Positions 1-64,000 of a stretch of DNA of 64,000 nucleotides are shown here, piece after piece. The stretch covers positions 186,001 to 250,000 of the forward strand of contig JAWLHB010000001.1 in NCBI GenBank assembly GCA_041690595.1, given 5' to 3'. Position numbers and translations under genes: made by a program. The notes under the pieces were generated by a model. That model was given only the letters and a program-made list of their open reading frames with translations. It was not told the origin of the DNA and did no database searches. Positions within the stretch are counted from its first letter, which is position 1. The number at the start of each line of letters is the position of its first letter. This DNA comes from Lentisphaeria bacterium (lineage in GTDB: Bacteria > Verrucomicrobiota > Lentisphaeria > JABSQK01 > JAWLHB01).

Positions 1-34
1 TGGTCCGTGAGCTGGCGGGAATAGGATGGAGAGG

Positions 35-1549
35 TCACGAGGCTTCTCCACTTTGTGCATGTCTCTCAAGTGCGCGGATGGCACGGTCCACCTTGTCACG
101 CCGAGCTTGTTGGCGGGCTTCCGCTTCTGCCATAGTCGTCTCGCGCTTCTTGAGCAAACGCAGCGTCTCTTCGGGCGCAGCGCCGCCAAGGTGGGTATGG
201 GTCTTCAGGAATTCCTCGGGATCGAGCTGTCGGCGGACGATTTCGGTCGAGAGTCCCGGCTTTCTGACATCCAGGTATGTCGCTGCCTCATCGAGCATCT
301 CCCCGGTACACTCGAAGCTCTTCAGTGCCTTTTCCCGTGCCTGCCGAATCATGGTGGCAACGATGCTGTGAGCGAGTCTGCCGCCATAGCCCTCTTCCCG
401 GATCAGGTAGCTGGCCAGTTCGGTGGCGCAACTGTAGCCTGAGCGCACGATGCGCTTCATCCGCTCTTTCTGCGGGTGCATGTGCTTCAGGTTCAGTTCG
501 AAACGACGGATTGCCAGCCGGGCCTGCTTGAAGACTTCAGGTACGGTTTGGAACGGCATCCAGGCCGCGGGAAGGACATCGCCATGGAATTCGCCCTTGA
601 GCTGCATGACGCATTTGAAGGTATCGCCGATCACATTCGAGCAGTCCACCCTGACCTGCTCGAAGTGGGACGCACTGTCACACTTCTGTGGCATGAAAGA
701 ACTCATGCCACAGTAGCCCGGCTCCATTCGGAACATGTCAATCTCATCCATGCAGAAGATGTAGAAGTTGGTGCTCCAGCGGCTGATGTGCAGGGCCAGG
801 TTCGAGAGTGCGAACAGCACGGCATAGCTGTGGTCCTGGGTTGCTTCGCAGTCGTAGGTTGCCTCGAGCACACCGTCCATGCCGAGCAGATCCGCCATAA
901 GCTGCCGGTCGACGCTCCAGGTCGTGCCCGAGGTGGAGCCACATCCGCCGGAATTCTGGTTTACCAGGTGATAGCCATGTTCAAGCTGAACCAGCGACCG
1001 GTCAATGCAGTCAAATACCGAAACCAGCATGTGGGCCAAGGTCATGGGCTGCCCATGATTCATGTGGGTATGTGCTACCATCAGCGCGTCGAGATTCTCA
1101 AGGGCCATCCCATGAACGGTGCCCATCAGTGACAACACATCCTCGAACAGCTCCAGGATGGAGTTGCGCATCTTGAGCCTGGACATGGGCTCCTGAAGCG
1201 TACGCCCATAGTTGATCGTGCTGGCCAGATCCATGTTGTTGTCGAGGGTTTTCAGAACACGCTCCTCCCCGGAAGGCCCGGCAGGATTGTGCCAATTTTC
1301 CCAAAGCGCCTTCAGGAGCTTGGCGGCGGTTTCTTCGTCAATCTCTCCGCCTCGGTACAGGCAAATGACCCAGGCGACATCACACTGGGACGCCTCAGGA
1401 ACTCGACCGTCGAACACGGAGCACGTCGTTTCGACTTCGCCCATCTCCCGGTAGTACAACGGCGGCGAGCCCATTGCATGGAAGCGGTGATCGGTGCGAC
1501 GGCTGTACGCGTCGTCAATAAACTGTTCCATTCCAATGAAGTCTTTCAT
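35..1549 (-). CDS. Divergent argininosuccinate lyase-like protein (fumarase/aspartase superfamily lyase), 504 aa
   Basis: SSFMPQKCD resembles the SSxMPxKxN signature; AHTHMNHGQP resembles GYTHxQxAQP; ATELASYL...RLAHSIV resembles the ArgH C-terminus. Start moved to MKDFIG (ATG 1549, RBS GAAGGAG), overlapping the upstream stop as ATGA. Confidence 0.8.
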   Translation of the reverse strand: MKDFIGMEQFIDDAYSRRTDHRFHAMGSPPLYYREMGEVETTCSVFDGRVPEASQCDVAWVICLYRGGEIDEETAAKLLKALWENWHNPAGPSGEERVLKTLDNNMDLASTINYGRTLQEPMSRLKMRNSILELFEDVLSLMGTVHGMALENLDALMVAHTHMNHGQPMTLAHMLVSVFDCIDRSLVQLEHGYHLVNQNSGGCGSTSGTTWSVDRQLMADLLGMDGVLEATYDCEATQDHSYAVLFALSNLALHISRWSTNFYIFCMDEIDMFRMEPGYCGMSSFMPQKCDSASHFEQVRVDCSNVIGDTFKCVMQLKGEFHGDVLPAAWMPFQTVPEVFKQARLAIRRFELNLKHMHPQKERMKRIVRSGYSCATELASYLIREEGYGGRLAHSIVATMIRQAREKALKSFECTGEMLDEAATYLDVRKPGLSTEIVRRQLDPEEFLKTHTHLGGAAPEETLRLLKKRETTMAEAEARQQARRDKVDRAIRALERHAQSGEAS

Positions 1550-1803
1550 CTCTTCTCCTTCGATATCGGTATGTATTGCGGCTCTCGGTGCCATGCCGCC
1601 AGGGCGTCTCGCAGACTGCAGGCCACCGATGACGCGTAGGCGTTGCGGAAGGCCACGCCGCCCGCGGCCAGCCGCTCGACGTTCGTCATCGGCACCGGAC
1701 CGCCGTAAAGCCGCATCACGCGAGGGGTCAGTTGGTCGCAGAGGAAGAGCAGGATGTTCGGTCTCTCGTTCGCCTGCTGGACGTTGTCGGGTTCGGCGGG
1801 CAT
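1546..1803 (-). pseudogene. Internally deleted sulfatase (85 aa): N-terminus up to the catalytic Cys joined in frame to the C-terminal helix
   Basis: RPNILLFLCDQL...NVERLAAGGVAFRNAYASSVACS runs straight into LRDALAAW (compare LRGELLDW near the end of the intact neighbour). CxPxR is cut after CS. RBS GGAG present. Confidence 0.8.
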
Positions 1804-1820
1804 GGCTCTTTTCTCCATAA

Positions 1821-2219
1821 TCACGCGTGTGAAATCTGTTCCGGGTGTTTGCATTCGGTTGCCAGTATGGCGTCGAGGAGCTGCGCCCGCATCGTTGACA
1901 GGTCACTGCCGGGGTTGGTGGCGGCGACCAGATTCGTGCATTCCTCCGGGTCATGCCGAAGGTCGGTCAGTTCCTCCGCGCCATCCTGATAGCGGACGTA
2001 TTTGGTCGTATCGGTGACGGTGCACTTCGAGGACACGTCGGCGGCGCAGTAGCCGTTGCGGTACTCGATCAGGCAATGGTCGCGGACGCGATGCCGAGGA
2101 TCGTCGAGATGTGGTTTCTGTGAGAGACCATCCATGGCGGGCATGGGCGCATAGCAGCCGAGGCTGTCGCGGCGCTGCTGGTCGGTCAGAATGACGAGAA
2201 TATTGGGCAGTTTCGTCAT
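1821..2219 (-). pseudogene. Internally deleted sulfatase (132 aa): about 24 N-terminal residues joined in frame to the C-terminal region
   Basis: PNILVILTDQQRRDSLGCYA runs into PMPAMDGLS (PMETADGKD in the intact neighbour), then KYVRY...EELTDLRHDPEECTNL. No CxPxR or DHG motifs. RBS GGAG present. Confidence 0.85.
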
Positions 2220-2245
2220 GCTAGTTCTCCATCTTGGCCGTGCAC

Positions 2246-3805
2246 TCAGACATAATTGCTCTCGGCGTTGGCGAGAATGGCGTCCGGGGAAAACTTGCCG
2301 TCGCTGTCATGCCAGGTGGTATGGCGCAGGACGCGCCGACCATCGGCTCCGGGGCCAAGATTGCGGCTGACTTGGAGAACCGTGGCCGGGCGACTGGTGC
2401 GCACCAACCAGTCGAGCAGCTCGCCGCGCAGTTCCTCGACGGTGGCCCGATAGGCCGGGTCGAAATACAGATTGCGCATTTCCCAGGGATCGTCTTCCAG
2501 ATCGTACAGCTCGCCGAACCCCTGTGGGTAGTCTTTGGCGAACTTATCCCGGGCGTACCAGACCAGGCGGAACTTGCCCTTGCGCACACTGCGGCTCCAG
2601 GGGAACTCGGTGATACCGAGCCGTTCGGGGTCGCCGGTTCCACCCATGAGCAGGGGCGAAAGATCCTTGCCGTCGGCGGTCTCCATCGGATCCAGCCCCG
2701 CCAGCCGCGCCAGGGTGACGGGGGTGTCCACGGTTTCGACAATCTCCGACACCGTATGCCCCGCCCGGAAGCGACCCGGTGCCCACCACAGAAACGGAAC
2801 ACGGGTGACGGAATCGTGGCAGATGCCCGGCGCCTTTTCGAGAATGCCGTGCTCGCAGGCATATTCGCCATGGTCGGCGCCGTACACCACTAAGGTGTTT
2901 TCGGCCAGGCCAGTTGCGGTCAGAAAGTCGAGCATCTGCCCAACGGCATGGTCCACCTGGCTGACCGCGCCGAAATATCCCCGCAGCTTGCGCAACCTCA
3001 ACGCCTCGAAGGTCTTTGGCTCGAAAAGCGCCCGATTCCCCTCACGCCACTGTTGGGCGGTGCGGATCAGGTTCGGTGCCTGTCGACCACCTTCCAGATC
3101 GCAATCCGCGTTTGGGGGCAAGGTCAGATCGACGCCTTCGTACAGCGACCAGAACGGTTCGCTCGGGCTGGTACACTGGTGCGGCCGTGGCAGGCTGGCG
3201 TGGGCGAAGAAGGGCCGGCCCGCGTCCGCGCACTGCTTCATGAACTCGATCGTCCGCGCCGCGATCCAGCCTTCCTGCGATTCATCGAAGGTGAGCGGTG
3301 AGGGGCGCCCTTCCATGCTCTGCGTGCCCGCGGTACCGAATTCGGTCAGCAACACGTGGTCTTCAAGCTCCAGCTTGCCACGGCTGGCCAGGAAGCTTTC
3401 GTATTCCTTCGACCTGCCGCCAATGCTGCAACCACAGGTTTCGTGGAAGACATCGCTGTCGTCCTCGACCCAGTTCTCGGGACAGTGAATCTTGCCGATG
3501 GCGCTGGTGCGGTAGCCGGCCCGGCGGAAATGCCCAAGAACCGTCGGCAAGCCGTTGGGACGCCCCCCATTGAGTCCGTAGTAGCCGTGATTATGAGCGT
3601 ACTGACCCGACAGGTAGCACATTCGGCTCGGGGTGCAGATCGGGTTCTGGCAGACGGCGTTCGCGAAGCGGACGCCCTCCGCTGCCATGCGGTCGAGATT
3701 CGGTGTTCGCACCTGCGGATGGCCCGCATGGCCCAGCACCTTGGCGTTGTGCTGGTCGGCCAGGATGAAGAGAACATTGGGACGAATGGTAGTATGGCTT
3801 GTCAC
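2246..3805 (-). CDS. Formylglycine-dependent (S1) sulfatase, Cys-type, no signal peptide
   Basis: PNVLFILADQH, CTPSR, GKIH, ADHGE, ELYDLEDDPWEMRNL. GTG start at 3805 after GAGG. Confidence 0.95.
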   Translation of the reverse strand: MTSHTTIRPNVLFILADQHNAKVLGHAGHPQVRTPNLDRMAAEGVRFANAVCQNPICTPSRMCYLSGQYAHNHGYYGLNGGRPNGLPTVLGHFRRAGYRTSAIGKIHCPENWVEDDSDVFHETCGCSIGGRSKEYESFLASRGKLELEDHVLLTEFGTAGTQSMEGRPSPLTFDESQEGWIAARTIEFMKQCADAGRPFFAHASLPRPHQCTSPSEPFWSLYEGVDLTLPPNADCDLEGGRQAPNLIRTAQQWREGNRALFEPKTFEALRLRKLRGYFGAVSQVDHAVGQMLDFLTATGLAENTLVVYGADHGEYACEHGILEKAPGICHDSVTRVPFLWWAPGRFRAGHTVSEIVETVDTPVTLARLAGLDPMETADGKDLSPLLMGGTGDPERLGITEFPWSRSVRKGKFRLVWYARDKFAKDYPQGFGELYDLEDDPWEMRNLYFDPAYRATVEELRGELLDWLVRTSRPATVLQVSRNLGPGADGRRVLRHTTWHDSDGKFSPDAILANAESNYV

Positions 3806-3837
3806 GAAAAACCTCACTTTTCAGGAGTTGATTGTAG

Positions 3838-4007
3838 CTATTTCGGCGTGACTACCAGCCATCCGTTCTCGAAAGTGCCGACGCCGGGCGCTTGGGCACC
3901 AGGTCGGTCTGGACATCGATGGTTGCGGCTACCGAACCCGCCGGCATGGCCAAGAAGGTGAAGAATAGCAAGGATAGGGGATATGGTATTGGCTATTCCT
4001 TCTTCAT
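3838..4007 (-). pseudogene. Probable remnant of a secreted-protein gene
   Basis: ATG at 4007 reads MKKE*PIPYPLSLLFFTFLAMPAGSVAA-TIDVQTDL (signal-peptide-like, early TAG). A second frame reads GVGTFENGWLVVTPK* and ends at 3838. Confidence 0.35.
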
Positions 4008-4067
4008 TTTGAGGTGCGTCTCTTCCCCTTCGTCATGCACGGACGCCGCATCTTCCAGCGGGTTGGG

Positions 4068-7000
4068 TCAGTTCGCCGGGAAACGGTACTCGAAGCGCCC
4101 GCTCTTGCCAGCCTGGGCCTGCCGGCGGACATTGATGCCGTCGCGGTCAAATCTAACGGTGTCGACGGCGTTGGGCCAACGGATCTCGGCCCGGCCATCG
4201 CCCCGAACAACCGTCGGCATCTCCATGCCCGGCAGGTAGGGATAGACCAGGGTTGGGAAATTGGCTTCGACTTGGCGCTTGATGAGTTTAGCACGGGGAT
4301 GGGCAATGAACTGCTGCCCGTAGAAGCGGGTGTTGAAGCTGAATATTTCGGCTGTGAACTCGACTGGGTCGGCGCACAAGGCGGCGACCAGCAGTTCGGG
4401 GGCCGGGCGTTCCGGCTTTTCGATGCCCCAGCCATCGCCGGTGACAACGGCTTGTTCATGCGAACGTATCAGCGTTCCGGCGGGCAGCTCGCCCCATCCG
4501 TTGAAGACCGTCGAATCGATGCGAAAACGGTCGGAGCTGGCGCTGGAAATGACCCCTTCCAGCCGTTCGTCGCCAAAGCTCGTCCCTCGTTCCGGGTCGA
4601 CCGGCACCAGCGCGATCTTGGCGAACCGAGCGTCGCCCGCGCCAACGACCAGGATGTGTGCGCCTGCTTCGAGAAGAATGGCGCTTAACACCGGTTCGCC
4701 GCTCATTCGCTGCCGTACGGCCTGCAGATCTGTGCTCCCGCCCTCGCCGAAGACGGCCTGTGCCCATTGCCGCCAGCCGCCGCGGCGAATCGCCAGCCGC
4801 GCGCGGTAGTTCGTTTCGCCCACGCGGAACGGAAAGACGCCCCCTCCGGAAGGTTGCGCATAGACCCAGATCTGGTAGTGGCCGCTCTCCGGGATGTCGA
4901 ACTCGAAGGCGGCTTCGCCCTTCGCGCCGCCGGTCGGCGCCAGCCAGGCACCGTCGTACTCCTTGCGGTAGGTGAAGGAGCCATTGCCGTTGTCGCTCGC
5001 CATCGCGTCGGCGGCGCCGATGTACAGTTGCTCGTAGAGGGTTTCCTGGTTGCCCACCCGGACATCGTCATAGACCAGATAGTAGGGCGGAACCCCGGCC
5101 GTGTCGTCGCCGACCATGAGGACGGCGCGGCGCCCGCGCTCGAGCTTGATTCCCGGCGCCGGAATGGCGTAGGGAGCTGTCGCATGGGTGCCGACCACGC
5201 GGGTGGCAAAGGCTGGCACCATGCCCACCGAAGAAGCGGCAGCCAGACCGTCCGCCTGGATTGGTGCGATCCGATCTTTCGGGGTGTTGGCTTGCCGGTA
5301 GTTGTCGAACCGTCCCTGCCCGTCGATCAGCAGTTGCGAATGCCGATCCGCTTCGCCCACCGCCTGGCCTGGGTCGACCAGGAGCTGCTCGCCAAAGGCG
5401 CGCAGGGCAATGGCGCCGCATTCGAGATGGGCGTGGCCGCCGGCGGTCAACGTGAAGGTCAGAAGCGCCGAGTCGTCGTCGTAGCCGGTGCGGAAGACCT
5501 GGTAGTTCTGGGCATCGAAATAGGCGGCCTTCGGCAAATCGGTGAAATCCTGCGGCTGGTTGTCCGAGGGGGCGAACCAGAGCAGCGACAGCACGTCTGC
5601 ATCTGGGCGTTCCGCTCGCTCGATGCTGTTCCACAGCTTCCAGGCGGTGGCATTATCGGGGTAAAGACGCAGCAGCCCCAGGGGAAAGTTCAGCGGCCCG
5701 CCGTCGCTGTCGCCGATGGCCGGCAGGTAGCCGCCGGCGTTGACGATGGCCAGCCAGTTGGCGAAATGTTGCAGATTGTTGTTCCGGGTTTCCGGATGCA
5801 GGTCGTTCATCTTGAGGCTGACCAGAAACGGCATCACGAGTCTGATCGGAGTGTTGAAGTACGAAGTGCCTTCAGAGCAGTCGCCGTTATCGCCGATCCA
5901 GGTGTCGAGGTTGATGCTGATCAGCCGCGCCGCCGCCGGCAGCCAGGAGGCGTCACTGCCGGGCTCGCCTGCCAGCGCTAGCGCGATGGGCCCGAAGGAG
6001 CCCGCTGAATGGGTGGCGAAGTTTCCCGTGATGTCGTTCGAGGCGCCGAAGTAGCGCTCGCCAATTTGCCGGTAGCTGTCCGCCGCGCCGGTCTGGAGAA
6101 CCCCGGTGACCCGTTGCAGGTCGTCGGGCGCGAAGAGATCGTGCAGCCAGTCGTAGGCGCAGGCCACGGGATATTCGGCGACCATTCGCTGATGCCACTG
6201 GGCGTACTCGGCAGCGATGCGCACCAGCCAGTCAGCACCGCGCTGGCCGTAGCGTTCGTCGCCGGTAACCTGGTAGGCGAAGGCGAGATGGAAGACCGGC
6301 TCGATCCAGGGCGACCGGTCGTAAAGCCCTTTCGATGGGTTCTTGCGGATCGCGTGAATGGACGCTTCGACCTGTTTGGAATCCTTGGATTCCGCGCCGA
6401 GCAGTCGTTCGCAACGGGCTATAAAGGTTTGCCAGACCGGCGCGTGAGGCTCGGCGGCCAGCCGCTCGCGGATGCCGGGCAAGTCCTCGGCCCGGAACAG
6501 CATACGCGGGCGCGGCAGCTCGAGCCCCTTGGTGTTGATCGCCACCCCGTTTTCAGCCGGCACGGCAAGTGGCTCTGCCGAGAGTTGCCGCGGCACCCAG
6601 GCGGGAAACAGCGCTGTACCGCCGCCGCCACCCGTGACGTTGCGCATCTCCCCGCTGGCCATGTCCAGCACCCAGATATCGGTGGTGCCTGCCCGGTTCG
6701 AGACGAAGGCCAGGCGTTTGCCGTCGGCGTCCCAGGCGGGTTGCCCGTCCCAGACGTCGCCATCGGTCACCTGCTCGAGGTTGCCGCCATCGGGATCGAC
6801 CACAAAGAGCGAGGAGGTGCCGTCTGCCTTCTGCAACCCAAAGGCGATGCGATTGCCGGCGCCCCAGATAGGTTCGCGGATATCGCCGTCCAGCGACAGG
6901 ATGCGGGTCTGCCCCATGCCGTCCCTGGCGTTCATGGTGAATAGCTCGAACTTGCCATTGCGGTCGCTGATGAAGACGATGCGTTCGCCGTCCGGCGACC

Positions 7001-7493
7001 AGTCCGGCGAGCGCTCGTTGGAGAGCGTTTTCCAGGTGAGATTGCGCAGATTGCCGCCGTCGTGGTCCATGACGAAGATTTCGGCAAGGTTGCGGATGTC
7101 AGTGGTTAGGGCGATGCGCCGCCCGTCCGGCGACCAGCGTGGCTCCTGCCATTCCCGCCGGTAAGGCGTCAATTGGACGAGCTCGCTGCCATCCCAGTTC
7201 ATCGCTGAAATCGTCCACCCGCGTCGCAGCACGATTTTGCCGCCGACCGGCGAGACGTCTGGCGAGCGCTGCCACTTGGGGAAAGGCACAGGATCGGGAT
7301 TGTCCCGATTGTCGGAGTCGAAAATGACGGCCCGCCCACCACCGTCCGCCTGAATGTATTCCAGTACCATGTTGTTTCGCCCGCGGGCATCCTTGCCCTC
7401 GCGGATGTAGACGATACGATCCGTGTTCGGATCCGCAGACGCGATACTTGACCAGACCGTTGCCGCCAGCACTAAACCCATCATTCCTTTCAT
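4068..7493 (-). CDS. Secreted TolB-like (PD40) propeller + DUF4962/heparinase II/III-like polysaccharide lyase + CBM-like insert, 1141 aa
   Basis: Signal peptide MKGMMGLVLAATVWSSIASA (RBS AAGGAG); repeats PRWSPDG, PDWSPDG, PAWDADG; RPRMLFRAEDL, LAFAYQVTGDERY, EGTSY, PAIGDSD, GGHAHLE, LLVDPG, HSQLLIDG. Confidence 0.8.
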   Translation of the reverse strand: MKGMMGLVLAATVWSSIASADPNTDRIVYIREGKDARGRNNMVLEYIQADGGGRAVIFDSDNRDNPDPVPFPKWQRSPDVSPVGGKIVLRRGWTISAMNWDGSELVQLTPYRREWQEPRWSPDGRRIALTTDIRNLAEIFVMDHDGGNLRNLTWKTLSNERSPDWSPDGERIVFISDRNGKFELFTMNARDGMGQTRILSLDGDIREPIWGAGNRIAFGLQKADGTSSLFVVDPDGGNLEQVTDGDVWDGQPAWDADGKRLAFVSNRAGTTDIWVLDMASGEMRNVTGGGGGTALFPAWVPRQLSAEPLAVPAENGVAINTKGLELPRPRMLFRAEDLPGIRERLAAEPHAPVWQTFIARCERLLGAESKDSKQVEASIHAIRKNPSKGLYDRSPWIEPVFHLAFAYQVTGDERYGQRGADWLVRIAAEYAQWHQRMVAEYPVACAYDWLHDLFAPDDLQRVTGVLQTGAADSYRQIGERYFGASNDITGNFATHSAGSFGPIALALAGEPGSDASWLPAAARLISINLDTWIGDNGDCSEGTSYFNTPIRLVMPFLVSLKMNDLHPETRNNNLQHFANWLAIVNAGGYLPAIGDSDGGPLNFPLGLLRLYPDNATAWKLWNSIERAERPDADVLSLLWFAPSDNQPQDFTDLPKAAYFDAQNYQVFRTGYDDDSALLTFTLTAGGHAHLECGAIALRAFGEQLLVDPGQAVGEADRHSQLLIDGQGRFDNYRQANTPKDRIAPIQADGLAAASSVGMVPAFATRVVGTHATAPYAIPAPGIKLERGRRAVLMVGDDTAGVPPYYLVYDDVRVGNQETLYEQLYIGAADAMASDNGNGSFTYRKEYDGAWLAPTGGAKGEAAFEFDIPESGHYQIWVYAQPSGGGVFPFRVGETNYRARLAIRRGGWRQWAQAVFGEGGSTDLQAVRQRMSGEPVLSAILLEAGAHILVVGAGDARFAKIALVPVDPERGTSFGDERLEGVISSASSDRFRIDSTVFNGWGELPAGTLIRSHEQAVVTGDGWGIEKPERPAPELLVAALCADPVEFTAEIFSFNTRFYGQQFIAHPRAKLIKRQVEANFPTLVYPYLPGMEMPTVVRGDGRAEIRWPNAVDTVRFDRDGINVRRQAQAGKSGRFEYRFPAN

Positions 7494-7569
7494 CGAAGAC
7501 TCCTTTCGTTTTTCTGTGTTGACCATCTGAAATTTCATCTGACGGCGGCGGAACTGCAATCCACCCATG

Positions 7570-7591
7570 TCGCCCCACATCGCCCCACATC
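7570..7591. repeat. 10-bp tandem duplication (CGCCCCACAT x2) in the spacer between the two lyase-like genes
   Basis: tcgccccacatcgccccacatc read directly. Confidence 0.8.
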
Positions 7592-7610
7592 TGAGGGGGC
7601 TCGCCGCGGT

Positions 7611-9191
7611 TCATTTTCGGCCGTCAGCCGCCTCGCCCCCGGCTGTGTTCGGTGGTGGCGGATGGCGTTCGAGCAGGTGCCGGTACCACTCGCTGACCTG
7701 CGTCGCAAAGCGTTGGACAGTCAGGACGAAGACCTCGGTGTCGCCGTCCACTTCAAGATAGTCGCCGTCGCGCCGGAAGCTGGTTTCGACGCCGTTGACG
7801 GTCACGGTTTGAGCACGCGGGGCGAAGGCCCGCAGGCGGAAGGCCCAGAGGAACTGGAGCCGGGCATCCGGGCTGGTCATGGCTTTGACGTCGAGGGTGT
7901 CGCCGGAACAGGCCACGGTGGCATGGAACGGGCGGTGGCGCACGGTGCGGTCGCGCTCTTCATCGTTGAAATGGCCGAGCGTCAACTGGTCCCAAAGCTG
8001 GATCAGCGGTGCGCCGCCGAAGGTCAGGAAGGTGCCGTTGACCATCAGGTAGGTCAGCTCCGGCGGCGGCTGGAAGTTCTGTACCCGTCGCTGGTCGGCG
8101 GGATTCTCCCCCTCTTCGAGCGGGGTGCGGACGATGAAGAAGTTGCCGTTCGAGCCCTGGCCGCCGAGTTGCTCCTCGCGGGTGCCGATATAGTCCACCG
8201 CACCGGGCCAGGCGAGCTGATGGCGGAAACCGTAGCGTGTCGGGTGATAGCTGATCACCGGCATGGCATCCCCCTCGGCGAATGGATAGAGCATGGCGAG
8301 AAAACGGGGGTTGACCGAGCGGTTCTTGGCGCGCAGCCGCGGATGCCGGAAGCGGGCGTGCGACATCGCGTCGAACACATCCTGCGTCAGGTTGACTTCG
8401 AGGAACTCGACCGCCAGTTTCGGCGCGGGCGCGTCGTTGACCACCTGGTGCCAGCCGGGGTGTTCCGTGCCCTCGGGGGGCGTGATCGGCACGCTGACGG
8501 TCTGCGGGGTGTTGATCAATTCCGGTACTTCAAGATCGATCTTCTCGTCCGCGGTGAGCATCACCCACTTCAGCCGGGCGATTCCTGGTAGCGGGCCCTG
8601 GCCTTTGAGCGCCAGACCGAAGCGAGCCGGGGCGACGATCGCCGGCAGCATCAGGTTGCTCACCATCATGCCCGGCGCCCCGGGCCGGTCGTAAAGGTGT
8701 CGATAGCCGTCCTCCGCCCGTTCGGCGAGATAGGCGCGCAGACCCGCCCGCGCCTCGTCCGACAGCGCCTCGAAGCCGATGTCGTACACCAGCGGCCACT
8801 CGAAGCGCGGCGTCCGCACCCGGGGATTGGTGGGATGCTGGTCGTCCAAGTGGTTTTGGGCCACCATCTCTTCGACCGCCATCTGCAGGCGCTCGGCATA
8901 TCGCTCGTCCTCCGTCACCCGCCAGACGAAAGCCAGCGCCACCAGCGGATCCACGCGGAACGGCGCGATATCGTCGGCAGTCAGCGCCTGATCCGCTTGG
9001 CGCCGGAGAATCCCAAAAGCGATCTTTGGCGTGCCGTCGCGCACCGTCTTGCGAATTGCCGGTAATTCCTCTGGGGAGAACAGCAGGAACGGGCGGGCCG
9101 GGTTGGCCGCGCCGATCGAAACCACCATGCACACGCCCAGAAGCACCAGCCGGTAGAGCCGCAAAGGCTTTCTCGTTAACGGCACAGCCAT
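7611..9191 (-). CDS. Secreted heparinase II/III-like paralog missing its central catalytic region (526 aa; in-frame deletion, possibly non-functional)
   Basis: Signal peptide; RPFLLFSPEEL, LAFVWRVTEDERY and FGLALKGQG match the paralog's helical domain, then it jumps to GIARLKWV...PAPKL...HPRL...LYPF, matching the paralog's C-terminus. Start MAVPL at 9191 after GGAGAGG. Confidence 0.7.
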   Translation of the reverse strand: MAVPLTRKPLRLYRLVLLGVCMVVSIGAANPARPFLLFSPEELPAIRKTVRDGTPKIAFGILRRQADQALTADDIAPFRVDPLVALAFVWRVTEDERYAERLQMAVEEMVAQNHLDDQHPTNPRVRTPRFEWPLVYDIGFEALSDEARAGLRAYLAERAEDGYRHLYDRPGAPGMMVSNLMLPAIVAPARFGLALKGQGPLPGIARLKWVMLTADEKIDLEVPELINTPQTVSVPITPPEGTEHPGWHQVVNDAPAPKLAVEFLEVNLTQDVFDAMSHARFRHPRLRAKNRSVNPRFLAMLYPFAEGDAMPVISYHPTRYGFRHQLAWPGAVDYIGTREEQLGGQGSNGNFFIVRTPLEEGENPADQRRVQNFQPPPELTYLMVNGTFLTFGGAPLIQLWDQLTLGHFNDEERDRTVRHRPFHATVACSGDTLDVKAMTSPDARLQFLWAFRLRAFAPRAQTVTVNGVETSFRRDGDYLEVDGDTEVFVLTVQRFATQVSEWYRHLLERHPPPPNTAGGEAADGRK

Positions 9192-9349
9192 TGTCTCGCC
9201 TCTCCAGGTCATGTCAGTGGGGAACGGTGCCTTGAACGCGCTCGGATACATGAAGTGATGGACTTCTCCGTGATCAGCGCAATAGAACAGGTTAACTCGG
9301 CGGAAGATTGCCATGGGTCGGGCATTGGGGCTGTTGCGCTAATCGAGGC

Positions 9350-10060
9350 TCAGTCGAAGGCGTTGAAGAACTGCGGATCATGGAGGTGTACGCGGTTGGT
9401 ACCTGGCGCGTAGGGCGCATGTTTGAACTCGACGTGATTGTCGAACAGCAGGATGTTCGTGCCGCCTAGATGCCGCCAGCCTCCGCCCCACTGAAGATGG
9501 TATCCCATGGACACATCGGAGTAATAGTGGCCATGCAGAGGCGCCGCCTGTCCCCACCCGTCATGCGTCCAATACTTCGTGCTGGGCGCCTCGACTTCGA
9601 TCAAACGACCGGCGGCGGTGGGAGCGAGGGCAATCGGGACGACCTCGCCGCTGCTGTCGGTGCTGTACACGGCCACCGAGTTCATCACGTAGTTGGTGCC
9701 ATGGAACCAACGGGTGAACCCGAAATTATCGAACGTGTCTGGCGTCTTCTGCGTCGACGGGCATTCGAACAGGGCGGTTCCTCCGTATCCCCCGTCATAC
9801 AAGGCCCAACTCCACTTGTGATACCACGGCTGATTCAATTGGAAGGCGAGCACCATGTACCCATCCGATTCATCGATGTATTGGATGTTGGCCAGCCCGA
9901 TCTGTTTCAGATTGTTAACGCAGGAAATCTGTTTCGCCTTCTCTCGAGCCTTGCTCAACGCTGGCAAAAGCATCGACGCCAGAATGGCGATTATCGCCAC
10001 GACGACGAGCAGCTCGATCAGGGTAAACGAATTCCGCTTGAATTTGCGGTTCATATTCAT
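9350..10060 (-). CDS. Prepilin-type N-terminal cleavage/methylation protein (DUF1559-like, H-X9-DG-type C-terminal motif), 236 aa
   Basis: [74 protein letters not shown] before ATG 10060. Confidence 0.92.
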
Positions 10061-10085
10061 GGTGTTGGTCTCCTTTGCATGCAGG

Positions 10086-12839
10086 CTATGATTGGTCGAG
10101 TGGGGTCGCTGGAAAGACTTCAGTGATGGTCGTTTTCTCCTCAGCTTTGGCTGGCTTTTCGAGGATGATGACAAACTCGCGCAAGGCGTGGGGCGGCAGA
10201 CGGCCGGCAACGGTCTGAGCGCTGGTCTGCAAATGGGCAATCGACATCTCGCTGGTGACTTCGAGTGCGGTCACCGGCCAGGGCAAGGTGAGTTCGAAGT
10301 TCTCCGCCTTGTCGCCAAGGTTGACCAGGCGGAGAACGACGTGGCTCTCGCGTCGCTCCATGGCGGCGAGACAGATGCCGTCGCCAGTCAACTGGAAGTC
10401 ACGGATCACCGGGGCGTTGGTGCCTTGGAGGGGAAAAAGCGACTCCAAGAGCTGTTCGTGGCAATGCTTGCGGTCGAATTGCGCGTCGGCACAGAAAAGC
10501 AGGCTCCAGGAGCAGGCGATGTCGCCTTTTGGGCAGATGAAGTCGAAGCGCTCATGCGAGTCGTCGTAGTCGACGCCCCCGGCTCCGCGGCCGATCTTCT
10601 CCCAATACGAGCCCTTCGGCATCCGGTAGTTCTGGGTCATCGGATGAATGATCGTGCTGCCAAGGCTCAGGCCAAGGGTCTCGACCTGCTCGTGCCGTGG
10701 CCTCCGGCGGAAGAAATGGCCATGGCCATCGGTGAGCATGGCCAAAGAGCCGGCAGGCGATTCGGCAATGCCGGTGAAGATGCCGAGGAACGGCGCCATG
10801 CCTGCATACAGATCGCGGAACCGCCCATTATTCCATGAACGATCGGAGTCCTGTGCCGTGGTGAACCCGTATGGCTTGTCGCTGCTGTACGCAGTGCGCT
10901 GAGGAATGGTCTGGTGCTCGACGGTAAAGGCGGGTACATAGGGGCGCTCGCAATAGCTGCCCAGGTAGGAGCCAACCTCCGGCGGCAGCGGCGGCGTCTG
11001 CATGCCTTCGTAGACTTGGTCGTCGTAATGTCGGAGCAAGACGCTGTCGACCCGCTCGTTGTTCTGATCGAGGGAGACAGTCAGCGTGGCCGTACACGTG
11101 CTGAAGCGGCCCCGGAACTCGATCGTCGCCCGGGCCCCTTGCTCCCTAACGTGGACGTCCTCCACGACAAAGGGGTCAAGCGCCCATTCGAGCACTTTAC
11201 AGCCGTGCCAGTACTGCAGCTCGGCAAACCGCCCATTGAGCCGAAGGACCGCGCCGCGCAGCTTGAACCCTTCGTCGGCGATCGCGTGCAGAACGATCCG
11301 GTTTTTCCCCTTGCGCAACTGTAGGTAGGCGGTCTGCGAATAGCCGTGCTCCTGGTTACCCGACGGCAGCCCTCCGCCCCAATGTGCGTTGGTAACTCGC
11401 ACCCAATCGTCGCCATTAGCCGCGACGGCCACCGCGAGACCGCGCACGACATCGAGGAAGAGCGGATAGGCGCCATCGGCAGGCACGTCGACCTCGGTCT
11501 CGAGCCGGATGCTGCCGCTGAACGGCTGTTCCCAGATGTTCATGGCACGCAACAGGAACTCGCCTTGCGCCGGGCGGTTGATCCAATGCCGCACCTGATT
11601 GGCCTGGCCCCGATAGAGAACGGCGCCCGCACGGTCAAACACAGCCAGTACCTCGCCCATCGGGCTTAGCTCCACTCGGATACGGTTGTTCTCCAACATG
11701 GATGGCGTGGCGCGGACGACATCATCTGCCACAGTCGCTACCGACACGGTTGAAGCTGGCGCAACGTCGGTGCAGGCGAGGTAGGTGTCGCCGGAGCGAA
11801 TGACGCCAGAATGTCGGTGCGGCAGGGGATTGAAGGCGTGAGACGGGGTACAACTCGCGGGAGCGAGTGACAGACGTTGGCGGACCTCTGTTTCCAGTTC
11901 GCGGGCCAGGGGCAGGTAGTGGGCATCGACATCGGCGAGCAGCCACTGCAGGTGGCAATCCTGGAGGACGAGGCTGCGCTTCCAGTAGTCGTCGAGATCT
12001 GTTGCATCGCCGCGCAACACTTGGTTGAACGCCAATACGCCCAGTGCCAGGTCGGCACGGTGCAAGGCGGCCTGCTGCTGCATGACCAGTGGCGCGCCGC
12101 CGTACCAGCCTTTGGTGCGGACGGCCTGGGAGGAGACCACGGGCAATGTCGGGTCGGTCAGTAGTGCCTCGACCTCGGCCGCCGTGGCGCAGGCCAGCTC
12201 GCCGAATCGCTCGCGCAATTCGTTCATGTGCACGGGCAGGTGCGGTGCCTCGGTACCGGTGTAGAGCAGGTCCGTGCCGTTAGCCGGCTGTCCCAGCATG
12301 GGCAGGCGGCTGCCGTCAGGAGACTCGATAATGGCGAGGTTCTTGCCACAGATATGGGTGAAGCCAGCCAAGATCCCGATCTGCGGCACCATCGTGGCGT
12401 TCCAGTCAAGCTGAAAGGGACCGTCATGGACGAAAAAGCCCTCTGGTGCCATGGCGAAGTGATCAGCTGCAAGCTCATGGCTGAGGCGCAGTGCCTTGAG
12501 TACGGCTTCGCCGACCATCCCCTCGACCACCGCCCCCGAATAGGGGTAGGCGGCGTAGACCAGTTGCCCACGCCGGACGGCAGCCCTGAACCGTTCGAGC
12601 TGCTCTGGTCGCATCGGCCCATCCGCCTTGCCCGGTTCCGGACTGGTGGTGGTAATACGGCGAACCGCCCCAGCCTGGCCGATGTCCAGCAACCAACCCG
12701 GCTGGGTGAAAAAGAAGCGTTCGCCGCGCTCTTGGCGGGCTTCGAGGATGTCCATGTAGAGGTCAAGTTGGCGCCGCCGGTTGGCCTGCCCGACCCCCGG
12801 CGTGATCCAGCCCCAATGAATGTCGATCAGCTTCATCAT
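10086..12839 (-). CDS. Divergent GH38 (alpha-mannosidase)-like glycoside hydrolase, 917 aa
   Basis: [51 protein letters not shown] match GH38 landmarks also seen in 19772-22825. The N-terminal HxD motif is not canonical. Confidence 0.6.
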
Positions 12840-14755
12840 GCCGTCACCTCCAGAAAGACCGGGCTGGCGTAGATGAGCCCGCCATCACGCTGGCGGGCCC
12901 GGACGTAGAAATAGGTGCCCGAACAGGCCGGGCCCAACGGAATCTCGACGTCCACATCCCATTCGGCGAACGATTGCTGCCAGACGACCTCGCCAGCCGA
13001 AACGACTTCGACGGTTTGCAGGCTGTCCTGCGCCGACAATTCCAACCGAGCAGCGAGTGCAGCGCCGGCAGCCACCCTCAGTTCCCCTCCCATCAACACC
13101 CCGTTGATCTCGAAGCGAACAATGGCCCGCGTGTTCCAGATAGCCCAGGTGTGACGGGCGTACAGCGCGTCGAAGACGGCTTGGCGCTTGATGCCCTCCG
13201 TCCAGATGCCGGTCAGGATAACCGAGTGCATCGGCCCGTTGCCACCGAGGAGGTTTGCTTCGGCCGGTTCCCAGGCGCGGCCGGGCCAGGCCATGTGATT
13301 GTCAGTGCCACCGGTGAATCCCACCTTGTGCCCGCGCGCGAGCGCATCTTGGACCGAGGCTCGATTGTGCTGATGCCAGCCCATCCATTGATCGGTGTAG
13401 TCGTTGCGTTCCTGGTTGCCGCGCACCTGCATGATCTCGACCATCCGCAGGGCCGGTTCCGGCTCTGCCCACGGATAGGGATGCCAGACCGGCACATGGC
13501 CATCAGGCGTCCGGCTCTCGGAGACGGCATTGGTATGGTGGGGAATGCACAGGTAGTTCGATTCCTGGCTGTAGTGCCCGCGTGCGTCATCATGCACAGA
13601 TGCTCGCGCTGCCATCGCTTCGGCATAGTTGCCGTGGCAGCACATGGGGTGGTTGGCATCGGTGAAGTAATAGTTCTCGTGCCCCCGCTTGGTGCTGCGC
13701 TCCCACCCATAGAAGGTCGCAAAGTAACCGGGCTGCTCGAAAGCGTCGAGCGCGTTGACGCTCTGCTTCCAGGCTTGCACGTCGGGGCTGTGATCACTCG
13801 GCGCGGCGAAATCCAGATTCATGGCATCCCGCGCATTGCCCAAGGCCGTCTCGATGCAACCTTGGCCATCCCCCGAGAAATCGGTGTGCCAGTGGAACTC
13901 GCCGAATGCTGGCAGCAAGCGTTGGGGGCCATGCTCCCACACTGGATTGCCCGTCACCACAAGCCGGTCGCCATCCCGAGTGGCGTTCGCGATGTTTTCA
14001 TCCGCCGCCAGCTGAGCCATGGGAATGGCGACACGCAAGCGCGAGACTCCCTGCGGCGAATCAAGCTCCATGGTCAGCGGGCCTTCCAGGCCTCGTGCCT
14101 GTGAGGTGCCATTCCACATCAGTTCACAGAAAACGGGTGCCTTGAAACGTGAGGGATTGCCAAATCGGTCCAACGGAGACACGACGGCTCTTACGGTGCC
14201 TTCTGGCCCAGCCGTCGGGCGGCACCACACACCGAGCCGTTCCACTGCTGCGCCGGTCACGGACACGACGGTTGACGACCCGACTTCTCGCGCGAAAGCA
14301 TACTCTTTGGTCTCGCCCCCGCTGCGCAACTCCTTGATCCAAAGTGACAGCAGCAGCGGCACGGTGTCGATGTAAGGAGCAATCAGCGTCAGACGAATTG
14401 TCAGCGCCTCGCCCTTCACCGCCCCCCTCGGCAGGCCGGCGGTGAAGACGACGCGGTCCGGATTCTCATGCATGTCCCGCAGGTGCGGATAGGTGCGCCA
14501 ACGCCAGGTGACGTCGGCGCGATCCATCTCCGCATGCACATATTTCCAGAAGTAGTAGCAGCGCATGCGATCCACGCGGAGCTGAAGTTCGGTGCCGCTC
14601 GTATAGGTCTTTTCAGGTAACCATTCGAACTCGACCGTCTGATGGGCGTGGAGTGTGCAAGGCAGAGGCTCGTCGCCGGTTCTGTGCAAAGCCATGATCA
14701 ATCTCTTGTTTGTAAACTCAAGCTGAACATTCGTGCCGTCGGCCCGTTTGCGCAT
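12836..14755 (-). CDS. PHP-fold metallohydrolase (DUF3604 / CehA-McbA-like)
   Basis: GEFHWHTDFSGDG, PSDH, GWE, GHEN, IPHH, GFTGGTDNH, YFYVRARQ...ASPVF. Confidence 0.8.
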   Translation of the reverse strand: MRKRADGTNVQLEFTNKRLIMALHRTGDEPLPCTLHAHQTVEFEWLPEKTYTSGTELQLRVDRMRCYYFWKYVHAEMDRADVTWRWRTYPHLRDMHENPDRVVFTAGLPRGAVKGEALTIRLTLIAPYIDTVPLLLSLWIKELRSGGETKEYAFAREVGSSTVVSVTGAAVERLGVWCRPTAGPEGTVRAVVSPLDRFGNPSRFKAPVFCELMWNGTSQARGLEGPLTMELDSPQGVSRLRVAIPMAQLAADENIANATRDGDRLVVTGNPVWEHGPQRLLPAFGEFHWHTDFSGDGQGCIETALGNARDAMNLDFAAPSDHSPDVQAWKQSVNALDAFEQPGYFATFYGWERSTKRGHENYYFTDANHPMCCHGNYAEAMAARASVHDDARGHYSQESNYLCIPHHTNAVSESRTPDGHVPVWHPYPWAEPEPALRMVEIMQVRGNQERNDYTDQWMGWHQHNRASVQDALARGHKVGFTGGTDNHMAWPGRAWEPAEANLLGGNGPMHSVILTGIWTEGIKRQAVFDALYARHTWAIWNTRAIVRFEINGVLMGGELRVAAGAALAARLELSAQDSLQTVEVVSAGEVVWQQSFAEWDVDVEIPLGPACSGTYFYVRARQRDGGLIYASPVFLEVTA

Positions 14756-14785
14756 GATGCGCGGCGGTCGTATCGTCTGTGGCGC

Positions 14786-15880
14786 TTAAACAGATAAGGC
14801 GGCGGATACAGCTTCATCCCATGCATGATCGTTTACGGATTCGGGTTTTCTACGTATTGACGAGCCGCGAACCAGCAGCTCGGGCTCGATGAGCTTATGC
14901 AGGGGCCGTGGATCCGGTGTGCCGTGGATCATCGCCATCAGTCGTTCGACGGCCAGTTGCCCGATCCGCTGCGGCTTCTGATCGACCGTGGTCAATGGTG
15001 GAGTGGTGTACTGCCCGGCTTCCTGATTGTTGTAGCCGACGACGGCAAGATCGTCCGGAATCGCCTGGCCCACTTCGCGCGCAGCCCGCATGACGCCCAA
15101 GGCGTTGAAATCGGAGGGCAGGAAGACCGCCGTTACGTCCGTGTTCTTCAGCAAGTCGAGCCCCAGCTTATGCCCTTGATCCACGGCAGATCCAGCCTCG
15201 ATGATTCTGATCAGCTTGTCATCAACCGCAATACCCGCCTCCGTCAGCGCGCGACAGTAACCTTCGAAACGCGCCCGCATGCCGCCGCACAGCGACGCTT
15301 CCGGCAGATGCATGGTTGCAATGCGCCGGTGACCATTCTCGATCAGGTGTTGGACCGCAAGGTAGGAGCCCAGCGTATCATCCGACTGCACGGACGGTAT
15401 ATCCATCTCCTGCAGATAGGCATCGACAAAGACCGTCTTCATGCCCGCCTCGAAAATGGGCCGGTAGAGCGATGCTTGGTCGAATTTTGGTGTGACGATC
15501 AGACCATCCACTCGCCGTTGGCCAAGCATCGTCAGGTTCTCCGCGGTCACCCCATTGCTGTTTTGCGTCTGACACATGACCGCGTGGTACCCGCGTTCCC
15601 TCAGGGCACGCTCGATACTGTCGGCAATCTGCGGAAAGAAGGTCGACTGAAACGACGGGATCATGACTCCAATGACGTTGCTCTGCCGGGTTCGCACGGC
15701 CTTCATGAGAAGATTGGGCTGATAATTGAGCCGTTCTGCTACCGCAAGCACACGGTCTCGAGTGGCATCCGTCATGAGCCCGGCGCGACCATTCACCGCG
15801 TGGCTGACCGTCGCCACCGACACGCCCGCGGCAGCAGCAACATCACGCATTGTGGATGGATGTGATTCCTGGGCTCTCAT
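14786..15880 (-). CDS. LacI-family transcriptional regulator
   Basis: TMRDVAAAAGVSVATVSHAVN helix-turn-helix, YQPN, RRVDGLI, PPLTTVDQ. Confidence 0.96.
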   Translation of the reverse strand: MRAQESHPSTMRDVAAAAGVSVATVSHAVNGRAGLMTDATRDRVLAVAERLNYQPNLLMKAVRTRQSNVIGVMIPSFQSTFFPQIADSIERALRERGYHAVMCQTQNSNGVTAENLTMLGQRRVDGLIVTPKFDQASLYRPIFEAGMKTVFVDAYLQEMDIPSVQSDDTLGSYLAVQHLIENGHRRIATMHLPEASLCGGMRARFEGYCRALTEAGIAVDDKLIRIIEAGSAVDQGHKLGLDLLKNTDVTAVFLPSDFNALGVMRAAREVGQAIPDDLAVVGYNNQEAGQYTTPPLTTVDQKPQRIGQLAVERLMAMIHGTPDPRPLHKLIEPELLVRGSSIRRKPESVNDHAWDEAVSAALSV

Positions 15881-15907
15881 CTTGTGCGGTCACCCTCAGT
15901 ACGAATC

Positions 15908-15955
15908 TCAATGGGTTCACTTAACTGTTTTAGTCTTCTTCGGCGTCTTTGTCAA
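15908..15955 (-). promoter_or_regulatory. Sigma70-type promoter for the LacI operon with a possible LacI operator just downstream
   Basis: Minus strand TTGACA (15955-15950)-N17-TAAAAC (15932-15927); imperfect palindrome TCAATGGGTTCA at 15908-15919. Confidence 0.55.
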
Positions 15956-16116
15956 GCCGACTCTTCGAAAAATATGCCCCTGGCGCACCTTGTGGAGGGC
16001 CGGTTCGGCGTTCGATCGTTACGCTTCCACACCCTGCAGGCAGTCGAGCCACCCGCAGATCGGCGTTCACCCCGTGCCGCCCAAGCTGTCCATGGCAGAT
16101 TTTCCCGCGCTCATTC

Positions 16117-16857
16117 TTACGCCCCGCGCGGCCCGAGGGTACGGCCTCCGTCAACCAGATAGTCAACGCCAGTGATGAAAGAGGCTTCGTCCGACGCCAG
16201 GAACGCAATGACCGCGGCGAATTCCTCGGGTTTCCCTTTACGCCCCAGGAACGTCCCGTTGCACGGCACCAGCGGTTCGCTTTCGCCGGCCACCAAGCCG
16301 GGCGAAACGCAGTTGACATTGATCAGCGACGGGCCCACTTCCATCGCCAACGACTTGGTGAAGGAAACCAGGGCGCCTTTGCTTGCCGCATATACGGCCA
16401 GATTTGGAATGCCCACGCTGGCGGCGATCGAGGTGACATTGACGATCTTGCCGTACTGGCGAAGCGTCATGTGCTCAAGCACGGCATGGGTGCAATAAAG
16501 GGCGCCTTTGATGTTTACGTCGAGGATCCATTCCCAATCGCCGACGGAAATGTCCTTGAACCGGCTCTGTTTGTGCCAGCCGACGCCCGCGTTGTTGACC
16601 AGAATGTCGATCTGGCCAAATGTGGCCAGCGCCTCGCCTACCAAAGTCTTAACCTCATCGTTGCTGGCGATGTTCCCAACCAGGGGCAACGCGGTTCCGC
16701 CAACATCGCGAATGGCGAGGGCGACCTCTTCAAGCTTCTCCCGGTCAATATCAACGATGGCGAGCTTGGCGCCTTCCCGGGCAAAGCGCAGCGCCGTCGC
16801 TTTGCCAATGCCATTGGCGGCACCGGTCACGATCGCAGTCTTGTCTTGGAATCTCAT
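16117..16857 (-). CDS. SDR family NAD(P)-dependent oxidoreductase
   Basis: TGAANGIG, NNAG, YAASK, VNCVSPG, VDGG. Confidence 0.95.
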   Translation of the reverse strand: MRFQDKTAIVTGAANGIGKATALRFAREGAKLAIVDIDREKLEEVALAIRDVGGTALPLVGNIASNDEVKTLVGEALATFGQIDILVNNAGVGWHKQSRFKDISVGDWEWILDVNIKGALYCTHAVLEHMTLRQYGKIVNVTSIAASVGIPNLAVYAASKGALVSFTKSLAMEVGPSLINVNCVSPGLVAGESEPLVPCNGTFLGRKGKPEEFAAVIAFLASDEASFITGVDYLVDGGRTLGPRGA

Positions 16858-16947
16858 GATGACATCCGACGGTTCATGTTTTGGTTCGATGACTGTTGGC
16901 GCGCCGCCGCGGGAGCGCTCGCCGCGCTCCTGCGCGCTTCGAGGATC

Positions 16948-18045
16948 TCATGGCCGCGGGGTGCCGCGGTTCATGGCCACGCCACGGTCCAGAAAATAGC
17001 GGATGCTGTCGCAGCTCACCTCGGGCGGTTCCGAGTGGTCGCTGGAGAGGATGTAGCCACCACCACCGGCCACGACCGGTTCAACCTTGGCCGCGAGTTC
17101 GGCGTCGATCTGGCGACGATCGTTGGAAATCAGTGCCCGGGTGTCGATGCCACCATGGAAGGTGAGGCGATCGCCGAACAGGGAGAACAGACGCGGCAGA
17201 TCCATGCCGGCTTTCACTTCCATGCCCTGCAGGCAGTCGAGGCCCGCCGCGATCAGATCTGGGAGCAGGGGCTCGATGAATCCACACGAGTGCATCATCA
17301 CCGGACACCCAAGGGAGTGGGCAAACGCGAACAACCGGCGATGGCCAGGCTGAAGAATCTGCCGGTACATGTCGACGGACATGAAGGGCCTGTGCTTGAA
17401 GCCCAGATCCTCGAAAAAGTAGAAGCCGTCCGGCTTCCCCTCGGCCGCGAACAACTCCTCCAAGTGAGCAATAATGGCGCCCACATACATGGTCACCATC
17501 TCGCGCACCCAGTCGGGATCGAGTGCCATGCCCATCAGCAGGTTCTCATGACCACAGACCGGATGCATCAGCTCGAAGGGGGCAACGACACCCGCGAAAA
17601 GGTAGCGCTGGCGCTCGGCGCAGAGTCGGCGTTCGGCGCGATAGGACTCGAAGGGAATGCGCCGCCGGTCTATCCCGCCGAGGAAGGGCTTGATCATGGT
17701 TTCCCAGCTGTCGCGATCCGTCACCCGAAAGTCCACGTGCTCGGGCGTCGTGGTCTTGTGTTTGAAGCGCCGCAGTACGGCGCCGTTGCCATCCCGAAAA
17801 GCAATCGTCTCTTCGGTCTCGGCCACCGTTTCCGGGAGATGATCGAGATTGGCAACCATGTTGAGCCCGCCTGCCCAGCGCAGATCCTGGCCGAAGTACT
17901 CGCGGATGTCCGCCTCCGCTGGAATGCTGGCTTCCGCCCGCCAACGGGTTTCCGTATCCGGCCACGGGCCCATGACGAACGGCAGGCGATCGACAGGCTG
18001 GCGGGCCAGGCTGTTGGCAACCCGTTCGTGACTGGTCAAGATCAT
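16948..18045 (-). CDS. Uroporphyrinogen decarboxylase (URO-D)/MtaA-CmuA-like family protein
   Basis: MILTSHERV start (RBS AAGGAG), FEDLG, HSCG, GGIDT, GGYILSSDHS. Confidence 0.88.
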   Translation of the reverse strand: MILTSHERVANSLARQPVDRLPFVMGPWPDTETRWRAEASIPAEADIREYFGQDLRWAGGLNMVANLDHLPETVAETEETIAFRDGNGAVLRRFKHKTTTPEHVDFRVTDRDSWETMIKPFLGGIDRRRIPFESYRAERRLCAERQRYLFAGVVAPFELMHPVCGHENLLMGMALDPDWVREMVTMYVGAIIAHLEELFAAEGKPDGFYFFEDLGFKHRPFMSVDMYRQILQPGHRRLFAFAHSLGCPVMMHSCGFIEPLLPDLIAAGLDCLQGMEVKAGMDLPRLFSLFGDRLTFHGGIDTRALISNDRRQIDAELAAKVEPVVAGGGGYILSSDHSEPPEVSCDSIRYFLDRGVAMNRGTPRP

Positions 18046-18049
18046 CGGG

Positions 18050-19015
18050 CTACTCCTTGCCCGCATTGGCGGCAAGCGGATGCGACAGGAAATACTCGAG
18101 TACGACGTCTTCGTGTTCCGGGGGGATGTCGTAGCCATAAGCGCGAACGATCAACCCGCCCTGCTCGGTGCCCCAGCGCGCGAGGCGTTCGCACTCGGCC
18201 AGAATCTTCTCGATGGGGCCGGTCTTGAGCGTGGTCTGAATATCCACCGTCGTGGCGAAGGCGATCTTCCCACGGCACAGATCGGCGACCTGCTCGTACC
18301 CGCAGGTGCCGCTCTGGAAGGGGTTGACGACGTCGATACCGGCAGCGATAAAACCCTGCAGCAGCTCGGTTACCTTGCCGCAGGAATGCAGCCAGAAGTG
18401 CATGCCGCGCTCGTGGCAGGCCGCGGCCAGGCTGCGGTAAGACTCCAGGAAGAACTCGTGCCACATAGTCGGGCTGATCATCGGCGCGGATTGGGTCCCC
18501 CAGTCATCGAACATGAACAGGGCATCGATCTCGGCGGCGAATGGGGTCAGCCCCTCGATATAGTCGAGCCAGGTATGGGTCAAGCGTTCGAGTAGGTCGC
18601 GGATGGCGGCGGGATGCTCGCTGAAGTCCATCATCGCCTGTTCGATGCCGCGGAGGTACTGCAGCCGTTCCCAGATCCCAGACGAGGTGGCGATGATCCG
18701 GTACTTGTCGGCCCGCTCCAGGGATGGCAGCTGGGAAGCAAGGGAGGCCTCCGTCATCTGGACAAATCGTTCGCTCGGGGGCGGGCGCCACGCCGCCATG
18801 TCGCCAAGGGTCGTCAAGGGGTGATCCTGAACGTATCCGATCGAGGGATAATCCGGGTGTACCGTCCACCTGGTCCCCCACAGGTCAACACCCTGGGCAT
18901 CCTTCTGGAAGAAGTCGAACACATAGTCCACATCCATCATCCGCGGGAAGATCAGGCCCACCCGGGGCGGGCAACGGAACTCCACCGCCCGCTTCAGAAT
19001 CTCGCGTGAATTCAT
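18050..19015 (-). CDS. URO-D/MtaA-CmuA-like family protein
   Basis: MNSREILKRAVEF start (RBS AGGAG), DLWG, WERLQYLRG, DDWGTQ, HSCG, VDIQTTL. Confidence 0.88.
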   Translation of the reverse strand: MNSREILKRAVEFRCPPRVGLIFPRMMDVDYVFDFFQKDAQGVDLWGTRWTVHPDYPSIGYVQDHPLTTLGDMAAWRPPPSERFVQMTEASLASQLPSLERADKYRIIATSSGIWERLQYLRGIEQAMMDFSEHPAAIRDLLERLTHTWLDYIEGLTPFAAEIDALFMFDDWGTQSAPMISPTMWHEFFLESYRSLAAACHERGMHFWLHSCGKVTELLQGFIAAGIDVVNPFQSGTCGYEQVADLCRGKIAFATTVDIQTTLKTGPIEKILAECERLARWGTEQGGLIVRAYGYDIPPEHEDVVLEYFLSHPLAANAGKE

Positions 19016-19059
19016 GCTTATTGTCTCCTGGATTTGGTTGTGCCAAGATCTCCTGCCCC

Positions 19060-19758
19060 TCAGCCGGTGATGACCCGGTAGCCGATGGCAAGTACTCCCA
19101 TGTCGACAATCATGTGGCTGAGCCAGATGCCCAGAAGGCTCCCCTGGCGCTGGTACAGCCAGGACCAGATGATGCCGCCGATACCGACACAGCCGCCGAA
19201 AAAGAATGCCCAGGCCAAGCCGAAGAAGGTGCTCAGAACAACCACGTGGTGCGCCGCGAAGAAGGCGCCGGCGAGCAGGTGGGGCAGGGGGCCGCGAGTC
19301 ACCTCCGCCAGGCGGCCATAGACGAACCAGCGCCAGTAGTACTCCTCGATCAGCGAGTGGAAGACTGACAGGAAGATGGAGAAGAGGAGGTAGTGGCGCA
19401 GGATGCCGACGGCCTCCGTCTTGGCGCGGATCCGGTGGGCATTGGCGCGAACGACATCGCCAAGCGGCGTGGCCAGGGCGATCCAGGCGATACCCACTAT
19501 GCCGAGGCCGACGATCAGCCCCAGCGGGAGCGCTTTCCAGTGACGCGACGCCCGCCAATCCCAGCGATCGATCGGCCGCTTCAGGATGAACCGCCAGGCA
19601 ACAAGTGGCCAGAAGAGGGTGAAGAGCTTGGTGGCGGAGTAGACGAGCTGCGTCACCCTGCCCTCGGTGGCGATGACGAAGTAGAAGATCGCGGATAGTG
19701 CCGGAAGAACGGCGGCCGGCAAGACTGCCCACCAGATGCGCCTCTCCATCGTGCTCAT
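19060..19758 (-). CDS. CPBP (Abi/CAAX type II) intramembrane metalloprotease
   Basis: Several TM segments; EEYYWR, FAAHH, SHMIVD. Confidence 0.88.
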   Translation of the reverse strand: MSTMERRIWWAVLPAAVLPALSAIFYFVIATEGRVTQLVYSATKLFTLFWPLVAWRFILKRPIDRWDWRASRHWKALPLGLIVGLGIVGIAWIALATPLGDVVRANAHRIRAKTEAVGILRHYLLFSIFLSVFHSLIEEYYWRWFVYGRLAEVTRGPLPHLLAGAFFAAHHVVVLSTFFGLAWAFFFGGCVGIGGIIWSWLYQRQGSLLGIWLSHMIVDMGVLAIGYRVITG

Positions 19759-19771
19759 GGCTCGCGACTCC

Positions 19772-22700
19772 TTATGCTCGCATTCTCAAGGTGCGTATGG
19801 TGAAGGGCGTGAAACTGAGCGTGAGGCTGGACTCGCCCGTGACCAGGCACTGCTCGTCGTTTTCGAGCAGATCGGTTTCGTGGACGGAGGCAACCGGGCG
19901 GGGGAAGCGAAGGGTGACGGTGGCGTGGCAGCCCCGCGCTTCGTAGAGCCGGAGGATGAGCCCGTCGCGCCCTTCCGCCGGCTTGATGGTCTCGAGGATG
20001 ACGTTGTCGCCTTCGAGCGTGACGAGCGGCGGGGCGGGCGCGGAAGATGCCCCCGATGCGCCGGTGATGATGAGGGGGTGATTGAGGGCGTAGCCGGCGC
20101 GGACCACATCCATGAGATCGGGCCCGTGAGGGAGGATCGCGTAGGTGATGCGATGAGTACGATGAATGTCCGCCTGGGGATCGGGGAAGGTGGTGGCGCG
20201 CAGCAGAGAGAGGCGGAGGATCTGGTCGCGTGCATCGTAACCATAGCGCCCGTCATTCAGCAATGCCACGCCGAAGTCGGGCTCCGCCAGATCCGCCCAG
20301 CGCTGGGCTGGAACCTCGAACTGAGCGGCATCTGCGGGTGTATTCGCATGCGTCGGGCGATGCACGTGGCCGAACTGGATCTCGTACCTGGCGCTTTGGC
20401 TGCGGACGTCGAGGGGAAAGGCGACCTTGAGAAGGAGGTCGCGTTCATCCCCCCATTCGATGCTCGTCTCGAAGCGAATCAGGGGGCTGTCCACCTGCAG
20501 GATGATCTCCTGCGTGATGCGGGAGCGGGAGAGACGGCGCTGCTGGCGGAGGACCGTACGGACGGGACCGCTCTCGACAATCTCGCTGCCGAGCAACTCG
20601 CCATCCACCGTGACCGGGCGCTCCAGCGTCCATGGCTCGATCTCCCAAGCCTCGAACTGGACCGGTTTGTCGATGAAGAACTGAAACTGGTTGCCGATGC
20701 TGCCGGGCGCGAGGAGTTGGCGGCCGGAAGCCTTGTGCAGGATGCCGATGAGGCGACCCGCCTCGTCGAAGTCGACCCGCAGGTGGGCATTCTCCATGGC
20801 CGGGGTCGATGGCGCGGTTGGAGCGGCACCCTCCCGAAGATAGTAAGTGGCGGAGCCGAAGGGAGGGACCGTGGCCATGAAATGGAGCCGGTCGTCGACG
20901 ATCTGCGCTGGCAGGTTGGCACCGGCAGCGTCGCAAACCGCGGTCGCGGCGGCGCGGGGAAGGCTGACAGCTTCGCGGCGCTCCCAGCCCAGTGAATTGA
21001 GGACGACGATGGGCACGCCGTCGCCACCGTCCCCCTCCGCCACGGCGGGAACAAGGTCGCGACGCAACGCTTCCAGGCGCTGGAGCAGCGCGCTCAAGTC
21101 GCGCTCGGCTTTCACGTAGACGTCACGAATGGCACACCCGGGCAGGACATCGTGGAACTGGTGAAGGAGCAGCGACTTCCACGCCTCGTCGACAAGTACG
21201 GCCGGCGCCGCGCCGCGCCAGGCGGTCAGCCACTCGACATCATGAAGCATGCACTCGAGGCGGCGGTTGAGGCGCTTCATCTCTGCCTGTGAGGTGAAGA
21301 CGCCGCGGTGCCGTTCGAGATAGAGTTCACCGCGCCAAACCGGCAACTGGGGACGCTCGCTCTCGAGCTGCTCGAAGAAGGCTTCCGGCGCCATGGGGGT
21401 GACCCTGGGAAGTCCTTCGATGTTGCTGTAGCGGCGGAGACGTTCGAGCATGAGGGGCGTGGGGCCGCCGCCGCCATCGCCACGGCCGAAGGGGATCATG
21501 AAGGCCGAGCTGCGGTCCTTCTCGCGGTAGCCCCGTTGCGCATGTCGGAGGTGCTCGGGGTCGAGTTCGCTGTTGTAGCTGTCGGCCGGCGTGCAGTGAG
21601 TGAGGATCTGGGTGCCGTCGAGACCTTCCCAGACGAAGGAGTGGAAGGGGAACTTGCTGAAGTTGTTCCAGGCGAGCTTGTGGGTGAAGAACCATTGCAT
21701 CCCGCCGCGGCGGATGAGCTGCGGCAGGGAAGCTGGGAAGCCGAAGGTGTCGGGGAGCCACATGATGCGGCTGGTCTGGTCGAGCTCCTCCTTGAAGAAG
21801 CGGTTGCCATAAAGGATCTGGCGAACCAGACTTTCACCGCCGGGGAGGTTGCAGTCGGCTTCCGCATACATGCTGCCGACGATCAGGATGCGCCCTTCCC
21901 GGCAACGTTCCAGGATCTCGGCATAGAGGGCAGGCTGCGTTGCTTTCACCGCTTCGAAGAGGAAAACCTGACTCTGGTGGAAGGTGAACTCGGGGTAGCG
22001 CTCCTGCAGGCGCAGGACATTCGCAAAGGTGCGCACGCTCTTGCGCCGTGTCTCGCTGAAGGGCCAGCGCCAGGCAAGATCGATATGCGCATTGCCGACC
22101 GCGCACGCCCGCGGGGCCGAGGCTTGAGCATGGCAGGCGTAAAGGGGAGCCAGTCTACTGCGAACCGCCCCGATGGAGGTGGCAAACGCGGCCGGCGAGA
22201 GGTCACGATAATCGAACGGGTCGACGGCTTCGCTCAGCCCCCGGATAAGCCTGGCGCGCCAGACGGAATCGCTTTCCAGAAGGGGGGCCAGCTCCGCCAG
22301 CGCGGTGAGATCGTGCCAGAGGCTCCAGAGCGCCTCATTGAAGCGCGAAATGCGCGGCTGGCGCATGACCCGCGGCGCCCATGCTTCGCCTTCCGCCGAA
22401 GTATCGTCGGCAAGCGCTTCCACATGCAGCAGCAGTGGCCCTTCTGGCAGGTCGGCGGGGAGGAGGCACCACGTGCGGCGGCGGTCGAGTCCGTGCCACG
22501 GTTTGCCATCCAGATAGACGAGCGCTTCACCTCCGGGCTCGAAGTGCAGGGCCAGCTGCTGTCCACGCCATTCTGGCGGAATACTGACGCTCAAGCGGAA
22601 CCACCCCGTCCCCCATGGCGATCCCCACCTGCTGCCGGGCGTAATCGGCGAAGTCGTGAGGCTGCTTCCGACCGCAAAGGAGAGGTGATCCGCGGTCTCG

Positions 22701-22825
22701 GCCAGGGTGATATCCGTAATCGGCAGATGGTCGCTGAAGACGGCGCCGCCGATCTCGCCCACCTGTTTCGTAATCTTGCCCAGAAGCAGTGACTCGGGTA
22801 TCACGGGAGATCCTCGCGGGAGCAT
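19772..22825 (-). CDS. Alpha-mannosidase, GH38 (MAN2C1-like)
   Basis: AHIDLAWRWP, WLPDTFGF, GDGGGGP, GELYLERHRG, QFHDVLPG, FEVPAQRWAD, LRLSLLR. Confidence 0.95.
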   Translation of the reverse strand: MLPRGSPVIPESLLLGKITKQVGEIGGAVFSDHLPITDITLAETADHLSFAVGSSLTTSPITPGSRWGSPWGTGWFRLSVSIPPEWRGQQLALHFEPGGEALVYLDGKPWHGLDRRRTWCLLPADLPEGPLLLHVEALADDTSAEGEAWAPRVMRQPRISRFNEALWSLWHDLTALAELAPLLESDSVWRARLIRGLSEAVDPFDYRDLSPAAFATSIGAVRSRLAPLYACHAQASAPRACAVGNAHIDLAWRWPFSETRRKSVRTFANVLRLQERYPEFTFHQSQVFLFEAVKATQPALYAEILERCREGRILIVGSMYAEADCNLPGGESLVRQILYGNRFFKEELDQTSRIMWLPDTFGFPASLPQLIRRGGMQWFFTHKLAWNNFSKFPFHSFVWEGLDGTQILTHCTPADSYNSELDPEHLRHAQRGYREKDRSSAFMIPFGRGDGGGGPTPLMLERLRRYSNIEGLPRVTPMAPEAFFEQLESERPQLPVWRGELYLERHRGVFTSQAEMKRLNRRLECMLHDVEWLTAWRGAAPAVLVDEAWKSLLLHQFHDVLPGCAIRDVYVKAERDLSALLQRLEALRRDLVPAVAEGDGGDGVPIVVLNSLGWERREAVSLPRAAATAVCDAAGANLPAQIVDDRLHFMATVPPFGSATYYLREGAAPTAPSTPAMENAHLRVDFDEAGRLIGILHKASGRQLLAPGSIGNQFQFFIDKPVQFEAWEIEPWTLERPVTVDGELLGSEIVESGPVRTVLRQQRRLSRSRITQEIILQVDSPLIRFETSIEWGDERDLLLKVAFPLDVRSQSARYEIQFGHVHRPTHANTPADAAQFEVPAQRWADLAEPDFGVALLNDGRYGYDARDQILRLSLLRATTFPDPQADIHRTHRITYAILPHGPDLMDVVRAGYALNHPLIITGASGASSAPAPPLVTLEGDNVILETIKPAEGRDGLILRLYEARGCHATVTLRFPRPVASVHETDLLENDEQCLVTGESSLTLSFTPFTIRTLRMRA

Positions 22826-23000
22826 GGTGACAGGAGATGATGCTGGAAGATATCGCCTGCCGGTTGAGACTCCAGCGCACGCCGCCTTTTTCCTGAATTA
22901 TGGTGGGCATCCTTGGCAAGTATGGGTCGACTTCCAGCGGAAGCTGCCTACAGTAGTGGGAAGTCGAAAATGGAAACCAGTGCAGAGGGAGGAACACTTC

Positions 23001-24065
23001 ATGGGGAAGCCGAAAGCGGTTGTGGTCGGGTATGGATTCGCGGGCAGGAGTTTTCACAGCTATCTGATCGGGTTGGATACAGGGCTGGACCTGCATGGCA
23101 TCGTGTCGCGCAGCCCGGAGACGCGCGAGAAGATTGCCGCGGAGCGGAACTGCCGGACCTACACGAGTTTCGAGGACGTGATCGCTGACGGTGAAGTCGA
23201 TCTGGTCGTGCTGGCGACACCCAACGTGACCCATTGCGACCTGGCGATCCGGGCGATGGACGCGGGCAAGCACGTCGTCACCGACAAGGTGATGTGCCTG
23301 AACCTGGCCGAATGCGACCGGATGATCGCTGCTGCCCATCGCAATGGCGTGGTCCTGAGCGTCTTCCAGAATCGGCGTTGGGACGGCGACTTCCTGACCT
23401 TGCGCCGGCTGCTGGCCGAGGGAAAGCTTGGAGATCTGCGTTGGCTGGAGATGGCGTGGCAGGGATTTGGCCCGTGGGGCCGCTGGCGCGGCGAGATGGC
23501 TTCCGGAGGCGGCAAGCTGTACGACCTCGGAGCGCATCTGGTGGACCAGGCGGTCAACCTTCTGCCCATGGCGGTGACGAGCGTCTACTGCCGCATGCAC
23601 CACGATCAGGTGGGGCAGACCGATACGGAGAGCCACAGTCTCGTCGTCATCGGCTTTGAAGGTGGTCGAACGGTCGTATGCGACACCTCGTCGATGGCAG
23701 CAATCTCCAAGCCGCGCTTCAATGCCTATGGTACCGGCGGTACCTTCGTGAAGCATGGCGTCGATCCGCAGGAGCGGGCGATGATCGCGGGCGACATCGA
23801 CAGCGCCGTCGAGGATGTGGCCAACCATGGTGCCTGGAGCGACGGAAAGACGACCGAAACCATCCCCACCTTGCCGGGTCGCTGGCGCAACTACTACGAG
23901 AACATCGGCGAGGTGCTTGCCGGCAAGAGCAGCTTGGCGGTGACCCCCGAATCGTGCCGGCGAGCCATCGCGGTGCTGGATGCGGCCTTTCGTTCAGCCC
24001 GTACCGGCGAAGTCGTCCACACCAGGATACCCGCACTTGAACCGGCGAAAGGAGCAGAGCCATGA
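23001..24065 (+). CDS. Gfo/Idh/MocA oxidoreductase (IolW/YdgJ-like)
   Basis: VGYGFAG, H...DK, FQNRRWDGDF, GGKLYDLGAHLVDQ; start MGKPK after GGAGG. Confidence 0.92.
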   Translation: MGKPKAVVVGYGFAGRSFHSYLIGLDTGLDLHGIVSRSPETREKIAAERNCRTYTSFEDVIADGEVDLVVLATPNVTHCDLAIRAMDAGKHVVTDKVMCLNLAECDRMIAAAHRNGVVLSVFQNRRWDGDFLTLRRLLAEGKLGDLRWLEMAWQGFGPWGRWRGEMASGGGKLYDLGAHLVDQAVNLLPMAVTSVYCRMHHDQVGQTDTESHSLVVIGFEGGRTVVCDTSSMAAISKPRFNAYGTGGTFVKHGVDPQERAMIAGDIDSAVEDVANHGAWSDGKTTETIPTLPGRWRNYYENIGEVLAGKSSLAVTPESCRRAIAVLDAAFRSARTGEVVHTRIPALEPAKGAEP

Positions 24066-25060
24066 AACGGGCAGCAGTCATTGGTATCGGCGGGATTGGC
24101 GTATGGCACGGAACCATGATCCGAGACACGAATCGGATCGAGCTTGCGGCTGTGTGCGACGTCAATCCGGCAATGAAGGCCCGCGCCGAGGAACACCTGA
24201 AGGGGGTTCCCTTCTATGGGACGGTGCAGGAGTTGCTGGCCAACGAACCGCTCGATGTCGCCTCGGTGGTAGTCCCGCATTACCTCCACAAGGAGATTGG
24301 CGTTCAGCTGCTGGATGCCGGTATCAACGTTGTTGTGGAGAAACCGATGGCGACCAACTACGCCGACTGCAGGGCGATGATCGAGGCAGCCAAACGCAAT
24401 AATCGCTTCTGCACGGTCTTCCACAATCGACGGCTGGATCCATGGTATCTGGCGGCACAATCGGTGATCGACGATGGCCTGATCGGCGACCCCGTCGAGA
24501 TCAACGTTGCCATCAATTTCAGCCCGACCGCGGCGACGTGGCGGGGCTACAAGGCGAAGAGCGGCGGCATCCTGTACGACTGGGGCGCGCACCTCGTCGA
24601 CTACGCCCTTCATCTGGCCAGGAGCGAGGTGAAGGCGGTCTCCGGCTACTTCTACAATTCGGCGGGGCGCGATCCAGAGCTGAACGAAGAGCATGGCAGT
24701 GTTCGCATCTACTTCACTTCCGGTTCGATCGCCAATATCACGGTGAGTGGTGTGGGGCAGGCGCCGCCGCATCGCTACTACATCACCGGCACAAAGGGAG
24801 GTCTGACGGACGAGTGGCATCATGGCGACGATGGCAAGCTCAAGGTCTACTCCAAGCTCTCCGGTGGTGAGGCGGTCAGCATGGAGGTCAACTATCGCAA
24901 GGCGTCGTGGCAGGGCTTCTACGACAATATTGCTGACTGCCTGTGCGAAGGCAAGCCGCTGATGGTCAGCGCCGAGAGCGCCGCCAAGGTGATCGACGTC
25001 TTCAGCACAGCCGAGAAATCCTGGGCCGCCGGTGGTACACCGCTGCCACTTTCAGCCTGA
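24062..25060 (+). CDS. Gfo/Idh/MocA oxidoreductase
   Basis: GIGGIG, EKP, FHNRR, GGILYDWGAHLVD; ATGA overlap with the upstream gene. Confidence 0.92.
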   Translation: MKRAAVIGIGGIGVWHGTMIRDTNRIELAAVCDVNPAMKARAEEHLKGVPFYGTVQELLANEPLDVASVVVPHYLHKEIGVQLLDAGINVVVEKPMATNYADCRAMIEAAKRNNRFCTVFHNRRLDPWYLAAQSVIDDGLIGDPVEINVAINFSPTAATWRGYKAKSGGILYDWGAHLVDYALHLARSEVKAVSGYFYNSAGRDPELNEEHGSVRIYFTSGSIANITVSGVGQAPPHRYYITGTKGGLTDEWHHGDDGKLKVYSKLSGGEAVSMEVNYRKASWQGFYDNIADCLCEGKPLMVSAESAAKVIDVFSTAEKSWAAGGTPLPLSA

Positions 25061-25082
25061 TACAACGAGAGAGAGTCTGTCA

Positions 25083-26492
25083 ATGAACATCCTTTGGATT
25101 TTTACCGATCAGCATCACGCGGACGCCATGAGCTTCATGGGCCACCCGGTCGTCAAGACCCCGAACCTGGACCGCCTTGCGGCCCGTGGCGCATGGTTCC
25201 GCAACATGTACACATGCTCCGCGATCTGCGCCCCCAGCCGCACATCCTATTATACCGGCACGTACCTGCGGACCCACAACCACTTCATGAACCAGGGCGA
25301 CCTGCAGCGGGATCTGCCCTCGCTCCTCTCCATCTGCAACGATGCCGGCTACCTGACCGGCATGTGCGGCAAGTGTCACCTTCCCCACACCATCGAGCGC
25401 CACTTCGGCTGGATCCAAAGCTCCGACGACTACGCGATCGAGGCCGGCGAAAAGGGGTGGAAGGAAGAACATGGTGCAGATTGGCACCAGAAGTTCATGT
25501 CGGCGCCAAGCACCATTCCGACCGAGGGGCACAAGATTACCTGGACCGGAGACAAGGCCGTCGAGTTCCTCGATATGGCCAGAGACGATGCCCGCCCATT
25601 CGTCTTCTGGTGCAGCTTTGGGCCGCCACACGCGCCACACAACCCGCCCGCCGAGTTTGACGACATGTATGCGGCGGACCGGATCGGCATCGACTGGGAC
25701 GAATACGAACGCTTCGAGCGCAGCCGCGTGGGGCAGCGCGCCATGATCGAGGACTTCTGGAAGGTGGGGAGCGTGCGCCAGGAGCCCCAGATCTTCCAGA
25801 AGGCCGTTTGTCGCTACCTGACGCTGATCAGCCTGGTCGACGCTCAGATAGGGCGCATTCTCGCTCGACTGGAGGAACTTGGCCTGGCCGACGACACCAT
25901 CGTCGCCTTCTCCGCCGATCACGGCGACTTCGCAGGTCATTTCGGCCAACTGGGCAAGAACATACCCGGCTACGACGATCTGCTTCGAATCCCCTTCATC
26001 TGGTACGATCCGCGGCGAGTGGACGCGGGGCGCTGCGTCGAAAGCCTCTATCAGAATGTCGACTTCCTGCCGTCCGTGCTGGAGCGGCTTGGCCTGGATA
26101 TTCCCCACACCGTGCAGGGACAGAGCTTTCTGCCGGCCCTGGATGGGTACCCGGAATCCGGACGTGAGGCGATCTTTGCCGAGACCAGCAATGTGAAGAC
26201 GATCCGCACTCACGAGTGGAAGCTTAACTTCTTTGCCGTACATCCAGAGCGCGGCCAGCTCTTCCGTATGGGGGCACAACCGAACGAGACGGAGAATCTC
26301 TGGGACGTTCTTGCCTGTGAGAGCGTCAAGACCAGGTTGCTGCTGCGGCTGGCGGAGTGGATGGTGCGCTGCGAGCAGCCGGATTCCATGTCGATCAAAA
26401 CGGAGCGTCACGTGGATACCCGCTGGTACAAGTGGCTGGCCCAACAGCCGCATGAAGCGGAAGACCAGGAGCATCCGCGCAACCGCGGATGA
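25083..26492 (+). CDS. S1 sulfatase (Cys-type, no signal peptide)
   Basis: MNILWIFTDQH, CAPSR, GKCH, PHAP, SADHGD. Confidence 0.94.
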   Translation: MNILWIFTDQHHADAMSFMGHPVVKTPNLDRLAARGAWFRNMYTCSAICAPSRTSYYTGTYLRTHNHFMNQGDLQRDLPSLLSICNDAGYLTGMCGKCHLPHTIERHFGWIQSSDDYAIEAGEKGWKEEHGADWHQKFMSAPSTIPTEGHKITWTGDKAVEFLDMARDDARPFVFWCSFGPPHAPHNPPAEFDDMYAADRIGIDWDEYERFERSRVGQRAMIEDFWKVGSVRQEPQIFQKAVCRYLTLISLVDAQIGRILARLEELGLADDTIVAFSADHGDFAGHFGQLGKNIPGYDDLLRIPFIWYDPRRVDAGRCVESLYQNVDFLPSVLERLGLDIPHTVQGQSFLPALDGYPESGREAIFAETSNVKTIRTHEWKLNFFAVHPERGQLFRMGAQPNETENLWDVLACESVKTRLLLRLAEWMVRCEQPDSMSIKTERHVDTRWYKWLAQQPHEAEDQEHPRNRG

Positions 26493-26502
26493 GCAACGCC
26501 CT

Positions 26503-27399
26503 ATGATGGTTCTCGGAATTCTGGCCGGACTTGGCGCGGCTTTCAGCCAAGCGGCCAGCTACCTCTTTTCGCGTCACTTCGTCACGCGGATCGGGCGGAG
26601 CAGCGTGCAACTCCTGGTGATCTCGCACCTCTGGATGGCGCTTTTTTCGCTGCTCATCCTGCCCTTCGTCTACATGCCGCCATTGGCGGGGTGGGGGAGT
26701 GTAGTGCTCCCCTTGCTGGGAACCGCGGGATGCTACTTTCTCGGACAGGCCGCCTTCTTCTGGACGGTGAAGCAGATACCGGCCTCGCGCGTGGCCCCGC
26801 TCCTGGGCGTGAAGATCATCTTCATGGGGATCTTCAGCGTCACGATCTTTCGCTCTCCCCTCACAGGCGTGCAATGGGCCGGGGTGGCCTTTGCCGGGAT
26901 GGCGGCACTGCTCTTGTCACGCTTTGGCGAAGCCTTGAAGCCGAAGGTGGTGATCGGACTGGGGTTGGCCTGCTCCTTCTTCGCCCTCTCGGACCTTTGC
27001 ATACCGCTGCTGATGGTGACCTTCGATCCACAGCGCGGCATGCGCGCGACCCTCTTCAGCGTGACCCTCGACTATACCTTCTGCGGGCTCTTCGTGCTGC
27101 CCGCGGTGCTGAATATGCGCAGACTGAAGCGCGGGGAGTGGTTTCAGGCGATACCTTTCGCCCTGGCCTGGTATCTGGGCATGGCCTTCTTCTTCACCGC
27201 CATCTCGCTGGTGGGCGTGGTCCTGGCGGTGATCCTGCAGTCTACGCGCGGCATCATCTCGATCGGGGTGGGGCGCTACCTGGCGACGACGCGCCACCTG
27301 GAACTGGAGCAGAGCTTCGGGAGGGGCGTCCTGGCGAGGCAGTTGGCCGCCGCAACCCTGATGTGCGTGGCCATCGCCATCTTCATCATCTGGCGGTAG
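26503..27399 (+). CDS. EamA/DMT family transporter
   Basis: About 10 hydrophobic helices in two repeats; ASRVAPLLGVK. Confidence 0.75.
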   Translation: MMVLGILAGLGAAFSQAASYLFSRHFVTRIGRSSVQLLVISHLWMALFSLLILPFVYMPPLAGWGSVVLPLLGTAGCYFLGQAAFFWTVKQIPASRVAPLLGVKIIFMGIFSVTIFRSPLTGVQWAGVAFAGMAALLLSRFGEALKPKVVIGLGLACSFFALSDLCIPLLMVTFDPQRGMRATLFSVTLDYTFCGLFVLPAVLNMRRLKRGEWFQAIPFALAWYLGMAFFFTAISLVGVVLAVILQSTRGIISIGVGRYLATTRHLELEQSFGRGVLARQLAAATLMCVAIAIFIIWR

Positions 27400-28114
27400 T
27401 TTGCGCTGCGGTTGGCTCTTCCGTACGCAGTTTGCCGCGGAGCCAGCGCCGGAAGAACTGCTGCCGCAGTGCCTGCGTATCCACCTCATCCGGAGCCTTG
27501 GGGAGTTTTCCCACGACCGCTTCGCGGGAAATCAGCTTGCCCCCTTCCAGCACGGTAAACGAGATGGACTGGCCGGGCTTCCTGGTGCGGATGTAGTGAT
27601 GGAGATCGGCGAAGGAGAGAGCCGGATCCAGCCAGATGTCATCTACTTGCACCAGTTGGTCGCCAACCTGCAGGCTGCCCGGGTCCCCCGGCGGACTGTC
27701 GAGAAGCAGCCGGACCTTGAGCGGCCGGATGAGACGATCCTCGATGCGGACCGGGTGCTCCGTCGGCCGCACGATAATACCCAGATGAGCCTCGTCCGCC
27801 TGGAAAATGTGCTCGCCAACCAGTCGTTGCAGCACCTCCTTCAGGCGTTGGCGCACCTCGGGATCACCGCTCTTCCGGTACTGGAGAACAGCGGCGGCGA
27901 TGACGCCTTGTGGATCACGGTTCCCTGCCGCCACAAGCTCCTGCTGTGCCGACGAGCGCGTGGCGTACTCCGCATCTCCGAGCTGCTCGATCAAGGCAAC
28001 GATTCGTCTCTCCTCTCCCTTCTCAGCCATGGCCGTGGGAGACTCCTGAGCGCGCAGAACACCGCAGGTGAGTGCCAGCGCGAGCATCAGCTTTGTCAGA
28101 GAGCAAGCGTACAT
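27386..28114 (-). CDS. Secreted HEAT-like helical + PDZ domain protein
   Basis: Signal peptide; LIEQLGDAEYATRSSAQQEL, DPEVRQR; HLGI...LQVGDQLVQVD PDZ pattern. Start uncertain. Confidence 0.65.
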   Translation of the reverse strand: MYACSLTKLMLALALTCGVLRAQESPTAMAEKGEERRIVALIEQLGDAEYATRSSAQQELVAAGNRDPQGVIAAAVLQYRKSGDPEVRQRLKEVLQRLVGEHIFQADEAHLGIIVRPTEHPVRIEDRLIRPLKVRLLLDSPPGDPGSLQVGDQLVQVDDIWLDPALSFADLHHYIRTRKPGQSISFTVLEGGKLISREAVVGKLPKAPDEVDTQALRQQFFRRWLRGKLRTEEPTAAQTTAR

Positions 28115-28243
28115 ATAGAGGGGCCGGGGTGAAGGACGGATGCAGGGCATGCAGAGACGGTAACCCGCCACGCGGCGCTTACAAGCTCTTCCGCGACGGC
28201 GTGTGTGGTTGCAAAGGTGTGGGTGGCAGCCTATTTGTACCAC

Positions 28244-29278
28244 ATGATGAGACACTTTTCCAGTCTGATAGTTGTGGTCGTGCTGCTGCTGGCCGGGGGG
28301 TGCAGTCGCTCCCCGGCTCCGGATTACGACCGCCTCAACGTCCTGCTGTTGCGCGAACTCTTTCGTGCCCTATCCGATGGCGAGTATAGCCTCGCAATCC
28401 GAAAGCTCGACCGGCTGGCCGACGCGATGCCCGATGCGCCCAACATTCACGTCCTCCAGCGCAGGCAGATTGACAATATTGCCATCGCCAGGGCGAACCA
28501 GCAGATCCATGAAGGCGACTACGCCCAGGCGCTGGCTTCACTTCGCGAGGCTCGCCTGGAGCATGGCAGCAGCGACCAGCTCGATCTGGCCATCGAGGGG
28601 ATGGAGAAGGTCTTGAAGGTGCAGGAGTACATCGAGGATGGGGTGCCTGACGATCCGCGCCGCCTTGCAATCGCCGTTGACGAGCTGCCTTCTGAACAGA
28701 TCTTCAACAGGGCGCGGGAGCCTTACACGGCATGGCTGTCGGCTCAGCGACGCCTGGCGGCAAATCGCCTGGGTGACGAGAAGCAGGAGCTGATTCGCCG
28801 CACCATGGAGGACCTCGATCTGGCCCTCGTCGCAGGCTCCACGACTGCCGATGACTTGCTGAAGCGGCTCTCCGCCCTGGCGCCGGGAAGTACCATCGTG
28901 GCGGTTGCGCGAAGCAGCGGGAAAGCTGACGCGATTCGCCTCGCCCTGAGGGAAAGTCAGGATGTGAAAGCGCGCGAGATCGCCATCTTCCTGGTTGTCT
29001 ACCAGAAGGGACAAGTGGAGAAGGAGGGGCTGACCGAAGCACTGACCGAAGCGCTGGCTCTTCCGGCCAGGACGCGCTGCGGCCACTATCTGCGTACACA
29101 CGCGCTCCTGGCGAACGGGCAAACCCTCTCCGGCCTGGCTTCCTTGCGCCGGCTGGAGGCCAGAGCCCCTGATGCCGACCTGAAGCCGCTCCAGCAGCTC
29201 TTGCCGTCCGTGGGCGAGGGGAGGGAGGCTGTCTCGGTACCAGGCGTTATCGACATGCTCCGCAAGCTCCTCAAGTAG
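28244..29278 (+). CDS. Hypothetical lipoprotein, helical/TPR-like
   Basis: MMRHFSSLIVVVVLLLAGG-C lipobox; alpha-helical composition. Confidence 0.65.
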   Translation: MMRHFSSLIVVVVLLLAGGCSRSPAPDYDRLNVLLLRELFRALSDGEYSLAIRKLDRLADAMPDAPNIHVLQRRQIDNIAIARANQQIHEGDYAQALASLREARLEHGSSDQLDLAIEGMEKVLKVQEYIEDGVPDDPRRLAIAVDELPSEQIFNRAREPYTAWLSAQRRLAANRLGDEKQELIRRTMEDLDLALVAGSTTADDLLKRLSALAPGSTIVAVARSSGKADAIRLALRESQDVKAREIAIFLVVYQKGQVEKEGLTEALTEALALPARTRCGHYLRTHALLANGQTLSGLASLRRLEARAPDADLKPLQQLLPSVGEGREAVSVPGVIDMLRKLLK

Positions 29279-29282
29279 AAAC

Positions 29283-29322
29283 AAAAACCGCCGGCTTCCG
29301 CTACGAGAGCGAAAACCGGCGG
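29283..29322 (-). terminator. Intrinsic terminator of htpG between convergent genes
   Basis: CCGCCGG (29288-94) and CCGGCGG (29316-22) stem, inner CGCT/AGCG pairing, A5 tract giving a U-run on the minus strand. Confidence 0.75.
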
Positions 29323-29346
29323 CTGGATTTCATGCTTCAGCGGCGC

Positions 29347-31281
29347 TTATTCGCCGGCCTTCACCATCAGGCTGGAGATGAGGCGGGTGAAGCGGAGCGG
29401 ATTCCTTACGGGCGAACCCTCGTTGAGGAGCGCTTGATCGTACAGCAACTCCACGTAGTCCTTCAGGCGATCGTTCTCCGCATCCTTGCCATGCAGCTCC
29501 TTCATCACGCCGAAGACTTGATGCGTGGGGTTGATCTCGAGGATCCGCTTGCCAGGAACGAAGTCCTGATTGGCGGCGCGGAAGAGACGCTCCATGTGGG
29601 CGTTCATCCCCTGCTTGTCGGCCACCAGGCAGCAGGCACTATCGGTGAGCCGGCTGGAAATGCGCACTTCCTTGACCTGCTCGTCGAGCTGCTTCTGGAT
29701 GTAGTCGAGCAGCTCCTTGTACTCGTCCTTCTGCTTCTCGCGTTCCTCCTTCTTCTCTTCCTTCTCTTCCTCGGAGTCCAGCTCGATCTCTCCCTGATTG
29801 ATCGGGGTGAGCTTCTTCTCCTGGTACTCGTTGAGCGACTGCACGACCCACTCGTCGATGGGGTCGGTCAGGAAGAGCACCTCGTAGCCGCGCTTGTTGA
29901 ACGCTTCCAGATACGGGGAGTTGGCGACCACATCGCGGCTGTCGCCGGTGATGAAATAAATCTCCTTCTGCGTGGAAGGCATGCGGTCGACGTACTGTTT
30001 GAGCGAGACGAAATCGTCCTTCTCGGTGGTCGAACTACGGAACAGCAGCAGTTCCTGCAGCTTCTCCTTGTTGGCATAGTCGAAATGAATGCCTTCCTTG
30101 ACGACCTTGCCCAGTTCCTTCCAGAACTCCACGTACTTCTCGTACTTCTTCTCCTTCAGATCCGCCAGCGCACCGAGGATCTTGCCGACCAGGCTCTTGC
30201 GGATGCGCTGCACGATGACGTGATCCTGCAGCGTTTCCCGGGAGACATTGAGCGGCAGGTCGCTGGAATCGACTACCCCGGCTACAAAGCGCAGATACTC
30301 GGGCAGAAGGTCCTTGCAGTCATCCGAGATGAAGACATTCTTGACGTAGAGGTGCAGCCCCTTGTGCTCTTCGCGCGAAAGGATGTTCCACGGAGCGCTG
30401 CTCGGAATGAAGAGGAGTGAGCTGAACTCATTGACCCCTTCCGCCTTGAAGTGGATGGTTTCGAGGGGCTTGTCGAAATTATGGGAGATGTGACGGTAGA
30501 ACTCCTGATACTCATCCTCCGTGATCTCGCTCTTCGTCCGCTTCCAGATCGCCTTCATCGAGTTGAGCGTCTCCTCGCTCACCGTCTCGATCGCCTCGGC
30601 ATCCTCATCGGGCTTGCCGTCCTCATCCAACGGCTGTTCCTTGCGGGTGATATCCATGGCGATGGGGTAGGCAACGAAGTCGGAGTAGGTCTGGATGATC
30701 TTGCGCAGCCGCCATTCCTCCAGAAACTCCGTCTCGTCCTCACGCAGGTGCATGATCACGTCGGTGCCGCGGCTCTCCTTCTCGGCATCCGCAATGATGT
30801 AGGTGCCGTCGCCGGTCGATTCCCAGTGGACGCCTGCCGCCTTATCGCCAGCGCGCCGAGTCAGCACTTCCACCTTCTCGGCCACCATGAAGGCCGAGTA
30901 GAAGCCGACGCCGAACTGGCCGATCAGCTCGATGGGGCTCGCGTCCTTGTTCTGCTTCATCTCGTCGATGAAGCGTCGGGTGCCGGAGCTGGCGATAGTG
31001 CCGATGTTCGCCTCCACCTCATCCTTCGTCATGCCGATGCCATTGTCCCGGATGGTGAGGGTTCGCGTCGCCTTGTCTGGGATCAGTTTGATCTTCCAGT
31101 TCGGATCGTCTTCGAGAACGCTGTCGTCCTTGAGCGACTCATAGCGGCCGCGATCGATCGCATCCGACGCATTCGAGATCAGCTCACGCAGGAAGATCTC
31201 CTTGCGCGTGTAGAGCGAGTGGATGACGATGTCCAGCAGCTGCTGAACCTCTGTTTTGAACTTCTTCTTGCTTGTTGACAT
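29347..31281 (-). CDS. htpG: Molecular chaperone HtpG (Hsp90)
   Basis: [53 protein letters not shown]. Confidence 0.98.
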
Positions 31282-31387
31282 GCTGTGATGTCTCTCCTTC
31301 ATTCAGTGTTGTATGACAGGGGATGAGAATATGCTGACAAGTGCACGCTCCCAAGCCAGAACTGCCAGTATGGCCGGGTAAGCTCAA

Positions 31388-31415
31388 AAGATACACGATT
31401 TCCCTCCCCTGTCAA
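31388..31415 (-). promoter_or_regulatory. Sigma70-type promoter candidate for htpG
   Basis: Minus strand TTGACA-N16-TATCTT. Confidence 0.45.
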
Positions 31416-31646
31416 TACCGCTTCCCGAGTGGACGAGCACCACAAAAAACCGAACAGGCCCCCGGCCGGATAATTGCGTTCTGCTCCTTGCCACCAGCAC
31501 TTTATGCCATATTGTAGCGCTTAATGAGATAGACGGGAATGCGAAGCATGGCGTCCGGGGACCAGGAAACTGGTGAATATTTGCTTAGCGACCTCCTGTT
31601 TCTCATGGATTTCCTCTACGTGTATAGCTGAAACCAAAGGTTGGTT

Positions 31647-32645
31647 ATGCGTGACATACCGCTGATCTCTGTCGTCCTCTCCTTCCGCAATGAAGCTGAT
31701 GTCCTGGGCGCTTTGGTCGACCGCTTGAGAAACGTCCTTCTTCAACTGGAAGTTCGCTACGAACTTATCTTCATCAATGATGACTCCACGGACAATTCGC
31801 AGGAGATACTTCAGGAGCTTCGGGCGGCGGACCCATGTATCAAGATACTGACGACGTCGCGACGCATGGGTGTTTCGGAATGCGTGCTTGCCGGGTTCAG
31901 ATACTCGACCGGTGATGCGGTTGTCTACATGGATACGGACTTGCAGGATCCGCCGGAGGTGATCAGCGAACTCTTTGCCAAATGGGTGAACGGCGCGGAC
32001 GTTGCCTATACGGTAAGGCTGAGCCGCGAAGGCGAGTCCAGATTCAAACTGATGGCCACCGCCGTTGCCTATCGCGTTATCAACCGCATCTCATCCGTCG
32101 ATTTGCCGGTAGATGCAGGCGACTTCAAGTTGCTGTCGCGACGGGTGGTGGATCTCATCCTGCAGCTTCGGGAGCGTAATCCTTACCTTCGCGGGATGAT
32201 CGCTTGGGCCGGATTTCGCCAGGAGCCCGTCTTCTACGTGCGGCAGCGACGTGCTGGGGGGACCACCCACTTCCCGCTGCTGCGCAGCATAGGGCCGCTC
32301 AAGATGCTGGTTCTGGGGATAACCTCCTATTCGCTTGTTCCGGTAATGATGGCTCTGGTTGTCGGCACGGCGCTGCTCGCCCTCGCACCGGTCCTGCTCT
32401 TGGTGCTTGTCCTGGGCGCACTGCTCGGCGATTGGGTCTCTGCCGCTTGGTGGATTGGCTGGGGGCTCTACACCTCCACGGCGCTTCATCTCTTCTTCCT
32501 CGGTTGGGCATCCCTCTATATTGGCAGGATATTTGACGATGTCCGGCGACGCCCAAACTTCATCATCAAGGACGCCATCGGATTCGATGTGCGGGAGTCA
32601 TTGGGGACGGCAATCGATGTCGGTGAGCGCTCGCTGCTTCAATGA
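31647..32645 (+). CDS. GT2 polyprenol-phosphate glycosyltransferase (GtrB/ArnC-like)
   Basis: INDDSTD, MDTDLQDPPE, AGDFKLLSR, two C-terminal TMs, YIGRIF...RP. Confidence 0.92.
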   Translation: MRDIPLISVVLSFRNEADVLGALVDRLRNVLLQLEVRYELIFINDDSTDNSQEILQELRAADPCIKILTTSRRMGVSECVLAGFRYSTGDAVVYMDTDLQDPPEVISELFAKWVNGADVAYTVRLSREGESRFKLMATAVAYRVINRISSVDLPVDAGDFKLLSRRVVDLILQLRERNPYLRGMIAWAGFRQEPVFYVRQRRAGGTTHFPLLRSIGPLKMLVLGITSYSLVPVMMALVVGTALLALAPVLLLVLVLGALLGDWVSAAWWIGWGLYTSTALHLFFLGWASLYIGRIFDDVRRRPNFIIKDAIGFDVRESLGTAIDVGERSLLQ

Positions 32646-34575
32646 GGCTGGAAATCGCCTGCATCTGCTCCTCTTTCTGGCGATGCTGCTCGGGGCTGGA
32701 CTTGCTTACCCCTATGCGACCTTGCAGGTGGCTGCCGAGCCGGCCCAGGTGGTTGCCGGGCTGGTTGACTATCCTGATGGTAATCCAAACCTGATCTACC
32801 AGACCAAACTCTGGACAATCTGGCATCAGACGCTGGCTGTGCTGCTTCGCCTCGGCGTCAGCGAGGCCGTCTGCTCGTCCCTGCTCACCATGCTGGCGGG
32901 GGCCGCATACGCAACGGCTTTCGCACTTATCGGTTATGTTCTTACGCGCTCCGTGCTACTGGCGCTGGCCATCGTCCCCTTTGCCTTGATGCTGCCACTG
33001 GCGCCTTGGGGCGTTCAGTACCCCCTCAGCTTCATCGACTCGACCCACACCTACGGCGTCTTGGGACTGGCCGGCAGCATTCTGGTACTGGGGCTGCTCG
33101 TCAACAAGTATCATGCCTCTGCTCTCCTGCTGGCGGGACTGATGCCGGCTATACACCCCTCTCTTGGCGTCTGGCTTTGCTTCAATCTGTGCCTTGCCGC
33201 GATCTTCGATCTTCGTCACACCTTGCACATCCTCAAACGATACTGGTGGTGGCTGGCGGCCGGTATTACCCTCTCCGTGCTTAGCCTCATCTGGCAGCTC
33301 GCATTCATCGCGCGGGTACCAACCGTCGATCCTCTTCAGAAAGCACAGTTCCTGGAAATCTATCTGCGACATTGGGACTATCACCGCCGTCCCATCGATT
33401 TCACCAGCAATTCGATCCTGCTGCTCTGCGCGGAAGCGCTCCTGATCGGCGGGTGGCTGCGTTTCCGCAGGTGGCAACTCTCCTGGCGCCAGGCATTCCT
33501 GCTCAGGTTTACCCTGATCGCCATCCTATCCGGCTTGCTCAGTTGCCTTCTCGTTGTCCTTTTCCCATTCAAGGTCCCCGATCTCCTGCTCATCCTCATG
33601 CCGAACCGGGCACTCAATGCCGCACTTGCCATCGCTATACCCCTTGTTATCAGCCTCATCTGGATAAGTCGACCCATCTTCTGGGGCTATCTGTCCCTGA
33701 TAGTCGTTGGTTTGGGCATGTTCCTGCTGCACTTGCCTTTCCCCTTGGCGCTTGCGGGCGGTGGCCTGGTGCTCCTGCTGCTGCCGAAGCATCGCGACAG
33801 TTCCGTCCTGCTGCGGCTCGCTTTCCTGGCTGGCGGAGGACTGCTGTACTGGTTTGGAATCACGGCGCTGTTTCACCGGTCGCTTGGCCGCAGCCTCAGC
33901 CTTTCGCTGAATATGGTGGCTATCGCCGTCATCTGCATCGCGATCATCTGCCTTTTCCACGGACAACTCGACGCTTGGATACGAAAGCTTCTCCCGGTGC
34001 CGGCTAAGTTGGTCAGCTACCTGAAACGTGTCGACAGGCGGCGCCAACCACTGGGGCTGGCACGTCATGCCTTTGTGTGGATTGCCCTCGGTCTGCTCAT
34101 CGTCACCGCCGCGTTCAGGCTTGCGACTTCCGCGCCGGATTCGGTGGAACGGCGGAACCGTCTGGCGGATTGGCGAACGGATACCTTTCTGGCTGCGGTT
34201 TCACGGCAAGATGGCATGGTTGTCGTCGCGCCAGGCTATGCCCAGCTTCAACTGCGTACGCGGCGTCCGGTACTGCTTGATGTCGCCTCCCTCGATGGGC
34301 TTCCTTATGCAATCGAAGGTGCCCCGCTGGCCAATGAGATGCTCCGTGAGATCTATGGAGTCGACCTGTTGGATCCTCGTCACTGGGATACCCACTTCGG
34401 TATGCTCAATGAAGAGCCGACTCGCTCACAGTGGGCAACGAGAACCCCGGCGGAATGGCAACGGCTCGCGGATAGCTTCGACTTTCAGTTGGTTTTTGCT
34501 CACAGCAGATGGCGTATCCAGCTTCAGCCGGTGGCGCAATCCCACTACTACACGCTCTACCGCGTCCGACCATAG
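32617..34575 (+). CDS. Polytopic membrane protein, possibly a GT-C-fold glycosyltransferase
   Basis: More than 12 hydrophobic segments, IHP motif, soluble C-terminal domain (LRTRRPVL); lies between GT2 and sugar-modification genes. Start uncertain. Confidence 0.55.
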   Translation: MSVSARCFNEAGNRLHLLLFLAMLLGAGLAYPYATLQVAAEPAQVVAGLVDYPDGNPNLIYQTKLWTIWHQTLAVLLRLGVSEAVCSSLLTMLAGAAYATAFALIGYVLTRSVLLALAIVPFALMLPLAPWGVQYPLSFIDSTHTYGVLGLAGSILVLGLLVNKYHASALLLAGLMPAIHPSLGVWLCFNLCLAAIFDLRHTLHILKRYWWWLAAGITLSVLSLIWQLAFIARVPTVDPLQKAQFLEIYLRHWDYHRRPIDFTSNSILLLCAEALLIGGWLRFRRWQLSWRQAFLLRFTLIAILSGLLSCLLVVLFPFKVPDLLLILMPNRALNAALAIAIPLVISLIWISRPIFWGYLSLIVVGLGMFLLHLPFPLALAGGGLVLLLLPKHRDSSVLLRLAFLAGGGLLYWFGITALFHRSLGRSLSLSLNMVAIAVICIAIICLFHGQLDAWIRKLLPVPAKLVSYLKRVDRRRQPLGLARHAFVWIALGLLIVTAAFRLATSAPDSVERRNRLADWRTDTFLAAVSRQDGMVVVAPGYAQLQLRTRRPVLLDVASLDGLPYAIEGAPLANEMLREIYGVDLLDPRHWDTHFGMLNEEPTRSQWATRTPAEWQRLADSFDFQLVFAHSRWRIQLQPVAQSHYYTLYRVRP

Positions 34576-34648
34576 CCCATTCTGCCAAAGCATTCGATGG
34601 TCAGGCATCGGGATAGGAGGTACATTGGGATCATCGGAATAACGGGCC

Positions 34649-35128
34649 ATGGCAGACACCGAAGGAGAAGGCATGGACGCAATCAAGGTCAGGCACAGCG
34701 GCTGGATCGAGTTGAGCAAGATATCCGACGCCCCGGATGGCGACTTGTCGGTGATGGAGGTGGGGCGGGACATTCCATTTCTCATCAGGCGCGCGTACTA
34801 CATCAACAACATTCAGAACGTGGTCAGCATTCGTGGCAAGCACGCACATCGGACCTTGCGGCAGGTCATCTTCTGCATCAGCGGCAGTTGCATCCTCTCC
34901 TTGGACGATGGAGAAACACGCCAGGATGTGCGGCTGTGGCGCGACAATACAGGCGTACTTCTCGATCCAGGTCTCTGGCACACGATGCACAGCTTCACGG
35001 CCGGCTGCATCCTGCTGGTCGTCGCCTCCGATGTCTATGAGGAAGCCGACTACATTCGCGATTATCAGGAGTTCCTGCGCTTCACGCGCGCGAACGGTCG
35101 TGAGGTTGCCGGCGAAGAGCAGTTGTAA
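34649..35128 (+). CDS. dTDP-6-deoxy-sugar 3,4-ketoisomerase (FdtA/QdtA/WxcM cupin)
   Basis: IPFLIRRAYY, RGKHAH, LSLDDG, WHTM, LLVVASDVY...DYIRDY. Confidence 0.92.
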   Translation: MADTEGEGMDAIKVRHSGWIELSKISDAPDGDLSVMEVGRDIPFLIRRAYYINNIQNVVSIRGKHAHRTLRQVIFCISGSCILSLDDGETRQDVRLWRDNTGVLLDPGLWHTMHSFTAGCILLVVASDVYEEADYIRDYQEFLRFTRANGREVAGEEQL

Positions 35129-35194
35129 GGGGGCAGGTGGTCGACTATCTTTCACACCGGTTGAAAGAGGCTCAGCACCTTGCGAGGATTACTC

Positions 35195-36118
35195 ATGCTC
35201 GAGACAGTTTCGGTCGTCATTCCCTGTTACAACTCCGCCGACACACTCGAAAAGGCCGTAGAAGAGGTGGAGGCGGCGCTCTCCCCCCGATACAGGGTGG
35301 AGTTCGTCCTGGTTAACGACGGCAGCGCGGACGGAACCTGGGCCTGCATCGAGAAGCTGCATCAGCGCTTCGAGCGCGTAATCGGCATTCAGCACATGCG
35401 CAATTTTGGTGAACACAGCGCCGTCATGACCGGGCTGCGCCACGTCACCGGAGACGCCGCGGTAATCATCGACGACGACGGTCAGCATCCCCCGGATGCC
35501 ATACTGGCACTGCTCGCGGCATTGGAGGGTGACGACTGCGATGTCGTCTTTGGCAGTTACGAGCAGAAGCAGCATGCGCTCTGGCGCAATCTGGGCAGCT
35601 GGCTCAATGGGGTGGTGGGCAACCTCGTACTCAAGAAGCCCCGGGATATCTATCTCTCCAGTTTCAAGGCGATTCGCCGGCAGATCGTGGACGAGCTGGT
35701 GAAGTACACGGGGCCGTATGTCTATGTAGATGGCTTGTTGTTCTGGTTGACGGATCGCTGTAAGCAGATTCAGGTGCGCCATCGGGAACGGCAGGGCGGA
35801 CGTTCGAACTACAACATGCACCGGCTCCTGTCGCTGCATTTGAATCTGGTGACCGGCTTCAGCATCCTGCCGCTGCGGCTGGCGAGCATCATGGGCTTCA
35901 TGCTGGCCCTCGTCGGCATGATCATGGCGGTTGTAGTGGTCATCGAAAAACTGACCGATCCGACCCTGCAGGTCGGCTGGGCGTCACAGATTGTGGCCGT
36001 CCTCCTCATCGGCGGCATCCAACTGGGCATGCTGGGGGTCGTGGGCGAATACACCGGACGGATCTTCCTGATGATCAACCGCAAACCGCAATCCGTGATT
36101 CGGTCGGTGATCCGGTGA
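35195..36118 (+). CDS. GT2 polyprenol-phosphate glycosyltransferase (ArnC-like)
   Basis: VIPCYN, VNDGSAD, RNFGEH, IDDDGQHPP, GEYTGRI. Confidence 0.93.
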   Translation: MLETVSVVIPCYNSADTLEKAVEEVEAALSPRYRVEFVLVNDGSADGTWACIEKLHQRFERVIGIQHMRNFGEHSAVMTGLRHVTGDAAVIIDDDGQHPPDAILALLAALEGDDCDVVFGSYEQKQHALWRNLGSWLNGVVGNLVLKKPRDIYLSSFKAIRRQIVDELVKYTGPYVYVDGLLFWLTDRCKQIQVRHRERQGGRSNYNMHRLLSLHLNLVTGFSILPLRLASIMGFMLALVGMIMAVVVVIEKLTDPTLQVGWASQIVAVLLIGGIQLGMLGVVGEYTGRIFLMINRKPQSVIRSVIR

Positions 36119-36861
36119 AGCCGTTTGAATACGCTGCGCTGGCGGACGTGGAAGACAGGCACTGGTGGTTTCGACTCCTTCGCGAGGAAATCATCGCCGC
36201 CATCGACGCTCACTTTGGCGATCGGCGCAACTTGCGCATGCTGGACGCAGGCTGCGGCACGGGGGGGCTCATCGCCCATCTCCTCAAGCATGGGCCGGTT
36301 GAGCGCGCCGTCGGCATCGACTACAATCCCCTCGCGCTTCACTATGCACAGCACAAATGCACGGCGCATCTGGTCCGAGCGGATGCAACGCAGTTGCCCT
36401 TTGCCGACGGTGTCTTCGACCTCATCACCAGCATCGATGTTCTCTACGCTCGGGAAGCGTACGTCAATTTCGACCGGGCCCTTGGCGAAGTGCGGCGATG
36501 CCTGCGGCCGGGCGGATTGTTCATCCTGCAGCTGCCGGCCTATCAGTGGATGCGAAGCCAGCATGACACCAATGTGCACACGGCCCACCGTTTCGTGCTG
36601 GCCGAGGTTCATGCGCGTCTGCTGGAGGCCGGTTTCGCTGCGCCCAGCGTATTCTACCGCTATTCGTTACTGCTTCCGCTGGCGCTGGTTGCGCGGCACC
36701 TGCGAAAAGGCCAGGCTGACAGGAGCGAGGTACAGGCCCTGCCCGGATGGTCGGATACCATCTTTTATCGCGTCGCGCGAGTTGAGCAATACCTGGGGCG
36801 CTGGCGTTTGCCGTTTGGCCTGTCGGTCTTTGCGGTGGTTGCAAAAGCGAGGGAGCCATGA
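36115..36861 (+). CDS. Class I SAM-dependent methyltransferase
   Basis: EDRHWWF, LDAGCGTG, LPF...FD, LRPGG, PAYQW..SQHD. Confidence 0.92.
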   Translation: MKPFEYAALADVEDRHWWFRLLREEIIAAIDAHFGDRRNLRMLDAGCGTGGLIAHLLKHGPVERAVGIDYNPLALHYAQHKCTAHLVRADATQLPFADGVFDLITSIDVLYAREAYVNFDRALGEVRRCLRPGGLFILQLPAYQWMRSQHDTNVHTAHRFVLAEVHARLLEAGFAAPSVFYRYSLLLPLALVARHLRKGQADRSEVQALPGWSDTIFYRVARVEQYLGRWRLPFGLSVFAVVAKAREP

Positions 36862-38756
36862 ACGGAGAGTCGACGGACTGGGAGTTCCACTGGAAAGATG
36901 CGCGCGCGCTGGCCTTTGCGGTGCTGGGCGTCTGCGTGGGCGCCTTTGCCATTGAAGGTTCCGTCTACGAGGTGTTGAGCTACAATGCGGTTCCCTGGCA
37001 GGAGCGGCCACTGGCTCCGGTGGTGATGATCGCGGCCGTGCTTCTGGCAGCGCTGGCCATTCTGCTCGCCCGCTGGCTGACACCTCCCGCGCTGGCCCGC
37101 GCGGCGTGGCCGTTGGCTCTCGCCTTTCCAGCCGCCTGGCTGATCTGGAGCTATCGCAGCATGGGATTTCTGGCCCTTTACATCATGGCCGGGCTGCTGC
37201 TCACCGTGGGCGTTCGGATGGTGAGACTCTCCGATCCTGATCATCACCCCCGGATGAGCGCGCGCGTTGCCTGGGTGGTGGTGGGGATCGTGGGTGCGTG
37301 CTTTGTGGCGTATACCTTCCATTATCAGAATACCATGTATCGACGCCTGCTCCTCGGCTATGCCGATGTGGGCTGGTATCTGGACCGTCTGCACAATACC
37401 GTGACCCACGGCGCTTTTCTGCGGCAGTTCTCCGCGATGCCGACCTTCTATGATCACCTTTGCCCCGGACTGGCGCTGCTCGTTCCCTTTTATGCCTTGT
37501 GGCCGAGCGTCTATTTCCTCAATTTCTGCCAATCTCTCTTCCTGGGCGGCACTGGTGTCCTGCTATTCTGGCTGGCAAGGCGACTGAAGGTGGCACCGGA
37601 AGCTGCCCTCGGCATCGCCGTGCTCTACTACCTTTTTCCTGCCGCCTCGCAGATGGCTTACGGCTATTCGTACGGCTTCCACCCGCCGACGATCGCGCTG
37701 CCGTTTCTCATTGTCTCGTTCTACCTCTTCGATCGTGGCAGGTATGCGCTCGCCGTGCTGCCGGCTCTGGTGGCGGTCTCGATGCAGGAGCACATCTTCA
37801 TCTATTATGTTGGACTTGGCGGCATGCTTTTCCTGCAGCGCCGCTGGAAGGCGGGGCTGATCACCGCCGGAGTAGCGGCGGCCTGCTTCCTCTTCATCTT
37901 TGTCGTCTTCATGCCATGGCACGTGGAGGGCCAGCAGAACCTGCACGTGGGTATGCTATTTGGTCATCTGGGGGAGAGCATTGGCCAGATCGCCTTGTCC
38001 CCACTGATGCGACCGGGCGCTTTCTGGGGTAGCATCTTCGAGTTCCATAACATCCAACTGGTGATCATGCTCACGCTGCCGCTGGCGGCGCTCTGGATGC
38101 TGGCGCCGCGCTTCGCGATCGCCCTGATTCCCATTGTCCTCTTCAACCTCCTTCGCCAGGACATACAGGCCAAGAGCTTCGCCTTTCACTACCAAACTGG
38201 AACCATGGGCATCCTCTTTCTGGCTATCGTTGTCGGCTACAGCCAACGGCATGAGCCACCGCCGGAAGGACGGATCCCATGGGTCGGCGCTCTGCTGGGA
38301 CGGCTGGTGGAATGGCAGCGGCGTCTGAAGCCGTCGGCCCTGCTGGTCGGAGCGTTGATCTGCTGCATCTATCTTTCCTGCTATCTCACGCTCTATCCCT
38401 GGTCGCGTCGCAACCTGGGCATCCTGCCGGAAGACGACACGATTGCAGCCTACGAGAAGGCATTCCAAGCGCTGCGGGAGTTGATTCCAGAGGATGCCAC
38501 CGTGATCGCGGACGATCGTACCCTGATGTCGCTCTACGATCGACGCCTGGCTTTCGGTCACGAGAGCCCCTTTACCTACGACACCAACTATGCCGTCTTC
38601 CTCTACGGATCATGGAACGAACAGCCGGAGGTGACCGCCCGCAAGCAGGCCGCGCTGATGGAGGGAGGGCTGTTCGAGGTCGTTTACAATCAACATTACC
38701 TTGTCGTGCTACGCCGGCGTGGCCTGCTGCCGCCGCCACCGCGGGAGGTCTTTTGA
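36858..38756 (+). CDS. DUF2079-like polytopic membrane protein (probable GT-C-fold glycosyltransferase)
   Basis: DVGWY, DHLCP...P.YALWPS..L...Q, FHP, FHYQ motifs; many TMs. Confidence 0.75.
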   Translation: MNGESTDWEFHWKDARALAFAVLGVCVGAFAIEGSVYEVLSYNAVPWQERPLAPVVMIAAVLLAALAILLARWLTPPALARAAWPLALAFPAAWLIWSYRSMGFLALYIMAGLLLTVGVRMVRLSDPDHHPRMSARVAWVVVGIVGACFVAYTFHYQNTMYRRLLLGYADVGWYLDRLHNTVTHGAFLRQFSAMPTFYDHLCPGLALLVPFYALWPSVYFLNFCQSLFLGGTGVLLFWLARRLKVAPEAALGIAVLYYLFPAASQMAYGYSYGFHPPTIALPFLIVSFYLFDRGRYALAVLPALVAVSMQEHIFIYYVGLGGMLFLQRRWKAGLITAGVAAACFLFIFVVFMPWHVEGQQNLHVGMLFGHLGESIGQIALSPLMRPGAFWGSIFEFHNIQLVIMLTLPLAALWMLAPRFAIALIPIVLFNLLRQDIQAKSFAFHYQTGTMGILFLAIVVGYSQRHEPPPEGRIPWVGALLGRLVEWQRRLKPSALLVGALICCIYLSCYLTLYPWSRRNLGILPEDDTIAAYEKAFQALRELIPEDATVIADDRTLMSLYDRRLAFGHESPFTYDTNYAVFLYGSWNEQPEVTARKQAALMEGGLFEVVYNQHYLVVLRRRGLLPPPPREVF

Positions 38757-38769
38757 GGATGTCAGATCC

Positions 38770-39360
38770 ATGAGCTTCATCGATTGCCTGGTGCGCAACC
38801 CGCGCACCTTTCACTATCTGCGCAAGTTCCCCGAATGGAACTATCGGGCGACCAAGCGTCATATTCAATCGCATCTGGAGCCAACAGCACCGACCCTCGA
38901 TCTGGGCTGCGGCACCGGTGAATTTGCCACCCTTTTCTCGCCGCAAAGCTATCTGGGCGTGGACATCTCCGCCTGCTACCTCGCCTATGCCAGAAAGCGT
39001 CTGCCGGAGTATCGTTTTGCCCAAGGTGTCGGGCAGGCGCTGCCGTTGGCCGACGGCGCGGTGAAGCAACTCCTGATCAATGGCGTGCTTCATCATCTGG
39101 ATGGGGACCTGGCGCGACGCGTGCTCAAGGAGGCGGCTCGCGTTCTGGCCGCGGACGGTCGGCTCCTGCTCATCGAGGACATCCAACCCGAAAATCCCGG
39201 ACTTTTGACCCGCACACTGCACGCGATGGACCATGGAGAGCACATCCGTCCAAGGCAGGGATATCCCGAGCTGCTGGGAGACAATTTGCGGGTCGAGAAG
39301 GAACTCTGCTATCGCTCGGGCATCTGTCATTATGGCTTCTGGCTGCTGCGCAAGAGCTGA
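38770..39360 (+). CDS. Class I SAM-dependent methyltransferase
   Basis: LDLGCGTG, YLGVDIS, GVLHHL, DHGEHIR. Confidence 0.9.
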   Translation: MSFIDCLVRNPRTFHYLRKFPEWNYRATKRHIQSHLEPTAPTLDLGCGTGEFATLFSPQSYLGVDISACYLAYARKRLPEYRFAQGVGQALPLADGAVKQLLINGVLHHLDGDLARRVLKEAARVLAADGRLLLIEDIQPENPGLLTRTLHAMDHGEHIRPRQGYPELLGDNLRVEKELCYRSGICHYGFWLLRKS

Positions 39361-39423
39361 TCATGGCGACTGCGTTTGGTTGTGCGGCGTCAGAGCGGTA
39401 TGGTATGGGCTGATCATGGAGGA

Positions 39424-40332
39424 ATGATGGCAGGCAAAGGCGAGCATTTTCTCGACCCCGCGGTGCTGGCGAGGATCGATAACTACAATCTGATAGCGCG
39501 GACGGTGGTGGAAGGCTTTATCGCCGGCCTGCATCGCAGCCTCTTTCACGGCTTTGGAAGTGAGTTCGTCCAGTATCGCAACTATACGCGTGGCGACGAC
39601 CTGAAATACGTGGATTGGAAGGTCTTCGCGCGTCTGGACAAGTACCAGACGAAGGTTTTTCAGGAAGAGACCAACGCCAACTGCTACGTAGTTGTCGACG
39701 CCAGCTCATCGATGGCTTACCAGGGACAACGCAGCGGGCTGAGCAAGCTGCACTACGCGAAGATCATGGCCGCCTGCTTCGCCTATCTGGTCAACCGTCA
39801 GAGCGACAACGTCGGCCTCTTCGCCTATGGAGACGATCTGCGGGTGGCAATCCCGCCGAGCCACAAGAGCGGCCAGGTTCACTACATCAACGTCGAGCTG
39901 GCAAAGCTCAAGCCCGAGGGGCAAGCCAATCACGCCAGGGTGCTTAATTACCTCGGCGAGCACTTCCACCGGCGCGGCATCGTGATCATGATCAGCGATT
40001 TCCTGGACGATAATGAAGAACTCCGCAAGTCCCTCAAGCGCTTCCGCGCCGCACAGCACGAAGTCGTCCTCTTCCAGCTCTTCGATGACGATGAACTGGA
40101 TTTCGACTTCGCCGGTACAGTCCGTTTCGTCGACAGCGAATCGAACGGCGAGATGGTGACTAGTCCGGGCGTGGTGAAGGAACGCTACCAGGAGGCTTTG
40201 CAGGAGTATCTGGATGCATTCCGCCGTTTTTGCGTACGAGCGGGAGTCGATCTGGTCCTGACGCGAACATCGCAGCCGCTGGCGGGAGCGCTCTCCGCCT
40301 ACCTGCATCGCCGGGAGACTTTGGGCGTATGA
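39424..40332 (+). CDS. DUF58 domain protein
   Basis: GLHRS...G.GSEFVQYRNY..GDD...VDWK..AR, DASSSM, ISDF. Confidence 0.93.
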   Translation: MMAGKGEHFLDPAVLARIDNYNLIARTVVEGFIAGLHRSLFHGFGSEFVQYRNYTRGDDLKYVDWKVFARLDKYQTKVFQEETNANCYVVVDASSSMAYQGQRSGLSKLHYAKIMAACFAYLVNRQSDNVGLFAYGDDLRVAIPPSHKSGQVHYINVELAKLKPEGQANHARVLNYLGEHFHRRGIVIMISDFLDDNEELRKSLKRFRAAQHEVVLFQLFDDDELDFDFAGTVRFVDSESNGEMVTSPGVVKERYQEALQEYLDAFRRFCVRAGVDLVLTRTSQPLAGALSAYLHRRETLGV

Positions 40333-42287
40333 CCTTCCTCATGCCGATGTTTCTCGCTGGCCTGGCCGCCTTGTCCGTGCCGCTGATCCTCCATCTCATG
40401 CATCGTCCCATTCCTCGCCGCATCGTCTTTCCGACTATCCGTTTCATCCGCAAGGGACAGGAATACCAGGCGGGCCGCCGAGGACTGCGGGATCTGCTCA
40501 CGCTCCTGCTGCGGCTGCTGGCGATCACGGCGCTGGTCCTGATCTTCGCCAAGCCGGCCTTTCCGCGCCAGGCTGTTGGCGGTGCGGTTGCGGGGCAGGA
40601 GCACCTCGTGATGGTCTACGACATTTCCGCCAGCATGCACTTGGCCAACTTCGACCGCATCCGCCAACGCACGGCCGAGCTCCTTGACGAAGCCGCCGAC
40701 GATGCTCGGATTGCCCTTCTCGTTTCCAGCGACCACCTGGTGAAGGCGGTGCCGTTCACGGGTGACAAGGCCGCAATCGAGGCGGCTATCGCCGATCTCG
40801 AACCGACCCTGCTCCCCGGTCTGCACAACGAGATGCAGCAGCGGCTGCACCAGTACCTCGTCGAAAGTGAAGGTGCCGAGGCGCGCGTCTATCTCTTTTC
40901 GGATCTGCAGCAGGCGGATTGGGGAGGCGTACAGCTGACGCCCGAAGGCATGAACGACGTGCCGATCCTCTTCGAGCGGCCCTATGAGAATGCGCCCCCA
41001 AACCTCGCCATCATTGGCGTGCGACCCGAGATCTTTGACAATGAAGGTTCCAGGCAACTCCGCGCCACCGTGCGGGTACGCAATTTCTCGGTCGAGCCTG
41101 GTAAGGCGACTCTGCGGCTGCGCGCCGGCTCACGACAAACCGAGATGCCCATCGAGCTCGGCGCGGAAGCAAGCAGCTCCTTCGTCGTTGACATGAGCGA
41201 TCCGGGCGACGCAACCTGCGTGGCGGAGCTGGTCGTCGACGAAGCCTATGATCTGGACAATCGCTATCACTTCTGGGTCGGCCGCAATCCACCGATCAAG
41301 GCCGGAATCGTCATTCCGGGCAAGACGGGGGAATCCATCATCCAAGCCTTCTTTCTGCGCCAGGCACTCGAGACGCGCGCCCCAGGCGCGGTGCTCTTCG
41401 AGGTTGCCACCCTGGAGCCGGAGTTCATCTATGAGGGAGACCTTCGGCAGTACCAGGTCCTCTTCTATCTTGATTCCATGGGTGACTATTCCCTCATCGA
41501 ATACGAGATGCTGCGCGACTACCTGAACAGCGGTGGCGTCATGGTCTACTTCGCCGGGCCCAAGGCACCGGAGACCTTTGTCAATTTCAAGCGCAGCGAG
41601 TTGTCGTCGATTCGCTTCAATGGATGGATCGGCGACCTTAATCGGCTGCAGAGCCTCTTCATCAGCAACATCGATGCCCAGTCGCCCGTGTTGGAGCCAT
41701 TTGCTCGTCAGGATGGCGACCTCACCGTGATCCCCATCTACCGCATGGCCCGATTCGAGTTGCCGGAAGGTGCGCATGCACTGGCCACCGCCGATGCGCG
41801 TTATCCGCTGCTCGCCGAAGAACGAGTCGGGGAGGGACGTCTCTTCGCGGTGGCAACCTCCCTCAATCCGAGATGGAGCGAACTGCCAACCTCGCTGTCA
41901 TTCCTGCCGCTCATGCGTCGCCTGGCGGCGGCCGGAATAGGTGAAGACTATCGGCGGGTTGTGAGTCTGGAAGTCGGCCGGAATCCCGTGCAGGCACTGG
42001 CCGCGGCGGGATTGCCGGTGCGGGCGGAGGTCAAGCCCGAGCCAGGAGTCTATCTCGTGGAGGGCATTCCCATCGAGGTAAACATTACCCGCGCCGAGTC
42101 CGATTTCAGAACCGCCGAGACATTCGAGCTGCTGCAGGCTGCGCAGCTCGATCCATCTCTGGCGGCAGGTGCGGCAGAGGATGAGCCTGATGGCCACGAG
42201 AGCAAACCGCTGGTCGGTTACCTGGCACTCCTGCTGATGCTGGTGCTGGCCGGCGAGATCGTCATCGCCAATTATCGCGTTTCCTGA
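40329..42287 (+). CDS. BatA N-terminal double-TM + vWA domain protein
   Basis: MTFLMPMFL...PLILHL...FP...LLLRLL...FAKP; DISASM MIDAS, FSDLQ, DN motif, ESD, C-terminal TM. Confidence 0.88.
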   Translation: MTFLMPMFLAGLAALSVPLILHLMHRPIPRRIVFPTIRFIRKGQEYQAGRRGLRDLLTLLLRLLAITALVLIFAKPAFPRQAVGGAVAGQEHLVMVYDISASMHLANFDRIRQRTAELLDEAADDARIALLVSSDHLVKAVPFTGDKAAIEAAIADLEPTLLPGLHNEMQQRLHQYLVESEGAEARVYLFSDLQQADWGGVQLTPEGMNDVPILFERPYENAPPNLAIIGVRPEIFDNEGSRQLRATVRVRNFSVEPGKATLRLRAGSRQTEMPIELGAEASSSFVVDMSDPGDATCVAELVVDEAYDLDNRYHFWVGRNPPIKAGIVIPGKTGESIIQAFFLRQALETRAPGAVLFEVATLEPEFIYEGDLRQYQVLFYLDSMGDYSLIEYEMLRDYLNSGGVMVYFAGPKAPETFVNFKRSELSSIRFNGWIGDLNRLQSLFISNIDAQSPVLEPFARQDGDLTVIPIYRMARFELPEGAHALATADARYPLLAEERVGEGRLFAVATSLNPRWSELPTSLSFLPLMRRLAAAGIGEDYRRVVSLEVGRNPVQALAAAGLPVRAEVKPEPGVYLVEGIPIEVNITRAESDFRTAETFELLQAAQLDPSLAAGAAEDEPDGHESKPLVGYLALLLMLVLAGEIVIANYRVS

Positions 42288-42406
42288 CAATCAATTCGCC
42301 TCGCCGGCGATATGCGGCAACCGGCCAAACCGCAATTTCCAGGGTTACTGGTCGAACTTATCTTTTTATGAGATAGGTTAGAGGAACACTACCAGGAGGA
42401 GAGAGC

Positions 42407-45400
42407 ATGGTTCCGAAGGTTTTTTTGATGCTGCTGTTGGCTGTCGGTTTCGCGGGTGCCGAAACTAGTACCGTTGAACTGCCGGATGCGGGCCAGATGG
42501 CGGTGCTGACCGCGGTCAGCAACCAGGTTGGCGGCAAGGTCACCATCCTGGCCGGGGACGGAAAGGGTGGGGCGCTCATCTCCATCCTGTGCACCGATAT
42601 GATTGAGATGCCGCATCACTGGGGTATGACGAAGATCCCGAAGGATCTGTCGCTTCCCGATGCCGCACTGCTCATCGAGATCACCGGCAAAGGCACTCGC
42701 CTGAATCCTGCCAGGTACCGCAAGGCGATGTACATACGGCCTGACGTTCATTTCTATGTCGGCGACGACTTCACCCGCGCAGTCGAGCAATGGGAGCAGT
42801 TTCCCGCGGCATCGCAGCATGAGTATCGCGTAGAGATGCGGCGGCGTGGCGAGCGCCTGGAGTTCTGGATCGATGGACGCTACCTCTACGGTCTCGATTT
42901 GCAGCCCGACTGGATTAGCCTGACCCTGACCGCCGAGGAGGGGGCTGCGATCAGCCAGGTGGAAAGCTCTCCAGAGCCCGAAAGCGCACGGGAAGTGCCC
43001 CTTTCCTTCGCCCCCATCGATGTTGGTCGTACACGCTGGCTGGGCGAAGAGGTCGATTCCGCCAGCTTCTATGATCCGTACTACAAGCGCAGTGCATACG
43101 ATGGCCTTCCGGAAAGTGCCATCCTGCGGGTTCCGGCGCGTCATTACACACGGCTGCGCCTGGTATGTGAGTTGGATCCGGCGAAGAGTCCTGACATGAC
43201 GGTGAGGATCGGCCGATACCGGCAGAGCTGGGACGGCGGCGGCATGGTCTTTGGGGATACCGATGTGCGCATCGATCCGGCTGATCCTCAGGGCGTCGAG
43301 TCCATGGAGCCCCTTGGTGAAAACCGCTGGGCCGTGATCGTGCCCATTCGCACCGGCGACGTCGCGGAATACCTCCAGTGGGAAGGATTGCCCGACGGCG
43401 GTCTGGATTTTGGCGAACCGCTCGACTGGTTCTCCCTGGAGTTCAGCCGCAAGCTGGAAACGCGGGCCACCATCAACAATGGCATTTTCGACAGGAAACC
43501 GGTTGGACCGGTGAGCAGCATACAGATCCTCGAGGCTATTCTGGAGAAGGCCCCCGTCAGCATTTCCGTTCGTTCCGCGGAAGAGGGCTTTGTTTTCTAT
43601 CATCAGGAGAATCCTTTCCTGACCGTGCAGGTGGACAATCCGTCGGCCGAGGTGCTTCCGCTCACCTGCATCGGGACTCTCGCCGACTTCTTCGGCCAGG
43701 AGCACAGAATCGAAGTCAGCTTCAACGCTGAACCCGGTAGAAGCACCGCAACGATACCGCTGAACGCGCTTCCTGTCGGCTGGTACGCCGGAAGCTTTGT
43801 CTTCACCAGCGGGCCGGAACGCATCTGGGAGCAACCGCTCAGCCTTTCCCTGCTGCCGCCAGACACACGGCAGGCCGGCATCGACTCCCCCTTCGGCACT
43901 TGGTGGTTCCAAGGCAGCCATTACACGACCAGGGAGGCGACAAAGATGCTGCCTCTCCTGCAAAAGGCGGGCTTCCGCCATGTAACCCATGGCCACCATG
44001 ATCCAAAGGATGCCGCCAAGGGCGTTACCCCGGAGATCTTCAACCGTTTTCAGGTGACACCGAGCATGCTTGGCTATGAGCGGCGGGCCAAGAGCGCAGA
44101 GGAGATCGAACAGAAGGTGCGTGATTACTTCGCGCAGTGGCCCAATGTCGAGTTCGCGATGATCTTTCATGAAACCAGCATGCCCGGATTGGGAATCGAG
44201 TTGCCATGGGAGCTGACAGGGGCTCAGCCGACTCCCTTCACCGACGAGCAGCGAAAGAGCTTTGATGTACTGGTGCAGCGCGCCACGACGTACGCCGCCG
44301 CCGTCAGGAAGGCTGCGCCGAATGCCCGGATCATGCTGGGCAATGGCGGCACCCCTTTCAACCTCCTCTGGTTTCGCGAGAAGGTGTCGCGGGACGTTCT
44401 GGATGTGCTGGGCATGGAAATGGCGGTGCAGACCTTTCACCCCGAAGGGCAGCCGACCGGCTGGAACCTGCAATCCCTGTGGATCGCTCAGGAGATGCGG
44501 CGAATCCATGGCTACGATGAGGTGCCGATCGCCAGCTGTTACGAGTTTGACTATCGGGCCACCGCCCCTGGCGGCCTGAGCCTGCACGACCAGGCCAACT
44601 GGTACGCGCGCGACACGCTGCATTGCCTTGCCTATCGCATGCCGAGCATCAATATCGGCTTGATCGAAGACTGTAACAGCTCCTACTACACCAGCCGCTG
44701 GGGCTCCACCGGCCTGCTCCACCGCGCCCCCCTCAACCTGCCAAAGCCGGCCTACGTCAGCATGGCAACCCTTACCCGGCTTCTTGATCGCGCCACCTAT
44801 GAGCGTTTCCTCGATTGCGGCACCACGGGTATCTATTGCCTTGAGTTCACGCGCGGCAACGAGTTTGTCTATGCGTTGTGGGCGGGCCGAGGCGAACGCG
44901 AACTGCAACTCAGCTTCGCCGACAATGACGGTGCCACGATCACTGACTCCATGGGACGAACCAGCACCCTCGGCGAGACGCTGACTATCTCCGAGTCACC
45001 GATATACCTGACCACGACCCAGCGCGTGACGACGGTGACGCCGCTGGCATCGTCCCATGCGGCACCGGCATTACGCGAAGCGCGGATTGCCGCCGACCTG
45101 CGCCAGGCGAAGGACTGGAAGATCGTCCCCGAGGCCGATCATGATTTTGTCACCTACTGCGCCTACAAACCCATGGTGTCGGCGCAGGGCAGCCTTACCG
45201 GCACGGACCAGGGGCTGGCGCTTTCGATCGGGCCGCAAGATGACGTCGCTCCCATCGTCGCCCATCACCTCATGGTCGAGCCGCTTGCACCCATCGCGTT
45301 GGCCGGTGAACCGGAGCGGATTGGCGTCTGGGTGGATGGCAATGCGAACTGGGGACGAATCTACTTCGAAATCGAAGACGCGGCAGGCCGCACCTGGACC

Positions 45401-45718
45401 TCGAATGGCTGGAATGAGGAACAAGGCAGTTGGGATATGTCAGATTGGGAGGAGACGACCGCGATCAACCACGATGGCTGGCGCTTCATCAGTATGGAAT
45501 TGCCCCGACACTATGCGAGCGGCTACTACCAGCCCAGTTTTCGCCACTGGCGTTGCCAGGGTGACAACAGCAAGACGGTTCAATTGAAATATCCGCTGAC
45601 CTTCAAGCGCTTCCACATCGTCATGCGCAGTCATCTGGTCTACGTCAACCAGATGGTGCCGGCCAGATCCGCCACGATCCGCCTGCGCGACCTGACGGTT
45701 GCCGATAGCGCGGACTGA
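42407..45718 (+). CDS. Large secreted protein, putative clan-A-like glycoside hydrolase with a C-terminal CBM-like domain, 1103 aa
   Basis: Signal peptide, RBS AGGAGG; SPFG, IFHE, AVRKAAPNARI, CYEFDY, PKPAY; C-terminal IGVWVDG...EIEDAAG...DGWRF. Confidence 0.6.
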   Translation: MVPKVFLMLLLAVGFAGAETSTVELPDAGQMAVLTAVSNQVGGKVTILAGDGKGGALISILCTDMIEMPHHWGMTKIPKDLSLPDAALLIEITGKGTRLNPARYRKAMYIRPDVHFYVGDDFTRAVEQWEQFPAASQHEYRVEMRRRGERLEFWIDGRYLYGLDLQPDWISLTLTAEEGAAISQVESSPEPESAREVPLSFAPIDVGRTRWLGEEVDSASFYDPYYKRSAYDGLPESAILRVPARHYTRLRLVCELDPAKSPDMTVRIGRYRQSWDGGGMVFGDTDVRIDPADPQGVESMEPLGENRWAVIVPIRTGDVAEYLQWEGLPDGGLDFGEPLDWFSLEFSRKLETRATINNGIFDRKPVGPVSSIQILEAILEKAPVSISVRSAEEGFVFYHQENPFLTVQVDNPSAEVLPLTCIGTLADFFGQEHRIEVSFNAEPGRSTATIPLNALPVGWYAGSFVFTSGPERIWEQPLSLSLLPPDTRQAGIDSPFGTWWFQGSHYTTREATKMLPLLQKAGFRHVTHGHHDPKDAAKGVTPEIFNRFQVTPSMLGYERRAKSAEEIEQKVRDYFAQWPNVEFAMIFHETSMPGLGIELPWELTGAQPTPFTDEQRKSFDVLVQRATTYAAAVRKAAPNARIMLGNGGTPFNLLWFREKVSRDVLDVLGMEMAVQTFHPEGQPTGWNLQSLWIAQEMRRIHGYDEVPIASCYEFDYRATAPGGLSLHDQANWYARDTLHCLAYRMPSINIGLIEDCNSSYYTSRWGSTGLLHRAPLNLPKPAYVSMATLTRLLDRATYERFLDCGTTGIYCLEFTRGNEFVYALWAGRGERELQLSFADNDGATITDSMGRTSTLGETLTISESPIYLTTTQRVTTVTPLASSHAAPALREARIAADLRQAKDWKIVPEADHDFVTYCAYKPMVSAQGSLTGTDQGLALSIGPQDDVAPIVAHHLMVEPLAPIALAGEPERIGVWVDGNANWGRIYFEIEDAAGRTWTSNGWNEEQGSWDMSDWEETTAINHDGWRFISMELPRHYASGYYQPSFRHWRCQGDNSKTVQLKYPLTFKRFHIVMRSHLVYVNQMVPARSATIRLRDLTVADSAD

Positions 45719-45742
45719 AGCCGAACTGGATGAACCGACAGC

Positions 45743-46159
45743 TCAGTCACCGGGCTGGTTGAGGATCTGCTGGCGCTGGAGGGCGCAGAGAATCGCGTGC
45801 TCCAGCGTCGGTCCGTCCACCGTTTCCTTGGTGACGTAATCTTGAGCGCCCGCGCGAATGGCCTTGAAGGGCAACTCGTGATCGTCGAGACCGGTAAGGA
45901 TGACGATGGGAATGTGCGGAGCTGCTTCGTAAGCCCTCTGAACCGTCCGCAGGCCCGTTTCGTCGGGCAGGGAAAGGTCGAGCAGGATGCAGTCGAAAGG
46001 CGGATCCGCGGCAGCGATCCTGGCGAGCCCATCGGCAAGACGCGTCGCATGCTCGATGGTGAAGGTGGTTTGCTCGACCGCTTCGAGCGCATGGGTGAGC
46101 AGGAGGACGTCGGTCGGGTTGTCTTCAATAAGCAAAGCGCGGAGTGCGACAGGTTTCAC
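45743..46159 (-). CDS. Single-domain response regulator
   Basis: LIEDNPTD, LLDLSLPD, LTG, GAQDYVTK. Confidence 0.93.
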   Translation of the reverse strand: MKPVALRALLIEDNPTDVLLLTHALEAVEQTTFTIEHATRLADGLARIAAADPPFDCILLDLSLPDETGLRTVQRAYEAAPHIPIVILTGLDDHELPFKAIRAGAQDYVTKETVDGPTLEHAILCALQRQQILNQPGD

Positions 46160-46163
46160 GGCA

Positions 46164-46598
46164 TCAACTCCGGGTAAGAGTAGCGGCTGACAGCCAGAAG
46201 CGATTGAGCTTCCCGATGGCGGCCGAAAACTCGTTGAAAGCCATCGGCTTTATCATATAGCAGTTGGCATGCAAATGGTAGGCACGGCGAACGTCGTCCT
46301 CGTTGTTCGAGGTGGTGAGCACGATCAGCGGAATACAGCGCAAATCACCATTGGATTTTACTTCTGCAAGCACCTCCCAGCCATCGCATTTTGGCAGATT
46401 CAGATCGAGCAGTATCAGGTCGGGGCGTGCTGCATCCACATAAGGAGGACGCCTGTACAGGTAGTTCAGTGCCTGCAATCCATCGCTGACCACCTGCAGG
46501 TCGACATTCGCGGAGCACGCCTCGAAGGCTTGTCGGGTCAAGAGCACATCGGTGCTGTTGTCTTCTACCAGCAGAATGGTCGGTATGGAATCACGCAT
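46164..46598 (-). CDS. Response regulator, Rcp1-like
   Basis: VEDN, PDLILLDLNLPK, LTTS, ANCYMIKP, FW. Confidence 0.94.
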   Translation of the reverse strand: MRDSIPTILLVEDNSTDVLLTRQAFEACSANVDLQVVSDGLQALNYLYRRPPYVDAARPDLILLDLNLPKCDGWEVLAEVKSNGDLRCIPLIVLTTSNNEDDVRRAYHLHANCYMIKPMAFNEFSAAIGKLNRFWLSAATLTRS

Positions 46599-48723
46599 CG
46601 ATGGAAGTCACGGGTTGTCGGGCAGCGGGAAGAGTGAAATGAAAATCGGCGCCATTCCCGGACTGTGATTCAAGCCAGATCTGGCCGCCGTGTCGTTCGA
46701 CGATCTTCTTGCAGATCGCCAGCCCCATGCCGGTACCTGGATATTCCGTCCGGGTATGGAGGCGTTGGAATACAACAAAGATACGTTCGCTGTATCTGGC
46801 GTCAATCCCGATGCCATTATCTTGTACGCTGAAATGGCAAATGTTGCCCTCGCAATGGGCGCGAATGGTGATGCGGGGCGATGCCTCGCCATGGAACTTG
46901 ATGGCGTTGCCGATGAGATTCTGCAGTAGCTGCGACAATTGCGTGGCATCCCCTTCCACCGGCGGCAGGTCCCCGGCGTCGATGACCGCCTGACTCTCCT
47001 CGATGGCGACCTGCAGGTCGCGCTTCACTTCCGCGAGGACGGCATTCATGTCGACGGATTGATAAGGGCGTGCGCGGGTTCCCACGCGGGAGTAACGCAG
47101 CAGATCCTGTATCAGGGCTCGCATGCGCTCGGCTCCCGCCACCGCATGGTCAATGAGTTGCCTGGCCAAATCGTCGAGTTGATCATGATAACGATGCTCC
47201 AGCAGTTGCAGGCAGCCGGCGATCCCGCGCAAGGGTTCCTGCAGGTCGTGCGATGCCACGTAGGCAAACTGCTGCAGCTCTTCATTCGAGCGGGCCAGTT
47301 CCACCAGATGCCGCTGGCGCTCCGCTTCGGCCTGATCCCGCTGGTGCTGCAGATTGTATCCATGTAACGCCAGCGCCACATCGTCCGCCAACTCCTGGAA
47401 AAGAGCCTGCGCCTCCTCGTCACCCACTTCGGCGCTGGGTGAGGTGACCGAAATGACCCCGTAACAGCTATCCCCATAATGAACTCTGGCCGTCATCGAT
47501 GTCTTGCCTTCCTGGAGGTGATGCATGGCGCAACCGCGACATTCCGTATCGCTGGCTGTTCGCAGACGGATGACGCCGTCGGCCATGGAAAGCTGGGCGC
47601 ACTGGCAGGGCCACGCCGCGCGAAGAGTCTGGATTATGCCTTCCGGGGTGGGCTCGGCACCGACATGCTCAACCAGATCGATGGCGCCCTCTTCGTCCAC
47701 CAGCACGATCCAGGCGGCTTCATGACCACAGATATCGCGCAGCACGCGACAGGCACCTTGGAGCAGCTCGCGACGATCCCGCCGCGTCGTCATGAGGTGA
47801 TCCACCTCGCGGATCGCGGTGAGCATCATGTTGAGTTGTTCCGTTCTTTCCTGGGCCGCCCGGCGGGCGCTGATCTCCTGCTGCAGATCCTGATTAGCCT
47901 GGCGCAGTTCGGAGGTGCGCCGAGCAACTTCATCTTCGAGCTGATCACGATGCCTGGCGAGGGCGGCTTCCGCCTGGATGCGATCGCCGATCTCCAGTTC
48001 CAGAGCGGTGTAGTAGTTCTTGACATGGGTCGTCATCTGATTGAAGGCGCTTGCCAAAGTGGACACTTCATCATTGCCACTGACCTCCACCTGGTGGCCG
48101 AATTCACCGGCGGTAACGGTTTCGGCAGCCTTCTGAAGCCGCTGCAAAGGAATGAGAATGGATCGGCCCAGCATGACCGAAAGCCCGATCACCGCCAGCG
48201 CAATAAGCGCAAGTGTGGCTCCAACCACAAAAGTGGAGCGTCGCTGCAGGTCGCGCACTTCGGAGTGGCTGATGGTCTGCAGGATATACGCTTGGGAGAC
48301 CATGACCTGCGTACGATCCAGCAGATGGCGAATGGCTCGATCTTCGCTCAAAAGATCCTCACTGTCGGATGAACTCTCGTGCTGGCGGATTGCCTGACGG
48401 AAAAGGGCTGCCGTCGTCCGGTGATGCTGAATCAGGGAGCGAATAACCATCTGCTCCGCGCGGTGCGTCCAGGTCTGCTGCGCGAACATGGACGTGAGCT
48501 TGTCGTGCTGGTACCACCAGTGCTCCTGGCGCGAGGAATTCTGCATGTACTGGCTGGTGCGCAGGCTGAGCTCGAAGAGTCCCTTGTTGATCTGCTCGGC
48601 CAACTGAGCCTTGCTCAAGGCCCGGTTGAGCTGACGGCCTGTCTCGTAGCTGACCAAGCCAAAGATGCACGCAAGTATCAGCGGCAAAAGGGCCAGCAGG
48701 CGCAGTTTCGTGCGGATTGTCAT
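46591..48723 (-). CDS. Membrane sensor histidine kinase (2 TM, HAMP, Cys-rich GAF, Cph1-type HisKA/HATPase)
   Basis: DEVSTLASAFNQM HAMP; LQQFAYVASHDLQEPLR; NLIGNAIKF, DNGIG, FQRLH, GTGMGL. Confidence 0.94.
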   Translation of the reverse strand: MTIRTKLRLLALLPLILACIFGLVSYETGRQLNRALSKAQLAEQINKGLFELSLRTSQYMQNSSRQEHWWYQHDKLTSMFAQQTWTHRAEQMVIRSLIQHHRTTAALFRQAIRQHESSSDSEDLLSEDRAIRHLLDRTQVMVSQAYILQTISHSEVRDLQRRSTFVVGATLALIALAVIGLSVMLGRSILIPLQRLQKAAETVTAGEFGHQVEVSGNDEVSTLASAFNQMTTHVKNYYTALELEIGDRIQAEAALARHRDQLEDEVARRTSELRQANQDLQQEISARRAAQERTEQLNMMLTAIREVDHLMTTRRDRRELLQGACRVLRDICGHEAAWIVLVDEEGAIDLVEHVGAEPTPEGIIQTLRAAWPCQCAQLSMADGVIRLRTASDTECRGCAMHHLQEGKTSMTARVHYGDSCYGVISVTSPSAEVGDEEAQALFQELADDVALALHGYNLQHQRDQAEAERQRHLVELARSNEELQQFAYVASHDLQEPLRGIAGCLQLLEHRYHDQLDDLARQLIDHAVAGAERMRALIQDLLRYSRVGTRARPYQSVDMNAVLAEVKRDLQVAIEESQAVIDAGDLPPVEGDATQLSQLLQNLIGNAIKFHGEASPRITIRAHCEGNICHFSVQDNGIGIDARYSERIFVVFQRLHTRTEYPGTGMGLAICKKIVERHGGQIWLESQSGNGADFHFTLPAARQPVTSIDA

Positions 48724-48847
48724 GTCGTCTACCTTGAGTTAGGCGCTGGTTTCGCGCCAGGATAATATGCCACCCCTTGAGGCATTGCCTATCGGTCTTT
48801 CTCCAACCGCCGTGCTATTACCGCCATAAAGCATTGCCTTGCCGGCG

Positions 48848-48876
48848 TTGATTTACCTTGCCCATGTGACTAAAGT
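48848..48876 (+). promoter_or_regulatory. Sigma70-type promoter candidate for aroC
   Basis: TTGATT-N17-TAAAGT, ending 44 nt before the ATG. Confidence 0.45.
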
Positions 48877-48920
48877 ACGACCTTTCACACTCGACGACTT
48901 TCAAGCGGAGCAGCACCTTC

Positions 48921-50000
48921 ATGTCCAGTTCGATCGGTACCATTTTCCGCGTCACGACCTTTGGCGAGTCACACTGCAAAGGCGTGGGAGTAATTGTTGA
49001 CGGCGTACCCGCCCGGCTTGCGTTGACGGAAGCCGATATTCAGCCCCAACTCGATAGACGCCGCCCCGGACAGAGCAAGGTGACGACCGACCGTCAGGAG
49101 AGTGATACGGTCACTATCATGTCCGGTACCGAGCATGGCGTGACGCTGGGGACGCCAATCGGCATGTTCGTGCCCAACCGCGATATGCGGCCGGGCGACT
49201 ACAGCGAGATGAGCGCGGTACCGCGTCCTTCGCATGCGGACTTCACCTACCAGGCCAAGTATGGCGTTCGCGCCGCCAGCGGTGGCGGCCGATCCAGCGC
49301 CCGCGAGACCATTGGGCGAGTCGCGGCCGGCGCTATTGCCGAAAAGTGGCTGCGCGAAACGTATGGCGTCGAGATCGTGGCCTGGGTCAGTGCCGTGGGC
49401 GAGCTGGAGATCGAAGATTGGTCCTGCCACAACCTGACCCGCGACATGGTCGATGCCAGCTCCGTGCGCTGTCCCGATGCGGAATTGACCTCGCGGATGA
49501 TGGAACAGATCGTGGCGGCAAAGGCCGATGGCGACTCCCTGGGCGGTGTCGTCTCGTGCGTCTGCCGTAACGTCCCCGCCGGATGGGGAGAACCTGTCTT
49601 CGAGAAGCTGGAAGCGATGTTGGCGCAGGCGATGATGTCGATTCCCGCCACCAAGGGATTCGAGATCGGTTCTGGCTTCGCGGGTACCCGCTTACGCGGC
49701 TCCGTTCATAACGATCCATTTGTCATGCGCGAAGGGCGAATGCAGACCACTAAGAACCACAGCGGCGGAGTTCAGGGCGGCATCAGCAACGGCATGCCGA
49801 TCACCTTCCGCCTGGCCTTCAAGCCTCCGGCCACCATCGGTCGGGCACAGGAGACCGTCGATTTCGCGGGCCTGCCGGTGAAGCTGGAAGCGAAAGGTCG
49901 CCACGACCCGTGCGTAGTGCCACGTGCGGTCCCCATTGTCGAGGCCATGGCTGCAACCGTCCTGATGGATCTTGCCCTCCGGCAGAAGATCCGAGGCTGA
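48921..50000 (+). CDS. aroC: Chorismate synthase
   Basis: [47 protein letters not shown]. Confidence 0.98.
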
Positions 50001-50933
50001 TCAACTGGCCGGCTTGCCACCGTCCAGATTGCGGACAGCGTTGCCGCAGCCGCCTTCGCCACTGGGGCGAACGTGCGGCCGGCTTTGATCGATCGTCCCC
50101 TTCCAGGCATACGGATCTTCCCCAGCCACCAGCAGGATGTCGCGGTAATCGGCATTGCCCATGCCGACGCCTTCTTCCGGCTTATGCCACGGAAGAAGCG
50201 ATTCCGCGCTCATGTAGTGATTGACCAGCACCCGACGAAAACCGCTCGTTGCCCGATTGGGGAGCGACCGATGCAGCAGGTAGCCGTTGAACAGCACGAT
50301 ACTGCCCGCCTTCACCTCCACCGGCACGGCATCCTCATCCCCGTACGGAAAACGCCAGGCCTCGCCGGCACAATCGAAGACTCCCTGCTTGCCATGCTGC
50401 CGTTGCGGCCACAAAACACCCGGCTTGTGCGAACCGGGAATCGTCCACAGGCAACCGTTATCCACGGTGGCATCATCGAGCGCCATCCACATGCCGGTCA
50501 ACGACCGATCACGAGTCGGAATGTAGTACTCGTCCTGATGCCAGGCCTGACCTGGTTTGCCGGCAGCCTTGATGAAGAGCATGGACTGCATACACTTGAT
50601 GTTGGGACCGATAACCGCCGTCAAGGCCTTGATGCCGCTTTCCGGGGCCAGGTATTGGAGCATCACCGGCGATATCTTATGGGGGAAGTGAACGCAGAGC
50701 GTGCGCTTGAGTACCTCGTCATCGGACTCTCCGCCGGTCGGCTCCGCGAGCCCACCGAAGATGCCAAGTTCGCCGCGACAGATGCGCGTTGTCTCCCGGC
50801 GCAGCAAGTCGACTTCGTCCATCTCAAGCGCGCAATCCAGCACCATGAAGCCATTCTCATGATAGTTCTTTACATCATCCGATGTTATCGCGATTGGCTT
50901 TCTGGCAGGGGTGGGGGCTATGGCGGTAGGCAT
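50001..50933 (-). CDS. Phytanoyl-CoA dioxygenase (PhyH) family Fe(II)/2-oxoglutarate dioxygenase
   Basis: QSMLFIK, WHQD, NGCLWTIPGSH, LHRS..N...RR. Confidence 0.93.
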   Translation of the reverse strand: MPTAIAPTPARKPIAITSDDVKNYHENGFMVLDCALEMDEVDLLRRETTRICRGELGIFGGLAEPTGGESDDEVLKRTLCVHFPHKISPVMLQYLAPESGIKALTAVIGPNIKCMQSMLFIKAAGKPGQAWHQDEYYIPTRDRSLTGMWMALDDATVDNGCLWTIPGSHKPGVLWPQRQHGKQGVFDCAGEAWRFPYGDEDAVPVEVKAGSIVLFNGYLLHRSLPNRATSGFRRVLVNHYMSAESLLPWHKPEEGVGMGNADYRDILLVAGEDPYAWKGTIDQSRPHVRPSGEGGCGNAVRNLDGGKPAS

Positions 50934-50956
50934 GATGCAATCCTTGGGTGATACTT

Positions 50957-51043
50957 CTCGCTTGTTTTTGATGAAGCGAGCGCTAATGTTACAAATTGAC
51001 TTTATTTAAGGTAGTCGATATTTAGAACCATTCAAATATCGAC
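50957..51043. promoter_or_regulatory. Divergent promoter region with two inverted repeats
   Basis: CTCGCTT-N10-AAGCGAG (50957-50980) and GTCGATATTT-N10-AAATATCGAC (51014-51043) in an AT-rich spacer. Confidence 0.6.
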
Positions 51044-51085
51044 GCCTGCCAAATACATGCCCGTTCTGTACATGAGGTTCCACGC

Positions 51086-51952
51086 GTGACCTTTACCGTC
51101 GTCTCCTATGGACTGAGCGTCTACCCTCCAGGTGCCACCTTCGGACCACGGACGCATACGGACTACGAGCTGGTCTGGATCGTCAACGGGGAGGTCACCT
51201 GGGAGTGTGATGGTGAGCGCCATGACGCTCCCCCGGGAAGTCTGATCCTTGGGCGCCCGGGCATGCGTGAATCCTATCAGTGGGATCCTCAGCGGCAGAC
51301 GCGGCACGCCTTCATCCATTTCCTCATCGAGGGAGACCGCGGCAGTACCCCGCCGGAAGACCAATGGCCGTTGATCCGGCATCTGCCGGAGGGCGACATT
51401 GTGCGCCCGCTCTTCCGCCACCTCATCTGGCTGCTGGATGAGAATCGCAACGAATGGTGGCCGCTGGTGCTGGGCGGCTTACAGCAGCTGGTACTGAGCT
51501 TTGTGCATGGGGCGGTGTATGGGCGCTCCGAGGGGCGTCTGGAACTGCCGGAACCCGTCGAGAAGTCGTTGCAGTATGTTCAGCGGCGCTGGGCTCGCGA
51601 CGGCATGGAGAATCCCCAGCTTTCCGAGCTGGCGCGGGCGGCGGGCGTTTCGGAGGTGCATCTGTGCCGGCTCTTCCGCGATGCCTTGGGGCACGGGCCC
51701 ATCGGCACTTTGCGCATGTTGCGTCTGGATCGCGCCGCCATGCTCCTGGCGCGGAGCAATCTTCAGATCCAGGAAATTGCCCGCTTGACGGGATTCGAGA
51801 GTCCCTTCCACTTCACGCGCTGCTTCAAGCACCTCTACGGCGTCCCACCTCGCGAATATCGCGGTCAGGTCGACCGCGACGAGACGGTCCTGCCACGCGA
51901 GCTGCTCCTCCTGCGCCGGGTGGCCGACCAGATCTCTCCCGAGCAGGTATGA
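51086..51952 (+). CDS. AraC-family transcriptional regulator
   Basis: Cupin N-terminus; LSELARAAGVSEVHLCRLF; GFESPFHFTRCFK..YG..P. Confidence 0.95.
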   Translation: MTFTVVSYGLSVYPPGATFGPRTHTDYELVWIVNGEVTWECDGERHDAPPGSLILGRPGMRESYQWDPQRQTRHAFIHFLIEGDRGSTPPEDQWPLIRHLPEGDIVRPLFRHLIWLLDENRNEWWPLVLGGLQQLVLSFVHGAVYGRSEGRLELPEPVEKSLQYVQRRWARDGMENPQLSELARAAGVSEVHLCRLFRDALGHGPIGTLRMLRLDRAAMLLARSNLQIQEIARLTGFESPFHFTRCFKHLYGVPPREYRGQVDRDETVLPRELLLLRRVADQISPEQV

Positions 51953-51959
51953 CTGACCG

Positions 51960-53003
51960 TTACAGCTCGACCTTGGCGCCAATGCGATTGGATTCATAGA
52001 TGGCGCGGACGATGCGCAGGGCCTTCTGTCCTTCCTGGCCGTCGACCGCCGGCTGGCGATCCTCCTGAATGGCGCTCACCATATCCTCGTACTGCTGCTT
52101 GTGCCAGGAGATGGGAAAAGCCATGGGATCGGAAGCTCCGGAACCGGTGGGTTCGTCCGCCAGTGCCTTCATCTCGGCTTCATCCTGCCCTTCGACTTGC
52201 CAGACGGCGATTCGCCCTCCCTCCACCACCACTGTTCCCCTCGTCCCGTGGATTTCGAGCTTGTCCGGAAGTCCTGGCTTGAGCGCGGTGGCTGCCTCGA
52301 TCACGCCCATTGCCCCATTGGAATAGCGCAGCATCGCTACGCCAAGATCCTCGGTTTCGATATTATGGTGACGGGTCGTCGTCGTTTGGCCAAAGAGCCA
52401 TTCGACCGGCCCCATGATCCATTGCAGCGAATCGATGGCGTGGATACCCTGGTTGATGAGAGCCCCTCCGCCTTCTCCTTCATGCGTGCCGCGCCAGGCA
52501 TCGTTTTCATAGTAGGCCTGCGGTCGAAACCACTTCACATAGGTATCTCCCAGCAGCAGCTCACCAAGCGCTCCTGCTTCCACCTGTTGCTTGAGCAAGG
52601 CATAGCTCTTCCGCCAGCGATTCTGAAAGATGACCGCCAGCTTCACCTTGGCCGCGCGGCAGCTTTCGATGATACGCTCGCCTTCTTCGATCGTGCGCGC
52701 TATCGGCTTCTCCAAAACAATGTGCTTGCCTGCTGCCGCCGCCGCCGCCGCCTGCTCCTCATGACACCATGGCGGCGTGGTGATGCTCACCACATCCACA
52801 TCGTCGCGGTCGAGGAGACCGGCATAATCCGTTGTCCACTCGCACCCATGCTCCGCCGCAAAGGCACGGACATTCGCCTCGGTGCGGCTGCAGGCGACGA
52901 CAAGCTCCGCACCATCGATCTCACCAATACTGCGTGCATGCGCCGGGCCGACCAAGCCACAGCCAACCAGTGCAAAACGTATCTTCCTCCGCATTTCCCT
53001 CAC
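51960..53003 (-). CDS. Gfo/Idh/MocA oxidoreductase
   Basis: VGCGLVG, EKP, FQNR, WRG...EGGGALINQGIHAID. Confidence 0.94.
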   Translation of the reverse strand: MREMRRKIRFALVGCGLVGPAHARSIGEIDGAELVVACSRTEANVRAFAAEHGCEWTTDYAGLLDRDDVDVVSITTPPWCHEEQAAAAAAAGKHIVLEKPIARTIEEGERIIESCRAAKVKLAVIFQNRWRKSYALLKQQVEAGALGELLLGDTYVKWFRPQAYYENDAWRGTHEGEGGGALINQGIHAIDSLQWIMGPVEWLFGQTTTTRHHNIETEDLGVAMLRYSNGAMGVIEAATALKPGLPDKLEIHGTRGTVVVEGGRIAVWQVEGQDEAEMKALADEPTGSGASDPMAFPISWHKQQYEDMVSAIQEDRQPAVDGQEGQKALRIVRAIYESNRIGAKVEL

Positions 53004-53551
53004 AGCTCGGACAGTCCCTTCAGATCGAAGGCCTGCAGGAGGTCCAGCAAAGATTGATCGTTCTTGATGCTTGGGTCGATGGCAGTCATGCGCAGCTCCG
53101 TTTTGCCCAGCAGAATGGAGATGCTCTGGTTCTTGATGTGTTGCGCGGGATACCCGAGCAACGTCGCATACATGCCGCGCTTCTTCGGGTCGGCACCGCC
53201 TTCGTGGTAGATGACCTGGACGCTGATAAGCTGCCGATTCTCCTCGCCGGTGACTGTATAGAACAGGGTGCCGGCATTGTACTTGCAGTGCCAGTTGTGG
53301 TCGCCATAGGCCGTCGTCTTGCCAGGCAGGTACGCGGCGAACTGCTCGCAGATCTGCCGGCCGATCTCGTTCAACTTCTGATTGATCTCGTTGAGCCCGT
53401 CCGTGGTGCCGCTGCGCAGCTTCTCGTTGAGTTCGTTCTTGAGGGCGGTTCCCTCAACCAGATTGGCGGTCAGCGCTTCATTCGCTGCGATTGCGCCTGC
53501 CCCGGCCATCATCAGGATTACGACTGCGGCGAATGCCGTCTTGAGACTCAT
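53000..53551 (-). CDS. Hypothetical secreted protein, 183 aa
   Basis: Signal peptide MSLKTAFAAVVILMMAGAGAIA; RBS GAGG; stop overlaps the next gene's GTG. Confidence 0.7.
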   Translation of the reverse strand: MSLKTAFAAVVILMMAGAGAIAANEALTANLVEGTALKNELNEKLRSGTTDGLNEINQKLNEIGRQICEQFAAYLPGKTTAYGDHNWHCKYNAGTLFYTVTGEENRQLISVQVIYHEGGADPKKRGMYATLLGYPAQHIKNQSISILLGKTELRMTAIDPSIKNDQSLLDLLQAFDLKGLSEL

Positions 53552-53612
53552 ATTGTATTCCTCGCTGGAAGATGACGAATGAATGGCTGCCCAGAGTAGT
53601 CAGCCGATAACG

Positions 53613-53640
53613 AAAGTACCCGTCAAGAGGCAGATGTCAA
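53613..53640 (-). promoter_or_regulatory. Internal sigma70-type promoter candidate
   Basis: Minus strand TTGACA-N16-TACTTT upstream of the 183-aa gene. Confidence 0.4.
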
Positions 53641-53704
53641 CGCCACACTTGGTGCCACGGCTCTTTTGACGCTGACACCACCGGTTCTATTCACCGTCGT
53701 TGCT

Positions 53705-54460
53705 TCAGATTGCTCCGATTTCGCGCAGATAGTCCAGGCATCGCTTGAGAAAGTCCACCTTGCCTCCCGGGTGATTCTCCAGGCTGGAACCTTCCAACTC
53801 CATCGTGCAGGGGCCGTCGAAACCGATCTCATCGAGAAGGCGAAAGACTTCGGGGAAGTTGACCACGCCCGTGCCGAAAAGCGGCATACCCATGCTGTGA
53901 TAGATGCCGTCCGAGTCCTTCAGATGGACGGAAACGACCTTCTCCCGGCAGTACGTCAGCTCCTTGACCGTATCGAGACCGTGGTTGTAGTAGTAGATGT
54001 TGGCCGTATCGAAGTTGAAGCCAAGACTGGCACGGCCGATGATCTCGATGGTCTGCAGCGCCGTGCCGGCATTGGTGCCGAACGGCGGATGGGTCTCCAT
54101 CCCAAGAAGGATGTCGCATTTGGCGGCATGATCCGCAAGCTCCTGAAGCCGGCCGATGACCTCGGCGTCGCTGGGATTCTTGCTCTGGAGGCTGCAGAAA
54201 ATGCGAGGTGTGCCGATCTCGGCCGCTCCGTCGATCATCTCGCGAAAGGCGGCGCAGGATGCCACCTCGTCCAGATTGACCCCGGTAGAGAGGGTCGTGA
54301 TGGTGACGCCGGCGGCATCCGCCTGCTCCTTGAGGTACCGGTAGTTGCCGTCCGCTGGCACATTGGGTTCCACGTTAGTGATACCGCACTGGGCAAGCGT
54401 TACAAAGGCACGGGCAGGTTCACCGAAGACGCCGCTACGGCAGGAAAGTGTGCGTTTCAT
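53705..54460 (-). CDS. Sugar phosphate isomerase/epimerase (xylose isomerase-like TIM barrel)
   Basis: METHP, FDTAN, VHLKD, G.GVVNF, MELE; start MKRTLS after GGAGG. Confidence 0.9.
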   Translation of the reverse strand: MKRTLSCRSGVFGEPARAFVTLAQCGITNVEPNVPADGNYRYLKEQADAAGVTITTLSTGVNLDEVASCAAFREMIDGAAEIGTPRIFCSLQSKNPSDAEVIGRLQELADHAAKCDILLGMETHPPFGTNAGTALQTIEIIGRASLGFNFDTANIYYYNHGLDTVKELTYCREKVVSVHLKDSDGIYHSMGMPLFGTGVVNFPEVFRLLDEIGFDGPCTMELEGSSLENHPGGKVDFLKRCLDYLREIGAI

Positions 54461-54503
54461 CGAACTATCCTCCATGATGGACAGGTTGTTGATACAAACG
54501 ATA

Positions 54504-55382
54504 TCAGCCATAGACCAGGTTGACAAAACGACGCAGATTCTCCTGCCCGATCTCGATTCCCAGCAGGACATCTTCCATCCCCTCGAACTCAATCGAGAGC
54601 ACCCCGTCGTACCCCGTACGCTGCATGACGCGCAGACACTGGACTATCGGCACGTCACCGTGTCCGATGATGGCGCCGCGCCAGAAGTTCCCGCCACGCG
54701 ACACATTCCAGCCACGGCCGGGATGGGGCGAACTACCTCGCTTGAGGTGGAAGTCCTTGGCGTGGACGTGAAAGGCGCACGGCATCAGCCGACCGATGGC
54801 AAGGCCTGGATCTTCATCCACGCAGATGAAGTTGCCCATGTCCACCAGGATGCCGAAGTTGGGGTGGGCGACGGCGCTGGCAAGCTTCTCCAGGCGTTCC
54901 GAATCCTGACAGAAATAACCGTGGTTCTCCACCATCGTACGAATCCCAAGGTCGGCCGCGAACTCCGTTACGGCTCGACAACCTTTTGCCAGCCGCGGAA
55001 TCGCATCGTCAAAGGAGCTTCCGCCTTTATGATCCGGCGGGAAGCCGCGCGTGGCATCGTGACGCATACCGGGGGCACCGAGGATGCTGGCGATGCGCAC
55101 TTCCTGCTTGACCCGCTCGATCTCCGCCTCGAGATCGCCGCCCGAACCATTCAGGAAATCCGCGCCGATGGTGTAGTTGGCAATGGGCATGCCGATCCTG
55201 TCGGCTTCCTGCCGCAGCTCCGTGGCGAAGGACTCCAAGCTCTTGCCTTCCGGCACGGCAATGGTTGAAAACTCCAGCACGTCGAAGCCCTGTTCCTTCG
55301 CTTGGGCGATGACGTCGATCTGCTTCATGACTCCGTCGCGGACAAGGCGGCTGTAACTGTATGAACTGACTCCAATCTTCAT
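54504..55382 (-). CDS. Sugar phosphate isomerase/epimerase (xylose isomerase-like TIM barrel)
   Basis: ENHG, DMGNF, HVHAKD, GHGDV, SIEFEG. Confidence 0.92.
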   Translation of the reverse strand: MKIGVSSYSYSRLVRDGVMKQIDVIAQAKEQGFDVLEFSTIAVPEGKSLESFATELRQEADRIGMPIANYTIGADFLNGSGGDLEAEIERVKQEVRIASILGAPGMRHDATRGFPPDHKGGSSFDDAIPRLAKGCRAVTEFAADLGIRTMVENHGYFCQDSERLEKLASAVAHPNFGILVDMGNFICVDEDPGLAIGRLMPCAFHVHAKDFHLKRGSSPHPGRGWNVSRGGNFWRGAIIGHGDVPIVQCLRVMQRTGYDGVLSIEFEGMEDVLLGIEIGQENLRRFVNLVYG

Positions 55383-55400
55383 GAACTTCGTAGCTCCTGC

Positions 55401-56414
55401 TCAGGGCAATTGATGTACGGCGGCATAGGCGCCGCTCTGGGAAGATTCCGCGATGGCCATGCAGATAGCCAGCGCTTCTCGACCGACCTCGCCAGGGCTC
55501 AGACTTTCGGCGCGGCCACGAATCGCATCGACAAAATTCTGGAAGCTGTTGGCGGGCACGTTGTCGAGTGGCGGGTGGGACTCGGTGCTCGTCTCATCCT
55601 CGCCAATCTCAACCAGCTCAAGCTGCTGGCCGTTGAAACCACTGCGTATGCTGCCTTTGGTGCCATAGACCTCGAACAGACCGCCTCCCGCGGGGAAGGT
55701 CCAGCTCAATTCGAGTGTCCCTGTAGCGCCGCTCTCGAAGTCGAACATGGCCCGGACGTTGTCCGGCACGTCGATGCCCGGCGTGCGTGTCTGCAGGAAA
55801 CCGGCAACCCGTCGTATGCCACCCACATGCCAGCGCAGGAGGTCGGCCATGTGGATTCCGATGTCCAGGAGCAACCCTCCCTGATGCGCCTGCGAGACGA
55901 ACCAGTCCGCGCCCGGGGACCAGCCCTGATTCGGCATCTTGCCGCTGGCGCGAATGCAGCGCACATGCTGGACATCGCCGATCCGACCCAACTCGATCAG
56001 CTTCTTGATCGTCACATACAGCGGCGCATAACGCAGACTCTGGTTGATGTGCAGGATCAAGCCGCTGGCACGGGCGGCGCGAAGCATGTGGTCGGCATCG
56101 ATCAGGCTGCCGGCCATCGGTTTCTCGCACAGCACGTGGAGGCCGGCATCGAATGCTTTCAGCGCCATGTCGCAGTGAAGATGGTTCGGCGTGCAGATGC
56201 AGACGGCGTCCAGTTTCGCCGCAAGCAGCTCTTCATAGCTGGTGCAGGCTTGCGCCTCGGGTGCATGGGCCTCCCGCAACGCCTCCGCCTTGGCGCGATC
56301 CGTGTCATGAATCGCGGCGATACAGACATCGTCGATGGCGGCCAGCGAAGGGGCGTGGCTGACCTGGGCAATGCGCCCGCAGCCCGCTATTCCGATACGC
56401 AAAGGTGAATCCAC
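55401..56414 (-). CDS. Gfo/Idh/MocA oxidoreductase
   Basis: GIAGCGRIA, TPNHLH, CEKP, GGLLLDIGIHMAD; probable GTG start at 56414 after GGGAG. Confidence 0.92.
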   Translation of the reverse strand: MDSPLRIGIAGCGRIAQVSHAPSLAAIDDVCIAAIHDTDRAKAEALREAHAPEAQACTSYEELLAAKLDAVCICTPNHLHCDMALKAFDAGLHVLCEKPMAGSLIDADHMLRAARASGLILHINQSLRYAPLYVTIKKLIELGRIGDVQHVRCIRASGKMPNQGWSPGADWFVSQAHQGGLLLDIGIHMADLLRWHVGGIRRVAGFLQTRTPGIDVPDNVRAMFDFESGATGTLELSWTFPAGGGLFEVYGTKGSIRSGFNGQQLELVEIGEDETSTESHPPLDNVPANSFQNFVDAIRGRAESLSPGEVGREALAICMAIAESSQSGAYAAVHQLP

Positions 56415-56525
56415 AGGCGAACTCCCATGATGGTTGTGACGTCCGGCACACGCCGGGTTTGCACGTATGTATAGCGTCATGCAGCTTGTGCCGCCAGCCC
56501 GACGGCAAAAACTCTCGCGTCCCTT

Positions 56526-57314
56526 TCAGTCAAGAATGCGGCGGACCCCATCGGCCACGCCCCAGGAATATTCCAGTTCACTCACAAAACCGCCTTCCCG
56601 CAGCACCTGTTCCTTGACGACCGCGGCGGCATTGGCGGGGCAGACCAGCCAACCTGCCAGCTCGCGTGTGAGCATATGCAGGTCATTGATGCCGTCCCCG
56701 GCCACAATCGTCTGTGCCGGCGTCACCCGCAGGCGCGCCTGCATGGCGCGCAGTCCTTCAGCCTTGTTCATGTGGCGCGGCAACAGCGCCACCCGCTCCG
56801 CTGGGGCGCCACCGAAAGTGTAGTAGAGGCCGGTATCGATCAGCGGGGCGAGCAGCCGCCACATCTCATCGGCACATCCCGTCCTGCTGCTGAGTTCGAT
56901 CATCGCTTGAGGCTCCACCTGATCATAGGAAAGACGCGTGACGATATCCTCGTTCAGGAGAGTGGCCAGAACCTGGCGCACCATTGGCCACGATTCCTCC
57001 CGGAAGGCCTGATCGCGCGCCTGCATCTCCACGGCATAGCTGGGATCGTCCATCAGGACACCATTCAGGATGGTGCCGATGGCGCGGCCGCTTTCGCCGC
57101 AGAGCATGGCCGGGGTCGAGCGCAGATTACTGTTACGAATCATCTCCCACTGACCCGCCAGTCCCCATGTCGTGTTGGTCGTCCACGCGATTCCGCGTTG
57201 ATCCAGTTCGTCCAGCAGCGTGACGAACTCCGGCGGCAGGCAGGCGTATGGCTCGTGCCCGCCGAGGGCGGTACCATCCAGATCCAGTACCAGGAGGGCT
57301 GGTCTAATCGACAT
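56526..57314 (-). CDS. HAD-superfamily hydrolase (class IIB-like)
   Basis: DLDGT, NKAEG, AGDGIND..ML, PANA. Confidence 0.88.
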   Translation of the reverse strand: MSIRPALLVLDLDGTALGGHEPYACLPPEFVTLLDELDQRGIAWTTNTTWGLAGQWEMIRNSNLRSTPAMLCGESGRAIGTILNGVLMDDPSYAVEMQARDQAFREESWPMVRQVLATLLNEDIVTRLSYDQVEPQAMIELSSRTGCADEMWRLLAPLIDTGLYYTFGGAPAERVALLPRHMNKAEGLRAMQARLRVTPAQTIVAGDGINDLHMLTRELAGWLVCPANAAAVVKEQVLREGGFVSELEYSWGVADGVRRILD

Positions 57315-57480
57315 GTGGCAAACTCCAAACTGTTGATAGTCGACCATAGCACGGTTGCTTCATGCTGCAAGGCTGTTGATTGGGGAAGAAAGAATGAAGT
57401 CGGCTTTTGTTCATGCCAGGCAGGCGTTATATTCGGCTTCTCTCTACGCCGGATGCTTGCAAAAAATGGTGTCAAGGATC

Positions 57481-58536
57481 ATGATGAACGACCTTTTCGC
57501 GGTGCGCTATCAGCACATCTTCGTGCGCAAACGCTATCCGTTGCGAATCAGCCGGGGCGTGATCACCGGGAAGACCAATCTCTTCGTGGAAGTGGACTCC
57601 GACGGAATCACCGGCTTGGGCGAGATGTGTCCTGGCAACCTCACGGGTGCCGAGACCGCCGAGGCCGGCCAACTCGACGTGCAGCGTCTGCTGGACTCCG
57701 ACCTGGCCGGCCTCTCCATTCACGAGATCTGGGAGCGGGGTCAGGAGCTTCAGATCGCACCTTGCGCCCTCGCCGCGCTGGACATGGCGCTGTGGGATTG
57801 GCTGGCAAAGCGTGCCGGAATGCCGCTCTACCGCCTTTTGGGCCTCGGGCTGCCGCGGGTTCCCACCAGCATCACCATCGGGATCAATCCCCCGGAGGTG
57901 ATTGCCGAACGAGTTCCGGAGATGCTGGCCGACACTGGCGCTCTCAGCCTCAAGGTGAAGCTGGGCGCCCCTGATGGAATTTCGGCGGATCAGGCGGCCT
58001 ATCTCGCGGCCCGTGCCGCGGCCAAGCCGCGGGGAGTGCGCCTGCGGGTCGACGCCAATGGCGGTTGGAACGTGAACGATGCCAGAATTATGCTCAGATG
58101 GCTCGCCGACCGTGATTGCGATTACGTCGAGCAGCCCCTGTGCGTCGAGGATGATGACCGGCTCGCCGAACTCTACCACGACCGCCCCCTCCCAATCTAC
58201 GTCGATGAATCCTGCTGCACCAAAGCGGATATTCCGCGCTGGGCTCACATGGTCGATGGCTGCAATCTGAAGCTGATGAAGTGCGGTGGTATCACCGAGG
58301 CGTTACGCATTGTCGCGACTGCTCGCGCCCATGGTCTGGGCACCATGATCGGGTGCAATGGCGAAAGCTCCGTCTCCATAGCGGCCGGAGCAGCGCTCGG
58401 CTCGCTCTTTGATCATATCGATCTCGATTCTCATCTTAACCTCGATCCGGATCCGGCGGACGGTGTTCCCTTGCGGGATGGCATCGTCATGCCCATGGAC
58501 CGCATCGGCCACGGAGGCAGGCTCCTTTCATGCTGA
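57481..58536 (+). CDS. Enolase-superfamily dipeptide epimerase / N-acyl-amino-acid racemase (AEE/DgcA-like)
   Basis: LKVKLG, VDANGGW, VEQP, VDES, NLKLMKCGG, DLD. Confidence 0.9.
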   Translation: MMNDLFAVRYQHIFVRKRYPLRISRGVITGKTNLFVEVDSDGITGLGEMCPGNLTGAETAEAGQLDVQRLLDSDLAGLSIHEIWERGQELQIAPCALAALDMALWDWLAKRAGMPLYRLLGLGLPRVPTSITIGINPPEVIAERVPEMLADTGALSLKVKLGAPDGISADQAAYLAARAAAKPRGVRLRVDANGGWNVNDARIMLRWLADRDCDYVEQPLCVEDDDRLAELYHDRPLPIYVDESCCTKADIPRWAHMVDGCNLKLMKCGGITEALRIVATARAHGLGTMIGCNGESSVSIAAGAALGSLFDHIDLDSHLNLDPDPADGVPLRDGIVMPMDRIGHGGRLLSC

Positions 58537-59558
58537 AAAGCTCACAATCTCTGGCTATCTACCTATCCGGCCACCTGCTGGGCACACAGGCCAAAATGGG
58601 GTATGGCGTCTTGCGCTATTCGCAGAACCCGATCGCCTGCGCGATCGACCCGGAATATGCCGGGCGAGCCCTACGCGATGTCTTGCCGTGGGTGCGGCAG
58701 GATTGCCCGGTCGTCGCCGATGTGGCCTCCGCCAGGGCACTCGGCGCCGAGGTGCTGGTTTTGGGACTCGCGCCACTTGGCGGCCGCCTGCCGGTGGCCT
58801 GGATGCCTGACATTGAGGCCGCGCTCCAGGCCGGCATGTGCGTCATCAATGGCCTCCATGAGCGGGTGGGACCATGGTCTTCCAAGCTCGCCCCAGGCCA
58901 ATGGATCTGGGATATTCGCCAGGAACCGGCGGGTCTGCTCAATGCTACCGGCGCCGCCATGAAACTCGACAACCGACGGGTCCTCATGATCGGTACCGAC
59001 ATGGCCGTCGGCAAGATGACCGCCGGCCTCGAACTGCACGCGGCTGCCCTTCGCCGGGGGCTCGATGCCACCTTTGTCGCCACTGGCCAGATCGGCATCA
59101 CGATCACCGGAAGGGGCGTTCCTCTCGACGCCATCCGGCTGGATTTCGCGTCCGGGGCTATCGAGCGGGAAGTGCTTGCAGCCCGAGGCGAAGTCTGCTT
59201 TGTAGAGGGCCAGGGATCGCTCATTCATCCTTCCAGCAGCGCGACTCTGCCACTGCTGCGCGGGAGTTGTCCAACGCACATGGTACTTTGTCACCGCGCC
59301 GGCATGCAGACGCTCAAGGATGCCACCTGGGTACGGATTCCGCCCTTGCGCGATGTCATCGCCCTGTACGAGGCACTGGCCAGCACCTGCGGCACCTTCC
59401 CGGCAGCCAAAGTCGTCGGGGTCGTCCTCAACACCGGCCATCTGGATGCCGGTGCGGCGCGCGCCGCCGTCGATGCTTGCGCCGACGATCTGAGCCTCCC
59501 TGCCACGGATGTCGTACGCTTTGGCGCCGACAATGTCCTCGATGGCTGTCTCGCCTGA
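58530..59558 (+). CDS. DUF1611 domain protein (DgcN-like)
   Basis: GLAPLGG.LP..W, NGLH, GTDMAVGKMT, ATGQIG, VEGQGSLIHP, DVVRFG. Confidence 0.9.
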   Translation: MLKSSQSLAIYLSGHLLGTQAKMGYGVLRYSQNPIACAIDPEYAGRALRDVLPWVRQDCPVVADVASARALGAEVLVLGLAPLGGRLPVAWMPDIEAALQAGMCVINGLHERVGPWSSKLAPGQWIWDIRQEPAGLLNATGAAMKLDNRRVLMIGTDMAVGKMTAGLELHAAALRRGLDATFVATGQIGITITGRGVPLDAIRLDFASGAIEREVLAARGEVCFVEGQGSLIHPSSSATLPLLRGSCPTHMVLCHRAGMQTLKDATWVRIPPLRDVIALYEALASTCGTFPAAKVVGVVLNTGHLDAGAARAAVDACADDLSLPATDVVRFGADNVLDGCLA

Positions 59559-59562
59559 TCAC

Positions 59563-62409
59563 TCAGTCGCTGCCTTTGGAAGGCCCCTCTCCGGCATTGT
59601 CGAGAAAGTGCGTGATGAGCTGCACCAGATCATTGAACTTGATCGGTTTCTGCAGGCACCGCACATCGTGCCGATTGAGCAGTGACTGCTGCTCCTGATG
59701 CAGCGCGTATCCCGTCATGAAGACAAACGCCACCCGCGGATCCCGCTGGCGGACCGCTTGGTAGAACTCCTCTCCCCCCATGATCGGCATGGTAAGATCC
59801 GTGATGATGAGATCGATCTCCTTTCGCAGCCGCTCGAAGACCGCGAGCCCCTCTCGCCCATTGCTGGCTGATAGTACCTGCAGTCCAGCTTCCTCGAGCA
59901 TCGACTCCAGCACCTGGCGCACTGGCTCCTCATCCTCCACCAGCAGTACCGTCAACCTTTCGTTGCTGAAAGTCCGCTCGCGGAAATCTTCCGTTGTTTC
60001 CACCGCATCCGGTCCGCCGGCCAGCACCGGCAGGTAGAGCGTAAACGTGGTGCCTTCTCCAGGGTTGCTCTTCACGTCGACGTAGCCATTGTGTTTGCGA
60101 ATCAGCCCGTATACCTGCGCCAGGCCAAGCCCCGTGCCCGCATGCCGTTCCTTGGTTGTATAGAACGGCTCGAAGATGTGCGGCAGCACCTCCGCCGAGA
60201 TGCCTGTCCCCGTGTCGCTCACGTCCAGCACAAACCAGCCTCCCGGCGCCAGGTCAGGGTAGGGCGCCGGTTGCCCCGGCTCAAGATTCAGGCAGTCCGC
60301 CGTCAGTTGCAGCGTGCCCCCATTCGGCATCGCGTGTGCCGCATTGACCGAGAGGTTCATGAGCGCGTGTTCGATCTGGTTCGCATCGCCGTGTATCCAG
60401 CACGCATCCACCTTGGCCACGTACTGAATCGATATCGTCTCAGGTATCGTGCGGCGCAACAGACGAACGGTCTGCTTCAGGTAGCCGGTCATCTCCACCG
60501 GTGTCATCTCCGAGACGGATTTGCGCCCGAAGTCGAGGATCTGCTGCACCAGTTGCGCTGCCTTGCGCCCCTGATCGCCCACCATCTTCAGCCGGCTGCT
60601 GGTATACTCGTTCAGGTTGCCCCGCATCAGCAGGAGGTCCGAGATGCCAATTATGGCCGTCAGCGAGTTGTTGAAGTCATGGGCAATTCCCGCCGCAAGC
60701 TCGCCGACCGCCGCCAGGCGCTCCTGCTGCCCTACATGACGCTGGACTTTCCGTTCCCGAGTCACATCCTCCAGTATCACGATCCAGCCGTTCGTTCCCA
60801 AGGCGATCTCGCCATGCGTGGCGAGCAGCATCAACTCCTGCCCATCATCGACTCTGATATCGCGCCGCACCGCCTCATCTGGAGCAGCTCGCAGCACGTC
60901 CTTCAGCGAAAGCCCCGTGCGTGTCTCGAAATACTCCGTCATGGGGCTCCCCTCGGGGGGACGGAGAATCGCCGTGGCGGCCGGATTGCTCATCAGCAGC
61001 CGGTACTGGTCGTCAAGCACCAGCAATCCCAGCGGCAGATTGCTCATGATGCTTTCCAGCCGCCGCTGTTCCGCCTGGACCGTGCGGTGGCGCCGCTCCA
61101 GGTAGAAGCTGGCATGGGCCGTCAGCGCTCGCAAGGCATTGGTCTGCTGCGCTGACGGTGAGGCCCCCTCCAACCCGAGGAGTATGCAGTCCTGCGCGGA
61201 CACGCTGTCCGTTCGCAGTGGTATTCGCAGCCAGTGATTGACTGTCGGCGAGGTTGGCGCCTCCTCCAGTACCTCCCAGTTTTCCCGGCAAGACTCTGTC
61301 CAGGCCAACTCCGGTAAAAGCTCGCTCTTCAACTGCTCCCTGAATCGTGGATCCGCCGCCCCGATCGTGCGCACGTGCAGCAGTGGATAATCGCACCGCG
61401 TGGAGAAGATCGCCACCACCTCACAAGGCACCACCGAGCGCGTATGATGCAGGATGGCGGCGCTCATGTCCAGCAGCGACGTTGCCGCGCCAAGCTCCCT
61501 GTCCAGGTCGATCAGCGCCTGCAGTTGAAAGGTGCGGGCCGCAACCTGCTGCTCCAGTGTCCGGTTAAGGGTCACCAGCGCATCCTCCGCCGACTTGCGG
61601 GCCGTGGCGTCGATGATCAGTACCCCGATCTCCAGCGCGCCGGCCGCATAGGCATGCACGTCGAACCACCTGTCCTGCCGCGGAAAGTGGCAACTGAAGT
61701 CCGTTGAGCCGCCGGATTCGGCCAACTGGTGCAAGTGTGGGCGCCATGGCGGAGTGTGCGGCGTCCTGCTGCTCCAGTCGCTTACATGCATCCCGGTAAG
61801 CGCTCCATCGGCCGCACCAGTCAGCTGGTAAAAGACATCGTTCGCCATCACGAATTCGAAGTCCAGCATCCGCGCATTTTCGTCGCAGATCACTCGGAGG
61901 AGGCAGAAGCCTTCTGCCATGAAACGAAAGAGATTCTCCAACCGTCGCTCCGACACCTGCAGATGGGCGTGCGTATGCTCCGCCACATCCGTCATGAAGC
62001 GGTTCTGCTGCAGAAGCTGGTCCACGCGCAGTTTGCGCGCCGTCAGCATCTCCAGCCATGCCATCAGCTCCTCGGTGTCCCCGCCCGAATCCAGCACACA
62101 GTCCGCCCCAGACCGCAGCAGCAGTGTCCGGTCCGCGGCACCCGACGTTTTCTCCAGAACCACCAGCACGGGCGCGCTGCTCGCCGAGTGCTGGCGCGTA
62201 ATGCCGCTCAACGCCTCACTTACCGTTGTTCCCTCCGCCGCATGGATGAGCAGGCATTCGCAACCCGGGTCGTGTAGGTGCCGGTGCACCACGGCCGACG
62301 TTAAATCATCGCTACTCATCTGCCGTGTAACGCCTTCAGCAACACATTCAGCAAATCGGCACTGTTGCTCACAGACAGAACAGACAAGGTGTGGTCGCGG
62401 ACGACCCAT
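59563..62409 (-). CDS. Cytoplasmic hybrid histidine kinase (degenerate REC, PAS, GAF, PAS, HisKA/HATPase, REC)
   Basis: LAAGIAHDFNN, NLSVNA, DTGTG, FEPFYTTK, GTGLGL; C-terminal VEDE...TD..MP...KP. RBS GAGGG before ATG 62409. Confidence 0.93.
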   Translation of the reverse strand: MGRPRPHLVCSVCEQQCRFAECVAEGVTRQMSSDDLTSAVVHRHLHDPGCECLLIHAAEGTTVSEALSGITRQHSASSAPVLVVLEKTSGAADRTLLLRSGADCVLDSGGDTEELMAWLEMLTARKLRVDQLLQQNRFMTDVAEHTHAHLQVSERRLENLFRFMAEGFCLLRVICDENARMLDFEFVMANDVFYQLTGAADGALTGMHVSDWSSRTPHTPPWRPHLHQLAESGGSTDFSCHFPRQDRWFDVHAYAAGALEIGVLIIDATARKSAEDALVTLNRTLEQQVAARTFQLQALIDLDRELGAATSLLDMSAAILHHTRSVVPCEVVAIFSTRCDYPLLHVRTIGAADPRFREQLKSELLPELAWTESCRENWEVLEEAPTSPTVNHWLRIPLRTDSVSAQDCILLGLEGASPSAQQTNALRALTAHASFYLERRHRTVQAEQRRLESIMSNLPLGLLVLDDQYRLLMSNPAATAILRPPEGSPMTEYFETRTGLSLKDVLRAAPDEAVRRDIRVDDGQELMLLATHGEIALGTNGWIVILEDVTRERKVQRHVGQQERLAAVGELAAGIAHDFNNSLTAIIGISDLLLMRGNLNEYTSSRLKMVGDQGRKAAQLVQQILDFGRKSVSEMTPVEMTGYLKQTVRLLRRTIPETISIQYVAKVDACWIHGDANQIEHALMNLSVNAAHAMPNGGTLQLTADCLNLEPGQPAPYPDLAPGGWFVLDVSDTGTGISAEVLPHIFEPFYTTKERHAGTGLGLAQVYGLIRKHNGYVDVKSNPGEGTTFTLYLPVLAGGPDAVETTEDFRERTFSNERLTVLLVEDEEPVRQVLESMLEEAGLQVLSASNGREGLAVFERLRKEIDLIITDLTMPIMGGEEFYQAVRQRDPRVAFVFMTGYALHQEQQSLLNRHDVRCLQKPIKFNDLVQLITHFLDNAGEGPSKGSD

Positions 62410-62541
62410 GGCAAGACCCTCGACATGAATTCAGAAGTGGCTACGCCGTAATGTAGTCTAACTTGCAATTAAACAACAGCAGGATCAGCCGCAACTTCAT
62501 GTCATTGTCTGCCAGGCGAAACCTAAAGCCACGGTGACCGA

Positions 62542-63657
62542 CTACCATGAACGTGAATCGGGCACGGGCAGCCACGCACCGTCAAGACGGATCGAATCCT
62601 GGCTCACCAGCCCCGGAAGCGTCATATCCATCGCCTCATGAATCCCGATGCTCGGCGCTCGTCGCCCAAGGCAGGCATCCAGGAAGTCCATGATCTCGAA
62701 ATAATCGCCCCCGCCATGACCGGCTTTGGCGGCCGACTCGGACGCCTGGCGCCAGTAGTCGGGTAGAAACTCATCTTCCAGATCTGCCAGGTTCAGCCAC
62801 GTATGCGCATCCGGGCAGCGCGATCGCAGCCAGATGCGATTGTTTTCCTTCCCGCCCCGCGTTGACTCGTAGCACCCGTCCGTCCCCTGAAGCGTATGAT
62901 TGTGCATGGCGTGCGGACGATCCGACAGCATGTCCACCCTGATCTTGACCAGTCCGCCGCCCGCCATCTTGCCGAGCATCACGCACGTGTCTTCCTGTTC
63001 GTACGGGTTCCCGCGAGGATCCCGGTAATGATGCCCGCTGCCGACGCACGCGACCTCTGACACCCGGTCCCCGCGCATCCACTGCAGCAGCGGCCCCAGG
63101 CTGTGTGTGCCATAGGTGATGCCGTTGATGCCGGTTTGCCACTTGCGTCGCCAGGTCGTGATTTCGTTCAGCCCTTTGAGCTCATGCAGGTACTCTCCTT
63201 CTCCAAAGTATGGTGTACCGAAGAGACCGCGATCCGCTATCTCGCGCACCGTCGTGGATGCCCGCGTGTAAACATAATTCTCGGCCATCATGTAGATCGC
63301 CCGTGATGCTTTCGTGGCCGCCACAACGGCCTTCGCCTCATCGATGGATACCGTCGCGGGAACTTCGCACAGTACGTGCAACCCGTTCTCCAACGCCTGT
63401 ATGGTCTGCCTTGCGTGAATGTGCATCGGTGTACCGATGATGACAGCATCCAGCTCCGACTTCGCCAGCATCGTCTCAAAGTCCGTGTACTTCTCTGCCG
63501 CGCCCAGTCGCTCCGCGGCAGCGTCGATGTGCTCCGCGTTGATGTCGCAGACCGCATGAAGGCGGATCACTTCGCTCGCATCGCAGGCGGCTTTGAAGGA
63601 TGCACCGCGCCCGCAGGCACCCACGATGCCCAGATTCAGCTGCTCGTTCAGCTTCAT
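62542..63657 (-). CDS. Gfo/Idh/MocA oxidoreductase (GH109-like subtype)
   Basis: CEVPA, YMMAENY, GEGEYLH, YGTHSLGP, GHGGGDY. Confidence 0.88.
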   Translation of the reverse strand: MKLNEQLNLGIVGACGRGASFKAACDASEVIRLHAVCDINAEHIDAAAERLGAAEKYTDFETMLAKSELDAVIIGTPMHIHARQTIQALENGLHVLCEVPATVSIDEAKAVVAATKASRAIYMMAENYVYTRASTTVREIADRGLFGTPYFGEGEYLHELKGLNEITTWRRKWQTGINGITYGTHSLGPLLQWMRGDRVSEVACVGSGHHYRDPRGNPYEQEDTCVMLGKMAGGGLVKIRVDMLSDRPHAMHNHTLQGTDGCYESTRGGKENNRIWLRSRCPDAHTWLNLADLEDEFLPDYWRQASESAAKAGHGGGDYFEIMDFLDACLGRRAPSIGIHEAMDMTLPGLVSQDSIRLDGAWLPVPDSRSW

Positions 63658-63669
63658 GAACCACGCTCC

Positions 63670-63870
63670 TTAACGCTTGAGGCGGTTTGCGGCATACAGG
63701 AAGAGGATGCCGATCATGATGTCGATGGCTCCAACTGCCGCGATCAGGATTCGCAGGATCATTGGAGGCGTGGCTTCCAGCAGCCCCAGGAGTACTCCCG
63801 AGAGCATGATCACCAGGCCGCCAATCACCATAATGCGGCCTATGCCACTGAATTTGCGAGGATCAGCCAT
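63670..63870 (-). CDS. Small two-TM membrane protein, 66 aa
   Basis: Two hydrophobic helices; AGGTG upstream of the ATG; 12 nt before the Gfo gene. Confidence 0.6.
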   Translation of the reverse strand: MADPRKFSGIGRIMVIGGLVIMLSGVLLGLLEATPPMILRILIAAVGAIDIMIGILFLYAANRLKR

Positions 63871-64000
63871 AAGCCGGCACCTGTCGTTCGAGATGTTGTA
63901 GCTGCAATGAAGCCCAAATATACAGGCCCACCAATCCAGATAAAACCGGTGGAAACGATTTGATCGGCTATATTCCGGCGAACTGGTTCGATCCGCAATC

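What the first reader, a model, noticed from the sequence alone, without database searches (positions are those of the whole stretch)
1546..9191. 'Hollowed-out' operon: three genes have lost their catalytic middles in frame but keep RBS, start, both termini and stop
Seen: two mini-sulfatases (85 and 132 aa) and a 526-aa lyase paralog each join a recognisable N-terminus directly to a recognisable C-terminus. By eye against intact paralogs in the same operon, about 400, 345 and 440 residues are missing. All three joins are in frame, and a fourth remnant (3838-4007) is out of frame. Three random deletions would all be in frame about (1/3)^3, roughly 4%, of the time. Inference: this could be selection to drop enzymes without polarity on downstream genes, recombination between tandem paralogs, programmed or reversible excision of catalytic cassettes, or non-catalytic mini-proteins. 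Assembly collapse is the main alternative.
Basis: partly seen in the sequence, partly recalled or inferred. Interest (0 to 1): 0.8.

Follow-up and report, generated by a model that had tools for sequence, protein, structure and literature searches.

The report
Three in-frame hollowed genes, one operon
Two sulfatase genes and one polysaccharide-lyase-like gene in a single sugar-degradation gene cluster have each lost their middle in frame; this is most likely ordinary gene decay, and the intact reading frames need no special explanation.

Summary
The main observation holds. On the minus strand:
- An 85-aa ORF (1546-1803) joins a sulfatase N-terminus, up to the catalytic Cys, to the last ~22 residues. 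About 422 aa are missing.
- A 132-aa ORF (1821-2219) joins 23 N-terminal residues to the last 108 of a ~490-aa sulfatase. About 360 aa are missing.
- A 526-aa protein (7611-9191) lacks ~430 central residues that its 930-954-aa relatives have, including a syntenic homologue.

The "fourth remnant" (3838-4007) matches nothing.

No other short forms exist in the databases searched. The missing middles are not elsewhere in the assembly. The retained ends show no decay.

The 4% in-frame argument fails. In this GC3-rich genome, short direct repeats 600-1500 nt apart within genes are in phase 53-78% of the time. Three in-frame microhomology deletions then have p of about 0.15-0.47. A relative's copy of the 85-aa gene seems to carry a different, out-of-frame deletion.

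Best reading: recent intragenic deletions leaving dead relics. Selection against polarity is possible but not needed. No reads could be laid across the junctions, so an assembly artefact is not excluded. The scan has seen deletion-made in-frame relics in other genomes.

The parts
1546..1803 (-). mini-sulfatase 1 (85 aa). It keeps the N-terminal 62 residues up to the catalytic Cys, one residue, then the last ~22 residues of a ~500-aa S1 sulfatase. The junction is near 1618-1620. Its stop TGA (1546-1548) overlaps the ATG (1547-1549) of the next gene.
   Evidence: The gene caller's own product is the 85-aa form.
1821..2219 (-). mini-sulfatase 2 (132 aa). It joins 23 N-terminal residues to the C-terminal 108 residues (the small C-terminal subdomain) of a ~490-aa S1 sulfatase. 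The junction is near 2150. About 360 residues are missing, including the Cys-x-Pro-x-Arg site.
7611..9191 (-). Hollowed heparinase II/III-like protein (526 aa, with a signal-peptide-like start). It joins the first ~170 residues of the helical domain to the last ~300 residues. The junction LKGQ|GPLPGIARLKW lies near 8595. About 430 residues are missing.
2246..3817 (-). Intact 523-aa S1 sulfatase, the in-cluster yardstick.
   Evidence: PF00884 151.9 bits and PF16347 49.1 bits; 57-78% identical relatives.
4068..7580 (-). Intact 1170-aa protein: a PD40 beta-propeller fused to a heparinase II/III-like region. It is a distant paralogue of the hollowed 526-aa gene.
35..1549 (-). Intact argininosuccinate-lyase-like gene (504 aa). 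Its ribosome-binding site (AAGGAG) and ATG lie inside the tail and stop of mini-sulfatase 1.
3818..4067 (.). 250-nt gap that holds the claimed 'fourth remnant' (3838-4007). No recognisable relic was found.

Best explanation
Three separate intragenic deletions of about 1.27, 1.09 and 1.29 kb have removed the cores of three genes in a same-strand gene cluster for sulfated-polysaccharide breakdown. The genes are two S1 sulfatases and one heparinase II/III-like protein.

Inferred:
- The deletions arose by slippage or end-joining between short direct repeats.
- They are recent.
- The products are catalytically dead relics. One sulfatase stub keeps the Cys but not the Pro and Arg of the active-site motif. 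The other lacks the motif altogether. The lyase-like protein lacks half of its helical domain and the whole heparinase II/III C-type region.

All three are in frame mainly because strong codon-position composition (GC3 0.74-0.88) puts most short repeats in the same codon phase. Because they are in frame, ribosomes still read to the native stops. Downstream genes therefore keep their coupling (ATGA overlap at 1546-1549), which would make such deletions cheap to carry.

Shown: the architecture, the breakpoints, the lack of short-form families and the phase bias.
Inferred: the deletion mechanism, recency and loss of function.
For: 1. Full-length relatives define clean joins in all three genes.

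2. Both retained ends of each gene match the same subfamily, so each is a deletion within a single gene.

3. No short-form family was found.
- The 526-aa protein finds only itself among 8000 scored candidates.
- Its relatives are 930-954 aa. The one 589-aa hit sits on a 2761-nt contig and covers only the C-terminal 62% of the query, so I take it for a contig-end fragment.
- Of the short hits to mini-sulfatase 2, the 7 I aligned are continuous C-terminal fragments, not N-plus-C joins.
- All three proteins are singletons seen only in this assembly.

4. Only 2 of 78 sulfatase-like frames are stubs of this kind, and they are adjacent.

5. The retained parts are not decayed.
- mini-sulfatase 2 keeps 21 of 21 columns that are at least 90% conserved in 10 homologues, and 28 of 29 at 80% or more.
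- The 526-aa protein keeps 105 of 167 columns that are identical in three full-length homologues. An intact, more distant homologue keeps 71 of 143.
- dN/dS of the mini-sulfatase 1 N-terminus against its paralogue is 0.26 over 49 codons.
- The GC3 frame signal is unbroken across the 526-aa gene.

6. Phase bias. Maximal exact direct repeats of 6-12 nt, 600-1500 nt apart, in 2324 genes are in phase 53-78% of the time. The nucleotide-shuffled control gives 33%. The codon-shuffled control gives 53-73%. Three of three in frame then has p of about 0.15-0.47.

7. Precedent. A 3n bias of deletions in bacterial pseudogenes, attributed to microhomology and not to selection, is reported in PMC6054270. 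I read the abstract and passages found by term search.

8. P0152 is a 158-aa protein from another assembly that shares the leader of mini-sulfatase 1 (76% identity). It runs in frame past that gene's junction to residue 133. It then follows the +2 frame of codons ~353-374 of the paralogue (score 53; 0 of 500 shuffles reach it). This looks like an independent out-of-frame deletion of the same gene in a relative.

9. The model of mini-sulfatase 2 folds only its residues ~40-125 with confidence. It matches the last ~100 residues of S1 sulfatases (best E 1.6e-4).
Against: - No read or independent contig was seen to cross any of the three junctions. None of the 32 listed pieces from four low-depth sediment runs bridges 1620, 2150 or 8595, and 667 further pieces were not shown.
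- The three proteins occur in no other assembly.
- Well-preserved ends, three deletions of similar size (1.1-1.3 kb), and no frameshift or stop anywhere in the three genes are also what an assembly skip would give.
- No ancestral DNA is available, so microhomology at the breakpoints is not shown.
- The phase-bias null applies only if the deletions used microhomology. Without it, p is 1/27.
- P0152 comes from one 1737-nt contig whose DNA I could not read, so its frame change could be a contig error.
Confidence: 0.58

Rival explanations
1. Assembly artefact. The draft genome (99 contigs) skips about 1.1-1.3 kb inside three real full-length genes. One route would be a jump across short exact repeats in the assembly graph, which would also tend to be in phase.
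For: - All three proteins are singletons known only from this assembly.
- No listed contig from the four runs crosses a junction.
- The retained ends are undecayed.
- The deletion sizes are similar.
- Pieces of 1.1-1.3 kb would fall below usual binning cut-offs (my own knowledge), so their absence from the assembly does not argue against a skip.
- Repeats of 13 nt or more are in phase 87% of the time, so in-frame joins fit this reading too.
Against: - The joins link non-homologous positions, so collapse of paralogues cannot produce them.
- Three skips within 8 kb of the largest contig would be needed, while 72 other sulfatase frames are whole.
- Each skip would need a long exact repeat, and the repeat finder shows none around the junctions.
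- A different assembly shows the same gene lineage also broken.
Confidence: 0.2
2. Relics kept by selection. Either deletions were filtered to be in frame so that translation continues to the native stop, preserving coupling and avoiding Rho polarity on downstream genes (translated spacers). Or the leftovers work as non-catalytic proteins, such as the free sulfatase C-terminal subdomain or a truncated lyase acting as a binding protein.
For: - Ribosome-binding sites, starts and stops are kept.
- There is an ATGA overlap of the mini-sulfatase 1 stop with the next start, and gaps of 17 and 26 nt between the neighbouring genes.
- No terminator-like site lies between the genes.
- The conserved columns are fully kept and dN/dS is 0.26.
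- The C-terminal subdomain is predicted to fold on its own.
- Analogy: ComEB is dispensable but must be translated for ComEC synthesis (bioRxiv 10.1101/2020.12.30.424838; I saw only the search listing and the start of the abstract).
Against: - The neutral in-phase expectation already explains three of three in frame.
- No conserved short forms exist in any database searched.
- The retained C-terminal parts (108 and ~320 codons) are far longer than coupling needs.
- The first 29 residues of mini-sulfatase 2 are predicted to be disordered.
- The apparent relative allele is out of frame.
- Good conservation is equally explained by recency.
Confidence: 0.15
3. Programmed or reversible excision of catalytic cassettes by a site-specific system.
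For: Only the pattern itself: three clean joins of similar size in one cluster.
Against: - No k-mer is shared by the three junction windows. The observed count is 0 for every setting tried, as in random triples.
- There are no direct or inverted repeats at the joins.
- The missing middles are not elsewhere in the genome.
- No joined or alternative forms were reported when contigs were laid on the window (table 5: none).
Confidence: 0.02
4. Unequal recombination between tandem paralogues produced chimeric short genes.
For: - The cluster holds several sulfatase paralogues.
- A 117-nt patch is 87% identical between mini-sulfatase 1 and the paralogue 4.4 kb away.
Against: - Homologous recombination joins equivalent positions and gives full-length chimeras. 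Here an N-terminal site is joined to a C-terminal site.
- Both ends of each gene belong to one subfamily.
Confidence: 0.03

Closest known systems
Bacterial pseudogenes made by 3n or in-frame deletions at microhomologies (Danneels et al. 2018, Genome Biol Evol, PMC6054270)
   Same: Deletions in non-functional genes are biased to multiples of three without selection for frame. That paper also reports genome-wide microhomology spacing biased to 3n. I read the abstract and passages. The same bias is measured here.
   Different: In the passages I read, that work deals with small deletions (figures show indels of 15 nt or less). Here the deletions are 1.1-1.3 kb and the bias was measured at 600-1500-nt spacing. 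Here there are three in one cluster, and none of the three genes carries any other lesion.
Translated but dispensable upstream ORFs that serve translational coupling, such as comEB-comEC of Bacillus subtilis (bioRxiv 10.1101/2020.12.30.424838)
   Same: An upstream reading frame whose product is not needed may still need to be translated for the next gene. mini-sulfatase 1 ends in ATGA on the next gene's start and carries its ribosome-binding site.
   Different: Nothing here shows that translation of the relics matters. I saw only that paper's listing and the start of its abstract.
S1 formylglycine-dependent sulfatases (Pfam PF00884 with the PF16347-type C-terminal subdomain), such as BT1596 (PDB 5g2t)
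   Same: The N-terminal strand with the Asp-Gln metal site and the C-terminal beta-sheet-plus-helix subdomain are recognisable.
   Different: The ~300-residue catalytic core is absent from both mini-genes.
Heparinase II/III-like and oligo-alginate lyase fold (PF07940; PDB 3a0o, 8khv)
   Same: Paralogues and homologues give weak hits to this family. The low-confidence model of the 526-aa protein gives weak partial matches to such lyases.
   Different: The 526-aa protein itself hits no Pfam family even at E 10. It lacks the region where its homologues carry the PF07940-like stretch.
Deletion-made in-frame fusion relics noted earlier by this scan in other genomes (e1-478627, e1-1910564, e1-073001)
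   Same: A deletion leaves an open frame that joins the start of one coding region to the end of another. Those cases were judged to be ordinary decay.
   Different: Those are fusions between genes in E. coli prophages or CRISPR loci. Here there are three deletions within single genes, side by side.

Membership tests
S1 sulfatase (PF00884), as active enzyme | Whole-domain match above Pfam's gathering score (25 bits) | tested here: not met
   mini-sulfatase 1 scores 19.6 bits on profile positions 1-50 only. mini-sulfatase 2 has no PF00884 hit. The intact neighbour scores 151.9 bits.
S1 sulfatase (PF00884), as active enzyme | Cys/Ser-x-Pro-x-Arg formylglycine motif (motif recalled from my own knowledge) | tested here: not met
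   mini-sulfatase 1 reads C-S-L-R-D where its relatives read C-G-P-S-R. In mini-sulfatase 2 the motif region is deleted.
S1 sulfatase (PF00884), as active enzyme | N-terminal metal-binding Asp-Gln in the first strand | tested here: met
   LCDQ in mini-sulfatase 1 and LTDQQ in mini-sulfatase 2 align with their relatives.
S1 sulfatase C-terminal subdomain (PF16347-like) | Four-stranded sheet plus C-terminal helix matching solved sulfatases | tested here: met
   For mini-sulfatase 2, Pfam gives 20.5 bits, below the cut-off of 29.3. The model (pLDDT 78-93 for residues ~40-125) matches the last ~100 residues of S1 sulfatases: 11 chains at E of 0.001 or less, best 1.6e-4.
Heparinase II/III-like lyase (PF07940 and helical toroid) | PF07940 region present | tested here: not met
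   No Pfam hit for the 526-aa protein at E up to 10. Its syntenic homologue has the best stretch at residues 424-481 (22.3 bits, below the cut-off of 24), inside the part that is missing here.
Heparinase II/III-like lyase (PF07940 and helical toroid) | Complete N-terminal helical domain | tested here: inconclusive
   Only the first ~170 aligned residues are kept. The model is poor (mean pLDDT 53). Foldseek gives no match at E of 0.001 or less.
Deletion-derived gene relic (pseudogene by internal deletion) | Longer homologues cover the gap, and both flanks are collinear with one homologue | tested here: met
Deletion-derived gene relic (pseudogene by internal deletion) | The junction exists in the organism's DNA (reads across it) | not testable with these tools
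   Only four low-share runs kept as contigs were found. No listed piece crosses a junction. The source reads were not available.
Translated spacer or coupling ORF | Stop-start overlap, or a ribosome-binding site for the next gene inside the ORF | tested here: met
   ATGA at 1546-1549, with AAGGAG 8-13 nt upstream.
Translated spacer or coupling ORF | Downstream expression depends on translation of the ORF | not testable with these tools
   This needs expression data or reporter constructs.

The most novel reading that the evidence does not exclude
The hollowed frames are not mere wreckage but selected 'translated spacers'. In a long, tightly packed degradation operon, enzymes that are no longer wanted are removed only by deletions that keep ribosomes running to the native stop. 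Downstream genes then keep translational coupling and escape Rho polarity. The surviving sulfatase C-terminal subdomain or truncated lyase may also have taken on a non-catalytic role.
Probability: 0.13. Interest if true: 0.6.

Novelty: new member of a known kind. Interest (0 to 1): 0.3.

Why it matters
If the joins are real, this is a clean natural example of three large in-frame deletions side by side. It shows that in GC3-rich genomes in-frame deletions are the expected outcome and not a sign of selection, because short repeats are mostly in codon phase (53-78% here). That matters for annotation: such relics are called as ordinary short genes and inflate counts of sulfatases. It also matters for any argument that takes 1/3 as the neutral chance of keeping the frame. 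If the joins are artefacts, it is a warning about draft genomes assembled from metagenomes.

Tried and rejected
1. Reads. The look-up of sequencing runs gave only four sediment runs from one study, with 6-7% of the sampled words. When laid, they give 151-262-nt contigs at depth 2-6. Some are 92-99% alike, for example 1716-1975, 2185-2418, 8307-8559 and 8637-8861. None of the 32 listed pieces crosses 1620, 2150 or 8595, and 667 pieces were not shown. This says nothing either way.

2. Orthologous operons.
- 30 relatives (order and class level) searched with the DNA gave only the intact sulfatase, at 70-72% identity, in other contexts.
- 48 metagenome loci found with the intact sulfatase share none of its neighbours.
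- Synteny was found only for the lyase side, in G172.

3. Genome-wide scan for hollow genes by all-against-all BLASTP of 5409 crude gene calls.
- The loose rule flagged 61 queries, mostly giant modular proteins.
- The terminus-anchored rule flagged 10, the 526-aa gene among them.
- It missed mini-sulfatase 2, whose N-terminal match is too short. mini-sulfatase 1 was not in the gene set.
- The scan is too insensitive and too unspecific to give a base rate.

4. The tail of mini-sulfatase 1 against the C-termini of 72 own-genome sulfatases. The top alignments hit the LRxxLxxW helix, but 37 of 300 shuffles reach the best score. This was settled only with P0153.

5. Structure of the 526-aa protein from a 6-sequence alignment. 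Mean pLDDT is 53, and Foldseek gives no match at E of 0.001 or less.

6. Shared junction motif: none. Repeats in 1400-9400: nothing at the joins.

7. Promoter and terminator scan: fewer sites than in the shuffles.

8. Literature. Three full-text searches found no report of clustered in-frame hollowed genes in a polysaccharide-utilisation cluster. That is no proof that none exists.

Full report
WHAT IS THERE

All genes of the region lie on the minus strand with short gaps. From upstream to downstream they are:
- a LacI-type regulator (14786-15880);
- a DUF3604 protein (12836-14755);
- a 917-aa protein of no family (10086-12839);
- a prepilin-type/DUF1559 protein (ends at 9350);
- the 526-aa protein (7611-9191);
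- a 1170-aa PD40-propeller protein with a heparinase-like region (4068-7580);
- an intact 523-aa sulfatase (2246-3817);
- the 132-aa ORF (1821-2219);
- the 85-aa ORF (1546-1803);
- an argininosuccinate-lyase-like gene (35-1549; E 1.5e-31 to solved argininosuccinate lyases).

Further sulfatase and other genes follow on the same strand beyond the window. The gaps are 26 nt (sulfatase to 132-aa ORF) and 17 nt (132-aa to 85-aa ORF). The stop of the 85-aa ORF overlaps the next start as ATGA. The pattern scan found no terminator-like site between the genes. That the genes form one operon is inferred.

THE 132-AA ORF

A full HMMER scan of 1.84 billion representative proteins gave 145 hits at E of 0.001 or less. 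The best full-length ones, P0003 (491 aa) and P0004 (489 aa), match in two stretches. Residues 25-132 align to residues 383-491 at 49-52% identity and run to the last residue. The alignment shows MTKLPNILVILTDQQRRDSLGCY on their N-termini, then a gap of about 360 columns, then APMPAMDGLSQ... on their C-terminal part.

Many hits are short. The 7 short ones I aligned are unbroken C-terminal pieces, not N-plus-C joins.

The predicted structure (mean pLDDT 70.6) has residues 1-29 below 50 and residues ~40-125 at 78-93. Foldseek matches those residues to the last ~100 residues of S1 carbohydrate sulfatases. There are 11 chains at E of 0.001 or less; the best is BT1596 at 1.6e-4.

THE 85-AA ORF

This is the gene caller's own product. 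Forty-nine residues, from RPNILL to the catalytic Cys, match the 994-aa sulfatase paralogue 4.4 kb downstream. A 117-nt stretch is 87% identical.

A search for longer relatives found P0153 (509 aa, 84% identical over the N-terminus) and P0152 (158 aa, 76%). After the Cys the relatives read GPSR..., while the ORF reads SLRDALAAWHREPQYIPISKEKR.

Against 72 own-genome sulfatase C-termini this tail was only suggestive: 37 of 300 shuffles reach the best score. Against P0153, LRDALAAWHRE aligns to LRAALAAWRQE at residues 477-487 of 509, and only 3 of 2000 shuffles reach that score. So the ORF is the first 62 residues joined in frame to the last ~22, with about 422 missing.

THE 526-AA PROTEIN

A word-based search found only the protein itself, and Pfam finds nothing even at E 10. 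Within the genome it matches an 815-aa paralogue on contig 14 at both ends (E 1.6e-15 and 1.3e-10), with about 270 residues fewer between them. It also matches the 1170-aa neighbour.

A six-frame search of 301 genomes of the class found matches in 14. All are in open frames of 615-1180 aa. The best is in G172, in two stretches of one 998-aa open frame. That locus is syntenic. It has a LacI regulator (54% identity), a PD40/heparinase-like protein (32%), the 917-aa protein (70%), a prepilin-like protein, and then the homologue.

BLASTP gives residues 32-207 on 78-256 (E 6e-25) and 206-507 on 686-984 (E 9e-46), so 429 residues are absent. The homologue's family members are 934 and 930 aa. There is also one 589-aa protein on a 2761-nt contig that covers only the C-terminal 62% of the query; I take it for a contig-end fragment.

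The alignment puts the join at LKGQ|GPLPGIARLKW, which is window position ~8595. The homologue's sub-threshold PF07940 stretch (residues 424-481; 22.3 bits against a cut-off of 24) lies in the missing part. The lyase label therefore rests on weak evidence: 3a0o at E 1.3e-4 for the 1170-aa paralogue and weak Foldseek rows for a poor model.

THE FOURTH REMNANT

Nothing significant was found by tblastx against the genome, by the genome's own sulfatase profile run without filters, or by short-query BLASTP.

IS THE PATTERN SPECIAL?

A profile built from 68 own-genome sulfatases hits 78 frames. Of these, 72 cover more than 75% of the profile and 6 are partial. Only the 132-aa ORF has profile positions 26-49 plus 350-440. 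The 85-aa ORF has 19-80 only. These two lie side by side. About ten heparinase-like paralogues exist, and only this one is short. So the clustering is real.

The missing middles are not elsewhere in the assembly. The best matches to full-length relatives of the 132-aa ORF are ~30% identical whole paralogues. The best match to the homologue's middle is the 815-aa paralogue at 29%.

IS 'ALL IN FRAME' SPECIAL?

I counted maximal exact direct repeats 600-1500 nt apart inside 2324 genes of 1.2-4 kb. The share with spacing divisible by three rises from 53% (6 nt) to 78% (11-12 nt) and 87% (13 nt or more). Nucleotide-shuffled genes give 33-36%. Codon-shuffled genes reproduce the bias at 53-76%. The cause is therefore codon-position composition; GC3 is 0.74-0.88 in these genes.

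If the deletions used such repeats, three of three in frame has a probability of 0.15 to 0.47, not 0.04. A 3n bias of deletions in bacterial pseudogenes, attributed to microhomology-based end joining and not to selection, is in print for small deletions (PMC6054270; I read the abstract and passages).

P0152 adds a likely counter-example. It shares the 85-aa ORF's leader and runs in frame to residue 133, well past that ORF's junction. Its last 25 residues then follow the +2 frame of codons ~353-374 of the paralogue (score 53 against 23-36 in the other frames; 0 of 500 shuffles reach it). I could not read its DNA.

AGE AND CONSTRAINT

The retained parts look healthy.
- The 132-aa ORF keeps 21 of 21 columns that are at least 90% conserved among 10 homologues and 28 of 29 at 80% or more. 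The homologues themselves score 71-100% by leave-one-out. Its mean identity to the others is the highest in the set.
- The 526-aa protein keeps 105 of 167 columns that are identical in three full-length homologues. An intact, more distant homologue keeps 71 of 143.
- dN/dS for the 85-aa ORF's N-terminus against its paralogue is 0.26 (14.4 synonymous and 12.6 non-synonymous differences over 49 codons).

This fits recent deletion, continued selection, or an assembly skip alike.

MECHANISM AND RIVALS

Recombination between paralogues is unlikely, because non-equivalent positions are joined and both ends of each gene come from one subfamily. Programmed excision has no support: the junctions share no motif and there are no repeats at the joins.

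Selection against polarity fits the tight gene spacing and the ATGA overlap, and has an analogue in comEB-comEC (I saw the listing and the start of the abstract only). It is not needed once the phase bias is counted.

The assembly-artefact reading could not be tested. The only runs found hold 6-7% of the sampled words. Their small contigs lie on both sides of the junctions, but none listed crosses one. All three proteins are known only from this assembly.

I put real, recent, neutral in-frame deletions at 0.58, an artefact at 0.20, and selected spacers or mini-proteins at 0.15. The remainder goes to the other readings.

VERDICT

The statistical argument and the fourth remnant do not hold. This is gene decay of a known kind in an unusual, tidy cluster. 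The scan has met deletion-made in-frame relics in other genomes.

Noticed in passing
database protein P0152 (no window coordinates); compare window 1546-1803: In another assembly, a 158-aa protein shares the 85-aa ORF's leader and continues in frame to residue 133. It then follows the +2 frame of codons ~353-374 of the sulfatase paralogue. This looks like an independent out-of-frame internal deletion of about 220 codons, or a contig error.
   Followed up: partly
window 1648-1764 and G000:C1:183148-183264 (outside the window): A 117-nt patch is 87% identical between the 85-aa ORF and the 994-aa sulfatase paralogue 4.4 kb away. It is flanked on both sides by unrelated sequence. It may be a gene-conversion tract or a recent partial duplication.
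   Followed up: partly
whole genome G000 (2324 genes): Short exact direct repeats within genes are strongly in codon phase: 53% at 6 nt, rising to 87% at 13 nt or more. Codon shuffling reproduces the bias. This is a general neutral source of in-frame deletions in GC3-rich genomes.
   Followed up: yes
window 10086-12839 (-) and L075:5858-8599: The 917-aa protein has no Pfam family, yet it is 70% identical to its counterpart in a genome of another family of the class. Its neighbours there are only 32-54% identical. It is an unusually conserved unknown in this cluster.
   Followed up: no
window 35-1549 (-): An argininosuccinate-lyase-like gene (E 1.5e-31 to solved argininosuccinate lyases) sits inside a sulfatase and lyase cluster and is translationally coupled to the sulfatase relic. 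This is an odd context for that family.
   Followed up: no
window 4068-7580 (-) and G000:C14:93224-98951: There is a second copy of the pair on contig 14, in the opposite order: a PD40/heparinase-like protein (56% identical, 1122 aa) next to a full-length 815-aa paralogue of the hollowed gene.
   Followed up: partly
window 9962-10028: Depth in the four sediment runs jumps to 12-16 (bin means), with many loose ends on both sides. Many organisms share this conserved prepilin-type N-terminal motif, so the depth is not a sign of this genome.
   Followed up: no
window 3950-4010 (-): The 250-nt gap before the intact sulfatase reads MKKE, then a stop, then a hydrophobic signal-peptide-like run (LSLLFFTFLAMPAGSVAA) in one frame. 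It has no detectable homologue.
   Followed up: partly
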